Below are positions 1 through 64,000 of a DNA stretch of 64,000 nucleotides, one piece after another. The notes under the pieces are model-generated. The model was not told the origin of the DNA. It did no database searches and saw nothing but the letters and a program-made list of their open reading frames with translations. This DNA comes from Promethearchaeia archaeon (GTDB lineage: Archaea > Asgardarchaeota > Lokiarchaeia > Sigyniarchaeales > SOKP01). Position numbers and translations under genes: made by a program. Numbering within the stretch: position 1 is the first letter of the stretch; every line of letters begins with the position of its first letter. The stretch lies in assembly GCA_029856125.1 (NCBI GenBank), contig JAHQWJ010000007.1, forward strand, positions 1-64,000. Reading direction: 5' to 3'.

Positions 1-123
1 CTTTGATTTCTTTTTTTCTTTTTTATATTATTTTTCCTTTCAGCTTTATAATTGGATATATATAAATAGAATAGAAGAGAGGAACTATAACTATTAAATA
101 GAAATTTATTTATAATAAATATA

Positions 124-1416
124 ATGCGCAAACGCAAATTAAATGAAATTGAATACTTAAACTGGCTTATTGGGCAGCCTTATAATATATGTATGGCTAT
201 TACAATTAAAGGGCATTTAAATAATGACTTACTACGGAAATCTTTAGAAAAAGTCCAAATAAAACATCCTATCTTACAAGCTCGGTTAGATGTGGATAAT
301 GAAGGACAACCTTATTTATTTTGGGGTCTTGAAGGTCTAATTCCAGTCGAAGTTATACCCCGAACACACGATGATCTCTGTAAGAAAATCGTAGAAGAAG
401 AATTTAATATCCCGTTTGAAACAGGTGTTAATAGCATTTCTCCATTAATCAGAGTTAAATTATTAACTTCAGAATCTCTCTCAGATATAGTTATAACCAT
501 ACCTCATGTTATAGGAGACGGTATGTCAATGCTATATCTTTTCCGGGATCTAGTTCTTTTTACGGTGAGTCCTAGGAAAAAAATTAAACCTCTTGAAGTA
601 ATAATGAATGCTGAAGATATTTTACCATTTTCTTATCGGAAAAAGATACCAAAAACTGCGAGAAAATTTAAAGCATTGGTTTGGCTTATTATGAAGCTGA
701 TAACCTTTCGAAATCTTTTTCGGAAAATCAAAAAAAAAAAATCAGAGAAAAATAAACCTAATATTGTTGATAGCAAGCAAAGGAGTCTTATAACTCGTGA
801 TTGGGTTTTAACTCTAGAACAATCGCAAACATTAATTAAAAAATGTAAAGAAGAAGGTGTAAGCGTACATAGCGCGTTGTGTACAATGTTCTTATCAGAC
901 TTCCCTGCAATATATAACGCTGTTAATTTAAGAAAGAAATTAGCGTATCCCGTAGGAGAATCTGTGGGGATATATGCCGGAAGATTAGAGGTAAAAGTTA
1001 AATACAAAAGAAGATCATCTTTTTGGAACACCGCTCAATTATATCATGAAAAATTAGTAGAAGGGCTGAAAAGTGAAAAAGTATTTAAAGTTTTTAAGTT
1101 AATTACGAGAAAAGTTCCATTTGAGGTATTTGAAGAGTTAATGTCATTAGATACAGCAGAAAGTAATCGTATTTGGATCACAAATCTTGGTTCTCTTGAT
1201 AAATTCAATGAACTCATCGCATCTAAAGGATTCATTATAAAAAATTTGTATGGAGGTGTTTCGCCAACTACCGGAGCGATCTTTGTTCCAGTTTTTACAA
1301 TAGATAAGAAAATCCATTTTCAATTGCATTGTTTAACACCACCTCATACAGAAGAAAAGATAGAAAAATATATCAATAACAGTCTTACTCAGTTAGAAAT
1401 AGCTCTTAATAATTAA
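124..1416 (+). CDS. Condensation-domain / CoA-dependent acyltransferase (PapA5 / alcohol acetyltransferase-like)
   Basis: HxxxDG catalytic motif (PHVIGDGMS), KHPILQAR, CKEEGVSVHSAL, ITNLG. Confidence 0.8.
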   Translation: MRKRKLNEIEYLNWLIGQPYNICMAITIKGHLNNDLLRKSLEKVQIKHPILQARLDVDNEGQPYLFWGLEGLIPVEVIPRTHDDLCKKIVEEEFNIPFETGVNSISPLIRVKLLTSESLSDIVITIPHVIGDGMSMLYLFRDLVLFTVSPRKKIKPLEVIMNAEDILPFSYRKKIPKTARKFKALVWLIMKLITFRNLFRKIKKKKSEKNKPNIVDSKQRSLITRDWVLTLEQSQTLIKKCKEEGVSVHSALCTMFLSDFPAIYNAVNLRKKLAYPVGESVGIYAGRLEVKVKYKRRSSFWNTAQLYHEKLVEGLKSEKVFKVFKLITRKVPFEVFEELMSLDTAESNRIWITNLGSLDKFNELIASKGFIIKNLYGGVSPTTGAIFVPVFTIDKKIHFQLHCLTPPHTEEKIEKYINNSLTQLEIALNN

Positions 1417-1460
1417 GGATTCGAGAAAGTTCTACTTAAATTTGTATTGTATCCTCAATG

Positions 1461-2969
1461 CTAACTATTTTCCTGCCTTAATATTAGTTCTGCTGCACTT
1501 CTTCCTGAATGTATAACTGCTGGGATGCCTGAAGGACCTGTCCAATGCCCAGCAATAAGTAATCCTTGTACGAATGGAATTATTTGCTTCCAAGATTTAA
1601 TTTGCGTATAATGCCATCCTACTGCAGCTCCATTATGGTTTAATGTGTATCGGTGCATTGTTATTGGTGTAGCGATATCAATATCCAATATGTGATTGCT
1701 TAAATCTGGGATAAGTTCTTCTGCTCTTTCAATTAACTTAAAGGCGAATTTTTCCTTCAATTTCTTATAATCTTCCCCTCTTTGTAGGTTAGGACCGGTT
1801 TTCCAATAGTCTTCGTAATCAAAGGTTGCAATGGTTGCCAACTGTATGCCATATGTGTTAGGCTCGACATTATCTGTTTTGTAATGTGGGATGGTAATAA
1901 CAAAACCTGCTTTCTCGGGATTATTGGGAACAAGATTTTCCTCTATTTTAAAGGACGATCCTGCGAAAAATTCTGATTTATTAAATCCATAGACTTCAGG
2001 ATTTATATCTAAAACAAGTGAAACTATAAAAAATGTATCAGAAAGCGGAACTGAATTAATTCGTTTTTTAAATTTACTTGGAACGAGTTCAGGTTTCAGG
2101 AACTTACAAAATGTTTGATGGGGGTCCACTGTAGAAACAACAAATTTTGATTTAAGTTCATTATTGTTTTTTAGTTTTACACCCACAATGTTCTTGTCTT
2201 GAACCATAATGTTACTAACCTCTTGAGAAAGGAGAATCTCTCCACCGTTTTTCTCTAACGCCTCAGAAAACGCTTGAGCAACCTTTTTAGCTCCTCCAAC
2301 AGGGTGGAAAGCTCTCTCATTCAAAGCAAATCCAATTAGGGCGAGCATTCCAACTGCAGAAATACCTTCTATTGGTGCTATTGAGTGGAGAGAACTCCGC
2401 AATCCCTTTAGTTCTTCTCCAGGAAATAGATCTTGTAGCAAACTTGCTGCTGACTTAAGGCCGTACCTAAAAATTCTCCGAGAATTGAGCAAAAACTTAA
2501 TTTTTGATATAAACTTCGGAAAAAAACTCAATAATTCTTGATTTTGATATTTCATTGAACTTATCTCGTGATCAATATCTAAGGATAATCGAATTAACTT
2601 ATCTAGTGATTCTTCCTTAACATTAGGAAAAGACCTTTTAATTGCATTCTTAAACTCTTCTTTATCCTTTGTTAATATAATATCAGAGTCATTTGTTGTG
2701 TTAATATAATGAGATAAAGGTTCATGAGGATCAAATTTTAAGGGTGGCATGTTTAATTCTTCTAGCGCTTTATTTACATCTTGTGGTCCAATCGTCCAAT
2801 GAGCTGTGATATCAAAAATAATTCCCTTTCTTATAAAAGACGTCCAATACCCTCCGGGGAGAGAATTTTGTTCAATAACAATTACTTTTTTACCTGCTTT
2901 AGCGAGATAAGCTCCAGCAGTTAGACCAGTAATTCCTCCTCCAATAATTATGGTGTGATAATCAGTCAT
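1461..2969 (-). CDS. Phytoene desaturase-family FAD-dependent oxidoreductase
   Basis: GGGITGL...EQNSLPGG Rossmann motif, HPVGG, ATPITMHRYT, GHWTGP-GIPAV. Confidence 0.85.
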   Translation of the reverse strand: MTDYHTIIIGGGITGLTAGAYLAKAGKKVIVIEQNSLPGGYWTSFIRKGIIFDITAHWTIGPQDVNKALEELNMPPLKFDPHEPLSHYINTTNDSDIILTKDKEEFKNAIKRSFPNVKEESLDKLIRLSLDIDHEISSMKYQNQELLSFFPKFISKIKFLLNSRRIFRYGLKSAASLLQDLFPGEELKGLRSSLHSIAPIEGISAVGMLALIGFALNERAFHPVGGAKKVAQAFSEALEKNGGEILLSQEVSNIMVQDKNIVGVKLKNNNELKSKFVVSTVDPHQTFCKFLKPELVPSKFKKRINSVPLSDTFFIVSLVLDINPEVYGFNKSEFFAGSSFKIEENLVPNNPEKAGFVITIPHYKTDNVEPNTYGIQLATIATFDYEDYWKTGPNLQRGEDYKKLKEKFAFKLIERAEELIPDLSNHILDIDIATPITMHRYTLNHNGAAVGWHYTQIKSWKQIIPFVQGLLIAGHWTGPSGIPAVIHSGRSAAELILRQENS

Positions 2970-3047
2970 GTTTGTACTCCTATTTTTCTAACCTCTAAAT
3001 TTTTTAATAATTTTCAAGTTAAGATGATGCCCAACCTTTTTTTAAAA

Positions 3048-3508
3048 TTATAGAAAAAATGAGACAGCATTATCTAATTTATCAAAAATTCCAATTGTAA
3101 TAATTTTTTCTGGTTTTATAATAATTCTGGTTGATTGTTCAAAACCTTCCGCCGTTAACTTTTTATATATTTTTTTTGTAATCCAACCGTGATATGAAAG
3201 GAATTCTTCAAAATTTTCTTGATTTAAAGGACCTAACTCTGCCTTACCTTTCATATAATTGCTTTAGGAATCTTTAGGAGCCCCGTTGCATCAAATGTTA
3301 ACCAAACGCGATCGTTCTGCTTGATATTACTAATTTTTTTTGTTTTTTTTTTTTCTATGATTATTATGTCTAATTCGGAAGTTACCGTGTGCTGAACGAT
3401 GGTTGTATGAGGTTCTCCCTCAGAACAGGTACTTAGCATACAGAATGTAACACCAGAGATTACATTCCTAATTTTTTTCTTATGATCTTCATTAATTTTT
3501 TCAATCAT
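3048..3508 (-). pseudogene. Pyridoxamine 5'-phosphate oxidase-like FMN-binding protein, frameshifted
   Basis: ORFs 3251-3508 and 3048-3254 join into one PNPOx-like protein (LSTCSEGEPH...KISNIKQNDRVWL...KGKAEL...IIIKPEKI) if one T is restored at GCA ATT [T]AT ATG. Confidence 0.7.
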
Positions 3509-3647
3509 TTTTTTTCACTATAGGACATATGTTGAAACTTAAGAATTATAGAAACTTGGAACAATTATAAAAATTATCAAAGAAAAATCTCTCTTCACTA
3601 GAATTTTCTAGGAAAAAACTTTTCAGTCATCTTAAATTCCATAATTA

Positions 3648-4298
3648 ATGGATATAGCTGTCATACTTATTACTTACGGCATTTTGTTTATCGGAGAGTT
3701 AGGAGATAAAACGCAATTAATTGTGTTTAACCTCGCTTTAGAGTATAAAAAGTTCTATAAAGTGGGAATCGGTGCGACTCTCGGATTCGCAGTAATCGTA
3801 ACTATAGGAATTGTTTTTGGTTCGTTAATTACAGAGTTTGTTCCTTTGGGACTAATATCTTTAATTTCTGGGCTATTATTTATTGCAATTGGCTTATTTG
3901 AATTGCGGAACATAAAATCGCTTTATTTAAATGAGAGGGGATTAAAATCCGATAATAACCGTATTAAGCAAACCAATAGTGAAAAAGAAGAAATAGAATC
4001 TAAAAATGATGCTAAGTTTGGGTGGCTTAAAAAAAATCCATACCTTGCTGGGTTTGGGTTTATATTTCTTATGGAATTAGGAGATAAAACCCAGCTTTTA
4101 ACGATAACACTCGCCTCAATCTATGCTGCCCCATTCGAAGTTTGGTTAGGTGCATTTTTAGCTCTTGTTAGCGTAGCTTGGATTGGTATTTTTGCCGGTG
4201 CCGCAATTGCTAAAAAAGTTCCCAAATTTTATCTTAAAGTGGTTGCCGTGTCAATTTTTATCTTAGTAGGCATACTGGTTTTGATAAGCGCTTTTTAA
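3648..4298 (+). CDS. TMEM165/GDT1 (UPF0016) Ca2+/Mn2+ transporter
   Basis: Two ELGDKTQL motifs in duplicated hydrophobic halves. Confidence 0.92.
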   Translation: MDIAVILITYGILFIGELGDKTQLIVFNLALEYKKFYKVGIGATLGFAVIVTIGIVFGSLITEFVPLGLISLISGLLFIAIGLFELRNIKSLYLNERGLKSDNNRIKQTNSEKEEIESKNDAKFGWLKKNPYLAGFGFIFLMELGDKTQLLTITLASIYAAPFEVWLGAFLALVSVAWIGIFAGAAIAKKVPKFYLKVVAVSIFILVGILVLISAF

Positions 4299-4363
4299 GT
4301 CTTTTTTTTACTCCATAGTATTTCTTTTTTTCCATTTCCAAGCATTTTTATTATGCTTTGGAA

Positions 4364-4852
4364 TCACACTTCTTTATCAACGCCTTTAATCCAGACGATA
4401 GCCTTTTCCTTGTTTTCATCGGATTCTTTCTTCAAAGGTTGCTGAAAAGAAATGCTTTCAACTATGTTGGCATTTTTTAGAGCTTCCTTAAATCTTTCCA
4501 TTGCTTTTACTCCGTCTCCTGCGTGACACATCCAAAGTGCTACCTTTTTACCTGTGAGGTCAAACTTAGACAAGAATGAACGCATAGGTGGACTAATATT
4601 CCACGCCCACACCGGTGTTCCTAGAATTATAAGGTCGTATTCAAGGGGATTAATATCAAAGTCCATTAATTTTGGTGTTTTTTTCATGGTAGACTGATAC
4701 CCGCCCCACATAAATCTCGTACCGCTACCAGCTTTAAGCTCTTTAATAGGCTTTAATTCGAGAATATCGGCTTCAATTGTATCCCTTAGAGCTTCCGCAA
4801 TAAACTGCGTATTGCCCGTCAGAGAATAGTAAACTATCAATATTTTTGACAT
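4364..4852 (-). CDS. Flavodoxin
   Basis: YYSLTGNT FMN loop, LGTPVW. Confidence 0.9.
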   Translation of the reverse strand: MSKILIVYYSLTGNTQFIAEALRDTIEADILELKPIKELKAGSGTRFMWGGYQSTMKKTPKLMDFDINPLEYDLIILGTPVWAWNISPPMRSFLSKFDLTGKKVALWMCHAGDGVKAMERFKEALKNANIVESISFQQPLKKESDENKEKAIVWIKGVDKEV

Positions 4853-4870
4853 TTTTTATACCTCTTTTTT

Positions 4871-5554
4871 TTAGTCTTCTCTTGGTTTCAATCCTTCTGC
4901 GATCATTTCAAACACAAAATCTATAATATCATCGCCATCGAACTCCATTGTTTCCAATGTTTTCTGATGTTGCTCTAGTTCTTTCATGATTCCACTGGTC
5001 ACCATAAATAACGTGAATCCAATCAAAAAGGGATCTTTGTCAGAGCGTATAGATCTAATTTTTATAGCTTTGATGATGACATCTCTAAATTGTTCTCCAT
5101 ATGCTTCGCTTCTATTTAGGTACTCCTTTTCATTTGCTGTGAGGTTATCCTTCGCTTTTTGAGCAACATTTGGAAGTTTTATAGCAATGTCGTGAAAAAT
5201 ATGGGCGTAATCGGGATAATTCTTAGTAAATTCGTAATATGCGTACCCAACAGCCTTTAATTGATCTACACCAGGATCCTTGCTCTCAACGAAATATTTA
5301 GTGTAATCAATTATAATTTCATATGCTTTCGTTCCAATAGCTAGATACAAATCATCTTTTGATTTAAAGTAATTATAAAGCGTTCCCTTGCTGAATTCTG
5401 CTTCATTAGCAATTTGACTCATAGTTGTGTCTTCGTAACCATTAGCGAGAAATAATTTTTCTGCGGCTTCAATTATATTTTGTTTCCTTAAATCTGTTTC
5501 CCTTTGTTTTCTGCTTGTTTTCTTATCTTCAATATTATCCATTTTATACACCAT
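4871..5554 (-). CDS. TetR/AcrR family transcriptional regulator
   Basis: IIEAAEKLF...GYEDTTMSQIANEAEFSKGTLYNYFKSKDDL HTH. Confidence 0.93.
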   Translation of the reverse strand: MVYKMDNIEDKKTSRKQRETDLRKQNIIEAAEKLFLANGYEDTTMSQIANEAEFSKGTLYNYFKSKDDLYLAIGTKAYEIIIDYTKYFVESKDPGVDQLKAVGYAYYEFTKNYPDYAHIFHDIAIKLPNVAQKAKDNLTANEKEYLNRSEAYGEQFRDVIIKAIKIRSIRSDKDPFLIGFTLFMVTSGIMKELEQHQKTLETMEFDGDDIIDFVFEMIAEGLKPRED

Positions 5555-5565
5555 AAAAACTTAAA

Positions 5566-5661
5566 TGACTATCAGTTCAAGTTTTGACCAAGAGTCTATT
5601 ATTAAGTAACAATAATCAGAATACTATATAAACTTTTGGTTCAAAAAATGACCGTTGGTCA
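5566..5661. promoter_or_regulatory. Three TGAC-N5-GTCA-type sites around the tetR promoter (putative autoregulatory operators)
   Basis: Perfect TGACCGTTGGTCA at 5649-5661; degenerate copies at 5585-5597 and 5566-5578; minus-strand AAAAGTTTATATA BRE/TATA near 5625-5637. Confidence 0.6.
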
Positions 5662-5672
5662 AAAACATTTTA

Positions 5673-6323
5673 TTAACAAACAATATATCCTTGATCTTCC
5701 CAAGCTTTTCTCATTACAGAATTCCGTTTTAGATATTCATTAATTACTTCTTTTGAGACATTATTTAAAGGACAGCTAAAATTAGGACATTTTGAACAAC
5801 TCAAGAAATGCATTGAGATAAACCATATTAGTGATAAAACTAATGATATCCAAAAATAGATATATAATTCAGTTATAATAAATAAAATTAGAGGAATGAT
5901 CGCAAACAAGGCTATACTTATTAAAAATTGAATCTTCTCAGAGCTAGACATAGGAGCAGGATTATATTTCCATGCTTTATGGATTCCATAGTTAGCATAA
6001 CATTTTACATACTTATCTTCCTCGAAAGCATAGTAAGGACAGTGGCTACAGAGGATTTTATTTTCCCAAAATTGAAAAAAAACTATTAAATAAACAATAT
6101 ACCCTACAGAGAACGCGATTAATAAAGTAAGATTAATTTTCCTCGAAAAAAAGCCAAATGACAATCCCAAAATCCAAGTAACCCATACGCTCAAAACAGG
6201 AACAACAAAGCAAATTGTATCTTTAATATTAAATGAGCACATTAATTTTCCATTTACAGAGCAGCTTTCACAATTTGAATACTCTTCATCACATATTTTA
6301 CGAGTTTGAGCTTTTACTTTCAT
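5673..6323 (-). CDS. Cys-rich 4-TM membrane protein, uncharacterised
   Basis: Four hydrophobic segments; CSHCPYY and CSKCPNFSCPLN motifs. Confidence 0.65.
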   Translation of the reverse strand: MKVKAQTRKICDEEYSNCESCSVNGKLMCSFNIKDTICFVVPVLSVWVTWILGLSFGFFSRKINLTLLIAFSVGYIVYLIVFFQFWENKILCSHCPYYAFEEDKYVKCYANYGIHKAWKYNPAPMSSSEKIQFLISIALFAIIPLILFIITELYIYFWISLVLSLIWFISMHFLSCSKCPNFSCPLNNVSKEVINEYLKRNSVMRKAWEDQGYIVC

Positions 6324-6416
6324 AAAAGTTTGCTCCTTCTATCTTAAGAATCAAAAAAAAGAATCTTCCTTGCTTTCAATGGTTTTCTCATAGCTCTAAT
6401 ATTTTTGATGAATATT

Positions 6417-7049
6417 TTATTGTTTTGATTTTCGGTTTTTTTTCTCTTTTTTCCTCTTTTTCTTCCCAATTAAAGCATTTTTCTTTGCTTTTCGAGATGA
6501 GCTAGTTATTGCCGGTTCTGTTGGAGGAGGAGAGCGTTCTAACATTAATTTTGAGATTGCTTCAAACATTTTTTCTACATTTTTCCCAGATTTAATGCTG
6601 CATTCAATAAAACCATCTAATTCAAGTAAGTTTGCTAGTCTTCTACCCTCTTCAGCAGTAATCTGTCTTTCTTTTTCTGAGTCTGGGATAATCCCTACGG
6701 CTATTATAGGCAAAACTTCTTCCTTAGTAAGTTCTTCCTTAACAAGAGTAAGCCAAAAATTAATATTGGTAAGAGAAGATTTCTCAGTAACATCGTAAAC
6801 AAATAAACATCCTCGAGCATAGCTAATATAAGTAGGAAGGAAAGATCTAAACCTCTCTTCGCCGCTTATATCCCACATCTGTAATTTTATCTTATAATTC
6901 TCTACTGAAAGGCTTTTCACTTCGAAATCTACGCCAATTGTATCCTCTTTGCCTTCGGAAAATAAGTTAATCATAAATTTTTGAGTCAACATCTTTTTCC
7001 CTTCAGTATCGTCGCCAAATAATAAGATTTTAAAATTAGCATCATACAT
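6417..7049 (-). CDS. Rab-like small GTPase, degenerate, with polybasic tail
   Basis: FKILLFGDDTEGKK, TIGVDF, LQMWDISGEERF, ECSIKSGKNV; G1 and G4 altered; K/R-rich C-terminus. Confidence 0.85.
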   Translation of the reverse strand: MYDANFKILLFGDDTEGKKMLTQKFMINLFSEGKEDTIGVDFEVKSLSVENYKIKLQMWDISGEERFRSFLPTYISYARGCLFVYDVTEKSSLTNINFWLTLVKEELTKEEVLPIIAVGIIPDSEKERQITAEEGRRLANLLELDGFIECSIKSGKNVEKMFEAISKLMLERSPPPTEPAITSSSRKAKKNALIGKKKRKKEKKNRKSKQ

Positions 7050-7156
7050 CGTTTTTGATTACCTCAAATGTATAATATGAATGTATATTCCTAATCTATA
7101 TAACTTTTTATAAAAAACAGATAAATGAAGAGAATAAAAAAAAAAGTATTTATTAT

Positions 7157-7645
7157 TTAAGCAGGATAAGATTGTATCCATAGTGAAGCTTGTCTGATAA
7201 AGTTCCCTACCCTTTCCGTAAGTACAACAACTGTAATATTATATATTCCTGGCGTGGTTAAAGTAAAAAAGTGCTGTAGTGAGACGGTGGAGTATTCATA
7301 ATTAGTGTTGCTTTCCAAACCTCCAGTTCGAGCCCATGGCATCTCAGTTTGTTGTACATCGTTTATCATAAAGTAAAACCAGAGATCCGAATAACTAGCA
7401 ACATCACCAAGACATCTTGCGCTACAGGTAAATAACAGATGAAGAGACACTGGACCCCCAGATTCAAAGACTAATGCTAAATTTGGAATAGGTATATATA
7501 CCATAGCGGGATTAGGTGTGAACTCAGTGTCATGATAACTATAGTAATTTGTAGGTTGGTTAATAAAACTGACAAATCCCAATCCTAATCCACTTGCTCC
7601 GAGCAGTAAAGCTAATAATCCGAGGATAATTCCTCCTTTCCCCAT
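7157..7645 (-). CDS. Membrane-anchored hypothetical protein
   Basis: N-terminal Gly/Leu-rich TM followed by a beta-rich domain; GAGGT SD upstream. Confidence 0.6.
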   Translation of the reverse strand: MGKGGIILGLLALLLGASGLGLGFVSFINQPTNYYSYHDTEFTPNPAMVYIPIPNLALVFESGGPVSLHLLFTCSARCLGDVASYSDLWFYFMINDVQQTEMPWARTGGLESNTNYEYSTVSLQHFFTLTTPGIYNITVVVLTERVGNFIRQASLWIQSYPA

Positions 7646-7838
7646 AATTCTATAACCTCATTATAAAAATATTTAGTTTGTTACTTTTTTGTAGATTATA
7701 AGAATCAATTACCTAACCACTATTATAAATTTTTAGTACCTGGTTTTAAAAAATCTAATTGCAGAACACTAAACATAGTATCCGATTGATAATTGAAGAG
7801 TAGTAAAGTTTAATTTTAAAATACAAAATTAAAGAATT

Positions 7839-8447
7839 ATGATACTATTTCAAATTTTGGCAATTTGTGGAATGCTTAGTCCGATCGTATATACTGCGAT
7901 GTGGATATATGTTGGCAGTTTAGATTCGGAATACAGTCATATTCGAGACGATATTAGTTCACTTTTTGCAATAGACGCCCCTAACCAACGCTTAGCGCAA
8001 ATATTTATAATAGTTTCCAGCGTACTATTATTTGTATTTTATCTTGGATTGCATGATGGCTTAAACGATGGAGGAGGGTCAATTATCGGACCAATTTTAC
8101 TTGTTATTAGCTCAATTTTAGGAGTTCTCGTTGCTATCTTTTTTCCTCTTGATGTTGGAGGTGAAATAAAGACTTACAAGGGTAAAATGCACATACTCCT
8201 TGTGGTTGCATCGGGAATATTAACGATTATAGGGATGGTGGCGCTGTGGCTTCGATTACAATTCGTAGTAGCCTGGAGTGCTTTTGCTATCTTTTCACTA
8301 ATAATGGCTATAGTTTCATTAATTCTTATAATTATATCAGGTATCTTTGCAACAGGTAAATACCGGGGGATATTAGAAAGATTTGGAGTGACCCCTTATC
8401 AGCTTTACTACTTTGTTCTTGGTCTGATGGTATTTCTGGTTAACTAA
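7839..8447 (+). CDS. DUF998-like membrane protein
   Basis: YSHIRDDISSL, FPLD, KMH, GILER motifs; about 5 TMs. Confidence 0.75.
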   Translation: MILFQILAICGMLSPIVYTAMWIYVGSLDSEYSHIRDDISSLFAIDAPNQRLAQIFIIVSSVLLFVFYLGLHDGLNDGGGSIIGPILLVISSILGVLVAIFFPLDVGGEIKTYKGKMHILLVVASGILTIIGMVALWLRLQFVVAWSAFAIFSLIMAIVSLILIIISGIFATGKYRGILERFGVTPYQLYYFVLGLMVFLVN

Positions 8448-8480
8448 TCAAAAAAAATCAAAATACTCATAGATATTTCA

Positions 8481-9260
8481 TCATTTGGTTTGACAAAATG
8501 GACAAAAAAAACCGTGACGCCCTGAAATTTCAAAACGGGTGATATCGCTATTACAGGTTGGGCATTTTTCTTCTTTCTTACGATGGGGAATTAAAAACTC
8601 GTTTGGATAAGAGCTTAAATCGCCTTTTTTCTCTATTCCAAATTCCAATACATCTTTAATATTTGTGTATAACTCTTTTATTTTACCTTCACTTAACGCA
8701 TTAATATTAGTTTTAGGGTGTATCTTTGTTCTGAACAGGATCTCGTCAGAATAAATATTGCCAACTCCAGCAATAAAACTTTGATTTAATAGAGCGTTTT
8801 TAGCGATCGCTTTTCTTCCATGTAAAGCTTCTTGAAATTCTTCAAAGGACATTTTGTACGCGTCTGGGCCTAATTTTTTATTTTCAATGAATTCCTCACG
8901 TGAATTAACGATTGATAGTTTACCGAACATCCTAATAGAGATATACGCTAAATTAAAGCCGTTGTTGAATTTTAAAATAACCTTACTGAATTTAGGAGGG
9001 TCGTCCTTGTTGTTGTAATACTCTAAGTCTCCACTCATCCCAAAGTGCATTACTAGAAATTGGGGTTTCAAATATACAAGAAGATACTTACCGTGCCTAA
9101 TTGATGACTCAAATCGTTTACCTTTTAAAGCCCTTCTTAAATAAATCTCTTCCGTATTCAATATTCTATGATCGGTAACTTGGATTTCCTTAATTAATTG
9201 CTTTAAGGATGTTTGATCTAAATACTGCTTGAAGGTTTCTACTTCAGGAAGTTCTGGCAT
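8481..9260 (-). CDS. mutM: Formamidopyrimidine-DNA glycosylase (Fpg/Nei)
   Basis: MPELPEVE N-terminus, RHGKYL, HFGMSG, LLNQSFIAGVGNIYSDEILF H2TH, C-terminal CPTC...CPFCQ zinc finger. Confidence 0.95.
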   Translation of the reverse strand: MPELPEVETFKQYLDQTSLKQLIKEIQVTDHRILNTEEIYLRRALKGKRFESSIRHGKYLLVYLKPQFLVMHFGMSGDLEYYNNKDDPPKFSKVILKFNNGFNLAYISIRMFGKLSIVNSREEFIENKKLGPDAYKMSFEEFQEALHGRKAIAKNALLNQSFIAGVGNIYSDEILFRTKIHPKTNINALSEGKIKELYTNIKDVLEFGIEKKGDLSSYPNEFLIPHRKKEEKCPTCNSDITRFEISGRHGFFCPFCQTK

Positions 9261-9287
9261 GGTTAAAAATATTTAAATTAAAGTATG

Positions 9288-9674
9288 TTAAGCCATTATC
9301 GCAACTATAAAACAACATATAGCAGATATTAGTGACAAGGGAGTCATTATTAGCTTTTCTTTTTTACTTTTTGACATCGCGTTTAAAAATGTATTAAAGG
9401 CTAAATATACAGCAATAACCCAGACGATAACCAAAACAAAAATTGGATTGTTGAAGATAATTATTATACCTGCTCGCTCTAACACTGATAATGAGGCTAA
9501 AACAAAAATTCCAATGGCAACTATGCTCATTATCCTCATGTTAGTAGGAAGCCTTTCATATTTCCCTCCAAAAGCCAGTTTGCCTAATGCTAATCCCAGC
9601 GCAAGAAGTAATTGGATAACGCTTACTACGGCAAAAACAACAACAGCAATTAAAGCTGCAATTAATACAATCAT
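9288..9674 (-). CDS. Small multi-TM membrane protein
   Basis: QLLLALG...AFGG and NTFLNAMSKSKKEK motifs; 4 TMs. Confidence 0.65.
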   Translation of the reverse strand: MIVLIAALIAVVVFAVVSVIQLLLALGLALGKLAFGGKYERLPTNMRIMSIVAIGIFVLASLSVLERAGIIIIFNNPIFVLVIVWVIAVYLAFNTFLNAMSKSKKEKLIMTPLSLISAICCFIVAIMA

Positions 9675-9749
9675 GAAATATTTCCTAAATTAATGTATAG
9701 CTATTAAATATTAATTATTGTATTACAAACCTTATGAAGATTTTTTTCT

Positions 9750-10166
9750 TCAAGGTTTTTCTTTCTTCATATGTTTAACAGATTCAGAAAGAAGTTCTTT
9801 TAAACTTCGCATATTTACATCTTTAAGTTTATTGATATAAAGACACGATTTTCCCGTTTTAAATTTACCAAGGTTTTCAAGGATTTCTTCGTACTTATCA
9901 AAACCCGACATGATGTATAGAGTTAAATTTTGTTTACGAGGCGAAAAACCCACTAATGGCCAATCTCCTTCTCGACCGCTTGCGTATTTATAGTGATAGC
10001 TTCCAAATCCAACGATACTTTCACCCCACATTATGGGTTCCTCATTAGTAACCTCCTTCATTAATTCTAAAATCTTAAAGCTATCCTCTTTTTTAGTTGG
10101 ATTTTCAACTTTTTTAAGAAACTGTTCGACGCTTTTAATGGTTGGTTTTGTTTTTAGCTCAGTCAT
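9750..10166 (-). CDS. DUF1801 (YdhG-like) protein
   Basis: MWGESIVGFGSYHYKYASGREG, GFSPRKQNLTLY, GKSCLYINKL. Confidence 0.88.
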   Translation of the reverse strand: MTELKTKPTIKSVEQFLKKVENPTKKEDSFKILELMKEVTNEEPIMWGESIVGFGSYHYKYASGREGDWPLVGFSPRKQNLTLYIMSGFDKYEEILENLGKFKTGKSCLYINKLKDVNMRSLKELLSESVKHMKKEKP

Positions 10167-10315
10167 AGAAATTAAGGGTGAATTATAGTATTAAAATGTT
10201 ATAATAATAGGATAAAGTTTGCATGAAGGTTGAATAAGACGATCTAATAATATAATGCTGAGGGATTCTGATAAAAGAGATACTTTTTTAGATAGAAACC
10301 ATTCTTTTTTATTTA

Positions 10316-11611
10316 ATGAACTTACCCGCGATTCTGTTGATCTTGGTTTTATTTGCCATTTTGATGGCGTTTTTTTCTCAACAAAAAATCGATTATTTTC
10401 CAATTGCTCTAATCATAGGGGCTATCGCTGTGGTTTCAATGCTTACGTTTGGCGGCGTTTCCGAGACAGAAATCATTGGTTTCGTCAATTTTAACGCGTT
10501 GATCTTCATATTCGCCATGCAAATAATCATTCATTTTGCTACTCGTAACCGTGTTTTAGATTATGTCGCAATCAAATTAATCCATATTACGAAAGGAGAC
10601 AATCGGTTGTTTTTTTATATGATTTGCTTGTTTACAGGCACCTTAGTAGCTTTTATAGAAGATTTAACACTTGCGTTGATATTAGTTCCTCTCATCTTCA
10701 GGACGTGTCGAGCTTTAGAGATTCCTTCTGGAAGTTATATGATGGGGATGACCATCACGATAAATATTGGTGCAATTCTCACACCTGTATCAAGTTTAAA
10801 AAATTTGATAATCGGTGAGGAATTTGGGTGGGGTTTTGGCGAGTATTTAGCCAATATGGGTATTTTATATCTGATAGCGCTAATTTCTACCATATTTTTA
10901 ATGGATTGGTTTATAATAAGGAAGGAAGAACAACCAACGGAAAAAAATAAAAAGATCCTTTTATCAATGCTCGACCCTGGAATTGTCATAGAAAATAAGT
11001 TGTATTTTTTAACGACGGTTATCGTAATTCTAGCTTCTTTTGTGTTAATGATTTTAGGATTTAGTCCCACACTTGTCGCGATCGTGTCTGCGGCAATTTT
11101 TCTGCTTATTCACTCAAAAACTTCTAATTTCTCTGATCTTAAGAACGAAATCGAGTGGAAAATCATCATTGTCTTTGCAATTTTGTTTATTCTTTCGAAT
11201 TCTTTATCATTTTTTGGCTTATCGGAGTTAATCTCTACTGGGCTTCTTAGCGTGGTAAACGATAATATTTTTCTGGCTGTACTGATAACTTTAGGCATTT
11301 CATCTTTCCTGTCTGCAATTCTTGCGGGGACGCCTGTTACCATTATCCTCCTCCCGATTTTTGCTACTATCGTAGGAAAAGGATTCTTTCCCAATCCAAT
11401 CATCATAGCCTTTATAGCCGGAGTTAATATGGCTGGTAACTTTTTACCGCAAGGTTCAGCGTGTGATCTTCTCACCCTCTCGTTGGCAAAAAAACACAAA
11501 GTGGTGAATCTAGATTACAAGCGTTTACTCAAAAATGGCTCTCTTTTCGCAACTCTTCACTTTATCATTGTTTTAGGATATACTATGATTTATACTTTAA
11601 TTTTAATGTAA
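10316..11611 (+). CDS. ArsB/NhaD/SLC13 (ion transporter superfamily) permease
   Basis: About 11-12 TMs; NIGAILTPVSS..N and NMAGNFLPQGS repeats. Confidence 0.8.
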   Translation: MNLPAILLILVLFAILMAFFSQQKIDYFPIALIIGAIAVVSMLTFGGVSETEIIGFVNFNALIFIFAMQIIIHFATRNRVLDYVAIKLIHITKGDNRLFFYMICLFTGTLVAFIEDLTLALILVPLIFRTCRALEIPSGSYMMGMTITINIGAILTPVSSLKNLIIGEEFGWGFGEYLANMGILYLIALISTIFLMDWFIIRKEEQPTEKNKKILLSMLDPGIVIENKLYFLTTVIVILASFVLMILGFSPTLVAIVSAAIFLLIHSKTSNFSDLKNEIEWKIIIVFAILFILSNSLSFFGLSELISTGLLSVVNDNIFLAVLITLGISSFLSAILAGTPVTIILLPIFATIVGKGFFPNPIIIAFIAGVNMAGNFLPQGSACDLLTLSLAKKHKVVNLDYKRLLKNGSLFATLHFIIVLGYTMIYTLILM

Positions 11612-11789
11612 AAGAATAAAACCTAGAAAATTCACCGACTATCTTTGACAATAAGAATCTTTCTACTCTTTTTAAAAATTAAAAACAAGAAATCTTTATA
11701 AATTCTGAAAAATTCACAGTTTTGTAAATTTATAACCGGTTGAAATCCGACATAAATTATTCAAAATTAAAACAAAAAGGTATGATGTA

Positions 11790-12188
11790 ATGACTGAAAT
11801 TCAAAAACTAACCAAAATTTCCTTACTTTTGGATGTATTGGCAGGTTTTATTTTTGCCTTTCTATATTTGGTGATTCCCGATATTTACATATACGATTTA
11901 ACTCAGTGGCCATTTAATGATCCAATTTACTTTAGGCTTTTTGGCGGAACTCTTTTAGTTCTTGGTTTGGCTTCACTTATGGCTTATTTTAAAAAGGAAT
12001 GGGAAGAAATAAAACTATTATACGAGTTAGCCTTGATGTGGTTATTAATGGTAACAATCATTAATATTTTTGAGTTAGCGCTATTATCTTTACCCGCCAT
12101 GGCCCTTACGAATACAATTGTCAATACTATTCTCGTAGCAATCTATTTAATCCTAGGGATATACTGCTGGATAAAACAAAGAGGTTAA
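11790..12188 (+). CDS. 4-TM hypothetical membrane protein
   Basis: WPFNDPIYFRLFGG motif; hydrophobic; followed by T-tract. Confidence 0.65.
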   Translation: MTEIQKLTKISLLLDVLAGFIFAFLYLVIPDIYIYDLTQWPFNDPIYFRLFGGTLLVLGLASLMAYFKKEWEEIKLLYELALMWLLMVTIINIFELALLSLPAMALTNTIVNTILVAIYLILGIYCWIKQRG

Positions 12189-12341
12189 ATTCAAAAATAT
12201 TATTCTTTTTTTTTTAATAGTCGATTTCTAGGGATTACTTTTTGTATTTCAAGTTTTAGAAGAAAATAAATGCTTTTTTATAATTAGATTAAAATACGCG
12301 AGTGCTGTAATTATATTTAACAAAATTTTGTGAAAAAGTGA

Positions 12342-13703
12342 ATGAATTTGAGTTATAAAAAATCAATCTTAGTTTTTTCTCTGCTTGTTTTGATGTCCAT
12401 TGGATTAGCGTCACTTTCATTTTCAAACCAAATTCCGAAATCAAGCGGTTCTACTCCGATGACGGGGGTAAAAGTTGATGGTACTATTACTGAACCTGAA
12501 TGGGACGGTCTTGACTGGAAGGTTCCGTTTTTCTTAGATATTGACGATGCTGGAAATCCCCCTGATACTGACGGATATAATTACTTGTATTTGGGAGAAG
12601 ATTTAACTAATATTTATGTTGGCTTAGATCTTTGTAGCGATAAAACGGGGGGTACTAACGGTGAATGGGTTAGCGTTTGGTTAAATACGAACAATCGAAC
12701 ATTTTCAGGTTATGATGAATGGGAATCGTGCTTTGATGATGGAGTAGAATCTTTAGTTTATGACGTAGAAAAATCTCAGGAATGGGAATTTCTTTCAAAT
12801 ACCATAGGCGGTGCAACGATGCGCGTAAATGATGATTCAGAGTATGCCGCTACATATGGTACTATTGATGGGAATACCACGCATTTATATAATCTGAATG
12901 GAGAATTCTTTAATATAACCTCAGAATATGTGGGCGGTAACTATGTAAGCTGGGTCGAATTCAATGTGAATACAACTAAATGGTTTAGCATCTTTGAAGA
13001 GATTTTTACTGCTAATATCCTTTGGATACAGTTTCAAATTTACACTAAGGCGAATACTTCAATCTCAGAACACTACCTCTATCTTGCTTACGATAATGGA
13101 ATTGTAAATCCGGTCGATGCCGATCAAGTCCGGCAGCTTAGCACTACCACAAGTTTGGAAGTGGTTCAATTTGATTATGGGGCCGCCAATCTCTCAGCTA
13201 ATCGCGAAATGAAGTTTGTGCTTTATGCCAATGACACTTCTCCTTTCATGACGCAAATTGATAGTCTTCATTTAAGTGTATACACTAATCAAACAAATAA
13301 CATGGCAACGGTATCTTACCCTTATACTTCAATAAATAATTACGATATTGAGTGGTCCTTTGGTCCAAGTGCAAATAACGCATCAGACCATAGGATGTAC
13401 GAAATGAAGATTCCAAAAAGCGAATTAGAACATTACGACCCTAACGAAGCTTTAGGTATACAAGTAGGTGGTTATGGAACTATGACATTTGTCGATACAA
13501 CTTGGTGGGTATTTTCAACTACGGATGTTAACTTATTAGTACAATACAGCAATCGATATCTTTTTTACGATATGCAAGGGTGTGAAACAGCTACGACTCC
13601 TCCTGGTCCTGCGATTTCGGGCTACCAATTGTATCTATTTTTCAGCGTTATTGGATTTACATCAATCCTGTTAATCAGAAGGAAGTATCGAAATCTTAAC
13701 TAA
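12342..13703 (+). CDS. Secreted surface protein, DOMON/CBM9-like, with C-terminal Loki-CTERM-like sorting signal
   Basis: Signal peptide; VKVDGTITEPEW; many N-x-S/T sequons; ends TTPPGPAISGY-TM-RRKYR. Confidence 0.65.
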   Translation: MNLSYKKSILVFSLLVLMSIGLASLSFSNQIPKSSGSTPMTGVKVDGTITEPEWDGLDWKVPFFLDIDDAGNPPDTDGYNYLYLGEDLTNIYVGLDLCSDKTGGTNGEWVSVWLNTNNRTFSGYDEWESCFDDGVESLVYDVEKSQEWEFLSNTIGGATMRVNDDSEYAATYGTIDGNTTHLYNLNGEFFNITSEYVGGNYVSWVEFNVNTTKWFSIFEEIFTANILWIQFQIYTKANTSISEHYLYLAYDNGIVNPVDADQVRQLSTTTSLEVVQFDYGAANLSANREMKFVLYANDTSPFMTQIDSLHLSVYTNQTNNMATVSYPYTSINNYDIEWSFGPSANNASDHRMYEMKIPKSELEHYDPNEALGIQVGGYGTMTFVDTTWWVFSTTDVNLLVQYSNRYLFYDMQGCETATTPPGPAISGYQLYLFFSVIGFTSILLIRRKYRNLN

Positions 13704-13742
13704 ATTTTTTTTCTTTTATTTGTTTTTTCTTCGAAATTCGGT

Positions 13743-14633
13743 TTAATGTGCCAATTTCTCTTTTATCTGAGCAACTAACTTCTCACTCTCTTCAGAATCA
13801 GTTAAAAATTCAATATCCAAGGGTGATGTAACCCCTAAACCTAATTCAACGGCTCTTTTAATTTGATCCTGTTCAAAAATAGGACCATTGGTAACCTCTG
13901 GTGTAGTTCCTAAAATTCTCAATATCGCTACGCCCACAGCGTCGATTGCAATTTTGTCTATGCCCGCAACGAAAACATTTCCCTCTACTCGAGTTCCTTC
14001 CATAGGTCCACGATCGACAAAAGTAATAACGCCGTCCATGACGATTAAGTCAGGTTTATAAACAGAATTTATTTCAGCAATCATCTCTCTCTGATGCTCC
14101 GAGGAATGTAGTTCAGACATGTTTTTCTTATTGACAATTCCCACAGCGTTCTTAAGCGACAAGGTAAAGTGTCCACCATACATATGAGTCTTTAAACAAC
14201 ATGTTTCTATAATACATTCCGCTTCATCGTATATTTTCGCAAAAAAGAATCCATCTCTCCAATGGCTACCCTCTGGTTTTTTGAGGACGTATTCTTCTCG
14301 GGGTATTCTTGTTAAATCAACGACCGTGAAATCCAATTCTTTTGCTAACGCATTCAAGCCCTTTTTTTCAAAAACATCTGAAGTTTTAGCGGGGCCGGCT
14401 CGCTCTGCAATTGTTATTGATTTCGCTCCCATTTCTTTTAACTTAATAATAAGATGCTTTATAGTTTGCATTGAGCTTGAAGCCGGAGGAGGGTCCGCAG
14501 TATTAAAATTTGGCTTGAAAATTACATCTTTGCCTTTAACGGGATTTAATCCTAACAATTCGATGGATTTATTTACTCCATATACGCGATCGTTTGTAGA
14601 AATAACAGCAACTTTAGTCATAGTATCCACCAT
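13743..14633 (-). CDS. DUF362 domain protein
   Basis: VIFKPNFN, CLKTH...FTLSLKNAVG, KPDLIVMDG, IAIDAVG. Confidence 0.88.
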   Translation of the reverse strand: MVDTMTKVAVISTNDRVYGVNKSIELLGLNPVKGKDVIFKPNFNTADPPPASSSMQTIKHLIIKLKEMGAKSITIAERAGPAKTSDVFEKKGLNALAKELDFTVVDLTRIPREEYVLKKPEGSHWRDGFFFAKIYDEAECIIETCCLKTHMYGGHFTLSLKNAVGIVNKKNMSELHSSEHQREMIAEINSVYKPDLIVMDGVITFVDRGPMEGTRVEGNVFVAGIDKIAIDAVGVAILRILGTTPEVTNGPIFEQDQIKRAVELGLGVTSPLDIEFLTDSEESEKLVAQIKEKLAH

Positions 14634-14709
14634 ATAGTAGATGGCATAATGTATGTCAACAAATAAAATTTGTCAGTCAATTCATATCTTCTGGAATAGT
14701 GAGAATTTT

Positions 14710-15567
14710 CTAGCTTAATATTCTATTGAGCTTATTTCCAAGAACTTCAGGAATTTCGCCTAAATACGAGTTAAGATCGCAAAAAAGCAAATAAAGGTAA
14801 GGTTCAAATAAACCTTCAATAGTTGGACCTACATCCGATTTATAGATGTAGACCCATATTTGCTCACCAGCGTGAGTTGACTGGCGATAAACCCAATTTA
14901 ACGGTGGAATTTCTGGAACATTTCCAATATTTCTTAAAATCTCGTGGATATCGTCAAATGAATATTTTTTACCGAGGATCATTATAGGCGAAAGGTCGAA
15001 TGACGTAATACAAACATCCCTTAAGCCGTAATTTTTCATCTCTCTCAGAAAATCGTTTCCTAATTTTTTTATTTGAGTCTTATGCTTACTAACCCTGCTT
15101 TTAGCTTCAAAGTCGGTTAAAATATTGTGGATTTTTTCTTCTTGAACGGGCAATATCTCGATAGCAGATTCTAAAGGGATTTTATACGTAATGAGCGAAT
15201 CGTAAATAAGCTTAATTTTTGCGTACACTGATTTATGAAATAAATACGACTCTGTTTGACATGTGATTAATACATCTCCAAAAAATTTTGTTTTATCTTT
15301 TTCAAAGTCTAGCGAGTCGTCAGAATTAAATTCTAGGACATGAATGTTCTTAGACATAGCCCGTGCGAATTTAAATAATGCTGAAACTAACCCGGCATTT
15401 AATTCAAAAGAATCCGATACCTCAAAATCGGATTGAGGTTTTAGCTCTTCTTTCGAAAAATCAAAAAATCGCAAATATAATTTGATACCGTTTGGAGCTT
15501 CTTTTACAACCAAATTATAATAAGGAAATCCATTACTTGTAATAACCGAAATATTATAGATAGTCAA
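14710..15567 (-). CDS. Longin-like domain protein (Asgard-type), TTG start
   Basis: IYNISVITSNGFPYY...LNAGLVSALFKFARAM longin pattern; second alpha/beta domain. Confidence 0.55.
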   Translation of the reverse strand: MTIYNISVITSNGFPYYNLVVKEAPNGIKLYLRFFDFSKEELKPQSDFEVSDSFELNAGLVSALFKFARAMSKNIHVLEFNSDDSLDFEKDKTKFFGDVLITCQTESYLFHKSVYAKIKLIYDSLITYKIPLESAIEILPVQEEKIHNILTDFEAKSRVSKHKTQIKKLGNDFLREMKNYGLRDVCITSFDLSPIMILGKKYSFDDIHEILRNIGNVPEIPPLNWVYRQSTHAGEQIWVYIYKSDVGPTIEGLFEPYLYLLFCDLNSYLGEIPEVLGNKLNRILS

Positions 15568-15658
15568 CTATTCATAGTATAAAAATATGATTTTAAATAG
15601 TTTTAGTTTGATTTTAGAGTTTATAGTGAAATCTAACACAAAGTCAAAAAATAATATC

Positions 15659-17062
15659 TTATTCAATCCGAACATCCTGTGCTTTGAGGGCTTCTTGAAC
15701 CTTCGTAATATTAACATCCCTGCAAGAGACATTATCCTTTATAGAAATGGCCGCAGCTACTCCTGCTCCTTGACCTGTGACCATGCAGCAACAAATTTGA
15801 CGAGTTGCTGCGTGAGAAATCTTGTCTCCAGCAACACAGCGACCAGCTACTAGTAGGTTTTCTATTTTCTGTGGAACGATAATCCCATATGGCACTTGAA
15901 AATAACGACCAGTTGTAGGCATAACCGCAATTCCATAACCATCTATGAATTCAGGGCATATCCCAATTGAATTATCGAATCGAGCCTCGTTTCTTATGTC
16001 ATGTTCCGTGATCTCGTATTCCCCAATAATTTTTCGCGATTCTCTAGTTCCCAAGGACGACCCAATTGTTCTAAGCCTTGCTTTTTTAAATCCGGGAGTA
16101 TACTTTTTTAGGGCATTAACCGCCCACAATACTCTTTTTCTACCTTCAATTTCAGCTTGAGTCAAATCCCACACATTAGTAGGGTCAATATCTTTCATGT
16201 GTATGCCGTTAAAGGATGTAATTTCTCCTGCATCGGTATAATTAGTCCAATAACTTTCAATATTAACGTCTTTTGGAATCTCACCTGCCTCTTTAGCTTT
16301 GTTAAAGGGTTCAACTAAGTATGTACTAAAGGAATTTTCTTCCTTTCCAGTAGTTTCGCCCCAATCACCAATACTACCCGGATTTAGGTATACATACATA
16401 AGAAATTTACCGATGTTGATCCCACTACAACCCCAATTAACGGTTACTCCCATTAATTCGTTCTTTGGACTTTGTCGAAAAGGTACACCGGAATGAAATG
16501 CTATATCTGCGTCTCCAGTGGCATCTATTACTCTTTTTGCTAAAATAGCCTGTCTCCCCGATTTACTTTCCGTTATAATCCCTTTAATAGTCTGATTTTC
16601 AATTATTGCATCAACAGCTGAGCAATGGAGTAAGGGTGTAATGTTTGCATCTTGTACGAGCTTGTCTGCTATATGTTTAAACATTTCAGTATCCAGGACT
16701 TCATAGGTTGGTTCCCCATTAACTATTAATCCCTCCTCTTCTAATGTTTTTACCATATCTTTATTCTTCACATTTCCGAATATATTGATGCTTCCATTCA
16801 TGCTTTTCGCTAATGTTTCGAATTCTAAACCGATTCCACCAGCATCAACTGTTTTAGCATATCGATACCAAGCAATAGTTCCGATCATTGCTTGCGTTAT
16901 AACTCCTCCGAAACAGCCGTAGCGTTCAATAAGTATTGTATTTACTCCTTCTCTTGCAGCGGCGATGGAAGCAGAAAGTCCCGCTGGCCCTCCTCCTACG
17001 ATTAATACATCAGTTTCTGCCAAAACGGGTGTTTTTCTTGAAGGTTCTTCTATTATATTCAT
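15659..17062 (-). CDS. FAD-dependent oxidoreductase (FAD_oxidored family)
   Basis: DVLIVGGGPAG, IDATGDADIA, GTRESRKI, FQVPYGIIVP, AGRC; ATG at 17062 has an SD. Confidence 0.88.
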   Translation of the reverse strand: MNIIEEPSRKTPVLAETDVLIVGGGPAGLSASIAAAREGVNTILIERYGCFGGVITQAMIGTIAWYRYAKTVDAGGIGLEFETLAKSMNGSINIFGNVKNKDMVKTLEEEGLIVNGEPTYEVLDTEMFKHIADKLVQDANITPLLHCSAVDAIIENQTIKGIITESKSGRQAILAKRVIDATGDADIAFHSGVPFRQSPKNELMGVTVNWGCSGINIGKFLMYVYLNPGSIGDWGETTGKEENSFSTYLVEPFNKAKEAGEIPKDVNIESYWTNYTDAGEITSFNGIHMKDIDPTNVWDLTQAEIEGRKRVLWAVNALKKYTPGFKKARLRTIGSSLGTRESRKIIGEYEITEHDIRNEARFDNSIGICPEFIDGYGIAVMPTTGRYFQVPYGIIVPQKIENLLVAGRCVAGDKISHAATRQICCCMVTGQGAGVAAAISIKDNVSCRDVNITKVQEALKAQDVRIE

Positions 17063-17187
17063 GATTTTTCCCCTATAACTAAACACATGTATATGGGAAA
17101 TCTTACATTATTATATGAGTTTTAAGGATTTTCAGAACGATTTACATTATAATTTCATTTATATATTGCTTTGATTTATTTATTTTT

Positions 17188-18348
17188 ATGAGTATACTAA
17201 ACTCTTTTATTAATTTTGAGCTTAAACTAAAACAATACAAATTGCAATTCGTTTTTCTTTTCCTATTTTGGTTTGCAGGTTTTGTTTTCTTTCTTTTTAC
17301 AGAGCCCGGCTCGAGTTTTGGCGAATTAGTCTTATATTCCTTAACTGTGCGTTCCCCCCTAAATGCAGGGGATGGTGCAAATTTTTATTCGCTAATTTGG
17401 CCAATTTTATTGGAAGTGATCGTCTTTGGTTTTATTATGGGGGAATTATTAGAAAAATATAATCCGCTCATTACAAGCAGAATCCTCGCAAAACATAAAC
17501 GCAACCATATAGTAATTATAGGGCACCATCATTTATCAGAGAGAATTATTGAATTTTGTATTGCTAATAAAGAACCGTTTTGTATTATTGAAGATAACGA
17601 AGAATTAGTAGAGGATTTAATCAACTCGGGTTATCCAGTGGTAATTGGGGACCCTACAGAGGCAGCCAACCTTGCGTTTGCCAGTATAAATCGAGCAAAA
17701 GAGGTCTTTATTGGTATTGATGATGCTAGGATTGCGATAATCTGTACAGAAAAGATTCGCAAAACTAACCAGGAATGCCCAATTTATGTACGCGCTTTTG
17801 AGGATCATGTGCAAGAATATCTTAAACAACCTCCATTAAACGCAATTCCTTTTTCCACCTCAAAATGGGCTATGGATGGTATTCGAGAGTGGATCAAAGG
17901 GAAAAAAGGTAAAGCAATCGTAATCGGACGAGATAGTTTGACTCATCGAATTGCTTATACTATTTCTTTACAACCCGATCGGGAAGTGTTCCTTTTTGAT
18001 GATGAGCACGACGGTATCGAGTTTAATGTAAATGATCAATTACATATTCAAAACGAGTTTGCCCGTTTTTTAAGTGATTTGAAAGCCCACTTAAAGTTAG
18101 AGGAAGTTACTCAAGCTTTTATTTGCTGGAAACAAGATTCGGAGTTTGATGAATCGCTTTATCTTACATCCAAGTTATCATTACGTTATCCTCATATAGA
18201 AATATTTGTAAGAATTTTTGACGAAGAACTCATCGATTTAGTTGAAAACTATAATGCAACAACTTTTTCAACTTCCTCCAATGCTTTCAAGATGCTTCAG
18301 AAACTAGTGAATTCTTCTTCTGTAATAGCTCCTAAACTCGAAGAGTGA
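17188..18348 (+). CDS. 2-TM protein with tandem RCK/TrkA-N domains (K+ channel-like)
   Basis: N-terminal TM-loop-TM; HIVIIGHHH...VVIGDPT; second Rossmann-like domain KAIVIGRD. Confidence 0.7.
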   Translation: MSILNSFINFELKLKQYKLQFVFLFLFWFAGFVFFLFTEPGSSFGELVLYSLTVRSPLNAGDGANFYSLIWPILLEVIVFGFIMGELLEKYNPLITSRILAKHKRNHIVIIGHHHLSERIIEFCIANKEPFCIIEDNEELVEDLINSGYPVVIGDPTEAANLAFASINRAKEVFIGIDDARIAIICTEKIRKTNQECPIYVRAFEDHVQEYLKQPPLNAIPFSTSKWAMDGIREWIKGKKGKAIVIGRDSLTHRIAYTISLQPDREVFLFDDEHDGIEFNVNDQLHIQNEFARFLSDLKAHLKLEEVTQAFICWKQDSEFDESLYLTSKLSLRYPHIEIFVRIFDEELIDLVENYNATTFSTSSNAFKMLQKLVNSSSVIAPKLEE

Positions 18349-18496
18349 CCTTCAAAATATTTGTAATCCTTTTTTTTTCGTTGAGTAATAAATCTTCGAT
18401 TTATCAAATATAGGAAAAAAATTGATAAATTTTACAAAATTTGAAAATGTATCAAATATTAGGTAAATAACCAAAAACGAGTTGAGGATACAAACT

Positions 18497-19333
18497 ATGA
18501 GTATGGAAGGAAAGATCTGCATGATAACCGGTGCGAACTCCGGCATTGGTAAGGCTACAGCTATTGGTTTAGCAAAAATGAACGCAACATTAGTTATGTT
18601 ATGTCGCAATAAAGAGCGTGGAGAAGAGGCTCAAAAAGAAATAATTGAACTTACTGGAAATAATAATATTGATTTGTTTATATGCGATTTGTCATCTCTG
18701 AAAGAAATTCGCAATTTTGTGCCTGAATTCAAGAACAAATATCAAAATCTCCATGTTTTGATAAATAACGCTGGAGTTATGTTATCAAAAAAAAATATCT
18801 CTGCAGATGGATTTGAAATGAATTTTGCCGTTAACCATCTTGCACCTTTTTTGCTGACTAATTTGTTGCTTGATGTATTGAAAAAGTCAGCACCAAGTCG
18901 CATCATCAATGTGGGTTCAGCAGCACATAGAATGGGTAAGATTGATTTTGAGGACTTACAAAGAGAAAACAAGAAAGGACGGCCTATGGGGTTGTACGGA
19001 AGTTCAAAATTAGCAATGACTCTCGTATCTTATGAGCTTAGCAGAAAATTAGAAGGTTCTAATGTATCCGTAAATGTTGTCCACCCTGGGCTTATTAATA
19101 CTAATTTAGGTCGAGATCGGTCATCAACTAGTAAAGGTTTCGCAAGTAAATTTTTTAAAAGTCCAGAAATTGGTGCTGAAACTTCAATTTTCTTAGCGTC
19201 CTCACCTGAAGTGGAGGGAATTACTGGAAAATATTTCACTAAAAAAAAAACAAAACCTTCTTCTAAAGAATCTTATAATGAAGAATATGCTAAACGATTG
19301 TGGGATATCAGCTTAGAGATGACTAACCTTTAA
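18497..19333 (+). CDS. Short-chain dehydrogenase (retinol-DH/WWOX-like)
   Basis: TGANSGIG, LINNAG, YGSSK, VHPG. Confidence 0.92.
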   Translation: MSMEGKICMITGANSGIGKATAIGLAKMNATLVMLCRNKERGEEAQKEIIELTGNNNIDLFICDLSSLKEIRNFVPEFKNKYQNLHVLINNAGVMLSKKNISADGFEMNFAVNHLAPFLLTNLLLDVLKKSAPSRIINVGSAAHRMGKIDFEDLQRENKKGRPMGLYGSSKLAMTLVSYELSRKLEGSNVSVNVVHPGLINTNLGRDRSSTSKGFASKFFKSPEIGAETSIFLASSPEVEGITGKYFTKKKTKPSSKESYNEEYAKRLWDISLEMTNL

Positions 19334-19381
19334 AAAACAAAACCAAAAAATTCTCTATTTTAAAAATTTTTTTATATAGTT

Positions 19382-19618
19382 TTATTCTTCCCTCTCTTTT
19401 TTTTCAGCTAAAGCGAAACTGAGCACCCCTCCAACTACCATGAACACTAAATCAATGAATGCCGCGCTGCTGCTTAAATAAAAAGTATATACCCAATCCC
19501 ACTCGTCAATGTAAGAAAATATAGGAATAAATGTACCAATTATCCCTATTATTCCCGCAAGTAATAGAAATGTGTATCCCTCAAAATGGTCTCTAAAAAC
19601 TAAAACCGCCCCATACAT
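19382..19618 (-). pseudogene. Membrane protein fragment (probably N-terminally truncated) or small membrane protein
   Basis: Hydrophobic ORF abutting the PaaI stop; frame continues upstream only as ISALG before a stop. Confidence 0.4.
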
Positions 19619-19629
19619 ACCAAGAGCGC

Positions 19630-20055
19630 TTATTGGCGATTTTCTTCAATTTTTTCTTTAATTTTGAATATCGAATAAGTTCCTATAGCTTTTGCTACAA
19701 TTTGACCTTCGTTCAGTATATCTGAATCCAAAGTTACAATTTTTTTACCTCGATGTATTATTTTCGTGCTACACGTGAGCACACCAGTCCTAGTAGCCTT
19801 AAAGTAATTAATTTTGATTTCAATTGTTGCACAAATTTCGTTTTTACCCAAAATAGTATAAGTTGCCGCCCCCATCCCTGTATCTGCCATCGAGTATAAC
19901 ACACCTCCATGCACCACCTTGTGAGGATTTAATAGTTTGTCAACAACTTCTAAAGTGCATTGAGAATAACCTTTTTCGAGTTTAGTAAATTCTAATCCAA
20001 TTAATTCGGCAAAAGGATGGAACCCTTTATGATTCGGATGATCTATTTTAGGCAT
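19630..20055 (-). CDS. PaaI family hot-dog thioesterase
   Basis: NPHKVVHGGVLYSMADTGMG, TIEIKINY. Confidence 0.92.
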   Translation of the reverse strand: MPKIDHPNHKGFHPFAELIGLEFTKLEKGYSQCTLEVVDKLLNPHKVVHGGVLYSMADTGMGAATYTILGKNEICATIEIKINYFKATRTGVLTCSTKIIHRGKKIVTLDSDILNEGQIVAKAIGTYSIFKIKEKIEENRQ

Positions 20056-20120
20056 ATTAAAGATTAGTAGGTGGCGATGTAAAATAAGATTTTTATATTT
20101 GAAAAACGATAATATTTAAA

Positions 20121-20163
20121 TAATACGATATAGGATAGTACTATATAGGACAATAATACGATA
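20121..20163. promoter_or_regulatory. Tandem 15-bp repeats in the promoter of the PNPOx-marR operon (putative MarR operator)
   Basis: TAATACGATATAGGA / TAGTACTATATAGGA / TAATACGATA directly after TTTAAATA; includes palindrome ATAGTACTAT. Confidence 0.5.
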
Positions 20164-20174
20164 AAATTTAGAGA

Positions 20175-20654
20175 ATGAGAATAATGGGACTTGAAGAGGT
20201 GGAAAAGGTTAAAAAATCGGCATTAAAGCTAATATCAGAATCCAAAGCGGCTTACCTTACAACAATTGATTCGGATGGCTTTCCAATAACTAGAGCAATG
20301 TTTAATCTTAGAAATATAGAACAGTTTCCAGAATTTTCAGAATTTTTTCAAAAGCAAGAAGATATCTTTACAATCTATATCTCTACCAATACGTCATCCA
20401 CTAAAGTTGAACACCTAAAAAATAATCCTTTATTGTGCGTTTATTTTTGTGACGCAGACGATTTCCAAGGATTTATGCTAGGAGGTTCTGTTGAATTCAT
20501 CGATGACATTAACTTGAAACAAAAAATTTGGTTAGATTGGTGGACGAAATACTATCCAAAAGGAGTTAAAGATCCAGATTATACATTACTGCGATTGAAT
20601 CCTAAAACTGCGAGATATTATTACAAATTAAAACGGGTAAATTTCGAGTTATGA
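20175..20654 (+). CDS. Pyridoxamine 5'-phosphate oxidase / general stress protein 26-like
   Basis: LTTIDSDGFPITRAM, STNTSSTKV, YYPKGVKDPDYTLL. Confidence 0.85.
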   Translation: MRIMGLEEVEKVKKSALKLISESKAAYLTTIDSDGFPITRAMFNLRNIEQFPEFSEFFQKQEDIFTIYISTNTSSTKVEHLKNNPLLCVYFCDADDFQGFMLGGSVEFIDDINLKQKIWLDWWTKYYPKGVKDPDYTLLRLNPKTARYYYKLKRVNFEL

Positions 20655-21100
20655 GTGAGAAGATGAAGGAACAACGCGAAGGAGGGTTTCTCATAGCAAA
20701 AATACACCAAATCACTGATAGAATATTCAAACAGATGTTGAAGGAATATGGAATTAAAGCGTTAAACCCTGGACAAGGAAGGATATTATTTGCACTTTGG
20801 CAGAATGATGAGATTCCAATTCATGAGTTATCAAAAAAAACTCAACTAACCAAGTCTTCGTTAACAACTATGCTCGATAGACTCGAAAACGGAGGTTTTC
20901 TAAAGCGAGAGCGTGACAAGAATGATAAACGAATAATTAACATCAAACTTTCTGAAATGAGCAAGAATTTGCAGAATAAATACGTTGAAGTGTCAAAAAA
21001 AATGACAGAGGTGTTCTACGGACCGCTTACCGAGGAAGAAATCGATCAATTCGAAGATTATTTAAGACACATATTAGACAACCTTGTAAATTCTATCTAA
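20651..21100 (+). CDS. MarR family regulator
   Basis: QGRILFALW...SLTTMLDRLENGGFLKR...DKR; ATGA overlap with upstream gene. Confidence 0.92.
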   Translation: MSEKMKEQREGGFLIAKIHQITDRIFKQMLKEYGIKALNPGQGRILFALWQNDEIPIHELSKKTQLTKSSLTTMLDRLENGGFLKRERDKNDKRIINIKLSEMSKNLQNKYVEVSKKMTEVFYGPLTEEEIDQFEDYLRHILDNLVNSI

Positions 21101-21288
21101 TCTTTTTTTTTAAGTTATAAATTATTAAAAAACTAGCTTTAATCTTATCATAATCACCTTAGAGTATGATTCCCAATTATGGAAACTGTAATTTTCAAAA
21201 GTTTTTCTGAAGTGATAATATTTAATAATGGAAGTTATCTTATTGTTGAATATACTGAGGAAATAATGTTCTTTGAAAATTCAATGAA

Positions 21289-22293
21289 ATGACGAAAGAA
21301 AACGAAAAAAGAACACTTATGGAAACTATTTCTATAAAACACATTGTAAATCTTTCTATTGTAGATATGGTAATGCTCCAATTATTATTAAAACACGAAA
21401 AACCCATCGTAAGACATATTTTATATAACGAAATATCTCAATTTTTAACCAGGGAAAAAAAAAAAGTAGTTCAATCAATTAAGTTTGACAAAGATGCCCC
21501 TGGAGCTAGAGAATTTAAAGATCTTCTCGAATCTGACAAGAAATTATCTAGCTCAAGTTTTTATAATAGTTTGAAAAATCTAGAAAATAAAGGACTCGTT
21601 AAGTCCAATAAAGACGAAAAGGATAAGATTGTCTCTGTTGAAGCAACACAATATACGGAAATTCTAATTAATACAATATCTAAGCATGTTATAAGGTTTG
21701 GATTAATTGAAGCTGAACAAAACAAAAATTTTCCAGATATCCTAAAAGATGTAATAGAGAAAAACTTATTAAATCAGAATGAGGTTAAAAAGTTTGATAC
21801 CTTGCTTTACATTTCGTTCATTGATTTCATTAATATAAAATGTATGAAAATTCTTTCTAAAATCTCCGAAAACTTATTTCTTTTATCAAATAAAGAAGTG
21901 TTAGAAGGCATTTCTAAAATGGGTTTGGAAAACATTCAAAAATCTTCCATTTTCAATAAAACAATCAGAGAATCGGATAATTTCTTCGATGCTGTTATAA
22001 TACCATATCAGATTGAAAATTCAGATATATTTAATATAACTAAAGGAACTATTCTTAAAGAGGCGTTTAGAATCGCAAAAGAGAAGGGAGTTGTTATAAT
22101 TCACGGATATACAGAGTTACCTGCCGTTGATCACGGTTTACTTAATATTTTCATTAATTGGGTAAAAAATTTTTACTCGGATTTAAAGACTTGTTCCGAA
22201 GAAGAATTTAATGAAGAACTCCTTAAAGCGGGTGCTAGAGACGTAGAAGTATTTGTATATAGAGGGCATTTATTCGGAATCGGTAGGAAATAA
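21289..22293 (+). CDS. Winged-HTH regulator fused to degenerate class I methyltransferase-like domain
   Basis: SSSSFYNSLKNLENKGLV wHTH; DNFFDAVII...ILKEAFRIAKEKGVVII methyltransferase motifs II/III without the Gly-rich motif I. Confidence 0.6.
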   Translation: MTKENEKRTLMETISIKHIVNLSIVDMVMLQLLLKHEKPIVRHILYNEISQFLTREKKKVVQSIKFDKDAPGAREFKDLLESDKKLSSSSFYNSLKNLENKGLVKSNKDEKDKIVSVEATQYTEILINTISKHVIRFGLIEAEQNKNFPDILKDVIEKNLLNQNEVKKFDTLLYISFIDFINIKCMKILSKISENLFLLSNKEVLEGISKMGLENIQKSSIFNKTIRESDNFFDAVIIPYQIENSDIFNITKGTILKEAFRIAKEKGVVIIHGYTELPAVDHGLLNIFINWVKNFYSDLKTCSEEEFNEELLKAGARDVEVFVYRGHLFGIGRK

Positions 22294-22432
22294 GTTCGCT
22301 TATCTAATCTTTAAGAAATTTTACAATAAATATTGCTGTGAATATTAATTCTGTAAGATTTATAAAGTCCAAAATACGAGTTACCATTACCATTTTAGCC
22401 CTATTTTACTTAAGTTTATATTATACCTGAAT

Positions 22433-22467
22433 TTCCAAATTTGGAATTAATAATTCAAATTTTGCAA
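22433..22467. promoter_or_regulatory. Palindromic operator pair TTCCAAATTTGGAA / TTCAAATTTTGCAA
   Basis: Perfect 14-bp palindrome at 22433-22446; degenerate copy 21 bp downstream; related TCCCAATTATGGAA at 21171-21184. Confidence 0.55.
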
Positions 22468-22579
22468 TTAATATATTCCAGAAAAAATATAAACGTATAT
22501 ATATTTGGAATATATAATAGATTTATAAAATATAAATATTTTAACAAAAACTAAACTAAAATATAATTGGTAGAATAAA

Positions 22580-23437
22580 ATGACTGAAGAAACAAAAATT
22601 AAGTCAAGAAAGGGTGGATCGATGGGAGTAGTCTCTATCATTTTGGGTGCAGCAGGAGTATTTCTTTCCTATTTATTTATCTTTCTCCATTTAGATAATA
22701 TTGTATCTGCCGAAACCGCCGCCGCCACAGAGTGTAGACTTGTATCTCCCTTTTTCATACCGCTTTTTGCGGTTTTCGGTATTCTGGCAGGAATGATATG
22801 GTTAGTAGCGGGTGTGGGCTTTTTCGGGAAAAAGGAGTGGGCTTATAGCGTCGCTGTAATCGCCGTAGTTATAACCCTTTTTGCCAGCTTTTGGCCAAAT
22901 ATTCCTGCTATGGAAAGTAAAGCAGCGGTACCAGGTCCTTGGTTTCTGATTTTTTTCCCTAATTTATTAGTATATTTCATTCTAGTAATGAGAATAGGGC
23001 ATGAAAGGGGGAAGAAAGCATGGTTTGGTTTGGCCCTTGGCATGGCATTCATTCTGAATTTCATAAACGGAATTGCGGCAACTACCAGAATGTCAAATAG
23101 ATTACCAGAAATTAATCCCTTGATTGATAATTATGCTCCGGCTAGTATTTATATGCTCACTCTGCCAACGAACATGATTGCTTCCATCCTTTTTGGAATT
23201 GCAACAATAGGGATTTTCCTTGCAAGAGATAAAGAAAAAGTGCGAATTGCTGGATTGGCTGGTGCAGTCTTGGCAATTTCGGTCGGTTTTCCATTAGCCT
23301 TCTATTCCATGTTTATTGAAGGTGCGGGCTTCAGTTTCTCCATGTTCATCCTGGGTCCAGTTGTTAGCCTTTTGGTAGGGATCCTCATCCTGTCTTCCAA
23401 AATGTGGGGAAAAATAGTCGTATCTCGAAAGGGATAA
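22580..23437 (+). CDS. 8-TM membrane protein, uncharacterised
   Basis: Eight hydrophobic segments, apparently two internal repeats. Confidence 0.7.
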   Translation: MTEETKIKSRKGGSMGVVSIILGAAGVFLSYLFIFLHLDNIVSAETAAATECRLVSPFFIPLFAVFGILAGMIWLVAGVGFFGKKEWAYSVAVIAVVITLFASFWPNIPAMESKAAVPGPWFLIFFPNLLVYFILVMRIGHERGKKAWFGLALGMAFILNFINGIAATTRMSNRLPEINPLIDNYAPASIYMLTLPTNMIASILFGIATIGIFLARDKEKVRIAGLAGAVLAISVGFPLAFYSMFIEGAGFSFSMFILGPVVSLLVGILILSSKMWGKIVVSRKG

Positions 23438-23516
23438 GCTCTACAAAAAATATTTATCTCTTTTTTTTTTCTTTTTAGATATTAATGAATAAAAATAGCT
23501 TTGGATGTGAAAAAAA

Positions 23517-23714
23517 TTGGAACGGAAAAAAATGTATGGTATAATTCTATTTGTAGTAGGATTAGTATTTATTATTGTAAATGTACTTGTAGTTTATCCA
23601 TTTATTAGTTGCTCTTATGCTCCTCTTACATTTTGGCTTCTCGCAATTGTAGGTGTTTCAGGTGGAATATTATTATTTTTTGATATAAAATTATTCCATT
23701 TCGAAGAGGATTAA
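23517..23714 (+). CDS. Small 2-TM protein
   Basis: TTG start after GGATGTGA, two TMs, downstream T-tract. Confidence 0.5.
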   Translation: MERKKMYGIILFVVGLVFIIVNVLVVYPFISCSYAPLTFWLLAIVGVSGGILLFFDIKLFHFEED

Positions 23715-23785
23715 GAAAAAGCATTTTAACAAAATTGAGTCTTTTTTTTTTTTTTCTTTTTCGAAAATATTTGAATTACATTACT

Positions 23786-24317
23786 TTACTTTAATTTTTG
23801 CTGGATAATCTTCCATACTTCCTCTACTTCTAATTGCTTATAGGGCTTTTTCTGGAATTGAGACTTACACAGCTCGTATATTTTGCTATTATAAGGAGTA
23901 GATATTCCTAAGGATTGAGCAAGGTTGACGATATATCCACTTAAATATTCAAGTTCAGATTGGGTTTTTTGTCTAATAATAATGTCTTGTTACATACTGT
24001 TTGGACTAGAAGCATTTAACCGATTTAAAATCATTGTACCCGATGTTTCTTCCGAACCTTGAGCATTTTTCAATACGTTCCAGGGTACCAAACCGGGGAT
24101 TCTATGCTCTTTAAAATTAGCTGCTTCTAATATAATAATCCCCTCAACTAGCGTTTCATTGTATATTTTGCCTAATTTTGAAATTGATGCTTTATCTAGA
24201 TTGTCGTGCTTAATTAGAGTCAGTAATGGGTTGGATAAATTGAAAATCAATTTAGTGTGTATGGCATCTTGAATATTTTGGGATATTCTAAATTTAAATT
24301 TTAAAGTAGTAAATTTT
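23786..24317 (-). pseudogene. Ketopantoate reductase (PanE/ApbA) C-terminal remnant
   Basis: NIQDAIHTKLIFNLSNPLLTL...NSM*QD...SELEYLSGYIVNLAQSLGISTPYNSKIY; in-frame TAA at 23990-23992; no N-terminal Rossmann domain. Confidence 0.75.
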
Positions 24318-24446
24318 TAACTCATGTATCTTTAAGTGAATACAAGGAAGTTTAATACTTGCCTTTGGTTTTGGTATAAGAATTGTGTAATAGGCTTTTT
24401 AAAAATCAGCTGTTTTAATTTAATACTTTAGTGGAGAATTTAAGTT

Positions 24447-24998
24447 ATGGAAAAGCTTAATTTAGCCTTCAAAATGTGTATATTTGGAGATTCAGGTGTT
24501 GGTAAGTCATCGTTAATTAATCGATATATTACAGCTAAATTTGATCATGACCTCAAGTCTACTTTAGGAGCAGCAATTTTGATGAAATTCATAGAAACGG
24601 AAACTATGAGAATTGCACTCCAAATTTGGGATTTTGCCGGAGAAGATAAATTTAGTTCTCTTTTACCTAGTTATGCTAAAGGATCGTCTGCAGCAATTTT
24701 TATGTGCGATATTTCTAAGCGTGATAGCATTACGAATATAGATAAATGGCTACTAAAATTTAACGAGGGATCGAATATCAGGAACCCAAAATTTCCTGTA
24801 ATAGTTGTTGGCGGAAAGTTAGACTTAGAAGAGCACAGATCTTTGAATAAAGAGGATATAGAAACTTCTCTTACCGTAATGGAAGAATTCGATTACCTCG
24901 AATGCTCTGCAAAAACCGGAGAAAATGTGGATTTATTATTTCAAACTATAGTCGATAAGATGTTGATTTCTGGAAATATTCCGTCACCTACGAGATAG
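24447..24998 (+). CDS. Rab-like small GTPase
   Basis: GDSGVGKS, STLG, WDFAGE, GGKLD, ECSAKTG. Confidence 0.92.
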   Translation: MEKLNLAFKMCIFGDSGVGKSSLINRYITAKFDHDLKSTLGAAILMKFIETETMRIALQIWDFAGEDKFSSLLPSYAKGSSAAIFMCDISKRDSITNIDKWLLKFNEGSNIRNPKFPVIVVGGKLDLEEHRSLNKEDIETSLTVMEEFDYLECSAKTGENVDLLFQTIVDKMLISGNIPSPTR

Positions 24999-25067
24999 AA
25001 TATAATCTCAATTTTCATTTTAGACTTAAATTAACTTTTTTAGTAGTGAATCTTTTAATTTTATAAG

Positions 25068-25796
25068 ATGGAAGGGGTAAACATTTGGGAAAATGCCGAA
25101 TGGACCGTACAAACGCGCAATATTATTAAGGCTCTCAAGGAATTCCCAGAGAACTCTAAAATAATTTTACTTCTGCGACATTCGCACAGAAATAATCCTA
25201 CAGCGTCTGAAAAGATGTATGAGTTAAAATTAACCCCTCAAGGTCATCAAATCGCTACGATTTTTGGTCAAAAGTTACCTATATCAAGATCAATTAGATT
25301 GTTTCATAGTGTCGTCGAACGCTGTCAAGAAACAGCAGAAGACATTTTGACGGGATTTGAAAGTGTTGGGGGGGCGGGAACCTTAAATGGAACACTTACT
25401 CCTTTATTCCATGCGGGAACCGCTCCAAAATTCTTTTTAAATGTCTTCAAAAATGAAAACCCTCTTGAATTTATGTATCGTTGGGCAGTTGGTTTCTATT
25501 CTCCTGATAAAATAACCCCATTTCAATCGTACTGTCAAAATGCGGCTAGTGTTATCTGGAATGGAATCAAAGATGCCCAAGAAGGTGGTGTAGATATCCA
25601 TGTCACGCACGATATCTTTCTAATCGCGTTAAAATACGGGTGGTTTGGGTTACCTCCTGACCAAGATTGGGTTCCTTTCTTGGGTGGTGTTGTTTTTGTT
25701 TTAACCGAAAAGGAAATAACCCTATTTGATAGAGATCGATTTCACTCTATCCCTAATCCTTATTGGTGGAAAAATAAAAATTCGCCAGGAGTATAA
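25068..25796 (+). CDS. Histidine phosphatase superfamily protein
   Basis: LLRHS, LTPQG, RCQETA, VTHD. Confidence 0.85.
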   Translation: MEGVNIWENAEWTVQTRNIIKALKEFPENSKIILLLRHSHRNNPTASEKMYELKLTPQGHQIATIFGQKLPISRSIRLFHSVVERCQETAEDILTGFESVGGAGTLNGTLTPLFHAGTAPKFFLNVFKNENPLEFMYRWAVGFYSPDKITPFQSYCQNAASVIWNGIKDAQEGGVDIHVTHDIFLIALKYGWFGLPPDQDWVPFLGGVVFVLTEKEITLFDRDRFHSIPNPYWWKNKNSPGV

Positions 25797-25830
25797 AGGC
25801 ATATTCTTCAGTGGGAAGGAAAAAAAGGGT

Positions 25831-26244
25831 TTAGAACTCAAATCTGCACTTAGTACATACTTTCTTTTTCATATAAATTTTTCTTGGGACGTAAGTAATA
25901 ATACGCGTTTTATCGTCTACTTCTTTAATGGAAAAACCCGCTGCTCCACAATTTGGACATTTTCTTTTATTTTGTCTAATATTAGTATCAGGAGGAGTAA
26001 TGGTAGCGATAATTTCTTTTGGTACTTTAATTGTCTCGACTTGGGGGCTGTTATATTGAGCTGGTTTTGATTGTTGCTGCAATTTTTGGATTTGAGCTTT
26101 TAGTTGGAAATTTTCATCTTTCAATAAACTTATTTGAATATCACTTTTTTCCAGAAGTGTGAATAATTCTGAAATCTGTGTTTCCAATTGGTTAAGTTCC
26201 TCCTCGTGTTCTGGCGGTAAGTCATCTAGATTATTATACATCAT
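25831..26244 (-). CDS. Coiled-coil protein with C-terminal zinc ribbon
   Basis: Heptad-rich N-terminus; CPNCG...CTKCRFEF. Confidence 0.7.
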   Translation of the reverse strand: MMYNNLDDLPPEHEEELNQLETQISELFTLLEKSDIQISLLKDENFQLKAQIQKLQQQSKPAQYNSPQVETIKVPKEIIATITPPDTNIRQNKRKCPNCGAAGFSIKEVDDKTRIITYVPRKIYMKKKVCTKCRFEF

Positions 26245-26377
26245 TTATTCGTATACCTCGCGTTTTTTACAGAATAGTATTTCTATAGCTAATTAAAACT
26301 TACGCTAGATTAGAATTTATAGTTTATTCGTCGGTGAAAAAAAATTGTTTATAAACGAGAAATCAAACTATAGAATT

Positions 26378-27325
26378 ATGAAGAAAAAATACTATTTCCT
26401 CCTATATTTACTTCTTATCATCGTTGCGGTGTTAGTAATTTACCTCTCTACATGGACGCGAGTAGTCAAAAATCTAATTGTAATAAATATTATCCTTTAT
26501 ATAATACGCAAACCTCTCAGCAGCATTACAGTGTTTATCTTTAAAAAACGATCTTACAGAATGATTGTTTCTATTAGTGTAAATATAATTTGGAGCATAT
26601 TTCTATTTTGGTTTCTAATAGAGTTTGATCCTACGCTGTTTTTTGCCATAGTACCGTTTTTAGTAGTAGCAGTTTCATTAAATTTTAAAAATATTATTAA
26701 TAATATGGTTTCAGGAGCGTTATTATTATCATCGAATCAATTTGAAATTGGAGATCTAATCGAAACAAACGAAATTCAAGGAATTGTAAAAGAAATCAAT
26801 TTAAATTATACTAAAATAAGAGAGTTTGATGGAGTAGATATAGTTATACCAAACAGTAATGTTTATGGTTTTACCACAATTAAATTTACTCACGATAAAT
26901 TTAAAATATTTGAACCGCTAACAAGGGAAGAATTTCGCAAAAAACATCAGTATAAAGAGTACATTAAGTTTATTAATAAGATTCTATCCGCTAAAATAAA
27001 AACAACTACTTATGTTAAGAAGCTAGAACTCTTAGGGAGTTTGGATCCTAATTTTCTTGATGAGATGTTAATGAACGTCTTTAAAGTCTATGAACCAATA
27101 TTCGGGATTATGCCCGATTATGCAATTGACACTACAAGATTTGGACGTGTTCGTATTCGTCTGTATGTGAAATCAAGTAACCCCACGATCATTTTGAATT
27201 ATTTAGATTCCTTTTTGAGAGATATTCTCTTTACCTTATACCCTGATAGAATCTATAGAGACTGGGAAGAATACCAAAAACACCTCCCAGAAACAAAATT
27301 AGAGAGCGAGGGTGATGAAAAATAG
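26378..27325 (+). CDS. mscS: MscS-family mechanosensitive channel
   Basis: NNMVSGALL...FEIGDLIE...GIVKEINLNYTKIREFDG...IPNS. Confidence 0.8.
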   Translation: MKKKYYFLLYLLLIIVAVLVIYLSTWTRVVKNLIVINIILYIIRKPLSSITVFIFKKRSYRMIVSISVNIIWSIFLFWFLIEFDPTLFFAIVPFLVVAVSLNFKNIINNMVSGALLLSSNQFEIGDLIETNEIQGIVKEINLNYTKIREFDGVDIVIPNSNVYGFTTIKFTHDKFKIFEPLTREEFRKKHQYKEYIKFINKILSAKIKTTTYVKKLELLGSLDPNFLDEMLMNVFKVYEPIFGIMPDYAIDTTRFGRVRIRLYVKSSNPTIILNYLDSFLRDILFTLYPDRIYRDWEEYQKHLPETKLESEGDEK

Positions 27326-27363
27326 AACTTCTTTTTGAAAATGACATTCTCGCACTCATTGTT

Positions 27364-28230
27364 GTGGTGTCGATTGCTTTATTGTTATATATTTTTAATA
27401 GGCTTCTCTCAATTCTATTTAATCGCATAGCAAGAATTCCGATAGCAAGGAAGAATAAAATTATATTTGCTTTCAGAATAATATCAATTTTGATTTTATT
27501 ATATCTCATAATCAATGGATTTCCATCTTTCACTTCCCTTCCCCAAGAATATACCGCAATAATAACGGGAGCAGTAAGCACAGCGTTGGCATTTGTATCT
27601 AGTGGAGTTTTCTCTAATTTTATAGCTGGGGTTCTAATATGGATAGTAGATCCTTTCGATATTGGCGATGTAGTTAAAATAGGTGGACATAAAGGCATAA
27701 TAAAATCAATAACACTTACAAAAGTAGTTATTGAAACTATGGATCGCATCATTGTCGAAATCTCTAATTCTGATGTTGCGTCTTCAATAGTATTAAACTA
27801 TACAATAAAGCTATCATCGAGGAAGAAGTACATTCATTTTAAACGACAAACTCGGACGCCCCAAGACATAGGAAATGCAAGGTTAGATATTGATGAGTAC
27901 AACGAAGAGATTAGAAAACAAGAAGAAGCGGACATTAAAAACTTCTTTACATCCTTCTCTGAGAACGATCAAGATATAGTATATACCTATAACTTTAAAA
28001 TGCGAGTACCCTATGCACACTTCCGCATTTTAATTGATAAATTTAACGAACTTTGTGCGAAATATGCAGATATTTTTGGTATTAGGCCAAGATTTCACGT
28101 TCAAGAATACAGCAATGAAATTTTTGTAAAATTTCGAATCTTAACTTTGGATTCTAACAAAATACTAAAATATCAACCAGAATTTGCTAACGATCTCTAT
28201 AAAGTTATTTTAAGCAAAATAGAGTTTTAG
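27364..28230 (+). CDS. mscS: MscS-family mechanosensitive channel (second paralog; true start probably near 27315-27322)
   Basis: SNFIAGVLIWIVDPFDIGDVVKIGGHKGIIKSI; frame open upstream to 27319. Confidence 0.8.
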   Translation: MVSIALLLYIFNRLLSILFNRIARIPIARKNKIIFAFRIISILILLYLIINGFPSFTSLPQEYTAIITGAVSTALAFVSSGVFSNFIAGVLIWIVDPFDIGDVVKIGGHKGIIKSITLTKVVIETMDRIIVEISNSDVASSIVLNYTIKLSSRKKYIHFKRQTRTPQDIGNARLDIDEYNEEIRKQEEADIKNFFTSFSENDQDIVYTYNFKMRVPYAHFRILIDKFNELCAKYADIFGIRPRFHVQEYSNEIFVKFRILTLDSNKILKYQPEFANDLYKVILSKIEF

Positions 28231-28341
28231 CAAAGGTAAAACTTCTATATTCCTAGCTTTTTTTTATTTTTTATTTCTTAGGAAAACGTTCATAAAGAAA
28301 TATGTATTGTATATAGCGTTAACACAACTCACAATAACTAG

Positions 28342-29727
28342 ATGAAGAGTAGAATAAAAATGGAAATAAATAACTCAACTAAAATACTCCCTTTAATTGA
28401 TAAATATCCATTAGTTTATGATGAATTATATAAACTTTCTTCTAAAGCTAAGAGATTCAAAAATCCGATCGTAAGAAAAACGATAGGAAAAAAAGCAACT
28501 CTAGAAATGGTTGCTGTAATATTAGACGCTCCTTTAGAAAGAATTATATCAACTGTTAAAAGCGCTATCGAAGCTAGTGTCGATATACCTCCGGAAAAAG
28601 ATCGAAAAGAAATGTTGAAAAATTTATTACTTGACATGCATAAGGGTGTCGATATTGATATATTAAAAGCTCAATTTAAAGAAGCCGTCGGCGACATAAC
28701 ATCTTATGAAATCGGTCAATTGGAGCAGCAACTCATAAACGAAGGACACTTAGATCCGAAAGAGATCACAAAATTAAGTGACTTACACGTTGAATTATTT
28801 AGGGATTCTTTAAGTATGAAAGAAGAGTATGAAACCATCCCTGGACATCCAATCTATACGTATTTACAAGAAAACTTAGAAATTGCGAATATAATACGAC
28901 AAATCAGATCAGCCCCGGATTCAGATAAAGTTGAACTATTTCGTAAATTAGGCGAGATTACTATACATTATGCTCGAAAAGAAAATCAATTATTTCCAAT
29001 CCTTGAGAAACATGAAATTTCTGGACCACCTCAAGTCATGTGGGCCGTTCACGATGAGATACGCCCTTTGCTAAAAACAACGCAAATTGAAGAAGTAGAA
29101 TTAGCTTTACAAAAAATAGAGGATATGATTTACAAAGAGGATCACATTCTCTTCCCAATGACATTGGAATTTTTCAGTGAGTCAGATTGGGTAAATGTTC
29201 GTGAAGGCGAAGAGGAAATAGGTTTTGTATTTGGAGTTACACCTGGCGACCAGTGGAAACCCGTAACTACTGCCGATCTTCATAAACCTCTCCCTACAAT
29301 AACTGCAAAAGCAGAAGGGGCTCTCAACCTTGACATCGGAAATTTAACTATAGAACAAATCAATGTCATGTTGAAAACTCTACCCTTAGACTTAAGTTTT
29401 GTAAACGAGAACGATGAAGTAGCATATTATTCCGATACAGAAGATCGAATTTTTCCAAGGAGTCGAGGAGTCATTGGTCGAACCGTTCAAAAATGCCATC
29501 CTCCCAAAAGTGTGGATATAGTAGAGGATATTTTGGAGAAATTTAAATCAGGAGAAAAAAAGGTAGCAGAATTTTGGATTCAAGCAGGAGACGCTTTCAT
29601 AATGATTAGATATTTTGCTATGCATGATGAAGCAGGAAAATATGTTGGAACGTTAGAAGTCTCTCAAGAACTTTCCCGGTTAAGATCTCTTGAAGGTGAA
29701 CAGCGCCTTGTTCAATGGGGAGACTAG
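28342..29727 (+). CDS. DUF1858-DUF438-hemerythrin-PAS protein
   Basis: PGHPIYTYLQEN, HYARKENQLFP, MWAVHDEIR, MIYKEDHILFP, RIFPRS...GRTVQKCHPPKS. Confidence 0.9.
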   Translation: MKSRIKMEINNSTKILPLIDKYPLVYDELYKLSSKAKRFKNPIVRKTIGKKATLEMVAVILDAPLERIISTVKSAIEASVDIPPEKDRKEMLKNLLLDMHKGVDIDILKAQFKEAVGDITSYEIGQLEQQLINEGHLDPKEITKLSDLHVELFRDSLSMKEEYETIPGHPIYTYLQENLEIANIIRQIRSAPDSDKVELFRKLGEITIHYARKENQLFPILEKHEISGPPQVMWAVHDEIRPLLKTTQIEEVELALQKIEDMIYKEDHILFPMTLEFFSESDWVNVREGEEEIGFVFGVTPGDQWKPVTTADLHKPLPTITAKAEGALNLDIGNLTIEQINVMLKTLPLDLSFVNENDEVAYYSDTEDRIFPRSRGVIGRTVQKCHPPKSVDIVEDILEKFKSGEKKVAEFWIQAGDAFIMIRYFAMHDEAGKYVGTLEVSQELSRLRSLEGEQRLVQWGD

Positions 29728-29764
29728 TTTGAATTTGAACTAGATTATCGCGCTTGTTCAATCC

Positions 29765-30796
29765 TTAATAATTAGTAGTGTCTCTTCCACAATAAGGACA
29801 AATTTTAGCGCCATATTCAACTAACTTCTCACAAAATCGACATTTTATTTTTAACCCCTTACGCGATAAGATATTCGCTCCCACTGATAAGTCTTCTATA
29901 AATTCCTTAACAGTTTCTTGGTTAATAATTAAATAATCTCCATCGATTAAAAAGTTAAATTCTTTAGCCCATTGGAAAACCTTTTGAGTGAATAATTTTT
30001 CTTCCATGTCTAAAGCAACTCTGATCATGTCAAGTCTTAAACGATTAGAAACTTCCATCATCGACTTGATTCGTTCAATTTTTTCCTGCTCTTCCTTTTC
30101 CAGTCGGATTTGCTCAGAAGATTTGTAAATTTTAGCTTGGTTTAAGAGTTCGTAAAGTTTTTCGGTTTTTGACTTGTCTTTAGCATACATCTTTAATTGT
30201 TTTTTGAGTGCCATTAAAGTGTAAGACTTACCCTCTCTTGTTTGAATGTTTACCGCTGGTCCGATATTTGATGTGTCAATTATGATTTTAAGAATGTTCA
30301 ATATTGGTATTTGGTAAATTAATTTTTCTGTAAACGGTTTAAAGGATAAAAAATCTTCGTTTAAAAATATCATACCCCTTAGAGAATCTGCCTCCGTCTT
30401 TCCGTCACTTAAATCGTACTCTCTAAAGCTGCCTATGGTTTCAAACAATATCGGACTTTCTTTTTTGAATGTCGATCTTGTCAACTGTCTAAAAAGATCT
30501 GTAGTAGCTTTCTTGGAGGTTGCACGTGAACTTCCTTCGTTCTTGTGAGGATAAAATGTATATATTATTCCTTGAACGCTTATTAGTTCAATGGTTGGAA
30601 GCTGAAATCTAGTTTTCATCTCGAAATTTTGAATATCGCTAAATCTCAAGTGGAATATTATCTTGTCTTTTTCAGATTTAAACAAAAACTCTTTTTCTGT
30701 TAAAGTAATAGTTCCTCTAGACTTTTTTGAGACAAGTGCCAAATATGAAGTTTGTCCCGTAGTAAAATTGCCAAAGGATTCGAAAAGAATTACCAT
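29765..30796 (-). CDS. Tandem GRAM/PH-like domains + winged-helix/PCI-like domain + zinc ribbon
   Basis: GTITLTEKEFLF..FHLRFSDI and GMIFLNEDFLSF..YQIPILNI repeats; NRLRLDMIRVALDM..FLIDGDYLI; CRFC..CPYCG. Confidence 0.55.
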   Translation of the reverse strand: MVILFESFGNFTTGQTSYLALVSKKSRGTITLTEKEFLFKSEKDKIIFHLRFSDIQNFEMKTRFQLPTIELISVQGIIYTFYPHKNEGSSRATSKKATTDLFRQLTRSTFKKESPILFETIGSFREYDLSDGKTEADSLRGMIFLNEDFLSFKPFTEKLIYQIPILNILKIIIDTSNIGPAVNIQTREGKSYTLMALKKQLKMYAKDKSKTEKLYELLNQAKIYKSSEQIRLEKEEQEKIERIKSMMEVSNRLRLDMIRVALDMEEKLFTQKVFQWAKEFNFLIDGDYLIINQETVKEFIEDLSVGANILSRKGLKIKCRFCEKLVEYGAKICPYCGRDTTNY

Positions 30797-31023
30797 TTCA
30801 CTTTTAATAATAGAAATTTAGTCATATATCTTTTTTTATATTATAATTATAATTTTGATTTATATCTATTTGACGCTTACAATCTTTCTTGTTAAAAAAA
30901 ATAATAAAAAAAAGGGGAAAAATCAAAACTAATAAAAAGTAAAAATCTCCTCCTATTTTTCTGACATTTCCTTGTATATTTCCTACTCTTGTACGCGTTC
31001 TAAATTAACTTCTACATTAATTT

Positions 31024-31275
31024 TTAATAACGACTTTCTGATCTAAAACTCTGGCGTGGACCTTTTTCTACAACTGTTAAATCCGTTGCTTGAGGACCTT
31101 TTTCACCCTCGGTAACTTCAAATTCTACGATATCTCCTTCGTAGATGATTTTAAAATCATCGCTTTCTCCTTTAATCGCAGAGAAATGTACGAAAATATC
31201 ACCAGAATCATCTTCTCGAGTTATAAATCCATAGCCTTTTCGGCTATCAAACCACTTTACTGTTCCTTTAACCAT
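31024..31275 (-). CDS. cspA: Cold-shock domain protein
   Basis: [31 protein letters not shown]. Confidence 0.93.
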
Positions 31276-31544
31276 CGAAAAAACCTTTCAAACAATATAG
31301 AGTACTATGTTAAATCTGTACTCTTCACCTTAGATGTAACAACCATTTATAATAAATCTTGGTAAAATTGATTATAAGAAAGTAATAGAAATAGGTTTAA
31401 ATTGTAATCTTAACAATTTTATTAATTTATGAACTAAAGTTTTTAAATCGAGATTAAAAAGTTATAAATGAGATTTGATTTAAAATAATAACTCTCTAAA
31501 CCCAGAATTTTTTGCTACCACGAAATCTTAATGGATGAATTGTT

Positions 31545-32090
31545 ATGGCAAATTTGAGCGATCTAACCGTTGACTTATTGGATAAACTAGCAAAGGAAAT
31601 TGGAATCAAACTTAATAAAAAAGATAAGAAATCAGATAGAATTTCTCAAATATATAGTGCTGGTCTTGAAGAACAACGCCTTAATCAATTAATACAAAAA
31701 TATTACAAGCAAAAATCCACACCAAAGAAGAGAAGTAAAGATGTAATTTCAGAGTTAAAAGGTAGAGTTAAACTACTCGAAGAACAGGTCAAATTTTTGA
31801 TGTCAGAAATAAGCGTATCGAAAGTGTCTGTAATGAAAGAAGATGACCGCGGTCTCTTAACCGTTACAACAGATTTAGCTGAAATCAAGAAATTTATTAA
31901 ATCTATTATATCTCCGGGAGAATCTATTACGATCGATGAGTTAATTGAAATAAACGAAATTCAAAAAATACCTCTAATTACTCTAAAGCATTCTATTTAC
32001 GATCTCATTGACGAAAACGTGTTTGACGTAGGGGAAGGCAACTCAAGGCAAAAAATTGGGGGGAAAATCGGAATATTAGTCCGAAAGTAA
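31545..32090 (+). CDS. Hypothetical protein: HeH/Rho-N-like N-terminus, coiled coil, C-terminal winged helix
   Basis: LSDLTVDLLDKLAKEIGI..KKSDRI; ISELKGRVKLLEEQV; SITIDEL..LKHSIYDLID. Confidence 0.5.
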   Translation: MANLSDLTVDLLDKLAKEIGIKLNKKDKKSDRISQIYSAGLEEQRLNQLIQKYYKQKSTPKKRSKDVISELKGRVKLLEEQVKFLMSEISVSKVSVMKEDDRGLLTVTTDLAEIKKFIKSIISPGESITIDELIEINEIQKIPLITLKHSIYDLIDENVFDVGEGNSRQKIGGKIGILVRK

Positions 32091-32161
32091 TTAATTATAA
32101 AGATTAGATTAAATAATATTAAAAAATTTTAATCCAAAATAAAATTAACTTGGCTTTTATT

Positions 32162-32665
32162 ATGAGTGAGGATAAAGATTTAAGATTATTAAAAGAAAGA
32201 AGAAGCATAAGAAGCTACGATTCCCGGCCCATAGATGATGAAATTCTTACTAATATTCTTGATACTTCTCGATGGTGCTGGAGTGCCGTAAATCGTCAAC
32301 CTTGGAAGTTTTATGTTATCAGAAACAGCGATCTTATTTCACAAATAGCTAAGGAATGTACTACTGGGCCGTTTGCAGCAGAGGCTCCAGTATTAGTAGC
32401 TCTAATCGGTGATGTTGAAGCACAACCAAATTGGTATGTGCACGATCTGAGTTTTCTTTCTTTACAATTAGCTTTAGCGGCATGGACTTATGGAATTGGT
32501 ACCTGTTTCATAGGAAATATAAATCGGGATAATGTAAAAAAAATATTGGGATTACGCGAAAAAGACTTTTTATTAACTGTTCTTCCCTTAGGATATCCTG
32601 CTGGGAACATTCCAAAATCGAGACCAAGAAAACCTTTAGATGAAATAGTAAAATATTTTGATTAA
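32162..32665 (+). CDS. Nitroreductase family protein
   Basis: RRSIRSY, SAVNRQPWKF, GIGTCFIG, LPLGYP. Confidence 0.92.
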   Translation: MSEDKDLRLLKERRSIRSYDSRPIDDEILTNILDTSRWCWSAVNRQPWKFYVIRNSDLISQIAKECTTGPFAAEAPVLVALIGDVEAQPNWYVHDLSFLSLQLALAAWTYGIGTCFIGNINRDNVKKILGLREKDFLLTVLPLGYPAGNIPKSRPRKPLDEIVKYFD

Positions 32666-32815
32666 ATAAGAATCTATTTTTTTTCTTATAATCTGCGTTG
32701 TTCCAAATAATAATGTAATAATGGCAGTTTTTTTTAAATATAATCGTAAACAATTTCACTCTTGATGGTAGATGTAATGGATGTGATAACTTCTAACATC
32801 AAATTTCCACATCTT

Positions 32816-33694
32816 TTACTTATTATTTCGTCTCCATATCAAGGCTGAAATTAAACCAATAGAAACTAATAACACCGGATAGATAATTACTTCTAACAAA
32901 GCAGGATTTGCATTATAACCAAATAGAGCTTTTAGTAATGCTCCAATAATCTCTAAAAATTCCGGAGTTGCGGGATTTCCGTCAGGAAATTTTTCAGGCA
33001 AAATATGCTTAATATTCCATACTTCTTCAATAATCGGATTAATTATTCCCGCTTCAATAAATTCGTGGATACCATATGTAATTAGCCCAGCAGCGAATAA
33101 TATTAGCATTATATTTGTTATTTTAAAAAATGTTCTCAAGTTTATTGACTTTATGCCGTAAAAAATTAATAATCCAACGAGAATCGAGATTGCTAAGCCA
33201 ATGATAGATCCTAATATAACGCTTACTTGATTCAAAGAACCTATAGATGCAGCTCCTGTTGTGAGTAGGACTAATTCAATTCCTTCTCTAATTATGATAA
33301 TAAATGTAGTGATAGAAATCGAAAATACCTTTTGCGTATTAATAGAATCTTCTAATCTTCCTTCAAGGTTCTCTTTCATCTTTGGGCCTTCCTTACTAAC
33401 CCATAAAACTAAAGTTAATATAAAAACGCCTGAAATGATAAATGTTGTCCCCTCAAATATTTTTTCAAGGACACCGGTAAATCCACCAAATGCTATTGAA
33501 AATACTATAGCAAATACGATGCTTGCAATTGTTGCTAAAAGGATTCCTACATAGACATACTTATAATAAAGCTTTTGGTTGGTTTTCTTTAAATATAACA
33601 AAATTATTACCACAACTAAGACTGCTTCTAATCCTTCCCTCAGTGCTAAAAATATCGGGATTGATAAGTCAACAAGTGATATCTGATTTATCAT
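32816..33694 (-). CDS. FTR1/EfeU high-affinity iron permease
   Basis: REGLE and REGIE motifs; 7 TMs; GIHEF, ALFGY. Confidence 0.92.
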   Translation of the reverse strand: MINQISLVDLSIPIFLALREGLEAVLVVVIILLYLKKTNQKLYYKYVYVGILLATIASIVFAIVFSIAFGGFTGVLEKIFEGTTFIISGVFILTLVLWVSKEGPKMKENLEGRLEDSINTQKVFSISITTFIIIIREGIELVLLTTGAASIGSLNQVSVILGSIIGLAISILVGLLIFYGIKSINLRTFFKITNIMLILFAAGLITYGIHEFIEAGIINPIIEEVWNIKHILPEKFPDGNPATPEFLEIIGALLKALFGYNANPALLEVIIYPVLLVSIGLISALIWRRNNK

Positions 33695-33763
33695 GTTTTT
33701 ATCACCATATAATGTATTTTAAAGTACGTTTCCTACGAAAATCATGGTTAATTAGAGATTTAA

Positions 33764-33783
33764 ATATTAGGTTTATCTAATAT
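33764..33783. promoter_or_regulatory. DtxR/MntR-type metal box upstream of FTR1
   Basis: ATATTAG-GTTTAT-CTAATAT inverted repeat; core TTAGGTTTATCTAA resembles TTAGGTTAGCCTAA. Confidence 0.55.
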
Positions 33784-33876
33784 AAAAAAAGAAATCTTAC
33801 TCGAAATAAGATATTTCTTTTATATCGTTAAAATTTATTAAACAAAAGCGATATTTAAATATTTAAATAGAAATAA

Positions 33877-34709
33877 TTGAAAAAATCGAATATTCCTAAA
33901 TTAATTAAAAGTATAATAGCCGTTGGAGTTGGCTTGTTCATGCTCCTCGTTGCGCCTATTCTAGTGCAGATATCTCTGGAAGCTCTCCTAACTGTGATTG
34001 TCGATGCCGTTATAACTGAACCTAAATTTGCTAGTGGAATTACTTTATTCTCCTTATTTTATCCTTAATGGCGAGCTTTAATATATGTGGCGGGAATTGT
34101 TCTATTAGCCATTGTCCCATCAATCTATAAAGGTAAGGAATGGACTATGAAGATCGAATTAACTGCATATGCAGTACCATCCGTTGGTGGGATGTTTATG
34201 TTTCTCCCTTACATAAGTTGGGTGGGAGGTATCCCGATTCCTCTGATGATCTCGTTTGTTGGATTGTTGGGCTACATAAGCGTATTTCTGTTTCATAGAT
34301 ACGATAGCAAGGTTGAAAAATTGCGAACCTAATTACTTTCATATTTGTCGGCATGCTGGCTACACACGCGTTCGTTATAGGTATTGGAGCACAAAGAATG
34401 TTGCTTACACGATTGGCGGCTCCTTTTTTCGATGGCTTAGAATGGTGGATCTTAACAATGTCCGGTGAGATCAACTGGATTACTGTTCTCATGCTTTTTG
34501 CTTCAATTCCTATGATGGCAGAGCGTAATAAGAGTGGATGGTGGCTAGCATTGGTTTCAGCATTAAGTATTATAACGATTAATGTTCCAACACAGATTAT
34601 TCGAACATCTACACTCGATTATCTGGTAGGAGTAGTACTTGCTACTGGTTTATTAGCATTTCTATTGATTTTCAAAAGCCGCTTGGTTGATGAGGATCAG
34701 AGAGATTAA
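33877..34709 (+). pseudogene. Multi-TM membrane protein, disrupted
   Basis: In-frame TAA at 34066-34068 (FYP*WRAL) and a 1-nt deletion in the A-run near 34316-34320 join three ORFs into one ~277-aa membrane protein. Confidence 0.8.
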
Positions 34710-34788
34710 AATTCTCTTTTTTTTTTCTTATTTTTGATGCAAATATTAGCATTAACTATTTATTTACAAAAAATTTATTTTGTTAATA

Positions 34789-35157
34789 ATGGTTGTTTTT
34801 ACCTTTGTTGTATGCGCTGAGCCTTACAAATTCGAAGCACTAGACACGATGCTTAACTTAGGACAAGCAATCCTAAAGAAAGGTCATCAAATATTGGGTA
34901 TTTATTTCTATGGAAGCGGCGTGTATAGCGCCAAGCGGGACATAAAACTGAGCTCGTCAATGAGAGACTTACCTAAACGTCTCGAAAAATTTATAGATGG
35001 GAACAATATGAGTCTTTTTGCGTGTAGTACATGGATGAACTTTACTGGCTTAAAACCAGAGCAATTAATCGAGAATGCTAGTCAAGTAGGTTTAGGGGAT
35101 TTATCAAAATGGATGGCGGAATCAGATAGAGTAATAGTTTTTGGTCCTGGAGGATAA
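34789..35157 (+). CDS. dsrE: DsrE/TusD sulfurtransferase subunit
   Basis: AEPY, IYFYGSGVY, ACSTW (conserved Cys), GLGDL...SDRVIVF. Confidence 0.78.
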   Translation: MVVFTFVVCAEPYKFEALDTMLNLGQAILKKGHQILGIYFYGSGVYSAKRDIKLSSSMRDLPKRLEKFIDGNNMSLFACSTWMNFTGLKPEQLIENASQVGLGDLSKWMAESDRVIVFGPGG

Positions 35158-35161
35158 TATC

Positions 35162-35530
35162 ATGGTTAAATCAGTAGTAATTTTGTGCGAGGATTCTCCA
35201 ATCGGTAAGAATTCAGCTATCGAAGCAATCCGGATGGGTGCGGGAATTATGGCAGTAGGCGATCTCGAAGAGTGTAAGATAATCTTTATGGGGGATTCAG
35301 TTTACTTTTTATCCAAGAATTTTGACCCCGAGAAGGTCAATATGGATGTCCCTTCGAACATATTTAGAATGATGGAACTTTCTGATCTGGACGTGTATGT
35401 GTTAGACTCTGCGTTAGAGATTGCGGGATTAAAACAATCAGATTTAGTCGATTTTGATAATGTAAAGGTAGCAAGCAATAAAGAAATTTCAAAATTTATT
35501 CTAGAAGCAGATGTCACGTATAGGTATTGA
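35162..35530 (+). CDS. dsrF: DsrF/TusC subunit
   Basis: SPIGKNSAIEAIR, IFMGDSVY; middle gene of a triplet. Confidence 0.72.
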   Translation: MVKSVVILCEDSPIGKNSAIEAIRMGAGIMAVGDLEECKIIFMGDSVYFLSKNFDPEKVNMDVPSNIFRMMELSDLDVYVLDSALEIAGLKQSDLVDFDNVKVASNKEISKFILEADVTYRY

Positions 35531-35554
35531 TATCTTAAGAAGTGTATAAAAGAA

Positions 35555-35890
35555 ATGAACGAAGAGTTAGTGTATTTATTTGGGTTTAGTACGAGAAAGC
35601 AGGCGTATATAGATAACTTATTGGGTATTGTAAGTGAACAGGCTAAAAATAATATTAGTATTGCAATTGTTCTCATTCACGATGGGGTAATAGGAACATC
35701 GCAAAGTGGTACAATTCCAAGCTCATTAGATAAATTGTTAAGCCTTTCTGTATCTGTCTTTGCGATGACACCCGATCTTCTAGCACGAGGAATTGAACCA
35801 AATACGGTTGATTCTAGAATAAAATGCATTGAATACGACGAACTTGTGGATGTTTTAGCGCAAACTCCAAAAGTCGCTTCTTGGATGTAA
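35555..35890 (+). CDS. dsrH: DsrH/TusB subunit
   Basis: VLIHDGVI, DLLARGI, IEYDELVD, C-terminal SW. Confidence 0.78.
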   Translation: MNEELVYLFGFSTRKQAYIDNLLGIVSEQAKNNISIAIVLIHDGVIGTSQSGTIPSSLDKLLSLSVSVFAMTPDLLARGIEPNTVDSRIKCIEYDELVDVLAQTPKVASWM

Positions 35891-35979
35891 TATTAAATTC
35901 AAAACCTATTAACTTTTTATTATTAGCTATATAATTAATCATTAGTTATTCTATTTGAACTCTAGATGGTTTTGAGAAA

Positions 35980-36765
35980 TTGCAAATTATAGATTTAGAA
36001 GATAAATACAACAACCTTTATTTTATGTGTTTAGAAGATTGGAGCGACGAAATAAAAGAAGCTGGTGGCCATAAAGAGAATTGGTACAATAAGATGAAAA
36101 ATAAAGGTCTTGGAGTAAAATTGGCTATAACCAAAAAAGATGAAGTAGTAGGAATGATACAATACATTCCTATCGAATATTCTTTTGCAGAAGGAGAAGA
36201 TTTATACTATATTAATTGTATATGGATACACGGATACGATGAAGGCGTCGGAAACTTTCAAAAAAAAGGAATAGGTACTAAATTAATAAAAGCCGCTGAA
36301 GAAGATGTCCGTAGTAGAGGGGCTAAAGGAATTGTGGCATGGGGCGTGTCCCTACCTTTTTGGATGAAAGCTTCTTGGTTTAAAAAACAAGGTTATGAAG
36401 AAGTCGATGAACAGAATATCGCAGTTTTACTCTGGAAACCTTTTTCCGACAATGCTATTGCCCCTAAATGGATAAAACAGAAAAAAACACCCAAGAAAAT
36501 ACCGGGAAAAGTATCAGTAACAGCATTTTTGAACGGTTGGTGTCCTTCTCAAAACCTCGTGTTTGAAAGAGCAAAGAGAGCAGCCTCCGAATTCGGAGAT
36601 GATGTGGTTTTTACGGAAATAGACACTTTCAATAGGGAAGCGTTTTCAGAATGGGGTATTGCTGATGCCCTTTATATTGATGGGATCGAAGTTAATACCG
36701 GACCTCCGCCATCATACGAAGATATTAAGAACAATATAGCTGAACAAGTCAAAAAATTGAAATAG
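35980..36765 (+). CDS. GNAT acetyltransferase with YoaP-like/thioredoxin-like C-terminal domain
   Basis: GMIQYIPIEY, INCIWI, QKKGIGTKLI; C-terminal GWCP. Confidence 0.8.
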   Translation: MQIIDLEDKYNNLYFMCLEDWSDEIKEAGGHKENWYNKMKNKGLGVKLAITKKDEVVGMIQYIPIEYSFAEGEDLYYINCIWIHGYDEGVGNFQKKGIGTKLIKAAEEDVRSRGAKGIVAWGVSLPFWMKASWFKKQGYEEVDEQNIAVLLWKPFSDNAIAPKWIKQKKTPKKIPGKVSVTAFLNGWCPSQNLVFERAKRAASEFGDDVVFTEIDTFNREAFSEWGIADALYIDGIEVNTGPPPSYEDIKNNIAEQVKKLK

Positions 36766-36881
36766 TTGAGCTCGTGTTTAATATTTATAGTTGAGAAGAT
36801 TATATTCTTATAATCAATAAATAAAAAATAAATATTTCAAGAAATTCTAAGAAATATTATAAATATAAACGAGGTTTTATT

Positions 36882-37283
36882 ATGTTATTTGACATCTTTA
36901 ACGAAGATTGGGCTCAAACCTTTGGCACCCTTGAAGACATTATGTGGTTTATTCTCCTTTACTTGATCTTTCTTATAGTCATGGCAATATTTCTTAAAAT
37001 CGCTTTGAGTTTCTTCAGTGGTGCGAGACACACGGAGTTTGGATCAGTATTTTTAACTTCTTTCATAATAACGGTTATCTATGCCCTAACATTTTTGTTC
37101 CTAAATGGTTGGGTAGCATGGGTAATTGTTTTAATTGTAGCGTGGTTGTTAATTAGTGCCAGGCATAATACAGGAATCTTTGGAGCAATTGGGGTGACCA
37201 TCGTTGCTTTTATACTCTATGTTATCGTTGCTATATTGCTTGGGATGCTATTAGGTGTAACTTTAATAATTCTACCATTCTAA
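36882..37283 (+). CDS. 4-TM membrane protein
   Basis: Hydrophobic; internal ARHT/ARHN repeat; GAGGT SD. Confidence 0.65.
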   Translation: MLFDIFNEDWAQTFGTLEDIMWFILLYLIFLIVMAIFLKIALSFFSGARHTEFGSVFLTSFIITVIYALTFLFLNGWVAWVIVLIVAWLLISARHNTGIFGAIGVTIVAFILYVIVAILLGMLLGVTLIILPF

Positions 37284-37368
37284 TTTCTTTTTTTTTTAAT
37301 TTAGATCTAAGTAGTAAGGGAATATTGTACTAAACTATATGGTTAGTAGATCCTAGATAAAATACAGT

Positions 37369-37815
37369 TTAGCACGTTTCACCATCTTTTTCGTAACAAT
37401 CAAAAATACTATCTAAATTTTCAATATAACTTACCATAGATTTATACCACCTATCAAGTAAATCGCGTAATTGGACTCTTACAGTTTCAAGATCTTTGGC
37501 GCCGTAAACATATAAGTATCCGCGTTTATTTGTTTCTCCTTCACCTAATTTCTCGTTAAATTCTTTTAACGACATTGATCGCTTCTCGATAATATCGAGG
37601 GCACTCAACTGCATTAGAGCTCTTTGGATTGAACTTCTATCTTTTTTAAATACACTAGTCAATTTCATAGTCGTCACGTTGTCGTGCTTTAATAAATATG
37701 AAAAGACGTTCGCTTCTATTACGTTAAGCCCTAAAATACATTTAAATAGCTTTCCACTTTTGAAAACTTTCTTCTCTTCAACCATATCTTCTAATTGTTT
37801 TGTTATACTTTCCAA
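37369..37815 (-). CDS. TrmB-like HTH transcriptional regulator
   Basis: KCILGLNVIEANVF..L, KDRSSIQRALMQL, GYLYVY. Confidence 0.8.
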   Translation of the reverse strand: MESITKQLEDMVEEKKVFKSGKLFKCILGLNVIEANVFSYLLKHDNVTTMKLTSVFKKDRSSIQRALMQLSALDIIEKRSMSLKEFNEKLGEGETNKRGYLYVYGAKDLETVRVQLRDLLDRWYKSMVSYIENLDSIFDCYEKDGETC

Positions 37816-37874
37816 GGGTATTCACCAAAAATAATTAAATTATAACAATTTTCTTACAAAATAAAAAAAAAAAA

Positions 37875-38282
37875 TTAAGTAAACGATCTTAGCTTTTCTA
37901 ATACTTTCCTAATATATTCCTCATTAACGGCACCAACAACTTTATGTATAACTTCATCGCTTTTTATAAACAATGTTGTTGGGATTCCGGTAATTCTATA
38001 TGTTTGGGCAATAGAACCGACTTCGTCCACATTTACCTTTACAAAGATAAATTCTTGATAATGCTCCTTTTGAATTTTTTCGAATACGGGAGCGAACATC
38101 ATGCAGGGACTGCACCATACTGCCCAGAAGTCTAAGATTAAAATTTTATCGGGATACTCCTTTTTTAGATTCTCAAATTCTTCTGCCGAATGGATTTTAA
38201 CAATATCAGTTGGCATGGATTGAGTTTTTAATAGCATTTCAGCCTTTTTTAGCCTAATTTTATTCAGGTCGTTTTCAGTCAT
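37875..38282 (-). CDS. trxA: Thioredoxin
   Basis: DFWAVWCSPC, KVNVDE, GIPT. Confidence 0.9.
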   Translation of the reverse strand: MTENDLNKIRLKKAEMLLKTQSMPTDIVKIHSAEEFENLKKEYPDKILILDFWAVWCSPCMMFAPVFEKIQKEHYQEFIFVKVNVDEVGSIAQTYRITGIPTTLFIKSDEVIHKVVGAVNEEYIRKVLEKLRSFT

Positions 38283-38306
38283 TTTCTTAGCTTTTTTGTG
38301 TATTTT

Positions 38307-38343
38307 AAAGTTGTGTGATCGTGTGGAACTATCTCACAACTTT
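38307..38343. promoter_or_regulatory. Inverted repeat upstream of the trx-trmB operon
   Basis: AAAGTTGTGTGATCGT-GTGGA-ACTATCTCACAACTTT; 16-bp arms with 2 mismatches. Confidence 0.6.
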
Positions 38344-38490
38344 CTTAAATGGGATCATTTAACCTTCTATTTAAAGATCACGATTATGAAAAAAAGGTAA
38401 AAAGTTTAGTAATAATAAACATCATTTAAAAATACTTAAAAACCTAAATTTCTATAATCTTTCAATAATTATATTTCATTGGAGTTTGAG

Positions 38491-39243
38491 ATGAAGTTAC
38501 ACTCACTTTTTATTTTAACTAAGGCGGGAGCTTGCCTATACAGCAGGAATATTACAGAACATTTTGAGAATATCGAACCAAATCTGATAACACCCTTTTT
38601 CTCGGCTATTTTTTCCTTTTCTGAAAGCGTTATTTCTAAAGAAACGCCCGAAGTCCTCGAAATGGGCGGTTTTAGAATTGTTTTCAAGGTAGAAGGTGAG
38701 CATATTTACGCGCTTTTAGCCGATACAAGTGCTAATATTTTGTATATTAACTCTAGATTAGCGAACATTATTCAAGTATTTAAAGAATTCCTCGAGGATA
38801 ATGTTGTTGAAGATTACGAGGAAATCCATAATAGCGAATTTGATGCAAAAATTGTTTCCATTATTAAAGGGGACGATGAGTTATCTTCAAGCCAACCATT
38901 ATATAAAAAGATAATCGATCTCATTAAACGATTGACTCTTGAAAACGAAATTCTAGGCGCAGGATTATTTACTATAAATGGAAAGATAATTTTTACATCC
39001 TTACCACAAGATATTTTATTGTCCTCACTAAAAGAATTAGAAATCAGACATATTGCAAACACTGAATACTCTTTAACATTTTATAGTTTGGAGAACAATC
39101 AAAAAGTATTTTCAAGAATAATTGATATTCCTTGGAAATTAGATCCCTTGTTGATCGTTGTGTTATACGAGTCTTCAGTCCCTCTTGGTATGTGTGAAGT
39201 AAATTTAGAAAAAATAACAAAAACAATTCAAAATATCATTTGA
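38491..39243 (+). CDS. Longin + roadblock-like two-domain protein
   Basis: LHSLFILTKAGACLYSR..LITPFFSAIFSFSE (longin); ILGAGLFTINGKIIFTSL (roadblock/profilin-like). Confidence 0.7.
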   Translation: MKLHSLFILTKAGACLYSRNITEHFENIEPNLITPFFSAIFSFSESVISKETPEVLEMGGFRIVFKVEGEHIYALLADTSANILYINSRLANIIQVFKEFLEDNVVEDYEEIHNSEFDAKIVSIIKGDDELSSSQPLYKKIIDLIKRLTLENEILGAGLFTINGKIIFTSLPQDILLSSLKELEIRHIANTEYSLTFYSLENNQKVFSRIIDIPWKLDPLLIVVLYESSVPLGMCEVNLEKITKTIQNII

Positions 39244-39334
39244 TTTTTTTTACTTAATTCTAATAACTAACCAGATTTCTAAGAGTCGGAAAAATAAAAT
39301 AATCTTTTTTTATGGTTAATGATTTTGGGAGTTT

Positions 39335-40600
39335 ATGTATGATTTTATTGTTATTGGTGCTGGAATTTCCGGAGCTTCCTTCGCTTACAAAGCTTCAAAA
39401 TACGCAAAAACGCTTCTTGTAGAAGCTCAGGACTACGATCGAGAAATACCCGTAAAAACAAACATATTTGCTGAACATAACAAACCGTTTGTCGACGATA
39501 TTTTTTGGAACGACGATTCAATATTTCCGCGACCATTTGTTCAATTGAATTACAAAAGCGAGAAATACGATGGGCTATTACACTCTAAAGAATTTGGAGC
39601 ACCACTCGGAAAAATATCTCATACAGAATTATTAATCAAAAAGCTTATCGATAAATTTAGAGACCAAGGAGGCACTACTCAATTTAGCGAAAGTATTGCC
39701 AAAATTGAACGACATTCTGACCACATTGAAATCATCAATAACAAAGGAGAATCCTTTTCTACTAAACTTCTAGTTTTAGCTACAGGCTCTCGAGGCTTTC
39801 CTTTGCAAAAATCTCTTGGTTTTGAAACTCCCGACTCGTCTATGGGAATTTATACTAATATTTATGCTGATGAAGCTCTTCTAGAAGATAATTTTAACTT
39901 CCAGTACATGTTTCACTTAAATCCTCAAATTAGCCAGAACGGTCCTTTTTTCTTCAATGTTGGAAAAGGAAGAATTGCAACAGGATACTTAGGGAATAAA
40001 GAAAATCCCGCAGAGCTTAAAAATAAATTAATCAGAATTCTCAAGAACTATAAAATAATTCAACCATTTATGAAAGGAATAAAATGGGACGAATCTATTC
40101 CATTTGTAAGTGGAGGTATTTCGAAACATCCAATAAATTCCTTTTCAAAAGATCGCGTTATCGTGTTAGGAGAAGCAGCAGGATTAGTTACAGCTTTTTT
40201 TTACGAAGGAATCTTATGTGGATTGGCTAGCGCTGATATAGCATCGACATTGTTAGAATCTTTACTCGAAAACAATTCGAATTTTTCAAGGGCTGAATTA
40301 AAGAAATACGACGACGAGGTTGCTCGAGTCTTATTCACGTATTTTAGAAATGGCAATGCCTGCGAATATCTCTTTTATAATGAGAGTAATTCCAGCAAAA
40401 CGCTATGGAATTCTTATGCAAACCTATTAAACACTAATAAGACTGTGAGAAAATACGTGTACGAAGCACATATTAACCAAGATTTATCAAAACATAACAC
40501 TGATAACGACAGATTTGTAGGAGAAAAACTTTTCGCTACTATTCCTGTTCTTTCTAAAATGACGCTATGGCCAAAGTTTCTAAAAGCAATGAGTTTTTAG
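39335..40600 (+). CDS. Geranylgeranyl reductase-family flavoprotein
   Basis: YDFIVIGAGISG, VLATG, LGEAAGLVTAFFYEGI. Confidence 0.75.
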   Translation: MYDFIVIGAGISGASFAYKASKYAKTLLVEAQDYDREIPVKTNIFAEHNKPFVDDIFWNDDSIFPRPFVQLNYKSEKYDGLLHSKEFGAPLGKISHTELLIKKLIDKFRDQGGTTQFSESIAKIERHSDHIEIINNKGESFSTKLLVLATGSRGFPLQKSLGFETPDSSMGIYTNIYADEALLEDNFNFQYMFHLNPQISQNGPFFFNVGKGRIATGYLGNKENPAELKNKLIRILKNYKIIQPFMKGIKWDESIPFVSGGISKHPINSFSKDRVIVLGEAAGLVTAFFYEGILCGLASADIASTLLESLLENNSNFSRAELKKYDDEVARVLFTYFRNGNACEYLFYNESNSSKTLWNSYANLLNTNKTVRKYVYEAHINQDLSKHNTDNDRFVGEKLFATIPVLSKMTLWPKFLKAMSF

Positions 40601-40771
40601 TTTTTTTTGGAATCATTTTGATTTTATTTGTGTGTAAAATATTTTATTATTATTTTATTTGTGACAACAGAACAGAAAAATCCGAAAAACTTCCCATTTT
40701 TATTACCACACTTTTACGTTGTTAATATAATTTAATTTAATTTTCTTTAAAAAAAAGACATAGTGATTATA

Positions 40772-41263
40772 ATGGCTTCAGACTATAGCGTAATTTGTAA
40801 ACTTGGAGGATATGTGAATTCTAATCCAGAGATTATTAGCTCCTATCCCTCGCTAGATCAGTCATTAGAAGCAGAAATCCTTTCAAAATGCTTTCCCTTG
40901 GGCTCAAAATATGGAGAATTCATTGTAGAAAAGCATCGTAAATATAGCGTGTTATCGTATGTTTTTAGGATCAATCAAATAGCAGAAAGAGATGATCTTT
41001 TCTCATTGTCGGTTTTATTAAATAAAAGAGATAAAACTGAGATATATATGCCAGTTTTGAAAAGCTTGATAGATAAATTGGATGAAAATAATATACTAAC
41101 TCAAGATATTCTAACTGAATACCAAAAGGTTATATTTGAAGGGATTAACCAAGAACAAGATATTGACATAGAAAATGTGTTAATAGATTTCTCGAACATT
41201 TTTAAAGAAATTAAATCGAAAATACTTAAAGAGAAACCAGAATTAAAAGGGAGTTTTTTATAA
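40772..41263 (+). CDS. Stand-alone uDENN/longin-like protein (cassette 1, gene A)
   Basis: PEIISSYP...EILSKCFPLG matches the uDENN P-x-I-x3-YP...CFP-x-G pattern; paralog at 53432. Confidence 0.6.
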   Translation: MASDYSVICKLGGYVNSNPEIISSYPSLDQSLEAEILSKCFPLGSKYGEFIVEKHRKYSVLSYVFRINQIAERDDLFSLSVLLNKRDKTEIYMPVLKSLIDKLDENNILTQDILTEYQKVIFEGINQEQDIDIENVLIDFSNIFKEIKSKILKEKPELKGSFL

Positions 41264-41923
41264 ATGGCTGAAGATTTATTTTTACACGGGCTGGAAAACA
41301 TTGGATATCTATTGAATGTTATTATAATCCCCTTGGCAACGGTTTTAGTAGGGAGGAAGCTTTTAAAGGAGAAAAAGGCAACTGGAAAATTAAATGATAT
41401 TCGTGCTATAATCTTCTTTGTATTCTTTAGTTTTTCAAACCTAGTAATACTAGAATTTCTCATCGGAACTCAATTTTACGATACAACAACAAGAGCATTT
41501 CTAGCAAGTATATTTGGTGGAACCCTTGATGTTTTTAATGTCTATTCATTTGTAATTGGAATCATCGCATCGTTAGGTCTGATGATGGTCGCTGTAGCAA
41601 ACAGATGGGACTTTTTGCAGTATACTTCTATGTTCTTCTTCGGAGGAATGATCCTACTATATACCTTTACTGGCTTCCAAGCATTTTTAGCGCCTTACAT
41701 ATATTTTGCAGGAGGTGCAAGCATAGTTTTTCTGTATCTAACAGCATTTCGTGTAAAAGATAATGGTGCTTTAGCACTGGCTATATTTTTTACTCTCGCC
41801 TTTGGCACTGTCATTGTTGATGTAGCTATGATCACAGGATTTGGCGTAATAATATACAATGGTGTGATCCTAATCTTTTCATTAGGATTGTTTAAACCGT
41901 TTAAAAAGGAGGTTATGGCTTAA
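41264..41923 (+). CDS. 7-TM membrane protein (cassette 1, gene B)
   Basis: Seven hydrophobic segments; ATG directly after upstream TAA; paralog at 53935. Confidence 0.75.
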   Translation: MAEDLFLHGLENIGYLLNVIIIPLATVLVGRKLLKEKKATGKLNDIRAIIFFVFFSFSNLVILEFLIGTQFYDTTTRAFLASIFGGTLDVFNVYSFVIGIIASLGLMMVAVANRWDFLQYTSMFFFGGMILLYTFTGFQAFLAPYIYFAGGASIVFLYLTAFRVKDNGALALAIFFTLAFGTVIVDVAMITGFGVIIYNGVILIFSLGLFKPFKKEVMA

Positions 41924-41924
41924 A

Positions 41925-42575
41925 ATGGCGGAAATTGGCTTTTTAGTCGTTGAAATCATTTATTTTATATTTGGTATATTAACGATCTTGAAGACTATGA
42001 AAAATTGGAAGTTGAATAAGAATAGGATGCTTCTTACCGTAACTGTCTATATTTCTTCCATTCTTGTGAGATCTATTATTGATATGGGTGTTTATGCCTC
42101 AGGTTTTGATATCGATATTACAGTAGCGGGGGGGCTTGATATAGGTATGATTATGGGATTCATATTATTTACGATTCAACTTGAATTTATGTTTTATTTA
42201 ATGGATTTACCCAAATTATACACGCTTCCAGTTATTATCACTACTTATCTAATGATGGGAAGAATCTTAGTTGATTCGAGTATACCTTTTATTATATATG
42301 CTATGATAACTGGTTATGGATCCGCGTTCTTTCTTATAAAAGATGGAAGAAAAAGTCGTAATGGATTAGCTATTGGAATGGGTTTGTTCTTTCTTTTTTG
42401 GGGTCTCGGATCTACCTTCCAAATTGAAATTCTATTTGTCTCTTTGAGATTAGTTGCAATGATAGCACTCTTTCTAGGAACAAAAGGTTTTTATGAGAAA
42501 TATGTATTCGTCAATGTCGAAGAAGAGCAGAAAATAATGGGAACCTGGATTGCAAAATTGGTAGTAAAGGAATAA
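41925..42575 (+). CDS. 7-TM membrane protein with conserved cytoplasmic tail (cassette 1, gene C)
   Basis: Seven TMs; GRKSRNGLA loop; tail EEQKIMGTWIAKL; paralog at 54581. Confidence 0.75.
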   Translation: MAEIGFLVVEIIYFIFGILTILKTMKNWKLNKNRMLLTVTVYISSILVRSIIDMGVYASGFDIDITVAGGLDIGMIMGFILFTIQLEFMFYLMDLPKLYTLPVIITTYLMMGRILVDSSIPFIIYAMITGYGSAFFLIKDGRKSRNGLAIGMGLFFLFWGLGSTFQIEILFVSLRLVAMIALFLGTKGFYEKYVFVNVEEEQKIMGTWIAKLVVKE

Positions 42576-42839
42576 TAACGATTTTTTTTATTTTTTTCTT
42601 ATAACGTTAATTCTATTTGGAATATCAACAAGATTTTAATCTAATTTTAGCTTTGTATTTTTATTGTTAATTCATTTTATTCTATTGATAAAAAGGAAAA
42701 TAAACGCAGCAAAAAAATAATTCTGTGGCAACATAACAAACAAAAGAATAAATAATTTCGTTTTTAACTGTAAAGTTATACTATATTTTCAAGATATAAT
42801 TTTAAGTATTTTTCATAAAATAAATTAAAACTGAGCAAA

Positions 42840-43736
42840 ATGGGAATTAAAGATATTTTAAAACGAGTATTTACCAAAGAAAAAAAGATTGTTATAACCG
42901 GGCTTGACAGTGCTGGCAAAACGACCATGATTAGCTTCCTACAGAATGGAACTTTCATGGAACATGCACCAACGATGGGCAAAGAGTTATCTCAAATTGA
43001 AGTTCAGGGAATTCGTATAAATGTTATGGATATGGGTGGGCAAAAGGATTTCAGAAGTTTATGGGTTGGAGAAGCCTCGACTGCTGAGTGTGTAATATTT
43101 ATGATCGACGCATATGCTCCAGAAAGATTCAACGAAGCTAGAAACGAGCTATGGAAATTATCTTCTATTTTTAAGAAGAAACCCTTGATAATATTAGCAA
43201 ATAAGTACGATTTGCAACCGGTTGCATCAATTAGTGAAATTATCGAAGCTTTGAATTTGAAAGATCTACCCTCTTTTGAAGTATTACCGATTTCGTGTAA
43301 AACTGGGTATGGAATTGTAAAAGCATTTATGAAGATTTATTACAAATTGACTGGCCAGCTTCTAACCCAAAAGACAAACCTTCGAGCGATTACCGTTTTT
43401 GATCAAGGGGGAATTCCTTTAACGTCATCTTCAAACGAAGATATATTACAAGGGGGATTATTTACCGCCATCAATAATTTTGTAAGAGAGTCTTTTAATT
43501 CAGAACTCGATCAACTTAAAATGGGAGGACATCTTATCCTCTTCAAACGATCTAAACATCTTATGGGCTCAATAGTAGTTAGTGAAAACGACAACATTGA
43601 TATCCAAGAAATAGAATCAGGATTAAATGATTTATTGCTCCATTTAGAGCACATGTGCCCTGAGCTCGAGAAAGATCAATTAAATTCTAGTAAAATTGAG
43701 TATTTAGTGGAACAATACGCTTCAAATCTGTTATAA
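42840..43736 (+). CDS. Arf-like GTPase fused to C-terminal longin domain (cassette 1, gene D)
   Basis: MG-amphipathic helix, GLDSAGKTT, PTMG, DMGGQ, NKYD, SCK; then ITVFDQGGIPL..GLFTAINNFVRE longin. Confidence 0.9.
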   Translation: MGIKDILKRVFTKEKKIVITGLDSAGKTTMISFLQNGTFMEHAPTMGKELSQIEVQGIRINVMDMGGQKDFRSLWVGEASTAECVIFMIDAYAPERFNEARNELWKLSSIFKKKPLIILANKYDLQPVASISEIIEALNLKDLPSFEVLPISCKTGYGIVKAFMKIYYKLTGQLLTQKTNLRAITVFDQGGIPLTSSSNEDILQGGLFTAINNFVRESFNSELDQLKMGGHLILFKRSKHLMGSIVVSENDNIDIQEIESGLNDLLLHLEHMCPELEKDQLNSSKIEYLVEQYASNLL

Positions 43737-43855
43737 ATCTGTTTTTAGTTTTTTTTCTTTTTAAATCTTTTTATTTAATAAAATACTTAATCGTTAAATT
43801 AGTGTATATTAAAGCTTCTTATTCAAACTGAGAATAACTATTATAAGAGAAGGCG

Positions 43856-46213
43856 TTATTTATTACTGAATTTCTCTAATAAACCTTTTTGAAGCTTATC
43901 TATTGACTCTTTAATGGTATCAATAAAAGGATTAATCTCTTTCCCAAGATCCGGGTTAATATCAATTGCTTTTTCGAGGTTTTGAAGTGCTGAATGGTAA
44001 TCGTTCTTATCTAAATAGGCATAGCCCATAAAAAACCAAGCAGTCGCATAATTCGGATCTATTTCTGTTGCTTTTTTATAGGATTCAATTGCTACGTCAT
44101 ATTGTTCCTCGTGTTTATAAGCATTTGCCAAATTATAATGTGCTAAAGTATAAGTGGATTCAAACCCAACCGCTATTTTATAAGAATCTATTGCTTGATC
44201 AAATTGATCTAATTTTTCGTAACTAAAACCCATGTGGTTCCAAGCTTTTGCGTGGTTCGGATTGAGATCGATGGTTTTTTTGAAGTACTCAATCGCGGTA
44301 TTATAATCTTGTTTCTCGTTATTTGCAATGCCAATGTAGTAATAAGCGTCGATATAAGTGCTATCTAATTCTATCGCTTTATTACAATCTTTGATAGCGG
44401 TATCGTAAGATCGTTTTTCAATTTCTAATTTCGCTTTTTCTATCAACTTTAATCTGTATTCGTATTTTATAGCGATGCGATTTTTAAATTCTGGACTTTT
44501 TATTGAATCGTTAATGTTAATTGCATTTTCAAAGTTTTTGAAGGATTCACCAAAATTGGTACTTTCTGCTAGTTGGACGCCCTGTTCGACTAGTAGTTTA
44601 ATTTTAGAATAAAATACCTCGTCAATGGATTTCTTGATCAGCTCCATCTCTTGAAATCTACGCGTAGGGTCATCTATTGTTTTTGCGTAATCCATTTTTT
44701 TATTTAGTTTATCTAACTCCTTTTCAAATTTTTGGAGTTCTTCAGATAAATCCCCACGATCTACTAAATCTTTTAATTCTGCTTGATACACCAGCCCTTT
44801 TATTTTATTAATTTCTTCTTCCATTTCTTGCGTTAAGTACATTTTATTAGTTCCTTCTAATGCTCTATTAAAGGTTTTAATAGCTTCGTCGTAATTTTTG
44901 TTCGCCAACTTATCATTTCCTTCCCTAACAACTTCCTCTATTTGAGCCAAATACACTTTGTTGACTGTATTTTTTAAATCTTCTAAGTCTTCGTTAGTTT
45001 CCTCAGAGATTGGTAGTCTTTTTGCTATGCTAATTGCTGCATATAGATCATTAATAGCCTTTTCGTAGTCTCCTTGCCCAATTTTTTGAATAGATTTCTC
45101 TTTAATAAATTTGATCCGAATTTTGCACGTATTATTAATAGATTTAGTTATTTCACTTAAGGTTTCGCTCTTCTCGTTTGAATCAGCCATTTTTTCTGCC
45201 AATTCTAAGGACTTGTCGAAAAAATCTAATGCATCATTCACTACAGCTATATTTTCTTCAAAGTTATCTTTAATTGTTAGTTCTTTTCCTTTATTAAGGA
45301 TAGGATTAATTTTCTCCAAATAAATTGGATTTAGCACTACTGATGCCATTGAATTGATTCTTTGTATTTCTGATTTCTTGTAATCCGAATCTACCATTTT
45401 TTTAGAAATACCTATAGCTTCTTTGTATTTTTTAGTAGCGTCCTCGAAAGTGTTTTCTTCATATCGTTTTTTACCGTCTTCCATGATAGCATTTATTTTC
45501 TCTGAGTATAATTGATTGCTCAAATTAATTGAATTCTGTTTATCCGTGTGTTTTAATTCAGAATCAAAATATTTATCCACTATCTTCAAAGCCTGCTGGA
45601 ATTCTTCAAGGGCTTTATCTAGATTACCAATTTCTTTAAATTGATTAGCTTTTTCAATCACAGCGGAAACTTTTAATGAAAAAGTTTGATTAATAGTATC
45701 TTCAATTTTTTTTATCATTTGATCTTCTAAATCTTCCATGTAAAAATCTTTTGCAGCGTCTAGTGTGTCGTATAACATGCCTATGGCTTTATCTAGCTCT
45801 TGTTTATTCTTCACTAGGATGGCTTGATAGAGAGATTCTTCGATCCTTGTTTTATTTATCAGATAACTAATCTCTTTGACATCATAATCTTTCATATCTT
45901 TATCTACTATCTTGTCAGCAATTCTCGCTGCTTCGTCGAAAGTGTTGAAAGCAGAACCAAAATCTTTATCTATTATGAAAGTTCTTGCCTCGTCAATAAT
46001 ATCTATGATTTTAACAGAATATATTTGATCTATTTGGGATTTAATGTTTCTTATTTCATCCTTGCGCTCCTCTGGTTCTTTAACTCTCTCTTCGACGAAT
46101 CTTAGAGCTTCTAAATACTTTTCGACAGCGTCATTGTATTTTTTAAGATTTTTAAATTCATTCCCTTCTTGCATGATGGAATTAAGTTTCTTTAAGTCAG
46201 ATTTCTTTACCAT
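43856..46213 (-). CDS. Large TPR / alpha-solenoid protein
   Basis: Canonical TPRs at C-terminus (AWNHMGFSY, AHYNLANAY, AWFFMGYAY); degenerate helical repeats before. Confidence 0.88.
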   Translation of the reverse strand: MVKKSDLKKLNSIMQEGNEFKNLKKYNDAVEKYLEALRFVEERVKEPEERKDEIRNIKSQIDQIYSVKIIDIIDEARTFIIDKDFGSAFNTFDEAARIADKIVDKDMKDYDVKEISYLINKTRIEESLYQAILVKNKQELDKAIGMLYDTLDAAKDFYMEDLEDQMIKKIEDTINQTFSLKVSAVIEKANQFKEIGNLDKALEEFQQALKIVDKYFDSELKHTDKQNSINLSNQLYSEKINAIMEDGKKRYEENTFEDATKKYKEAIGISKKMVDSDYKKSEIQRINSMASVVLNPIYLEKINPILNKGKELTIKDNFEENIAVVNDALDFFDKSLELAEKMADSNEKSETLSEITKSINNTCKIRIKFIKEKSIQKIGQGDYEKAINDLYAAISIAKRLPISEETNEDLEDLKNTVNKVYLAQIEEVVREGNDKLANKNYDEAIKTFNRALEGTNKMYLTQEMEEEINKIKGLVYQAELKDLVDRGDLSEELQKFEKELDKLNKKMDYAKTIDDPTRRFQEMELIKKSIDEVFYSKIKLLVEQGVQLAESTNFGESFKNFENAININDSIKSPEFKNRIAIKYEYRLKLIEKAKLEIEKRSYDTAIKDCNKAIELDSTYIDAYYYIGIANNEKQDYNTAIEYFKKTIDLNPNHAKAWNHMGFSYEKLDQFDQAIDSYKIAVGFESTYTLAHYNLANAYKHEEQYDVAIESYKKATEIDPNYATAWFFMGYAYLDKNDYHSALQNLEKAIDINPDLGKEINPFIDTIKESIDKLQKGLLEKFSNK

Positions 46214-46388
46214 ATTCTATTCGCCTAATCTATTTATCAGAAACATTTTACATTTTAACAACTAATCCACTAGAATTATTCTAAATTTTAAAAACTTTTC
46301 TTATAAATTACTTACTCAAAGGAAAAAATCAATTTTTAATTTATTTAAATCAATTCTTATATTATAAAAATTAACAAATATTGGTTTT

Positions 46389-48008
46389 ATGAGCATGACA
46401 AATTTAGAAAAAAAAATTTATTTTGGAGGCTCAATAGTAACTATAAACGAAAATCAACCCTTCGTTGAGGCTGTAGGAATTAAAGGAGATAAAATAGCTT
46501 CTGTGGGAACATTGGAAGTAGTTAAACTTGAAATGGGCAAAAATTGTGAGTTCATTGATTTAAAGGGAAATACATTACTTCCAGGCTTTATCGACTGTCA
46601 TTTGCACCCGATGGGTTATATAAGCCATTTATTAAATCCTGATTTAACTAATGTTAAAAGTCTAAAGGAATTAAAGGATTTGTTAAAAATTTTATCAGAA
46701 GAAACAAAAATAGATGAATTTATAATCGCTTATAATTTTAGTGAAGAAAGATTCGATGATCCGATATTACCCAATAGATGGGATATTGATGAAGTATGTC
46801 CTAATCATCCCGTTTTCATTTTACGATATGATGGTCATATTGGTATCGCTAACACAAGAGCATTGAATCTGGTAGAATTAGATGAAGATACTCAAGCTCC
46901 CGAGGGTGGTGAAATCAGAAAAGATAAAAGTGGCAATCTTACTGGTGTCATTTCAGAAAACGCGTTAAACTTAATCTTTACAAAAATTCCTACTCCAAAT
47001 GATGTAAAAATTGCTGCAGCTACTAAAAAAGGCTCTAATAATTTAGCTCAAAAAGGTTTAACTTCATTTCATGGCATCATCAACGCTGATGCTCGTTCTA
47101 AAACTAGTAATCGAAAAACAGATGAATTTTCCCTCTTTACTTCGGTTAAGAACTATTTTTTGCAGGATTGTTACACCTTTATAGAAACTAATTATCCCGA
47201 AAAAGTAATTGAATTAAGTAAAAGCTCTTTAAACGAATGTTATTCTGATAGTAAAGCAAAAATAGGAGGATTAAAACTTTATCTCGACGGTTCATTCGGA
47301 GCAAAAACTGCGTGTATGTTTGAACCCTTTACTGATGCACCGGAAGAATGCGGGTTTTGCGTAATTGAAGAAGAAGATATATATGAAAAAATGAAAGTCG
47401 CTCATAACAATAGACTTCAAATTGTAATTCACGCAATCGGAGATAAAGCAAACCGGATAGCTATGGATTTGTATAAAAAACTATTGACTGAATATCCTAG
47501 GAATGATCCCCGTCACCGAATAGAACATGCGTCTATGCTAACTGAAGATGTTATTAACGATATGTCTGAATATGGTATTATCGCGTCTTGTCAACCTCCC
47601 TTTATTAATTCTGAATACAACTGGATAGCAAAACGAATTGGTGAAGAGCGATGCAAGTATACATATCCAATAAAATCAATAGTTCAAGCTGGTGTTGTTT
47701 TAGCTTCAGGATCAGATTGCCCAGTTGAAGACCCTAACCCTATTTTGGGGCTACATGCGTTAGTAACAAGAAATTCCTTCGTCCCTGAAGAGTGTCTAAA
47801 CGTAGAAGAGGCTTTAAAATCGTACACTATTAATGCCGCATATGCCGCTTTTGAAGAAGATGTTAAAGGCAGTATAGAAGTGGGAAAATTGGCCGATTTT
47901 GTAATCTTGGATCGTAATCCTTTAAAAGTTCCAAAAGATGAAATTAAAGAGATCCGGGTAATGAAAACTATTATAAGAGGTAAAACGGTTTTTAAGATGC
48001 AGAGTTAA
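46389..48008 (+). CDS. Amidohydrolase 3 (YtcJ-like)
   Basis: PGFIDCHLH, KLYLDGS, HAIGD, RHRIEHAS, GSDCPV, GKLADFVILD. Confidence 0.92.
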   Translation: MSMTNLEKKIYFGGSIVTINENQPFVEAVGIKGDKIASVGTLEVVKLEMGKNCEFIDLKGNTLLPGFIDCHLHPMGYISHLLNPDLTNVKSLKELKDLLKILSEETKIDEFIIAYNFSEERFDDPILPNRWDIDEVCPNHPVFILRYDGHIGIANTRALNLVELDEDTQAPEGGEIRKDKSGNLTGVISENALNLIFTKIPTPNDVKIAAATKKGSNNLAQKGLTSFHGIINADARSKTSNRKTDEFSLFTSVKNYFLQDCYTFIETNYPEKVIELSKSSLNECYSDSKAKIGGLKLYLDGSFGAKTACMFEPFTDAPEECGFCVIEEEDIYEKMKVAHNNRLQIVIHAIGDKANRIAMDLYKKLLTEYPRNDPRHRIEHASMLTEDVINDMSEYGIIASCQPPFINSEYNWIAKRIGEERCKYTYPIKSIVQAGVVLASGSDCPVEDPNPILGLHALVTRNSFVPEECLNVEEALKSYTINAAYAAFEEDVKGSIEVGKLADFVILDRNPLKVPKDEIKEIRVMKTIIRGKTVFKMQS

Positions 48009-48081
48009 GACCTCCAAAAAATTCTCTAGCTAGCCGAATTTTTCCTCTAGAAAGACCTTTTTATTTAAACATATATTCTTA

Positions 48082-48143
48082 TTCCTCGCGGGAAGTATCC
48101 TCCATTAACAATAATTTTTTTAATGGAATCATCTACAAAAGAT
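48082..48143 (-). ncRNA. Eukaryote-type SECIS-like stem-loop (cis-acting element)
   Basis: Minus strand AUGAU-UCCAUUAA-AAAAAUUAUUG-UUAAUGGA-GGAU: AUGA/GA core, 8-bp helix, A-rich loop, weak GU-rich lower stem. Confidence 0.45.
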
Positions 48144-48145
48144 TA

Positions 48146-48349
48146 CTATTTTCTCTCAGCGACAATTAAATAGAACACAACTAAAATTGCAGAAACTATA
48201 TAACCCACGGCTGAGATTATATCGAATTCAATCACTCTATTACCTCAAGCTAAAATATCATTTGCCATAATTGTCCCGAAAACCCCCATAGCTAAGAATA
48301 CAGTACTTAAAGTTAGTAAGAACATAGGTAAAGCTTCTAAAAATCTCAC
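48146..48349 (-). CDS. Small 2-TM protein with in-frame UGA: candidate selenoprotein (alternatively a TGG>TGA pseudogene)
   Basis: GTG start; MRFLEALPMFLLTLSTVFLAMGVFGTIMANDILA-TGA(48247-48245)-GNRVIEFDIISAVGYIVSAILVVFYLIVAERK-TAG; SECIS-like hairpin 13 nt after the stop. Confidence 0.45.
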
Positions 48350-48454
48350 TTTCTAATCTTCTCTTTAATATTTTCTATGTATTATTATGTAAAACAGAAA
48401 TGATACTTATAAATTTTATATATAAGGGGAAAAAAAAGTGATCAAAAACGAGAA

Positions 48455-49606
48455 TTAATCTGTAAAATAAAGGTGTTCATCAAAACCAGTTTCGCTTATA
48501 AGATCTTGACCAAGCTTTTGAATCGCTTTTTTAGATGGCTTTTGTAAAATGCGTCTGCAAATGTTAACAACTTTAGTTAATTTGGCATCGGAAAAATCCC
48601 GCACAATATTATCATATCTTGAAAAATCTATTCCTGCTGTGTAAACTCCAGCACTGGAGTGGTCTGCAGATGATGAGACTTGCCAATGCTCTACTTTTAA
48701 CTCAATTTTTGAAAGTAGTAAACTATCGGTAAACCATTCAATGTACAAATCCATTCTTTTTGATTTTCTTTTTGTTGTTTTAAGTATTTTAAGCGCACGA
48801 GTTAATCTATCGGGGTGCATTTGTCTAAATACTTTCTCTTGAAGATCGGAGAGGTCATCTTTAACGTGTGCTTTTATCTCATCTAGAATAACAATTACTT
48901 TTTGCGCTCTTTCTTCTGTAATATCTTGATGAATAGTTTGTATATGTTGAGCAATTGATGCGTTTAAACCATTACTTTGATCTATCGACGTTTCTTGAGG
49001 ACTTTGCTCGGATGTAGAGGAAGTTTGTTGTATTTCCGAAGGTAAATTATAAATTTCTCTTTGTTGTAGGTTAAACAAGGCCTCTAATCTCGAAGGATCT
49101 TGTCGCACTTCGTTAAATTTTTCTTGAATATCTTCTCGAGAGTATCCCATGTTCATTAGATAAAACGCAGCGCTTGCTAATTGGTTTTCTAGTGCTTCTG
49201 CAGTGTTGTAATTACCACCACCGAATTGTTGTCGTAGTTGGTCATCTGCTACCAAGCTAATTTTTTCTTCGATTATTTCATCGAGCTTGAGATCGTTTAT
49301 TTTCGTTAAAATGTATTCTACTTGATCGCTTCCAAGATAGCTAAGATTCCCAATAGGACCAACTATATAAGCGATTTTTTCCATCTTCTTTAATAATTCG
49401 GCTATGTCGTTCTGAGATTTACCCTTTGAAATCGTTAAAAAATGTTCCAAGAAGTTTTTATTAAATCCAGCAATGATTTTAACATAGTCCTCATCGAATT
49501 TATTAAGATGATCATCTAATCCATTGTTCTGAAATTCTGGAGGTAGATTAATATTATAGACCATAATATTATCTAAAACCATGTAAACATAATCAGATTT
49601 GTTCAT
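48455..49606 (-). CDS. Hypothetical protein with internal UBA-like motif and Q/S/T-rich linker
   Basis: AAFYLMNMGYSREDIQE resembles the UBA L-x-x-MG-Y/F-x-R motif. Confidence 0.55.
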   Translation of the reverse strand: MNKSDYVYMVLDNIMVYNINLPPEFQNNGLDDHLNKFDEDYVKIIAGFNKNFLEHFLTISKGKSQNDIAELLKKMEKIAYIVGPIGNLSYLGSDQVEYILTKINDLKLDEIIEEKISLVADDQLRQQFGGGNYNTAEALENQLASAAFYLMNMGYSREDIQEKFNEVRQDPSRLEALFNLQQREIYNLPSEIQQTSSTSEQSPQETSIDQSNGLNASIAQHIQTIHQDITEERAQKVIVILDEIKAHVKDDLSDLQEKVFRQMHPDRLTRALKILKTTKRKSKRMDLYIEWFTDSLLLSKIELKVEHWQVSSSADHSSAGVYTAGIDFSRYDNIVRDFSDAKLTKVVNICRRILQKPSKKAIQKLGQDLISETGFDEHLYFTD

Positions 49607-49730
49607 GAGAGCGCTTATCGGTTAGAATTGTTAATCTAATTTTATAGAAATTAGATTTATTGCAATGTAAATTTACTAAATAATAAAATTTGTACAATAA
49701 ATACTTTACATTATCGAATTATTATTATTA

Positions 49731-50222
49731 TTATCGAATCGTTTGATATTTTTTTGCTATTTTTCGAGCAAAATTCATTTGTTCTTTGGTCTCAAGGCTA
49801 CATGATCTGTACTTCTTTATCCATTTTACGGGGTCCATTGACTTTGGTATATAACCGTTCTTTGCCCCCCAAGCGACTATAAATTGTCCAGTTCTTCCAC
49901 AACCTGCGACACAATGAACTACAATTGATTCATTTTTTAACCCATGTTTATCACAGATGGCTAAGAATGTTTCGATTTGGTTTTCTGTAGGTAATCCGTA
50001 ATCTGGAACGTTTATATGATAAAATTCAAACGAATTTCGAATCTCCCTGCTGTTTTCAAATTCTGTGCAGTTTATAACAACTAGTATCCGTTCCTCTTTA
50101 AACTTTTTGATTACAGGTGGGTCTGGCCACCAACTAGCTGCTATTTTCCCTTTAACGATCCAAGTAAATGGCTCAGATTTATAAGGCATCCCATCTATAG
50201 GCCAGTAAGTTGGTCTAACCAT
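49731..50222 (-). CDS. Dual-specificity protein phosphatase
   Basis: VPDYGLP acid loop, HCVAGCGRTG, SLETKEQ. Confidence 0.9.
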   Translation of the reverse strand: MVRPTYWPIDGMPYKSEPFTWIVKGKIAASWWPDPPVIKKFKEERILVVINCTEFENSREIRNSFEFYHINVPDYGLPTENQIETFLAICDKHGLKNESIVVHCVAGCGRTGQFIVAWGAKNGYIPKSMDPVKWIKKYRSCSLETKEQMNFARKIAKKYQTIR

Positions 50223-50309
50223 AGCACTCTTATCATATTTTAATTAATCTTAAATCTTTATAATCTTTAAAGAGTAATAATAATTAATACAATTTAGAGC
50301 TTATTAAAA

Positions 50310-50780
50310 ATGACTGGTAAAAAAACTTTAAAACCCTTCGATTTAAGGCAATATCCCATAGTTCCATTGGTTGGAGTGGGGGTATTGTTAACCAGGGATA
50401 ACTCTTTATTACTAGTAAAGCGAAAATACAATCCCGATGCTGGTTATTGGGCAATTCCCGGAGGACACTTAGACCTTGGTGAAAGAACTGAAATTGCAGC
50501 TGAAAGGGAAGCTTATGAAGAAACAGGCTTTAATGTGAAAGTTTCTAAACTAGCAGGCATAATTGATAAGATTATGTACGACACCAACGGTAAAGTCGAA
50601 TACCATTATGTTTTGATTAATTATTTTGTTGAACAGATAGAAGGAGATCAGAACCAACAACCAATACCAAATTCTGACGCTTTAGATGCTAAATTCGTGG
50701 ATTTTGATGATTTAAATAATTATACTTTAACAGAATCATTAATTGAGCTATTGAAACAGTTAAAAATAGGTTATGATTAG
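50310..50780 (+). CDS. Nudix hydrolase
   Basis: GGHLDLGERTEIAAEREAYEETG Nudix box. Confidence 0.93.
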   Translation: MTGKKTLKPFDLRQYPIVPLVGVGVLLTRDNSLLLVKRKYNPDAGYWAIPGGHLDLGERTEIAAEREAYEETGFNVKVSKLAGIIDKIMYDTNGKVEYHYVLINYFVEQIEGDQNQQPIPNSDALDAKFVDFDDLNNYTLTESLIELLKQLKIGYD

Positions 50781-50862
50781 ATAAATTTTATTGAAGGATA
50801 TGATTAAAGTTTGGAATACCTTTGATGAAGCTCTTGCCATAATGGGAAATTTTACTTCTTTT

Positions 50863-51765
50863 TTATTTATGCTCAAATGAGTCGTGTATGAAATTGCTTA
50901 TTTTCTCTATGGCTTTTTGACTCTCAGGTGCGACTTTTGCAAATACAGGAAATGCGTGTATCATATCTTCCCAAATATCTAGTATCACCTCTACTCCTGC
51001 TGACTTAGCGTTTTCTGCTAGACGAATAGAGTCATCGTATAGAATTTCTGCTGTGCCCGCTATGATAAAGAGTGGAGGTAATCTTTGGAGATCAGCATAA
51101 ACTGGTGAAATGAAAGGGTTTCTAGGATCATTTTCCTTTACATAAAGATTCGCTGCAAAATCTAAACCATGTGGAGTAGTAAAAGGATCTTTATTTGCTC
51201 TTGCTTTAAATGTTTCACCGGTAAAGGCTAAATCTGCCCATGGTGAAATACATACTGCTGCCGCTGGTAGTTTGGTTCCTAAATCTCTTAACTTTAAAAG
51301 CGTGGCAACAGTCAGTCCTCCACCAGCTGATACTCCAGCAATTACTATTTTATTGGGAGTAAACTTTTTTTCTTTCATAAGCCAATTATAAGCTTTTACC
51401 GTATCATCTAAAGCTGCTGGAAAAGGGTCTTCAGGAGCTAGTCTATAATCTACACTTAGAAGTTGTGCTTTAGCGAAGCGAGAGATTAATACTGCATGGT
51501 ACTTAGATGTATCAACTGATCCTGCGATATAGGCTCCTCCATGTAAAAATAATACAATACGATCATTTTTTGATTCAGGAGTAAAAAACAAATTACACCA
51601 CAATCCATCAATATCTATTAGTTCAGATTTCACATCATCCGGGAGTTTAACTCCTTCGGTCATTACTTCCAATCCTTTACGGTGATCTTGTACTCGCTTT
51701 TTAATTTCAAGGGACCTATTATAAAACAATCCCTTAATTACATATCCCATTTGTTTACTAACCAT
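50863..51765 (-). CDS. Alpha/beta hydrolase (HSL family esterase)
   Basis: HGGAY, YRLAPE, GVSAGG, MIHAF. Confidence 0.92.
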   Translation of the reverse strand: MVSKQMGYVIKGLFYNRSLEIKKRVQDHRKGLEVMTEGVKLPDDVKSELIDIDGLWCNLFFTPESKNDRIVLFLHGGAYIAGSVDTSKYHAVLISRFAKAQLLSVDYRLAPEDPFPAALDDTVKAYNWLMKEKKFTPNKIVIAGVSAGGGLTVATLLKLRDLGTKLPAAAVCISPWADLAFTGETFKARANKDPFTTPHGLDFAANLYVKENDPRNPFISPVYADLQRLPPLFIIAGTAEILYDDSIRLAENAKSAGVEVILDIWEDMIHAFPVFAKVAPESQKAIEKISNFIHDSFEHK

Positions 51766-51956
51766 AACATATCCCCATAATGCTTTTGAGTATAAAAATT
51801 ATACATATGAAATAAATATAGAGATTGATAAGTGCTATTTGAATTGTTTTATTATTTATTAAACAAAAGAATTTAATTCTACTTTTATTATTACTTATAG
51901 AAAACTATCATTTAACGAATTGTAAATGCTAAAATAATTGATAAAGGCTAACTGAT

Positions 51957-53270
51957 TTGTCCACACTTATTAGAACTGCGAGAGAAGGAAAAATTACTAA
52001 AGAGATGGAAATAGTTGCTCAAAAAGAGCAAGTTGATGTTGATTACATACGCAAAGGCTTAGCAAAAGGACGGATAGTTATTCCAAAATCCAATCGACGC
52101 GATACCGAACCTATGGGTATAGGGGAAGGCTTATTAGTAAAGATAAACGCTAATATTGGTTCCAGTAAACGAGTATGTAATATTGAAGAAGAATTAGAAA
52201 AAGCCAAGATCGCTGTAAAATTTGGGGCGGATACCGTTATGGATTTAAGCACTGGAGTAACTGAAGTAGATGTTAATAACATTCGGAAACAAATTTTAAA
52301 CGAGATTAAAGTTCCAATAGGAACAGTTCCAATTTACCAATCTGCATTAAGAGCTCTAGAGAATAAAGGAGCTATTATAAATTTTGATGAGGACGATCTT
52401 TTTAATGTGGTGGAAGAGCAAGCTAAGGAAGGGGTGGACTTCTTTACAATTCACGTAGGGGTGACTAAGGATCTTGTTAATTACCTAAAAGACCACCCAA
52501 GAACCATGGGGGTTGTTTCGCGCGGAGGGACTTTTTTAGCTGCTTGGATTTTGGAGAATGATTTAGAAAATCCGTTTAATCGTAATTACGATTATTTATT
52601 AGATATGGCTAAACAATATGACTTTACCCTTTCGCTTGGCGATGGCATGAGGCCGGGGAGTATCTTCGATTCAACAGATTACGCTCAAATTCAAGAACTT
52701 ATGGAAATATCCAAATTAGTTAAGCGTGCTTGGGCACAGAACGTTCAGGTAATGGTTGAAGGACCGGGACACATCCCTGCCAATGAGATCGAAAGAAACA
52801 TTAAAATTATGAAATCTCTATGCGATAACGCACCCTTTTACGTGTTAGGGCCTTTAGTAACTGATATTGCTCCGGGATACGATCACATTGTAAGTGCTAT
52901 CGGTGGTGTTATGGCGGGATTAGCGGGAGCTGACTATCTCTGTTACGTTACTCCATCTGAACACTTAGCATTACCTAACAAGGAAGAAGTAAAGAGAGGC
53001 GTAATTGCCTCAAAAATCGCGGCCCACGCAGTAAATATAGCCAAATACGGGAAAAGAGCATCAGACTGGGATTTAAAAATGGATATAGCTCGAAAGAATC
53101 TAGATTGGGAAGGAATGATACAACATTCAATAGATCCAGAATTATCCCGGGAGATCCATTATCGAAATGGAAAGATAGAGAATGATGTTTGTAGCATGTG
53201 TGGTGAATTTTGCGCAATTAAAATCCTACAAGACGCATTAAACAAGACTGCTTCAAAAAAAATAGTATAG
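51957..53270 (+). CDS. thiC: Phosphomethylpyrimidine synthase
   Basis: KINANIGSS, DTVMDLST, SRGG, EGPGH, YVTPSEHL, CSMCGEFC. Confidence 0.95.
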   Translation: MSTLIRTAREGKITKEMEIVAQKEQVDVDYIRKGLAKGRIVIPKSNRRDTEPMGIGEGLLVKINANIGSSKRVCNIEEELEKAKIAVKFGADTVMDLSTGVTEVDVNNIRKQILNEIKVPIGTVPIYQSALRALENKGAIINFDEDDLFNVVEEQAKEGVDFFTIHVGVTKDLVNYLKDHPRTMGVVSRGGTFLAAWILENDLENPFNRNYDYLLDMAKQYDFTLSLGDGMRPGSIFDSTDYAQIQELMEISKLVKRAWAQNVQVMVEGPGHIPANEIERNIKIMKSLCDNAPFYVLGPLVTDIAPGYDHIVSAIGGVMAGLAGADYLCYVTPSEHLALPNKEEVKRGVIASKIAAHAVNIAKYGKRASDWDLKMDIARKNLDWEGMIQHSIDPELSREIHYRNGKIENDVCSMCGEFCAIKILQDALNKTASKKIV

Positions 53271-53431
53271 ATAATTTAATACTAACCGTTTGTAGATGCG
53301 ACTTAGGTCTTAATTTACAATTTCGGTAAACTTAAATTTAAATAATTAAACTTTTACTATTTATTAAATCGCTATTAGGTTAGGGGTAATAGCTAAGGAT
53401 TAAGAATTCTAATTAAAGCAATACCATTTTT

Positions 53432-53935
53432 ATGATTGAAAATACAGAACGGTATATACTATGTAAATTAGGAGGTTTCGATTTATCTAATCCAGAGATT
53501 GTCATCTCCTATCCTACTCTTGATCCTACCCTCAGCGAATCAGAGGATTTACTTTCTAAATGTCTCCCAATAGGTATTAATAGTGGAGATTTTTCAGTTA
53601 GCAAATATAGTAAGTGTAATGTTTTGTCATATGCATTCAAAATAGAACATGAAGAAGAAAGAAACGATTTATTAACAATTTCTATTCTTTTAAAGAAAAA
53701 GTTAAATGTTGATGTTTACAAACCAGTTTTAGAGAACATTATCTCTACATTGAAATATTGCGACCTGCTAACTGAAAAAATTTTGGCAGATTATATTCAA
53801 ACTATTTATAATGGTATTAATGAAGAAAAATTAATATTGATCGATGGTGTTCCTATCGATCTATCAATCATTTTTAAAGAGATAAGATCAAAAATATTTA
53901 AACCAAGACCTGAAGTAAAAGGGAGTTTTTTCTGA
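53432..53935 (+). CDS. Stand-alone uDENN/longin-like protein (cassette 2, gene A)
   Basis: CKLGG..SNPEIVISYP..LLSKCLPIG; ends EVKGSFF like paralog ELKGSFL. Confidence 0.6.
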   Translation: MIENTERYILCKLGGFDLSNPEIVISYPTLDPTLSESEDLLSKCLPIGINSGDFSVSKYSKCNVLSYAFKIEHEEERNDLLTISILLKKKLNVDVYKPVLENIISTLKYCDLLTEKILADYIQTIYNGINEEKLILIDGVPIDLSIIFKEIRSKIFKPRPEVKGSFF

Positions 53936-54588
53936 TGTTAGGACAAGCAGTTGATATAATAGAACTTATGGCAAATTATCTTGGAATTATTATTATTCCA
54001 ATTATGACGATCATTTTGGGTAGAAAAGTGATTTTAGAAAGAAGAGAAATAGAAAAGCTTAATATGATTAGATTTATTATTTTTTGCATTTTCTTAACGC
54101 TTTCCTGGATGCTAATATGGGAGTTTATTTATGAAAGCACACCGCTCGGTGATGTTCTCAATGTAGAATTAATAATCTCAATTAACACATTTTCGTTTTA
54201 TAGTTTTGGCTTAGGATTAATGATCACTCTAGCTATATCAATGGTGAGTTATACAAATCGATGGGAGTCGCTATATTACATATCCTTTTTTATATTCGCA
54301 GGAATGTTTATCGTATTTTTGTCAACAGAAATATCTATTTTTCTTCTTCCTTATGTTTTTGCGGGTGGAGTAATAGCAGTTGTGTTTTTATTTGCTACTG
54401 GGTTTAAATTTAAAGATAATAGCTCATTAGGGCTGGCTATCTTTGCTACTCTCATTTTTCCAACCCTAATAGCAGAAAAAACGATAGTTGGACAGATGTT
54501 AAGTTTAATATATCCTATTTTTGGGTTAATTTTCGCCCTCGGTTATTTCAAATTATTTAAAGCAAAGGTGGTTGAGCAAAATGAGTGA
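53935..54588 (+). CDS. 7-TM membrane protein (cassette 2, gene B)
   Basis: TGATG overlap; shares IIIP..T..GRK, NRW..L.Y, KDN..L.LAIF with 41264 paralog. Confidence 0.75.
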   Translation: MLGQAVDIIELMANYLGIIIIPIMTIILGRKVILERREIEKLNMIRFIIFCIFLTLSWMLIWEFIYESTPLGDVLNVELIISINTFSFYSFGLGLMITLAISMVSYTNRWESLYYISFFIFAGMFIVFLSTEISIFLLPYVFAGGVIAVVFLFATGFKFKDNSSLGLAIFATLIFPTLIAEKTIVGQMLSLIYPIFGLIFALGYFKLFKAKVVEQNE

Positions 54589-55228
54589 TTTACCAATATT
54601 TTTATTATTAGAAGTTGTTTTTTTGGTTTTTTGCATCGTTACAATACTGATTATTCTCAGAACATACTTAGAGATTAGGGAATCTATTTATCTTGGATTA
54701 ATGGTTTTCTTTGCTGCAATGCTTTTTAATTCACTTTTTCGGATTATTAATCTATTCATTACACTAGATTTGACTGTCGGAGTCAAACTAAGCTCATCTA
54801 ACATTATCGCCCTATTAATTTTCAGCATTCAACTGCGATTCTTCCTTTATTTAAAAAAACTAATAAAATTATATTGGCTTCCATTAGTTGCCAGTTTCTA
54901 CATAGGTTTTGGGCTAATTGTAAATGCTTCTCTAATATTTTTTATCTCTTATGCTGTAGTGATCGGTTTTGTTATTCCTGTCATACTATTAAGAGAAGGC
55001 AGAAAAACACGTAACGGTCTTGCCGTTGGACTTGGAATATTCTTTCTAATATATGGACTAAGTAAAATGCTTCAAGTTCCATTCGTACCTGAATTATTAA
55101 GAATTATCGGAATAATTATCTCCACTTTAGCAGTTTTAGAGTTCTTTGATAAGTATCTTTTCTACGATAAGGAAGAAAAAGAAAAAATTCAGAACGCTTG
55201 GATTTCAAAACTAACTGATAAGAAATAA
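54581..55228 (+). CDS. 7-TM membrane protein (cassette 2, gene C)
   Basis: Overlapping start; IQL.F..YL..L.KLY.LP, GRKTRNGLA, tail EKEKIQNAWISKL. Confidence 0.75.
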   Translation: MSDLPIFLLLEVVFLVFCIVTILIILRTYLEIRESIYLGLMVFFAAMLFNSLFRIINLFITLDLTVGVKLSSSNIIALLIFSIQLRFFLYLKKLIKLYWLPLVASFYIGFGLIVNASLIFFISYAVVIGFVIPVILLREGRKTRNGLAVGLGIFFLIYGLSKMLQVPFVPELLRIIGIIISTLAVLEFFDKYLFYDKEEKEKIQNAWISKLTDKK

Positions 55229-55405
55229 AAGGATTCTATGCAAAATAGATAAATTTTTACACTATTCTTTGACTTAAGTTTAAATATAAAAACTCTTACT
55301 ATTTAGTTAAGCTCTATGGTCTAAGGGATAAGGGACATGGAAAAAATTTTTTTGTGTTCAAATCACTCGCTCTAAAAATTATTAAAATAACAGATGTGAG
55401 AAATA

Positions 55406-56305
55406 ATGGGTGTTAAAAATATTTTGCATAAACTTTTCGCTAAGGAAAAAAAAATTGTAATCTGTGGGTTGGATAATGCAGGAAAAAGCACTTTAGTAAG
55501 CTTTCTCCAAAATGGAACTTTTGTTAAGCACACTCCTACTATGGGAAAGGATTTAACTAAATTAGAAGTTCAAGGTATTCCTATAAATCTTATGGACATG
55601 GGTGGTCAAAAAGATTTTAGAGATATGTGGTTAGGAGAACTCTCAAACGCATCATGTGTAATTTTTATGATAGACGCTTACGCCCAAGAAAGATTTAACG
55701 AAGCGAAAGACGAATTATGGAAACTATCTTCAGTTTTTAAGAAGAAACCATTAATTGTATTAACAAATAAGAACGATATGACTCCAGTAGCTTCCGCGGG
55801 CGATATTATAAAAGCGCTGGACTTGCATAAAATTGATACATTTGAAATACTTCCTATTTCCTGCAAAACGGGATATGGTATTGTATCAGCATTCACGAAA
55901 ATTTATCACAAACTTACTGGGAAACAGTTAGGTAATGCAGTAACTCCTAAGGCAGTAACAGTTTTTGATAGGGGAGGAGTCCCATTGACATCTTCTTCCA
56001 ATCAAGATATCTTGCATGGCGGTTTATTTGCTGCTATTACTCAATACGCTAAAGAGTCTTTTAACTCTGAACTAAATCAAATTAGACTTGAGGGTAATAT
56101 TATCCTTTTTAAACGGACTAACCACCTAATGGGATCGATAGTTCTCAGAGAAGAGGATAGTGAAATGATAAAAGAAGCAGAAGTAGGATTAGGTGAATTG
56201 CTTTCACATCTTGAACATATGTGCCCTGAACTTGAAAAGGAGCAAACGGATGCTAAAAAAATTGAGTATTTAGTCGAGCAATACTCTTCAAATCTTATGA
56301 ATTAA
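55406..56305 (+). CDS. Arf-like GTPase-longin fusion (cassette 2, gene D)
   Basis: MGVKNILHKLFAKE, GLDNAGKST, DMGGQ, NKND, SCK; C-terminal longin; close paralog of 42840. Confidence 0.9.
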   Translation: MGVKNILHKLFAKEKKIVICGLDNAGKSTLVSFLQNGTFVKHTPTMGKDLTKLEVQGIPINLMDMGGQKDFRDMWLGELSNASCVIFMIDAYAQERFNEAKDELWKLSSVFKKKPLIVLTNKNDMTPVASAGDIIKALDLHKIDTFEILPISCKTGYGIVSAFTKIYHKLTGKQLGNAVTPKAVTVFDRGGVPLTSSSNQDILHGGLFAAITQYAKESFNSELNQIRLEGNIILFKRTNHLMGSIVLREEDSEMIKEAEVGLGELLSHLEHMCPELEKEQTDAKKIEYLVEQYSSNLMN

Positions 56306-56362
56306 AATCTGGTGTTTTGCCCTTATTAACCTTATTTTTATGTTATTCTAATTACGGCGTTA

Positions 56363-57769
56363 TTACTCATTATCTATAACTCTTACAATTTTAATCAATT
56401 TTTCAATCATATCCTTAGAAGTTTTGCTAAACAACCTAACCATCGGTTCTTTACCGATCGATCCTTTGTCCCAAATAAGATCGGGTATCTCACCCATTTT
56501 ATTTATGCTTTCTTCAATTAGCCATCTCATTGTAGATCGTTCCTCATGTTTAATGGAGTCTGGTTGTGATTCCCTCAATAATTCAAATGTCGTTAAGTTT
56601 GTTTTCTCTTGAATTCCTTTAACATACTTTTCTTTATATCGTAGATTTGTAACAAAGTTAATCGAGTTGTCAAATTCCTTTGCTGAAAGAATCAGTCGGG
56701 CAGTGTGATCTGATACGTTAAATTTTATTTCTCCGGAAGCATGTGGATACCCCCCTATAATTGTTATTCTCCCTTCAATTCCCGCTATTTCTTCTTTACT
56801 AGTTGCATTAGGTAAAGAACCCGAAATATTCATTCTTACTTCAGGTATTAACTTTCTAAATTTCGTATTATTAGAAACATAATTATAAATCTCCTTTATC
56901 TGATCAATAACCTCGATCTGTTCTTGTCCTAAAGTTAAATCTAATATTTTACCTTGTAGCGGTAATTCAATATATGATTGAAATCTGCTGTTGAAAAATG
57001 TTTCTGCTTTTTCTATTGATGCTCTTATAGAATTTTCTAATGACAAATAAGCAGTAATTGCCGAAGAAAAAACACACCCCGTTCCATGTATGTTTCCTTG
57101 AAATGATGATTTTGGCTTTTCGATTATTTTAAAATCAAGAGTGCCTTTAGTTTTCTCAAAATTACTCACGCAAACAAGGTCAAATATATTATTTTTAGTA
57201 GTTCCTGCACTTTTTATTACAACGGCTTTTTGATTTTCGGAAATTTTGTGATCCACATACATTTTTTTAATTATGATCTCTGCTGCATCTTTGAGCGATT
57301 CTATGTTATCTAAAGTAATATTTTCAAGTTCTTTATTAGCGTAATAACTCGCTTCACCAAGATTTGGAGTTAGAATAGTTACTAAAGGAAAGAGCTCTCT
57401 TTCAATTTCAATTTCAAGTCCTTCGCTCGATAGTCTTTCACCAACACTAGAGATATTAACGGGGTCTAAAACAGCAATTAAATTATGAGTTAGAATCGTG
57501 TTTTTTATTATATCTAAAGACCTATTATCCGGGATCATCCCTATCTTCACATACTTGATAGCGTATGAATTCAAGATAGCATCAAGTTGCTCACCTAATT
57601 CATCTGAGAGCGATTTAAATCCATAGAATTCGGTAGCTGTTTGATATGTAATTGCTGTAATTGCAGAGAAAGGATGAACACCAATTCTGTCAAAAGTTCT
57701 GATATCAGCCTGAATTCCGGCACCAGATGTAGGATCAGAACCTGCGATGGTTAAACAAAATGGTTTCAT
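56363..57769 (-). CDS. thiD: Bifunctional HMP/HMP-P kinase - thiamine-phosphate synthase (ThiD-ThiN)
   Basis: LTIAGSDPTSGAGIQAD, LTPN, HGTGCVFSSA; ThiN part LIPEVRMNI, GRIT, SDHTAR, GKEPMVR. Confidence 0.92.
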   Translation of the reverse strand: MKPFCLTIAGSDPTSGAGIQADIRTFDRIGVHPFSAITAITYQTATEFYGFKSLSDELGEQLDAILNSYAIKYVKIGMIPDNRSLDIIKNTILTHNLIAVLDPVNISSVGERLSSEGLEIEIERELFPLVTILTPNLGEASYYANKELENITLDNIESLKDAAEIIIKKMYVDHKISENQKAVVIKSAGTTKNNIFDLVCVSNFEKTKGTLDFKIIEKPKSSFQGNIHGTGCVFSSAITAYLSLENSIRASIEKAETFFNSRFQSYIELPLQGKILDLTLGQEQIEVIDQIKEIYNYVSNNTKFRKLIPEVRMNISGSLPNATSKEEIAGIEGRITIIGGYPHASGEIKFNVSDHTARLILSAKEFDNSINFVTNLRYKEKYVKGIQEKTNLTTFELLRESQPDSIKHEERSTMRWLIEESINKMGEIPDLIWDKGSIGKEPMVRLFSKTSKDMIEKLIKIVRVIDNE

Positions 57770-57795
57770 AGTATAATATTAGTAAAAATAGAAGC

Positions 57796-58371
57796 TTATT
57801 TAATTCTTTCATACGCCCATTTTGCTTTATCATCTAAACCTAAGGCTTCATATGCCTTTCCAAGGAAAAGAAATCCCTCGGGATGGTCGTATTTTTCTTT
57901 TACTAATTTAAATAACTGATTAATTGCCAGATCATAACGACCTCTCACGTAATTAATCTTACCTTTTAAAAATAAAATATCTTGCCCCTTTTGGATTGAG
58001 TTACTACCGTTATTATGTAAGTCTAACCGTGATAAAGCGTAGTCATACTCTTGTTCGTTAATTAGAATATCAATGGATTCGATAAACTTTAGAAAGGACA
58101 TTTTCGAGGCAATTACTTCCATTTTTTTTAACTCTTCTGTTTTGAGTTCGTTATTTAATGCTGTCAGCTTCTCCTCCTCTCTAAGTTTTATAAAATCTTT
58201 GAACTTGTCAAGCACTCCGTTTGAATATGGAGCTCTACATAATGGACAATTAGAAGAATGAGGTAACCACTCCTTCAAACAATCAGTATGAGCCGAGTGC
58301 CCATTAGGACAATTTTGAACCGAATCTACGCCTTCAATTATACCCAAATGACAAATTATACAACTAGCCAT
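57796..58371 (-). CDS. RING-H2 finger + TPR protein (putative E3 ligase)
   Basis: CIIC...CPNGHSAHTDCLKEW...CPLCR; C-terminal TPRs (LFLKGKINY, FLFLGKAYEALG). Confidence 0.85.
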   Translation of the reverse strand: MASCIICHLGIIEGVDSVQNCPNGHSAHTDCLKEWLPHSSNCPLCRAPYSNGVLDKFKDFIKLREEEKLTALNNELKTEELKKMEVIASKMSFLKFIESIDILINEQEYDYALSRLDLHNNGSNSIQKGQDILFLKGKINYVRGRYDLAINQLFKLVKEKYDHPEGFLFLGKAYEALGLDDKAKWAYERIK

Positions 58372-58474
58372 CTCAATCAGAAAACTATTTAATAAATTAT
58401 AAAATTATCACTTTTAAGTATATGTTGTTTTTAATAATTCACTCTAATATATTCGTATTACCCTTGAATTTATT

Positions 58475-60040
58475 ATGTCAGTAAATAAAAAGCGATTGTT
58501 CAATGAGCTCCTAACAAAATTTTTACTAGCGTATGAAGATGTGGATGCTCTGATTGTATCTGATCATGAAGGACTTATAATTGCTGGGCAAAAAAGAGCA
58601 TCTGTGGACATGGAATTGGTATCTGTTTTAACAGTTTTAATCAATCCTCTTTTAGAAAGAATTAGAGAAGAATTTGCTTTCAAAAAATTTGGATCAGCTA
58701 GCTTTGACACCGAAAACAATCGATTGTTGTTTATATCTATTGACGAGAATATAACTCTCAGTGTTGTATTAGATACACTATCATCCATTGATAAAATTAG
58801 CCCATATGCCTATTTTTTGGCAGAAAAAACAGCTCAAATTATTTATGCTGGAGAAAACGATAACATTCAAGTCTCAATACCCAACTTCGACACAGAATCC
58901 GAAAGCTTAAAGGAACCCGATAGAATAAAAGATCAAATCTACCAATTGCGTTTAGATTCAGGGGGGATCTATAAATTTAAATTTATAATCGTAGGTGACA
59001 AAGCTGTTGGAAAATCTTCGATTGTAAGGAGATTTGTAGAAAATAGATTTTCTCTTGATTATAGGTCTACTCTTGGCTTAAATGTTCTCTCTCATTCATT
59101 AGGATTCTACGGAAATGAAGTTTACTTTTCACTTTGGGATGTAGGTGCGCAGGAATATTTCAAACGCTTTAGAAAAACTTATTATATAGGCGCACAAGCT
59201 GCTTTCATCGTGTTTGATGTTTGTAAAAGAGATACCTTTGCAAATGTGAAAGTATGGTATAAAGAACTAGAAGATTTTCTCCATAAAAAAAATATACCAA
59301 TTGTAATTGTAGGTAATAAAATAGATTTAGCAGATCAGAGAAGTGTAGAGTATAAAGAGGGAATTGAGCTAGTCGAAGAGCTTACCAAAGAAAGTGTTGA
59401 AAGTTATTTCTCGTATATTGAAACCAGCGCATTAACCGGCGAAAATATCGAAGATGCGTTTAGTTTAATTGCTTACCATTACATAATGAAGAGTAAAGAG
59501 AGGGAGGAGCAAAGATTAAAAGAGAGCTTAATGGATCAAATCAATTCGATATTAGAGAAAAGAGGAAAATTAACCATCTCTTTTATTACTGAAAATCCAT
59601 ATTGGAGCCCAGGATTGCAGATTCTAAATGATGTTAATACATTATGTGAGTGTGAAAAACTAATAGATGATAAAGATAAAAGATTGTATAAATACTCCAA
59701 TGGGCTAATTATTAAGAATTTTTTATTCGATAACTTAGATGTAAAAGATTCTGATAGCGTATTTGTAATATTCGACGCCAGAAAAAAAACACACATCGAG
59801 CAAAAATGGAAAGATGTAGTTGTGAACATTATAAGCAATTTAAAGGAAAATAAAGTAGCACTAATTGGCGTGAGAGTATCAGATGAGACTGATTGGTCTA
59901 ACATAATGGAAGAATTTAATGTTAATCAATTCCTAGAGAAGAAAATGGTATCTCTTTTGTTTTTTAAGATTGGCTTCGAGTATAGGCTGGAAATATATGA
60001 TCAACTTGATGTAATGTTTAGTACAATTACAAACTTATGA
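58475..60040 (+). CDS. Roadblock domain - Rab-like GTPase - degenerate GTPase-like domain
   Basis: DVDALIVSDHEGLII roadblock; GDKAVGKS, WDVGAQ, GNKID, ETSAL; C-terminal SDSVFVIFDAR. Confidence 0.85.
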   Translation: MSVNKKRLFNELLTKFLLAYEDVDALIVSDHEGLIIAGQKRASVDMELVSVLTVLINPLLERIREEFAFKKFGSASFDTENNRLLFISIDENITLSVVLDTLSSIDKISPYAYFLAEKTAQIIYAGENDNIQVSIPNFDTESESLKEPDRIKDQIYQLRLDSGGIYKFKFIIVGDKAVGKSSIVRRFVENRFSLDYRSTLGLNVLSHSLGFYGNEVYFSLWDVGAQEYFKRFRKTYYIGAQAAFIVFDVCKRDTFANVKVWYKELEDFLHKKNIPIVIVGNKIDLADQRSVEYKEGIELVEELTKESVESYFSYIETSALTGENIEDAFSLIAYHYIMKSKEREEQRLKESLMDQINSILEKRGKLTISFITENPYWSPGLQILNDVNTLCECEKLIDDKDKRLYKYSNGLIIKNFLFDNLDVKDSDSVFVIFDARKKTHIEQKWKDVVVNIISNLKENKVALIGVRVSDETDWSNIMEEFNVNQFLEKKMVSLLFFKIGFEYRLEIYDQLDVMFSTITNL

Positions 60041-60179
60041 AATTTTTTATTCTATATTAGTGAGTATTAGCGTGGATAGTTTATATTTTCAAATAACTAC
60101 TTTTAAAAGCAAGTTAAATTATATTATTGATAAGAACATTTTCTGCTTGATCCAATTCAAAAATGTGTGGTGTATCCAC

Positions 60180-61742
60180 TTGTCAATTAATAGAAAACGA
60201 CTATTCGACGAGATTCTTAACAATTTTCTAGAAAGATTTTCTGATGTTGAAGCAATTATCGTTTCAGATCATGAAGGTTTCGTTATCGCCGGAGAAAAAA
60301 GAAAAGACACTGAAAGTGATCTAGAAATCGTATCAGTGTTGACGACTCTGATAAATCCCGTTTTAGAAAGAATAAGAAATGAATTTGCCTTCAAGAAATT
60401 TGGAACTGCTTCGTTCGACACGGATGAGCATCGCTTAATGTTTATTACAATTGACGAAGAAAGAATTTTAAGCATAATTTTTAATAGCATGGCATCAGTT
60501 GAAAAAGTTGCACCATATACCTATTTCTTAGCTGAGAAAACTGCTCAAATACTTAATTCTGGTGAGGATGATACACTTCAATTAGTGATTCCTGATTTTG
60601 ACTCTGATACAGAAAGGCATGAAAAGCTTAAAGAATCTATTTGTCAATCAGAAATCGATGATTGTGTAAATTACAACTTTAAATTCGTTATTATAGGAAA
60701 CCACGAGGTAGGAAAAACTTCTCTAATACGACAATTCGTAGAAAGAAAGTTTTTGCACGATTATCGAGCAACCATAGGATTAAACATTTTCGCTCATAAT
60801 TTTGACTTTCAGGGAAACGAAATTAGTGTCCAACTCTGGGATATAGGTGCGCAGCAATATTTTAAAAGGTTTCGCAAGATATACTACAACGGTGCAGAAG
60901 CGGCCTTTATTGTCTTTGATATTACTAACAGAGAATCATTTGGGAAAATCAAAGATTGGTATAAAGAGATTAATCAGCTCATTGATGAAACAAATATCCC
61001 TATAGTTATAGTGGGGAATAAAGATGATTTAGCTGGACAGAGAGTAATATCCACAGCTGAAGGCGAAGCATTAGCAAAATCTTTGTCAGAAACCGGGTTG
61101 TCCTATATAGAGACGAGCGCTTTAACTGGAAGTAATGTCAAAGACGCCTTTGAATTAATGGCGTACCATTATATCATTAAAAGTAAAAAAAAGGAAAAAG
61201 ATCAAATCCAGGAAAGTCTAACAGAAGCAATAATTTCAACGTTAAAAGAGCTTATTATATTAGAATTAACGTTTATCACGGACGATTTTAATTGGAATCC
61301 CGGATTCCAGACGATCGTAAATTTAGAGAAATTAGGCGAATTCTCGAAGTTAAAAGACAACCACAGCGAAAAACTATATCCCTACAAAAATGGGTTGATA
61401 ATAAGTAGTTATATGTATGACGAATTCAACCTCTCTAATTCGGATGGTGTTTTTATCATCTTTGACGCTCGAAATAAGGAGCACATTGATCCAGAATGGA
61501 AAAATATACTTATGAGGACAATCAAAAAGATAAGAAAAAAACGAGCTGTTATTGTAGGGCTTCGAGTTTCCGACGATAAAAACTACCCACAATTGATGGA
61601 TGAATTTGTTATCGACAATGATTTAGAAGAGAAAATCGTATCAGTTCTCTTCCTCAAAATTGGTACCGACTACAGAGAAAAAATGTACGATCACCTTATA
61701 CTCATGTTAGAACTTATTGTTAACACGAGAAAATTAAAATAA
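60180..61742 (+). CDS. Roadblock - Rab-like GTPase - degenerate GTPase-like domain (tandem paralog)
   Basis: TTG start at 60180 aligns with paralog (MSINRKRLF vs MSVNKKRLF); GNHEVGKT, WDIGAQ, GNKDD, ETSAL. Confidence 0.85.
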   Translation: MSINRKRLFDEILNNFLERFSDVEAIIVSDHEGFVIAGEKRKDTESDLEIVSVLTTLINPVLERIRNEFAFKKFGTASFDTDEHRLMFITIDEERILSIIFNSMASVEKVAPYTYFLAEKTAQILNSGEDDTLQLVIPDFDSDTERHEKLKESICQSEIDDCVNYNFKFVIIGNHEVGKTSLIRQFVERKFLHDYRATIGLNIFAHNFDFQGNEISVQLWDIGAQQYFKRFRKIYYNGAEAAFIVFDITNRESFGKIKDWYKEINQLIDETNIPIVIVGNKDDLAGQRVISTAEGEALAKSLSETGLSYIETSALTGSNVKDAFELMAYHYIIKSKKKEKDQIQESLTEAIISTLKELIILELTFITDDFNWNPGFQTIVNLEKLGEFSKLKDNHSEKLYPYKNGLIISSYMYDEFNLSNSDGVFIIFDARNKEHIDPEWKNILMRTIKKIRKKRAVIVGLRVSDDKNYPQLMDEFVIDNDLEEKIVSVLFLKIGTDYREKMYDHLILMLELIVNTRKLK

Positions 61743-61749
61743 CTATTTT

Positions 61750-62814
61750 TTAAGCTTTTAATATACTCTTTAATTTACTAGCGATTAAATCTCCCATTTC
61801 TATAGTTGAGAGCGTATTTAAACTTTTACTTTGTATATCTAAAGTTCTCCCTTCCTGTAATGCCGTTTCTACAGCATTATCTATATACCTTCCTATTTTG
61901 GACGAGTTAAACGATTCTTCGAACATTAATTTTACGCTTAAAATCGTGCCTATAGGATTTGCAATTCCTCTTCCTGCTATATCAGGGGCGGAGCCGTGAA
62001 TTGGTTCGTACATCGACACCTTTCCAGGATGAATGTTTCCACTTGAACCCATTCCCAGACTTCCTATAAGGAAAGCGCCTTCGTCGCTAATAATATCTCC
62101 AAACATATTTCCTGTGACTACCGTTTGAAATTTATGAGGCGCTCTTATTAGCCATTGTGTAAATGCGTCGATGTATATATCTTCTGTTTTAATATTTGAA
62201 TAGTTTTCACTCATTTCGTGAAAAATTTTTCTCCATAATTTACTTGTGTTCAGAATGTTAGCCTTATCAACGGAGGTAACAATTTTATGGTTTCTTCTTT
62301 TTGCAAATTCAAATGCAAACTTGATAATTCGCTCGCAACCCTCTCTGGTGTAAAGCATTAAGTTCTCTGCTGAGTCTTCTCCTAATTTACCTATGTTCTT
62401 ATAGAGCCCTTCTGTATTTTCCCTCACAAAAGTTATGTCAATACCCTTTCCTATAAATTCGCTTTTTAAAGGACATTTCTCGCGTAGTACATCATACAAT
62501 TTAATAGGTCTTAAATTAATATATAAATCTAATCCTTGCCGTATTTTCAGAATAGCACTTTCTGCTACTCCAGGAGGTAAATCAGGCAAACCAATTGCGC
62601 CAAATAATAGCGCATCAGAATTTTTAATAACATCAAACGATTTTTCAGGGAGGTTAGTGCCAAATACTTTCAAAACTTCGCCTCCTGCTGGAGCGTCTTT
62701 AAATTCAAAATCATAGTCTGTGAACTCAGAAACGATCCTGAGAATTTTAATTCCTTCGTTCACAACTTCGGGACCGCAACCATCACCACGCGTGATTGCT
62801 ATTATTTTCTTCAT
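61750..62814 (-). CDS. leuB: 3-isopropylmalate dehydrogenase family
   Basis: GDGCGPEV, NLRPIK, RENTEGLY, VDKANIL, NMFGDIISD, EPIHGSAPDIAG. Confidence 0.85.
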   Translation of the reverse strand: MKKIIAITRGDGCGPEVVNEGIKILRIVSEFTDYDFEFKDAPAGGEVLKVFGTNLPEKSFDVIKNSDALLFGAIGLPDLPPGVAESAILKIRQGLDLYINLRPIKLYDVLREKCPLKSEFIGKGIDITFVRENTEGLYKNIGKLGEDSAENLMLYTREGCERIIKFAFEFAKRRNHKIVTSVDKANILNTSKLWRKIFHEMSENYSNIKTEDIYIDAFTQWLIRAPHKFQTVVTGNMFGDIISDEGAFLIGSLGMGSSGNIHPGKVSMYEPIHGSAPDIAGRGIANPIGTILSVKLMFEESFNSSKIGRYIDNAVETALQEGRTLDIQSKSLNTLSTIEMGDLIASKLKSILKA

Positions 62815-62921
62815 ACCAATTACCTATTATATTTTTAGAAATTTATTTAATATTTATAATAGAAGATTTATATACTATTCTTAATTCTACTTGTTTAAAC
62901 TTATTTTGAAGAGTATTTTGT

Positions 62922-63200
62922 ATGTCGTCGCCAGCTGATAGTTTTTTTGATATATATTTTACAATAACATTTGTTGTTGTCTTCACTGGAACATTATTTT
63001 TAACAATTGTTGCTCCTATAAATATCTGGCCTGGAGGCATTCTACTTCCTAAATATGATGAAGTATGTGTCTTAACCTGCGTAATAACTGAGATTCCTAT
63101 TAATGGCTTATGGGGTGGGTTGATTAATGGTGCCACTTATGGAGTATTAGGGGTGATAGGATATTTAGGTGTTCGGTCAATTTGGAGAAAGTTAAAGTAA
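62922..63200 (+). CDS. Small 2-TM hypothetical protein
   Basis: Two hydrophobic segments, basic C-terminus. Confidence 0.45.
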   Translation: MSSPADSFFDIYFTITFVVVFTGTLFLTIVAPINIWPGGILLPKYDEVCVLTCVITEIPINGLWGGLINGATYGVLGVIGYLGVRSIWRKLK

Positions 63201-63272
63201 TGAAAAAATTAAATCTTGATTTTTATCTATTTTTTTAGTAAGAAATTGAAATACTATTTATTATTAAATTAA

Positions 63273-63869
63273 TTGAGAATGAGAGAAATGGAAATAATTG
63301 TTAGACCATTGAGTTCAAAGCTAATTAAAGATTTCCTAAATTTTTTCGACAATATAGCCTTTACAGATAATCCCGATTGGTCTGGATGCTACTGTCAATT
63401 TTATCATTTCCCTGGAAGCATTAAGGAATGGGGAGATGCCACAAAGGAACAAAACAGAAACGCATCAGAAAAATTAATCCTTGAGGATAAGATGAAAGGA
63501 TTTCTGGCTTATGTGAACAATCAACCTGTTGGGTGGTGTAATGTTAATAACAAAGAAGCTTATTCAAACATTCCCTACGAGGACGAATTGGGAGAAAGTG
63601 CGAGAAATAAAATTGCTTCAATTGTATGTTTTGTAATATCACCCAGTTATAGGAAAAAAGGCATCGCACGGACTTTATTACAAAAGACAATAGTTAATTT
63701 AAGGGAAAACGGATTTAAATGGCTGGAATCGTATCCAAGAACTGGCGAATTGTCTGATGCTCACAGTTACCATGGACCCGTTTCATTATACTCTTCTGAA
63801 GGATTTTTTGTAGTTAAAGAAACAGAGAATTCAATTGTAATGCGGAAAAATTTAACTGCTAATATCTGA
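63273..63869 (+). CDS. GNAT family acetyltransferase
   Basis: WSGCYCQFY, PVGWC, CFVISPSYRKKGIARTLL, ESYP, YHGPVSLY..EGF. Confidence 0.88.
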   Translation: MRMREMEIIVRPLSSKLIKDFLNFFDNIAFTDNPDWSGCYCQFYHFPGSIKEWGDATKEQNRNASEKLILEDKMKGFLAYVNNQPVGWCNVNNKEAYSNIPYEDELGESARNKIASIVCFVISPSYRKKGIARTLLQKTIVNLRENGFKWLESYPRTGELSDAHSYHGPVSLYSSEGFFVVKETENSIVMRKNLTANI

Positions 63870-64000
63870 AATGTGTTTTTCAATAAATAAAGCTTTATTC
63901 TATCATTGATGATTATATATCAGAAGAAATATAATACCTTCAATAAGAGTTTAAAAAGCCGGTATAAAATTTCATCAAACTTACTTAATTCGAAGACCTA

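Follow-up and report, generated by a model that had tools for sequence, protein, structure and literature searches.

Two complete four-gene cassettes in a Lokiarchaeial genome

The window, the whole 64,000-nucleotide stretch of DNA analysed here, comes from a Lokiarchaeia-type Asgard archaeon and contains two intact A-B-C-D cassettes, both on the + strand and with all eight open reading frames complete, bearing out the earlier note's claim of two full copies with the same gene order and strand. In the first copy, A1 (40772..41263) encodes a stand-alone NPRL2-like longin of 163 aa and candidate GTPase-activating protein (GAP), B1 (41264..41923) and C1 (41925..42575) encode paralogous seven-helix membrane proteins of 219 and 216 aa, and D1 (42840..43736) encodes an Arf-family GTPase with a C-terminal longin/roadblock-like domain. 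The second copy consists of A2 (53432..53935, 167 aa), B2 (53935..54588, 217 aa), C2 (54581..55228, 215 aa) and D2 (55406..56305, 299 aa). Genes A, B and C are closely packed, with A1 and B1 abutting (TAA-ATG), a 1-nt gap between B1 and C1, a TGATG overlap between A2 and B2 and an 8-nt overlap between B2 and C2, and gene D follows C after 264 nt in copy 1 and 177 nt in copy 2. A promoter and terminator scan gave results at chance level. The identity between the copies is 47.9% for A, 40.0% for B, 35.0% for C and 67.4% for D (shuffle z 25-80), matching the earlier estimate that the GTPases are about two-thirds identical and the seven-helix proteins more diverged. In a search of the host genome, A, B and C each occurred in these two copies only.

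The starts of the two copies are 12,660 nt apart and their flanks are unrelated. Copy 2 is preceded by a thiC-type gene (51957..53270, + strand, named by sequence reading) and followed by a thiD-thiN gene (56363..57769, - strand, assigned by Pfam Phos_pyr_kin and ThiN matches and synteny), both of which are outside the module. At 28 other loci of the genus no cassette gene follows the thiC-type gene, and thiD is within 1.5 kb of it in 24 and abuts it in approximately 16. Copy 2 is an old paralogue located between thiC and thiD rather than a local duplicate: recent in-place duplication was rejected (AU test, p 0.0004), and hence the description of the cassette as duplicated holds for the presence of two related copies, but not for copy 2 having been made from copy 1 in place. 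An assembly artefact was rejected because the copies are 35-67% identical and both occur at matching positions in genome G309. The cassette genes are under purifying selection, with copy 2 dN/dS values of 0.16 for A2 (against its G309 orthologue), 0.32 for B2, 0.26 for C2 and 0.11 for D2. B1 shares only 48% identity with its G309 orthologue, compared with 73, 71 and 95% for A, C and D, and the B tree is discordant; the B1 allele appears to have been swapped relative to close relatives. Together with the faster change of the seven-helix proteins, such a swap would fit with diversification of the input.

Gene A encodes an NPRL2-like longin

The AlphaFold2 (AF2) model of A1 (pLDDT 91) contains a longin plus a short tail only. 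Its best fold match was NPRL2 (8fw5_B; VIA Z 14.1, 142 aligned residues, rmsd 3.1), followed by a yeast SEA-complex chain (Z 12.9), with all others at 11.2 or less, while Foldseek returned GATOR1 chains (E 1e-5). The likeness to NPRL2 is confined to the longin lobe, and lower scores (Z 8-9) were obtained for A with the longin subunits of AP and COPI. The earlier note had assigned A as a uDENN protein, which does not agree with these results: DENND1A reached only Z 8.0, the 163-aa protein lacks cDENN and dDENN modules and there was no DENN Pfam match, and a DENN-type GEF was therefore rejected. Pfam searches with A, B, C and the wide A and E alignments (E being a Heimdallarchaeial 7TM family, see below) gave nothing useful, narrow profiles of A retrieved no sequences from the PDB, and a genome search for PF06218 gave no match anywhere, controls included, and so carries no information.

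Arg73 of A aligns with the arginine finger of NPRL2, Arg78, in the loop after strand 4 (family profile, E 1.7e-5), a register that comes from a profile containing A, is transitive via other Asgard longins and has Arg78 counted from residue 9. This arginine is retained in A2 and invariant in 42 cassettes, and was kept in 65/65 A homologues located beside a GTPase and in 18/23 without one, although related sequences in these counts are not independent. Since the match to NPRL2 is far better, the arginine finger is kept and cDENN/dDENN modules are absent, A is more likely to be a GAP than a GEF or a plain adaptor.

The GP motif, located before strand 2, has been proposed as a hallmark of GAP longins (PMC12290439). 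A instead carries NP in both copies of the window and in most Lokiarchaeial cassettes, and GL in the Heimdallarchaeial trios, and none of the A homologues that keep GP intact has a GTPase beside it, all of which counts against a GAP. The same applies to the arginine being common in the absence of an adjacent GTPase, and to eukaryotic longin GAPs needing a second longin subunit, as none is separately encoded here. In favour of a GAP, L206 and L208 encode fusions of small GTPases with related GP-motif longins.

Gene D encodes an Arf-family GTPase with a C-terminal tail

In D1 the GTPase domain covers residues ~1-172 and the longin/roadblock-like domain residues ~178-298, the latter with weak matches to Fuz_longin_1 and roadblock (E ~0.005). 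The GTPase scored 118 bits with Pfam Arf versus 48 with Ras (Arf E 2.6e-34 for D1 and 1.1e-34 for D2), its G1-G5 motifs are invariant, and the catalytic Gln68 is present. Switch I contains no cis-arginine, and the 17 residues from G1 to Thr45 include His42 and no insertion. The best PDB matches were 8oun and 8oum (E 2e-33), presumably the structures that Vargova et al. reported for Asgard ArfR. The N-terminal helix (residues 2-12) is amphipathic, with a hydrophobic moment of 0.69 in D1 and 0.47 in D2, in line with the suggestion of a membrane-binding Arf-type switch, with the binding being predicted. A quick tree, made without a reference ArfR/ArfL or eukaryotic set, placed D among tailed Arf-like Asgard proteins (SH-aLRT 98.9), with weak deeper support. 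A G-alpha identity was rejected, as D has neither the helical-domain insertion nor the cis-arginine, and Pfam G-alpha scored far below cut-off; as no G-beta is encoded either, the GPCR/G-protein-like logic proposed earlier is retained as an analogy only.

Genes B and C encode paralogous seven-helix proteins

B and C each have seven hydrophobic segments, and are paralogous (hhalign 94.9%, E 4e-8). The predicted structure is that of C only (AF2, pLDDT 90.6), with seven helices and a C-terminal helix, which is cytoplasmic and conserved in C1 (W208-I209); the seven-helix fold of B was assigned via its homology to C and hydropathy. The positive-inside count and the cytoplasmic conservation both give an N-out/C-in topology. 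Natural GPCRs made up 44 of the best 50 VIA matches of C, and there were no rhodopsins, PQ-loop/SWEET proteins or other transporters among these 50. The assignment of B and C as 7TM proteins and the expectation of a GPCR fold for C were thus supported, although the best VIA match (Z 13.6, 187 aligned residues, rmsd 4.0) is borderline for helical bundles, and Foldseek gave no match at E<=0.001. The nearest atlas structures were a 7TM-histidine kinase (TM 0.74) and GGDEF/MASE3 sensors, and as judged from its model C is nearest to prokaryotic 7TM sensor domains, with a GPCR/7TM fold.

The DRY, CWxP and NPxxY motifs and the ECL2 disulfide were absent from the sequences and alignments of B and C, which also had no Pfam match, and B1 and C1 contain no cysteines. 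The third inner loop is only ~8 residues and the outer loops are tiny. Cytoplasmic loops and helix halves are better conserved than the outer ones, a pattern common in membrane proteins, and some buried polar residues are also conserved, namely Arg47 in B and, in many C, an arginine in TM7. A microbial rhodopsin was rejected, as neither B nor C has a conserved retinal-binding lysine in TM7, and the conserved histidine set of a CREST-type zinc site is also absent from both. The ceramidase ACER3 was a weak fold match for C (Z 9.6, rmsd 8.1).

Gene linkage across Asgard genomes

In 43 cassettes the four genes remain linked, arranged as ABCD, as DABC or with a divergent D. Linkage of the four families thus survives reordering. 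The cultured Ca. Lokiarchaeum ossiferum carries a cassette, with NEF87_004544 as its C protein, and its locus tags were not found in the supplements of the L. ossiferum paper. As the earlier note also stated, no published account of the four-gene operon was found in the literature searched, with subscription papers outside its coverage. Solo B-type genes adjoin corrinoid/methyltransferase genes. A search for longer, fused B forms found none, which is weak evidence.

The Heimdallarchaeia contain a related longin-Arf-7TM trio. All 35 strong matches to their 7TM family E adjoin an A homologue (35/35, hand cross-tabulation), mostly as A-Arf-E trios with up to 7 per genome, and several loci have A-7TM pairs without any GTPase. 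Homology between E and the Lokiarchaeial B/C was not detected (hhalign 1.5-11%) save for a weak C-terminal match, and in the quick tree the Lokiarchaeial D and Heimdallarchaeial trio GTPases were not sisters, so that separate assembly of the Lokiarchaeial and Heimdallarchaeial modules is conceivable. That tree also did not recover a single clade of all module GTPases.

A proposed membrane-localised GTPase switch

A joint complex prediction of A against D+B+C scored 0.34, versus 0.08 for the best control (D replaced), with runs agreeing in at least 95% of contacts and a partner pLDDT of 76. The mark was reached by 58/80 solved and 2/110 mismatched pairs, and at scores of 0.60 or under by only 7/80 solved pairs and by both passing mismatches. 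The pass gives weak support for a D-dependent association of A with D+B+C, and may reflect likeness to the solved GATOR1-Rag or C9orf72-Arf1 complexes. The four-protein complex envisaged earlier thus obtained a weak, D-dependent pass, but no contacts; in a single joint job the B-C, A-B/C and D-B/C contacts are not separable.

Our preferred reading, to which we assign about an even chance, is that the four genes specify a dedicated GTPase switch located at the membrane, with A as GAP for D and B/C as platform. GTP-bound D would attach to the membrane by way of its amphipathic N-terminal helix, as extrapolated from experiments with Asgard ArfR, and A would provide Arg73 in trans to switch D off, possibly with the tail of D or another A as second longin partner. 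The conserved cytoplasmic face of the B/C pair may recruit or gate A and/or D, while in the least supported step the variable outer face might respond to ligand or lipid. No GEF for D was identified. A GAP is favoured because D has Gln68 but no cis-arginine, and the arginine of A is in register with Arg78; SMCR8 Arg147 shows that a longin of this class can serve as a GAP on Arf (PMC8213707). A bolder version, which we regard as rather unlikely, is that B/C act as a stand-alone GPCR-fold sensor pair for an external or lipid signal, with direct gating of an arginine-finger GAP of the NPRL2 type (or of exchange) acting on the membrane-binding Arf GTPase, which would make this an archaeal receptor-coupled small-G-protein circuit with parts later found in eukaryotic GATOR1/C9orf72 and GPCR signalling.

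It is improbable that B/C form a GPCR-like receptor heterodimer activating D by nucleotide exchange, directly or via A as GEF. While the topology and fold of C, the tight translational coupling of A-B-C, the variable outer faces and swapped B alleles, the common role of longins as GEF subunits and the lack of another GEF would fit, A resembles GAP longins with a retained finger and no cDENN/dDENN, B1 and C1 lack the receptor motifs and cysteines, the third inner loop is very short, D has no G-alpha helical domain or linked G-beta, and the predicted structures nearest to C belong to prokaryotic sensors. We judge similarly improbable that B/C are passive anchors or cargo-like scaffolds on which A and D-GTP form an adaptor- or coat-type complex, with no sensing and possibly no catalysis by A. 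Arf1 does bind longin subunits of AP and COPI, and the matches of A to these subunits, the tiny outer loops and the GTPase-less Heimdallarchaeial pairs are all consistent with this, but an adaptor needs no invariant arginine at the finger position, and the repeated keeping of diverged whole cassettes with B swapping suggests specificity. Transporters, transceptors or membrane enzymes under control of D/A, with the signal running from GTPase to membrane protein, are more doubtful still: the buried polar residues, the neighbours of solo B-type genes and the ACER3 match are outweighed by the absent CREST-type histidines and retinal lysine, the lack of transporters among the best 50 fold matches and the lack of a Pfam match.

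Comparison with known systems

The eukaryotic longin GAPs are GATOR1 (NPRL2 Arg78, acting on Rag), FLCN-FNIP (Arg164, RagC) and C9orf72-SMCR8 (Arg147, Arf1) (PMC8213707, PMC9473554, PMC12290439). A shares with these the NPRL2 longin fold and the arginine in register with Arg78. As with C9orf72-SMCR8, the GTPase next to it belongs to the Arf family, and the GTPase plus longin/roadblock layout of D is reminiscent of Rag. Unlike these GAPs, A consists of a bare longin of 163 aa with neither DENN modules nor a separate partner subunit, has NP instead of GP, and shares an archaeal operon with the genes for two 7TM proteins, with its activity being a candidate one. If A is a GAP, then longin GAP chemistry would be older than eukaryotes and would have begun on Arf.

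D resembles Asgard ArfR/AArf in its Arf profile, amphipathic N-terminal helix and 8oun/8oum matches, while differing by its longin/roadblock-like tail, a Met instead of Trp before DxGGQ and its fixed gene partners; the ArfR/AArf papers name no native regulator (bioRxiv 10.1101/2024.02.28.582541; PMC11914678). According to PMC11914678 such regulators "remain to be established", and PMC12290439 leaves open which GTPase is the partner of the arginine-finger longins of Asgards; the module names matched candidate longin-Arf pairs for both gaps. Arg73 offers a one-residue handle on two small soluble proteins, with two cognate/non-cognate A-D pairs in one genome and a further copy in cultured Ca. Lokiarchaeum ossiferum. 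NPRL2-like and GP-motif longins were already reported in Asgards, as was an operon of roadblock, Rab-like GTPase and DENN genes (bioRxiv 10.1101/2020.10.19.343400; PMC12290439), which likewise combines a profilin-fold regulator with a small GTPase; the module described here adds a candidate Arf partner and the seven-helix proteins.

Actinobacterial conservons are also multi-copy prokaryotic operons of membrane sensor, profilin-fold likely GAP and small GTPase, and have already been likened to G-protein-coupled systems (PMC13343842, PMC13621833). Their parts are a histidine-kinase-like sensor, a roadblock/MglB GAP and a Ras-like/MglA-type GTPase, none homologous to A-D at family level as tested, and the module was rejected as a conservon since B/C have no kinase domain, A is a longin and D is Arf-type. 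Finally, the module resembles GPCR-G protein systems in having a seven-helix N-out fold beside a GTP switch. LYCHOS/GPR155, which reportedly binds GATOR1, sets a precedent for the action of a GPCR-fold sensor on a GAP that contains NPRL2 (PMC11525196, bioRxiv 10.1101/2024.11.21.624772). Unlike those systems the module has no GPCR motifs, G-alpha helical domain or G-beta/gamma, and there is no sequence link to GPCRs or LYCHOS; if B/C do gate the A/D switch, it would be an archaeal precedent for 7TM control of a GTPase switch.

Organisation and distribution of the cassette

The cassette consists of genes for an NPRL2-like longin (A), two seven-helix membrane proteins (B and C) and an Arf-family GTPase with a C-terminal tail (D), and is present twice on the forward strand (copy 1, 40772-43736; copy 2, 53432-56305), with the eight open reading frames, their junctions and spacing as described in the earlier note. 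Identity between the copies is 48% for A, 40% for B, 35% for C and 67% for D, the nearest relatives are found in Promethearchaeota (Lokiarchaeia) genomes, and every gene tested is under purifying selection, with dN/dS versus close orthologues ranging over 0.06-0.19 in copy 1 and 0.11-0.32 in copy 2. The codons for the conserved C-terminal KGSF of A overlap a GGGAG ribosome-binding-like sequence for B (41246-41263 and 53917-53935), and part of the KGSF conservation may therefore act at the RNA level.

Matches to C were present in 22 of the 301 Asgard genomes sampled, all 22 within the window's order, and 43 complete cassettes were assembled. The proposed linkage of the four genes held in these 43 cassettes, but their order varies: the window's genus has A-B-C-D, other families and some genera have D-A-B-C (loci L095, L096, L098, L106, L165, L174-176, L184 and L196), and at locus L173 D is divergent from A-B-C. 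That linkage outlasts reordering argues for a common function of A, B, C and D. The cultured Ca. Lokiarchaeum ossiferum has one D-A-B-C copy (C is UYP48259.1, NEF87_004544); two Logan contigs of ~3.4 kb (L228 and L229, from SRR32148623 and SRR32148622) contain only this D-A-B-C and a convergent roadblock gene, and would hint at co-transcription if those runs are RNA. A D-A pair lacking B and C (L095:436-1837) is separated by 2 kb from a complete D-A-B-C cassette. Solo B-type genes lacking A, C and D (L192:3036-3686, L193:3200-3844) adjoin genes for a corrinoid protein and a URO-D-like methyltransferase.

Origin of the second copy

Copy 1 is at the ancestral site common to the genus, with an FAD-oxidoreductase gene upstream and a TPR gene downstream; the 785-aa TPR protein (43856-46213, reverse strand) is convergent on D1 and its place next to the cassette is conserved throughout the genus. 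A 254-aa protein with an N-terminal longin (38479-39243, forward strand; Fuz_longin_1, E 0.001) is encoded two genes upstream of copy 1, with a 250-aa ORF at the equivalent place in loci L001, L002, L004, L006 and L007. Copy 2 is flanked by thiC and thiD, a site common to genome G309 only, and no cassette separates these genes in 28 other loci of the genus. The tree from concatenated genes puts copy 2 outside the copy-1 clade in its entirety, and a single clade of both copies with the nearest relatives was rejected (AU p 0.0004), so copy 2 is either an ancient paralogue or was gained by transfer. Second copies were gained separately in genomes G186, G324 and G371.

B1 shares 48% identity with its G309 orthologue, far below A (73%), C (71%) and D (95%), and the B gene tree is discordant, which suggests exchange of B alleles. 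Such exchange is compatible with the earlier idea of a conserved switch fed by varying inputs, without proving it.

The window further encodes a 163-aa protein with a CX5R motif resembling a dual-specificity phosphatase (49731-50222, forward strand), a 191-aa possible E3 ligase whose N-terminus shows a RING-like Cys/His pattern and whose tail is TPR-like, conserved adjoining thiD (57796-58371, reverse strand), and a 521-aa protein combining Roadblock, Rab-like GTPase and tail (58475-60040, forward strand), with another long small-GTPase ORF after it (about 60015-61739, forward strand).

Protein A resembles NPRL2, and D is an Arf-type GTPase

The model of A is a longin (pLDDT 91) with GATOR1 NPRL2 as best fold match (Z 14.1, 142 aligned, rmsd 3.1) and a Z of 12.9 against the yeast counterpart. 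The previous reading of A as a DENN GEF fails, since cDENN and dDENN are absent, and DENND1A reaches only Z 8.0. Arg73, on the loop joining strands 4 and 5, does not vary across 42 cassettes, and when a profile of A and other Asgard longins is aligned with human NPRL2 9-111 (E 1.7e-5) it falls on Arg78, the catalytic finger of NPRL2; SMCR8 Arg147 has the equal role on Arf1 (PMC8213707). The finger-position arginine is retained in 65/65 A homologues adjoining a GTPase and 18/23 others, although kin among these are not independent. Counting against a GAP reading, A has NP at the position of the GP motif, a feature of GAP longins (PMC12290439). At L206:318-1499 and L208:1-1188, an NPRL2-like longin with GP motif and arginine forms the N-terminal part of a fusion with a small GTPase, on which it may act as a GAP in cis.

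D has an Arf-type G domain and an amphipathic N-terminus; Gln68 is present and switch I has His for Arg, so D should need an arginine in trans. D is not a G-alpha, as the helical domain and the cis-arginine are both lacking. Its tail has weak longin and roadblock matches only, and tailed Arf-like proteins are common in the genomes examined. A fifth cassette gene at L184:3984-4433, L196:2934-3338 and L181:2519-3025 encodes a free-standing homologue of the D C-terminal domain, possibly a second longin partner for A.

Complex prediction of A versus D+B+C gave weak support (score 0.34, best control 0.08), with at least 95% contact agreement between runs and a partner pLDDT of 76. The mark used was reached by 58/80 solved and 2/110 mismatched pairs, and at a score of 0.60 or under by only 7/80 solved pairs but by both mismatches. 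Replacing D lowered the score to 0.08, so whatever complex signal exists depends on D; the score may stem from resemblance to solved longin-GTPase complexes.

B and C are receptor-shaped membrane proteins

B and C are paralogous (hhalign 94.9%), and are oriented by charge as N-out, C-in; conservation is clearly higher on the cytoplasmic face. Modelled C is a seven-helix protein with a further helix at its C-terminus, and natural GPCRs fill 44 of the top 50 VIA fold-comparison rows for it (best Z 13.6, borderline for helical bundles). Foldseek with this model gave no match at E 0.001; among predicted structures the closest are 7TM domains from prokaryotic histidine kinases (TM 0.74) and GGDEF proteins. 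GPCR motifs, a disulfide cysteine and a retinal lysine are all absent from B and C. Both thus have the shape of receptors, and by analogy they may plausibly act as sensors. C homologues P0277-P0321 (L106:5001-5975, L174:2888-3850, L175, L176) are 300-325 aa long and end, on the cytoplasmic side, in a zinc-ribbon-like CPxC...CxH domain. An atlas search with B1 returned look-alikes at feature level (0.94) in Nanobdellota clusters, plus a weak HisKA_7TM lead (0.77).

A related arrangement in Heimdallarchaeota

Distant A homologues occur in families with proteins named Heimdallarchaeota, where the genes after A encode an Arf GTPase lacking the tail (~177 aa) and E, a seven-helix protein other than B or C; all strong E matches adjoin an A match (35/35). 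Profile comparison did not link E to B or C, and a quick tree did not place the Loki and Heimdall module GTPases as sisters, so the two modules may have separate origins. In some trios the E or A gene is interrupted (G262:C55:152438-153208, G232:C49:47582-48080), as would be expected if a multi-copy module turns over.

Possible mechanism and comparison with known systems

The reading ranked most likely, to which we give about an even chance, is that D would be a membrane-binding switch for which A serves as arginine-finger GAP, with B/C as a membrane platform localising or gating A and D. Receptor-driven nucleotide exchange on the switch, as first proposed, is in keeping with the receptor shape of B and C but loses the DENN GEF, and we consider it unlikely; B/C as a passive anchor with an adaptor is similarly doubtful. 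Control by the switch of B/C as a transporter or enzyme is improbable. GPCR-like signalling by the cassette is offered as a hypothesis.

Asgard Arf GTPases (bioRxiv 10.1101/2024.02.28.582541; PMC11914678), NPRL2-like longins and a roadblock-Rab-DENN operon (bioRxiv 10.1101/2020.10.19.343400), and Asgard 7TM clusters were already known separately, and two papers left open the Asgard Arf regulators and the GTPase partner of the Asgard arginine-finger longin (PMC11914678, PMC12290439). No paper joining the A, B, C and D genes was found in the literature searched; the cassette is real, conserved and apparently undescribed. One prokaryotic analogue is the conservon (PMC13343842, PMC13621833), and with the GAP role of A putative, we place it as a new variant among longin-GAP/small-GTPase systems.

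Follow-up and report, generated by a model that had tools for sequence, protein, structure and literature searches.

What does a very small protein do when its gene stands, twice over, at the head of the same set of genes? The window analyzed here, a 64,000-nucleotide stretch of DNA from an Asgard archaeon, one of the closest prokaryotic kin of eukaryotes, holds two copies of such a gene, A1 and A2 (Table 1). Each is first in a set of four: A, the membrane proteins B and C, and D, an Arf-family GTPase that carries a C-terminal extension in both cassettes. The two A proteins are 50% identical (E 1e-52), and they are the only copies in the genome. The suspicion that two copies simply reflect contamination of the genome bin was rejected, as both lie on one contig and two cassettes also occur in other genomes. 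Where homologs of A carry a source name, this is Promethearchaeota/Lokiarchaeia or another Asgard group.

The first-pass annotation described A as a minimal uDENN-like protein that heterodimerizes with a longin fused to the Arf. The analysis below leads in part elsewhere: A is probably a GTPase-activating protein (GAP) of the longin type represented by NPRL2, FLCN, and SMCR8, reduced to a single domain and predicted to act on the ArfR GTPase of its own cassette. When Asgard proteomes were searched for Arf GEFs and GAPs, none were found (Zhu et al., 2025; PMC11914678). Native Asgard Arf regulators, in the words of that study, remain to be established (PMC11914678).

Table 1. Features of the two cassettes, in positions of the window
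Feature	Position	Strand	Basis or remark
TGT-N9-ACA motif upstream of A1	40660..40674	+	3 genome-wide sites at <=1 mismatch, 2 of them in cassette 1
A1, stand-alone NPRL2-type longin, candidate Arg-finger GAP	40772..41263	+	163 aa ORF
Arg73 codon of A1, beta4-beta5 loop	40988..40990	+	equivalent of NPRL2 Arg78
AAAAGGGAG, Shine-Dalgarno-like site for B1 inside the K-G-S codons of A1	41245..41253	+	anti-SD, position, codon bias
B1, 7TM membrane protein	41264..41923	+	begins directly after the A1 stop codon
C1, multi-pass membrane protein, distant B paralog	41925..42575	+	hydropathy, profile match to B
TGT-N9-ACA motif upstream of D1	42724..42738	+	conserved ~100-125 nt upstream of D
D1, ArfR-type GTPase with C-terminal longin/roadblock-like domain, predicted A substrate	42840..43736	+	PF00025, E 2.6e-34
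A2, second copy of A	53432..53935	+	167 aa ORF
Arg77 codon of A2	53660-53662	+	ER.DL Arg of second copy
AAAAGGGAG in A2, SD-like site	53917-53925	+	same bases as in A1
B2, 7TM	53935..54588	+	39% identical to B1
C2, multi-pass membrane protein	54581..55228 (start 54581 or 54590)	+	36% identical to C1
D2, ArfR-longin	55406..56305	+	67% identical to D1

The fold of A and its arginine

The AF2 model of A1, built from a 102-sequence alignment, has a pLDDT of 90.6. Its elements run beta-beta-alpha-beta-beta-beta-alpha-alpha, the order of a longin, after which come a helix, then a hairpin, another helix, and a disordered tail. The longin fold on which the first-pass annotation had staked its proposal is present in the model. 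The longin, together with a single hairpin, a single helix, and the tail, takes up all 163 amino acids, and the cDENN and dDENN lobes are absent.

Which longin is this? In three structure searches with the A1 model, NPRL2/Npr2 came first among known proteins. Foldseek matched A1 to NPRL2/Npr2 with E 1.1e-5; VIA aligned 143 residues with NPRL2 (Z 14.4, rmsd 3.0), placing model residues 2-152 on residues 6-163 of the chain; and the Atlas search gave NPR2 at TM 0.73. Other VIA matches included yeast Npr2 (Z 13.1), FLCN (9.4), and DENND1A (8.6), with the range from DENND1A to DENND10 spanning 8.6-10.4. Thus, the term "uDENN-like" survives only in its broad sense. The protein is a longin of the DENN/FLCN/C9orf72/NPRL2 group, but within that group it lies closest to NPRL2, whose longin is of the GAP type, and further from the uDENN lobe of DENN GEFs (Z 14.4 versus 8.6).

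Searches by sequence were also made. With profiles of A1 and A2, the PDB returned designed-helix noise only; the profile of divergent members (A3) had human NPRL2 as its top PDB sequence match, with a modest E of 0.005. Pfam scans of A and of its 57- and 102-member alignments gave nothing above cut-off. The profile check against uDENN, run with Pfam PF03456, found no match for A1 or A2 and faint ones in two of the 102 members (best E 5e-4, below cut-off). The PF06218 scan of the genome found no match, but its controls were blank too. Longer fused forms of A were sought and none found, which counts for little, and A has no profile similarity to the longin of D. By its modelled fold, then, A is an Arg-finger longin of the NPRL2 type that stands alone and lacks DENN lobes. 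It does not belong to the DENN-domain proteins, and it has the fold and the arginine of the catalytic subunits of longin GAPs (NPRL2, FLCN, SMCR8).

The sequence motifs that had been read from the two copies are all there. CKLGG, SNPEI..SYP, and LSKC(F/L)P.G occur in A1 and A2 alike, and the ER.DL and C-terminal motifs are found as ER(D/N)DL and PE(L/V)KGSF(L/F). The importance that had been assigned to the arginine of ER.DL was upheld. R73 is conserved in 97 of 102 homologs, whose mean identity is 28%; only two structural prolines are more conserved. It sits between beta4 and beta5 in the AF2 model, and when the divergent A profile is aligned with human NPRL2, its equivalent falls on residue 78, counting from Pro17. 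Arg78 of NPRL2 is the catalytic residue (the GAP finger) of GATOR1 (PMC10316081). An arginine between beta4 and beta5 has been proposed as a mark of longins of the GAP type, among them monomeric Arf GAPs like Avl9 (10.64898/2026.01.05.697756). At the position of the GP motif before beta2, A1 has N18-P19, which keeps the proline; some distant members have GP, and Heimdall-type members have GL.

Several relatives of A have been remodelled. Derivatives without the arginine (L160, L161, P0093) have gained an N-terminal Cys/His (zinc-ribbon-like) domain and kept KGSFF. In L075, the C protein carries a C-terminal fusion of a domain similar to this Cys/His domain (blastp E 8e-10), and the C proteins of L081, L156, L157, and L162 are extended likewise. 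Other relatives, of 250-262 aa (P0161, P0163, P0166, P0167, L118), have a C-terminal winged-helix-like extension, and resemble the published Asgard NPRL2-like architecture. Three Heimdall-labelled genomes (G232, G123, G233; loci L113-L134) have 6-8 A paralogs each, many in A-ArfR-7TM triplets or A-7TM pairs; this is a lineage-specific expansion of the module.

Genetic linkage and the C-terminal tail

The GTPase encoded with A1 has Gly2, an amphipathic-looking N-terminus, and Gln68. The top PDB match of D1 is the Asgard protein GerdArfR1 (8oun, E 1.9e-27), and the best three are all Asgard ArfR structures. From these matches and the N-termini, D is assigned as an ArfR-type GTPase. Its tail gives a weak Fuz_longin_1 match in 8 of 24 cases. 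The co-oriented GTPases next to A fall, with moderate support (92/83), in one Arf-like group apart from 47 of the 48 other small GTPases of this genome; the exception, inside the group, is a long-branch GTPase without an A neighbor. D1 and D2 have their own A apiece.

The AF2 model of B1 is a seven-helix bundle (pLDDT 91). VIA aligns 186 of its residues with ADGRL3 (Z 15.3, rmsd 3.6), while Foldseek is not significant (E at least 0.03). GPCR folds make up nearly all of the best 50 VIA matches, in a search where helical bundles score high by chance. The predicted fold of B may be called GPCR-like. Profile comparison indicates that B and C are distant paralogs (hhalign E 1.7e-5 over 113 columns). 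No profile similarity was found between B/C and the 7TM family of Heimdall-type cassettes, and the membrane partners of A may therefore differ in ancestry across lineages. One related locus (L006:3754-4254) has a B shortened to 166 aa, by a possible frameshift or assembly error.

Does the association of these genes persist? Of 23 close loci, 22 have D some 2 kb downstream of A; in the remaining locus the contig ends early. At 20-35% identity the linkage outlasts rearrangement, with orders such as D-A-B-C and A-TM-D-D, and with double cassettes in tandem or divergent arrangement. Behind A in the Heimdall-labelled lineages come a stand-alone Arf of 174-189 aa without a longin and a different 7TM family. 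Of the 67 divergent A copies with enough flanking sequence, 38 lie within 2 kb of a co-oriented small GTPase (the background in this genome is 3.2% of ORFs), and a member of these 7TM families accompanies 48; none of the six Arg-less copies has a GTPase neighbor, all of these counts being descriptive because the loci are related and kin are not independent. An adjacent GTPase is also missing from 23 of the 61 Arg-bearing copies. The gene for A is, then, genetically linked to ArfR and 7TM genes across the Loki- and Heimdall-group Asgards.

The cassettes may also share regulatory elements. Among the relatives (L001-L023), a TGT-N9-ACA motif precedes D in 19 of the 22 loci with a D gene, and in several it precedes A as well. 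The 21-bp match between the regions upstream of A1 and D1 is, by itself, 17/21, below the shuffle maximum of 18; conservation across genomes carries the support for a motif that is possibly a shared operator or promoter element. In cassette 2, an element unlike that of cassette 1 recurs upstream of A2 (53330-53366) and D2 (55272-55308); it is 25/30 identical (shuffle maximum 21) and unique in the genome.

Further genes of interest lie nearby. A protein with a longin (Fuz_longin_1, E 0.001) and a roadblock-like domain (38479-39243) is encoded two genes before cassette 1, a position conserved in most relatives. A TPR protein of 785 aa (43856-46213) is convergent with D1 and keeps its position in most relatives. 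Near cassette 2, at 57796-61742, a RING-TPR gene is divergent from two tandem roadblock-Rab-like GTPase paralogs.

The first-pass annotation held that the bases encoding the end of A double as the Shine-Dalgarno (SD) site of the next gene, and the evidence bears this out. The 3' end of 16S has the anti-SD CACCTCCT, and the GGAG of AAAAGGGAG ends 10 and 9 nt upstream of the next gene's ATG, inside the genome-wide GGAG peak. Among the tails of 32 homologs, 22 encode the Gly by GGG (genome 14%), and 27 of 27 Ser codons are AGT or AGC (genome 31%). Given this bias, the SD constraint is real, and K-G-S is in part dictated by the nucleotides.

The "conserved C-terminal KGSF(L/F)" is indeed in both copies, but it is specific to a clade: KGSF is conserved in the Lokiarchaeia-type subfamily only, and Heimdall-type A ends in D/E-x-W. 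Being clade-specific and partly driven by the SD, KGSF was rejected as a universal functional motif. It was rejected equally as a mere SD artefact, as GxF(F/L) is kept, encoded by non-SD codons (GGT CAT), in loci whose B carries an SD of its own; the hydrophobic end is therefore also a feature of the protein. A 7TM neighbor accompanies 46 of 52 copies with a hydrophobic tail versus 2 of 15 without one, counted over the 67 divergent copies, whose loci are related.

Contact with the GTPase and the competing readings

The first-pass annotation had proposed a model of A with the longin of D; the complex modelled here was A1 with full-length D1, GTP, and Mg. Contact with D was predicted, but the confident interface is at the active site of the G domain. 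The complex scored 0.76 (best control 0.00). This passes a mark that 58 of 80 solved complexes reach, against 2 of 110 mismatched pairs, and that is rough here, where own alignments and a ligand were used. The score leaves GTP out, and the geometry from the arginine to the gamma-phosphate is outside its reach. Contacts agree 98% between runs, and the partner pLDDT is at least 86. Structures of the GATOR1-Rag and C9orf72-SMCR8-Arf1 complexes are already solved, of course, and the pass may therefore reflect likeness rather than binding.

From D, the P-loop contributes residues 23-24 to the confident interface, switch I residues 41-49, and switch II residues 68-74, among them the catalytic Gln68. 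On the side of A, the interface comprises 11-19, 41-47, 64-66, and 73-76, R73 included. These stretches hold the LGGxxxSNP loop (11-19), FPxGSK (41-47), and RDDL (73-76), and this placement suggests a reason for the conservation of LGG..SNP, FP.G, and R.DL, which the first-pass annotation had already picked out. The link that had been drawn between A and gene D is in this way supported by gene linkage and by predicted contact on the GTPase domain. No residue of the D longin is in the confident interface, which speaks neither for nor against its contact with A.

With fold, residue equivalence, and linkage computed, A is predicted to bind D and, as a GAP, would act on it catalytically. Here, A would dock on the P-loop, switch I, and switch II of GTP-loaded, membrane-bound D. 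Arg73, supplied in trans beside Gln68, would speed GTP hydrolysis; D would return to its GDP state, and the Arf would leave the membrane. More tentatively, the flexible hydrophobic tail (GxFF or DxW) might tether A to the co-translated 7TM proteins, which might let a membrane sensor set the place or timing of Arf inactivation. The known eukaryotic longin GAPs all hold their substrate with a second longin or a cDENN lobe, and A has neither. This was counted against the GAP reading, together with NP in place of GP, the Arg-bearing copies without an adjacent GTPase, and the modest E of the NPRL2 sequence match; with these points weighed, the reading still stands as the probable one.

Could A instead pair with the longin fused to D, in the manner of C9orf72 and SMCR8, and so regulate the attached Arf? 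Eukaryotic longin GAPs are longin heterodimers (PMC12290439), and the tail of D is longin/roadblock-like. Further, one genome (L144:3373-4200, minus strand) has an intact 275-aa fusion in which the whole A longin, arginine included, runs in-frame into the D longin at the orthologous site. However, 5.8 billion clusters contain this fusion only once, and it looks like a deletion that took out B, C, and the G domain, which are missing there. The G domain already accounts for the confident predicted interface. In Heimdall-type cassettes, moreover, the Arf paired with A is longin-less, so the D longin is a dispensable partner. The proposed heterodimer is thus not required and is unlikely as the main activity of A, although, as an accessory contact, it would be compatible with the GAP model, and the single L144 fusion leaves room for this.

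Much the same low likelihood attaches to a non-catalytic A, an effector or adaptor that binds the switches of GTP-Arf and couples it through its tail to the 7TM proteins. Effectors, too, bind switch I and switch II, the link of A to 7TM genes is closer than its link to a GTPase (48 versus 38 of 67), and the hydrophobic tail goes with the 7TM neighbor. Such an adaptor, however, leaves unexplained why the best-conserved surface residue is an arginine exactly at the position of the NPRL2 finger. An A that activates D, as a longin GEF of the DENN or Mon1/TRAPP type, is more improbable still. Many longins are GEF subunits, of course, and the faint uDENN matches and the DENND1A and DENND10 fold matches point the same way. 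Yet A has no cDENN or dDENN lobes, which carry the GEF activity in DENND1, the fold match to NPRL2 is clearly better, and the beta4-beta5 arginine marks GAPs rather than GEFs (10.64898/2026.01.05.697756).

Relation to known systems

The GAP reading places A near several known proteins. Like NPRL2/Npr2, the catalytic subunit of GATOR1/SEACIT and a GAP for RagA/B, A has a longin followed by a helix and a beta-hairpin (2-152), an arginine at the equivalent of position 78, and the proline of the GP motif. Unlike NPRL2, it is a single domain of 163 aa without the NPRL2 C-terminal domains, has NP for GP, sits in an operon without an NPRL3 or DEPDC5 partner, and is linked to an ArfR rather than a Rag GTPase.

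The C9orf72-SMCR8-WDR41 Arf GAP is recruited by the 7TM transporter PQLC2. This complex and FLCN-FNIP share with A, as read here, a longin arginine finger directed at an Arf-family GTPase and an associated seven-helix membrane protein. They are, however, longin-DENN heterodimers with a WD40 adaptor, whereas A has no DENN core, and the best fold matches of B are GPCRs. Membrane sensors that control a GAP are also known in plant 7TM-RGS1 and lysosomal LYCHOS/GPR155-GATOR1. In each, a seven-helix protein regulates a GAP; the likeness to the cassette is one of analogy only. LYCHOS is among the fold matches of B (Z 10.2). Avl9 and DENND6A, both monomeric Arf GAPs (10.64898/2026.01.05.697756), have the arginine between longin beta4 and beta5, as does A; they bind the switch regions through a cDENN, while A, lacking one, is predicted to use its longin alone.

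Asgard NPRL2-like longins are themselves not new. They are reported by Liu et al. (10.1101/2020.10.19.343400), and Asgard longins with an Arg finger and a GP motif have been proposed as possible GAPs for ArfR or Rag (PMC12290439). These NPRL2-like and FLCN/SMCR8-like proteins belong to the same broad class, and to the same organisms, as A. As far as the available portions of both papers go, the architectures described are a longin with a C-terminal domain, two-component fusions, and a Roadblock-Rab-DENN operon; neither a stand-alone longin-ArfR-7TM cassette nor a specific partner is named. A literature search, mainly of open-access main texts, found no description of the A-B-C-D operon. The cassette adds to this class a minimal candidate longin GAP whose gene is coupled to those of an ArfR and of 7TM proteins.

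The cassette offers a candidate native Arf regulator in the form of a small, soluble pair (163 aa and a 172-aa G domain) with one residue to mutate. Because it names a specific pair and a single residue, the questions of native Arf regulators and of longin-GAP targets become directly testable. If A is a GAP, chemistry of the GATOR1/FLCN/C9orf72 type would predate the origin of eukaryotes, and control by a membrane sensor possibly would as well. A more speculative and doubtful proposal is that the whole cassette is a receptor-controlled G-protein module, in which a dimer of GPCR-fold B and C would bind the GxFF tail of the longin GAP and so gate a membrane-binding Arf. Were this true, the cassette would be a prokaryotic forerunner of systems of the PQLC2-C9orf72/SMCR8-Arf and LYCHOS-GATOR1 type, and longin GAPs would have begun as monomeric Arf GAPs.

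Follow-up and report, generated by a model that had tools for sequence, protein, structure and literature searches.

An unannotated 67-codon frame in a Lokiarchaeal genome is very probably the gene of a membrane selenoprotein with a eukaryote-like SECIS

Does an apparently empty gap between two genes of a Lokiarchaeal genome hold a selenoprotein gene that annotation has missed? The gap, of 446 bp, lies in the window (the whole stretch of 64,000 nt analysed here; it is contig C8 of a draft assembly that totals 3.69 Mb in 153 contigs and has 33% G+C). It separates a convergent amidohydrolase gene (46389-48008, plus strand; Pfam Amidohydro_3) from a gene of 383 aa (48455-49606, minus strand). The host lineage has the selenocysteine (Sec) system closest to the eukaryotic one. 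A SECIS-based search of Loki and related metagenomes found only HdrA, VhuD, VhuU and PrxL, plus SPS (Mariotti et al. 2016, PMC4989117), and a homology survey of more than 400 Asgard genomes arrived at seven selenoprotein families (Huang, Xiao and Zhang 2024, PMC11227280). In a review of 2026 the archaeal families number 11, and no membrane protein is among them (PMC13188914). These 11 families are soluble enzymes or enzyme subunits, and the surveys were mainly homology-based (PMC11227280, PMC13188914). Full-text searches of the literature for lokiSECIS, and for archaeal selenoproteins that are novel or transmembrane, brought up nothing more. The family presented here appears to be undescribed in the searchable literature.

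On its minus strand the gap carries a GTG (48349-48347), 34 sense codons, a TGA (48247-48245), 32 sense codons and a TAG (48148-48146). Read through the TGA, the product has a first transmembrane segment (TM1), the stretch ANDILA-U-GNRVIEFD, a second transmembrane segment (TM2) and a C-terminus ending in AERK. The initial annotation had claimed both a 67-codon minus-strand frame with an in-frame TGA and an element upstream of it. Both are present: the frame starts at GTG 48349 and has TGA as codon 35, and the element TTTATAAG is found at 48413-48406 on the minus strand, 64 nt 5' of the GTG. The TATA-like box (Table 1) is probably the selenoprotein gene's own promoter, and the orthologues have a similar TATAAA-type box in the matching place. 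The conserved leader next to the start codon includes an in-frame TAG that bounds the frame one codon 5' of the GTG, and the GTG at 48349 is the sole start common to the four close orthologues. Over 40 nt of leader, orthologues are 78-90% identical, against 73-81% for the CDS. All things considered, this minus-strand locus is very probably a real selenoprotein gene that is absent from the annotation.

Table 1. Features of the candidate selenoprotein locus, in positions of the window; the roles given are predicted.
Feature	Position	Strand	Basis or remark
A/T-rich TATA-like box TATATATAAAATTTATAAG	48406..48424	-	64-75 nt upstream of GTG; sequence
Conserved leader AAAGAGAAGATTAGAAA	48350..48366	-	Abuts start codon; near-identical in G007, G024 and metagenome locus L072
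CDS of the very probable 67-residue selenoprotein (GTG start, UGA35 = Sec, UAG stop)	48146..48349	-	
UGA codon 35, very probably read as selenocysteine	48245..48247	-	TGA in same column in 12/12 homologues with DNA
Helix 1, residues 3-31, hydrophobic, transmembrane	48257..48343	-	AlphaFold2; hydropathy
Inter-helix loop, residues 32-39 (ILA-U-GNRV), with Sec35-Gly36	48233..48256	-	AlphaFold2; U35 and G36 invariant in ten homologues
Helix 2, residues 40-66, transmembrane, with conserved F/Y-D, G47, I51, A54, Y60	48152..48232	-	
Whole SECIS: lower helix, kink-turn core, upper hairpin and side hairpin as three-way junction	48073..48146	-	Constrained fold; model R1
AUGA, 5' half of kink-turn core	48129..48132	-	Same in every SECIS of alignment A2
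Upper hairpin: 9-bp helix II (48128-48120 / 48108-48100) and 11-nt loop AAAAAUUAUUG (48119-48109)	48100..48128	-	
GA, 3' half of kink-turn core	48098..48099	-	
Side hairpin UUCC-CGCGA-GGAA, between core and 3' strand of lower helix	48082..48094	-	

Lokiarchaeal SECIS elements (lokiSECIS) consist of an AUGA, a 9-bp stem, an 11-nt loop and a GA (rarely AA) after the stem; the loop opens with five A, its last nucleotide is a G that mostly follows an A, and the element lies near the end of the CDS (PMC4989117). Behind our frame we found the AUGA, the 9-bp stem, the 11-nt loop with five A and a final G, the GA and the position near the stop. By its sequence, the hairpin 3' of the TAG is a canonical lokiSECIS. 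The AUGA (48132-48129, minus strand) follows the TAG after a 13-nt linker and the GA stands at 48099-48098, which confirms the AUGA/GA kink-turn core that the initial annotation had placed 13 nt past the TAG. From the UGA to the AUGA we measured 115 nt, where about 110 nt to the element had been given. The reservation that the upper helix was short, with 8 bp, falls away: the helix has 9 bp, the canonical length in Lokiarchaeal SECIS (PMC4989117), namely eight Watson-Crick pairs and a first pair U-G. Just before the loop's final G stands a U in this element and an A in those of the orthologues from G007, G024, G135 and L072.

When AUGA and GA are kept unpaired, the fold of the region equals the minimum free energy (MFE) structure in energy and comprises the upper hairpin, the side hairpin and a lower helix, which the linker closes by pairing with the 3' strand. 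Among unconstrained folds, the upper helix is seen only in the centroid structure. Without constraints, the MFE fold of the 3' region does no better than those of shuffled sequences (z = -0.11); an energy model of this kind cannot see a kink-turn. Rfam matched no family over the whole window at gathering thresholds, and on 47900-48500 (601 nt) at E <= 10 it gave no SECIS family and, as chance matches, the S15 leader, CRISPR-DR17 and U6.

How does this element relate to other SECIS of the same genome? A pattern scan (AUGA, 9-bp stem, 11-12-nt loop of the form AAAAAUnAUAG, GA) returned elements with conserved loops and varying stem sequences, which sit 1-20 nt past the stops of vhuD, of prx-like genes and of a 147-codon ORF. 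The vhuD genes followed by a SECIS have two TGA each and are preceded by an hdrA with a TGA; the prx-like genes encode UxxU or UxxC, and the 147-codon ORF a U-U pair. These other SECIS have a three-armed layout, with a small hairpin after the GA as in the candidate. From seven of them, leaving the candidate out, we built a covariance model (R1), which gives the candidate 32.4 bits (hit 48138-48092; E about 1e-3 over the 3.69-Mb genome and 1.9e-5 over the window). Over the genome, the training set scores 44-56 bits and two further elements, behind hdrA and behind a prx-like gene with TGA, score 41.6 and 40.6 bits, so that the candidate ranks tenth, after the seven training elements and these two. 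Three more elements score 26-31 bits, one of them behind another vhuD, and everything else remains at or below 18.5 bits, i.e. noise. Within the window the candidate is the only match above 19 bits (the next has 18.9 bits). The initial annotation had proposed comparing the hairpin with a SECIS model; the one made from the genome's own hdrA, vhuD and prx SECIS recognises it.

We then turn to homologues, which were searched in six frames, reading through stops. Ten further genomes have them, all from one GTDB family and belonging to the same genus (G007, G024, G135, G132, G019, G140) or to a second one of that family (G096, G114, G124, G082), and on one JGI metagenome contig (L072). Protein identity to the window's ORF falls as low as 23%. 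Wherever the DNA of a homologue is readable (12/12), TGA stands in one and the same column of the alignment, within the motif [A/S]-U-G, and the recent TGG to TGA decay that had been held possible is therefore ruled out. The Gly after the TGA is invariant and is encoded by GGT, GGA or GGG. In 11 homologous CDS, frame 0 is free of TAA and TAG over 733 codons, against 79 and 26 TAA/TAG in frames 1 and 2, and each gene has just one TGA in it. Indels are of whole codons, and substitutions in ten homologues are most frequent at the third position of codons and least at the second, both 5' and 3' of the TGA. Pairwise dN/dS ranges from 0.45 to 1.4 and gives no clear sign of coding; classical purifying selection on the protein is therefore weak. 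The order 383-aa gene, selenoprotein gene, amidohydrolase is confined to close orthologues, the other homologues lie in unrelated contexts, and comparing the neighbourhoods of the homologue loci gave no functional clue. G124 and G132 have a second in-frame TGA where the C-termini (-ERK/-EEK) of the g1 orthologues end.

The SECIS is conserved along with the TGA. R1 places one 3' of the TGA, on the correct strand, in 11 of the 12 homologues (23-42 bits), and behind the homologue of G019 it gives only 16.6 bits, within noise. Across the 13 SECIS of the family the helix is 87% paired, six of its nine pairs show compensatory double changes, and the first pair is often non-canonical (unpaired in 9/13). 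For covariation their alignment, itself fitted to the model, scores 0.417, where shuffles give 0.194 (0/500 get as high) and slid controls no more than 0.108. RNAalifold detected no covariation among the four close orthologues because these are too similar. Among the five closest orthologues, 80 nt of 3' UTR are 81-94% identical, against 73-81% for the CDS, and the UTR is the more conserved in 10/10 pairs. The conservation of the hairpin, which the initial annotation had left to be verified, is thus found behind the homologues, compensatory changes included, with G019 as the weak case. The orthologue of G011 is syntenic (it has the 383-aa gene and the amidohydrolase as neighbours) and its ORF is without the Sec loop; the core of its SECIS is mutated to ACGA, with two mismatches beside it, and R1 finds nothing there. 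G011 is a natural control, where the SECIS core has gone together with the Sec loop.

Forms without Sec were sought in 400 genomes of the phylum, among 5.8 billion clustered proteins and, with a profile, among 1.84 billion representatives. No Cys homologue was found, and the classic Sec/Cys argument for selenoproteins is therefore not available here. An NCBI protein of Candidatus Lokiarchaeota (MCJ7649745.1) has Gly at the Sec site and one IMG protein has the Sec loop deleted; evidently, therefore, the protein can exist without Sec. Trp occurs at the site in four database proteins, all on Logan/ENA contigs of 545-1215 bp. The window's own ORF is stored in the same way, as P0002, with 67 residues and W35 although the DNA reads TGA, and P0003 and P0004 have a second W where the genome of G132 has its second TGA. 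Because P0002 likewise shows W for TGA, we take the four W forms to be, probably, code-4 (TGA=Trp) gene calls on short A/T-rich contigs. The initial annotation had looked to codon 35 of homologues for TGA or Cys rather than Trp: TGA is there wherever the DNA can be read, Cys did not turn up, and the databases hold the four W forms. Weak matches of proteins of 400-700 aa from G054, G057 and G225 to single hydrophobic segments were set aside.

The presence of Sec machinery in the genome, another point that had been raised, is borne out in part. We found SepSecS (352 bits), a PSTK-like kinase of the KTI12 family and two tandem selD genes with one TGA each at the known Sec site (G-U-x-C-K-L), but neither a tRNA-Sec nor a firm EFSec in the 153 contigs of the draft assembly. 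The only candidate for EFSec has 366 aa and matches SelB best in NCBIfam, with 73 bits against a cut-off of 242. The best match of the SelB model in the genome is EF-1alpha and the second aIF2-gamma, neither of which is EFSec. For tRNA-Sec we used ARAGORN with introns, a custom structural descriptor and Rfam RF01852; four matches to the latter of about 30 bits are tRNA-Leu. The tRNA-Sec of Loki has a 31-nt intron in the T-loop that standard tools miss (PMC4989117), which would explain why none was found.

These data must be set against other readings of the locus. The UGA might terminate translation, giving a one-helix peptide of 34 residues, perhaps together with a 29-residue peptide from a GTG/ATG four codons on, and the kink-turn hairpin might then have another job, e.g. 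L7Ae binding, mRNA stability or termination. Such a GTG/ATG is found past the TGA in G000, G007, G024, G135, G114 and G019, and NCBI does annotate a 40-residue fragment of this kind (P0005). Yet G096, G124, G132 and G082 have no ATG/GTG at that position, and the three codons between the TGA and the GTG/ATG are conserved in frame, with a Gly kept invariant by synonymous codons. This is hard to reconcile with termination, as is the full lokiSECIS signature of a hairpin whose counterparts above 26 bits in this genome sit behind known selenoprotein genes, or the joint loss of Sec loop and SECIS core in G011. We consider termination with another role for the hairpin, taken jointly, very unlikely. 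A ribosome reading through the UGA might also insert a standard amino acid, be it Trp or Cys by near-cognate reading or through a local change of the code. The missing tRNA-Sec and firm EFSec speak for this, but the T-loop intron hides the former from standard tools, and SepSecS, the PSTK-like kinase and a Sec-containing SelD are there. Moreover, the known selenoprotein genes of the genome have TGA only at established Sec sites, with the same type of SECIS, and the second TGA of G124 and G132, being at the C-terminus, fits a function as stop. Insertion of a standard amino acid is thus, in our view, even less probable than termination.

Least credible of all is the decay of an ordinary small membrane-protein gene into a pseudogene, its TGA newly derived from TGG (Trp) or from another codon and the hairpin a coincidence. 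The W of four database relatives and a dN/dS near 1 in some pairs would suit it. But decay does not explain a TGA that keeps its column across two genera and down to 23% identity, a frame that stays open beyond it and whose first codon there is an invariant Gly with synonymous variation, or a SECIS behind the TGA-bearing homologues, bar the weak one of G019. The W forms themselves are confined to the short Logan/ENA contigs, and one of them is the TGA-containing ORF of the window. We hold it highly likely that UGA35 is recoded as selenocysteine by way of a eukaryote-like Lokiarchaeal SECIS.

Recoding of UGA35 would proceed as follows. The gene would be transcribed from its own A/T-rich promoter and its translation would start at GTG 48349. 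At UGA35 the ribosome would insert selenocysteine, the lokiSECIS, to judge by its identity, bringing the Sec-specific elongation factor and the Sec-tRNA to this codon. Translation would end at UAG68, and the product would be a helical hairpin of 67 residues in the membrane. The recoding architecture is the same as in the Lokiarchaeal genes of HdrA-VhuD, VhuU and PrxL, which have type I lokiSECIS; given this match to published lokiSECIS genes, the recoding mechanism is thus a known one. The eukaryotic SECIS shares with the element the AUGA...GA kink-turn core and the unpaired adenines of the apical loop, whereas the element here has a shorter upper helix and a side hairpin, as a three-way junction.

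What kind of protein is this? On a ten-sequence alignment (A4), AlphaFold2 predicts a helical hairpin with mean pLDDT 86 and U35 in an 8-residue loop. The invariant or nearly invariant residues are U35, G36, D43, G47, I51, A54 and Y60, and N30 is common. Apart from the U-G dipeptide and a few residues at the outer helix ends (N30, D43, G47, Y60), the family evolves fast. Lys and Arg, counted by hand in ten sequences, number about 35 at the termini and about 10 in the loops. This modest bias towards both ends argues for an N-in/C-in topology as the most likely one, with the loop and its Sec35-Gly36 on the outer face. No conserved Cys that could act as resolving partner exists among the homologues, which is why our best guess at the function is a selenol that is anchored in the membrane, faces outward and acts together with a partner or within an oligomer. 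Its chemistry might be redox, or the binding of soft metals or chalcogens at the cell surface, again as a best guess. The initial annotation had proposed a new family of membrane selenoproteins, and the homologues, the SECIS and the predicted two-helix hairpin support this.

The protein is unrelated to the seven Asgard and 11 archaeal selenoprotein families and has no Pfam match (P0001, E <= 0.1). Known archaeal selenoproteins are soluble redox enzymes, whereas this one is a 67-residue membrane hairpin with one Sec and no nearby Cys. A likeness to the eukaryotic SELENOK and SELENOS, also evoked by the initial annotation, holds at most for the layout: small membrane-anchored proteins, a single Sec beside a Gly, a kink-turn SECIS in the 3' UTR. 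It does not extend to kinship. In SELENOK and SELENOS a single transmembrane helix is combined with a Sec close to the C-terminus of a disordered cytosolic tail, whereas here there are two helices and the loop that joins them carries Sec35, probably on the outside; nor did we find sequence similarity, since no Pfam family was matched at that threshold. Bacterial mercury carriers of the MerF/MerE type are helical hairpins of about 70-80 residues with thiol ligands, in Cys pairs, at the membrane surface. They resemble our protein as hairpins, but it has a single Sec in place of the Cys pair. There are no metal-resistance genes nearby, and Pfam gives no homology to Mer proteins. The MerF/MerE likeness is a lead to what the function may be and not a classification.

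This is apparently the first membrane-embedded selenoprotein of archaea, and its gene is an example of how SECIS-first searches find selenoprotein families that homology surveys miss. The locus also offers another short, simple UGA/SECIS pair for testing how Asgard SECIS work without SBP2. G082 has three such genes in tandem, each with its own SECIS, and the loop of G140 reads U-G-U-G-G-U. The three-Sec loop and the tandem genes point to a hidden set, and one might speculate that Lokiarchaeia hold a range of fast-evolving membrane micro-selenoproteins with a lone outward selenol and no relatives that use Cys. We put this forward tentatively and regard it as somewhat doubtful. If true, it would mean a use of selenium unseen in the known archaeal selenoproteins: Sec would not do the catalysis in a soluble redox enzyme but would, for example, capture or handle metals, oxidants or chalcogens outside the cell. 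Such genes reach databases halved, or with Trp from code-4 calls on short A/T-rich contigs. The relatives themselves are labelled in public records as Promethearchaeota, Lokiarchaeota or "Hermodarchaeota" archaeon.

In one relative, G011, the syntenic orthologue of the micro-gene (L053) has no Sec loop. Its SECIS remnant reads ACGA where AUGA is expected, and the SECIS covariance model returned no match to it. This locus is a natural paired loss of Sec codon and SECIS. In G143, a relative (L052) has lost the loop by deletion and retains a SECIS of 26.5 bits. The sole in-frame TGA of this ORF lies three codons ahead of TAA (..DREKE-U-NF-stop), and it is either a stop codon or a Sec that has shifted into the C-terminal tail. 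The homologues of G132 and G124 similarly have a second TGA close to the end of the frame.

For the TGA-containing ORFs of this family, the public protein records P0002-P0004 and P0006-P0008 show the complete product, in which Trp occupies the Sec position. Their contigs are all of about 0.5-1.2 kb, and the Trp looks like an artefact of gene calling with code 4. Such records could mislead tests of Sec against Trp at this position.

The 383-aa gene upstream of the micro-gene, in the same direction, gave no family above threshold in a Pfam search, and its adjacency to the micro-gene is retained in G007, G024 and G011. The GTG start is abutted by a 17-nt leader, AAAGAGAAGATTAGAAA, which is near-invariant among orthologues and more conserved than the coding sequence itself. 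An Rfam match to U6 at this leader is at chance level and is caused by the leader sequence.

In every lokiSECIS examined (that of the micro-gene and the others of G000, at L014-L020), the GA is followed after 2-4 nt by an additional small hairpin, which makes the element a three-way junction. The hairpin loop is G/C-rich (UGC, CGCG or CUGC), and the passages of two SECIS papers make no mention of it. Behind one hdrA gene of G000, the stem of the SECIS is followed by AA in place of GA. This is the AUGA_AA variant described by Huang et al. 2024 (PMC11227280) in some hdrA/frhD genes; the match on C112 has UUGA instead of AUGA. The SECIS of L014 follows an ORF of 147 codons in which two in-frame TGA stand side by side (..HAD-U-U-ADN..). 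This ORF is outside the Asgard selenoprotein families named in the published work consulted.

In G082, three small two-helix ORFs form a tandem array (L062), each with one in-frame TGA within the inter-helix loop (..SG-U-GS.., ..SA-U-GT.. and ..LS-U-NI..). Each ORF also has a lokiSECIS of its own, 5-41 nt 3' of the stop. The family member of G140 (L063) has three in-frame TGA in the loop (..QL-U-G-U-G-G-U-YY..).

In G000, a genome rated 99% complete, ARAGORN found only 17 tRNA genes, even with anticodon-loop introns permitted. Many tRNAs of this genome probably have non-canonical introns.

Coordinates of the micro-gene surroundings, SECIS elements and relatives (L loci with internal coordinates)
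Feature	Location	Strand	Remarks
383-aa gene	window 48455-49606	-	
Leader	window 48350-48366	-	
Extra hairpin	window 48082-48094	-	
hdrA SECIS	G000:C129:11522-11568	-	
L014 SECIS	G000:C122:12046-12092	-	50.6 bits, 19 nt past stop
Further strong SECIS match	G000:C148:27114-27161	-	26-53 bits (range of the further matches)
Further strong SECIS match	G000:C50:19091-19137	+	same range
Further strong SECIS match	G000:C32:36970-37024	-	same range
Further strong SECIS match	G000:C112:43974-44020	-	same range
L053	G011:C50:14293-17361		
L053 ORF	1378-1569	+	
L052	G143:C9:21881-24949		
L052 ORF	1420-1578	+	
L062	G082:C99:62748-65939	-	
L062 SECIS	2020-2066, 1410-1456, 861-907	-	SECIS search
L063	G140:C121:10991-14188	-	
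L063 SECIS	1437-1483	-	23.5 bits, 14 nt past stop
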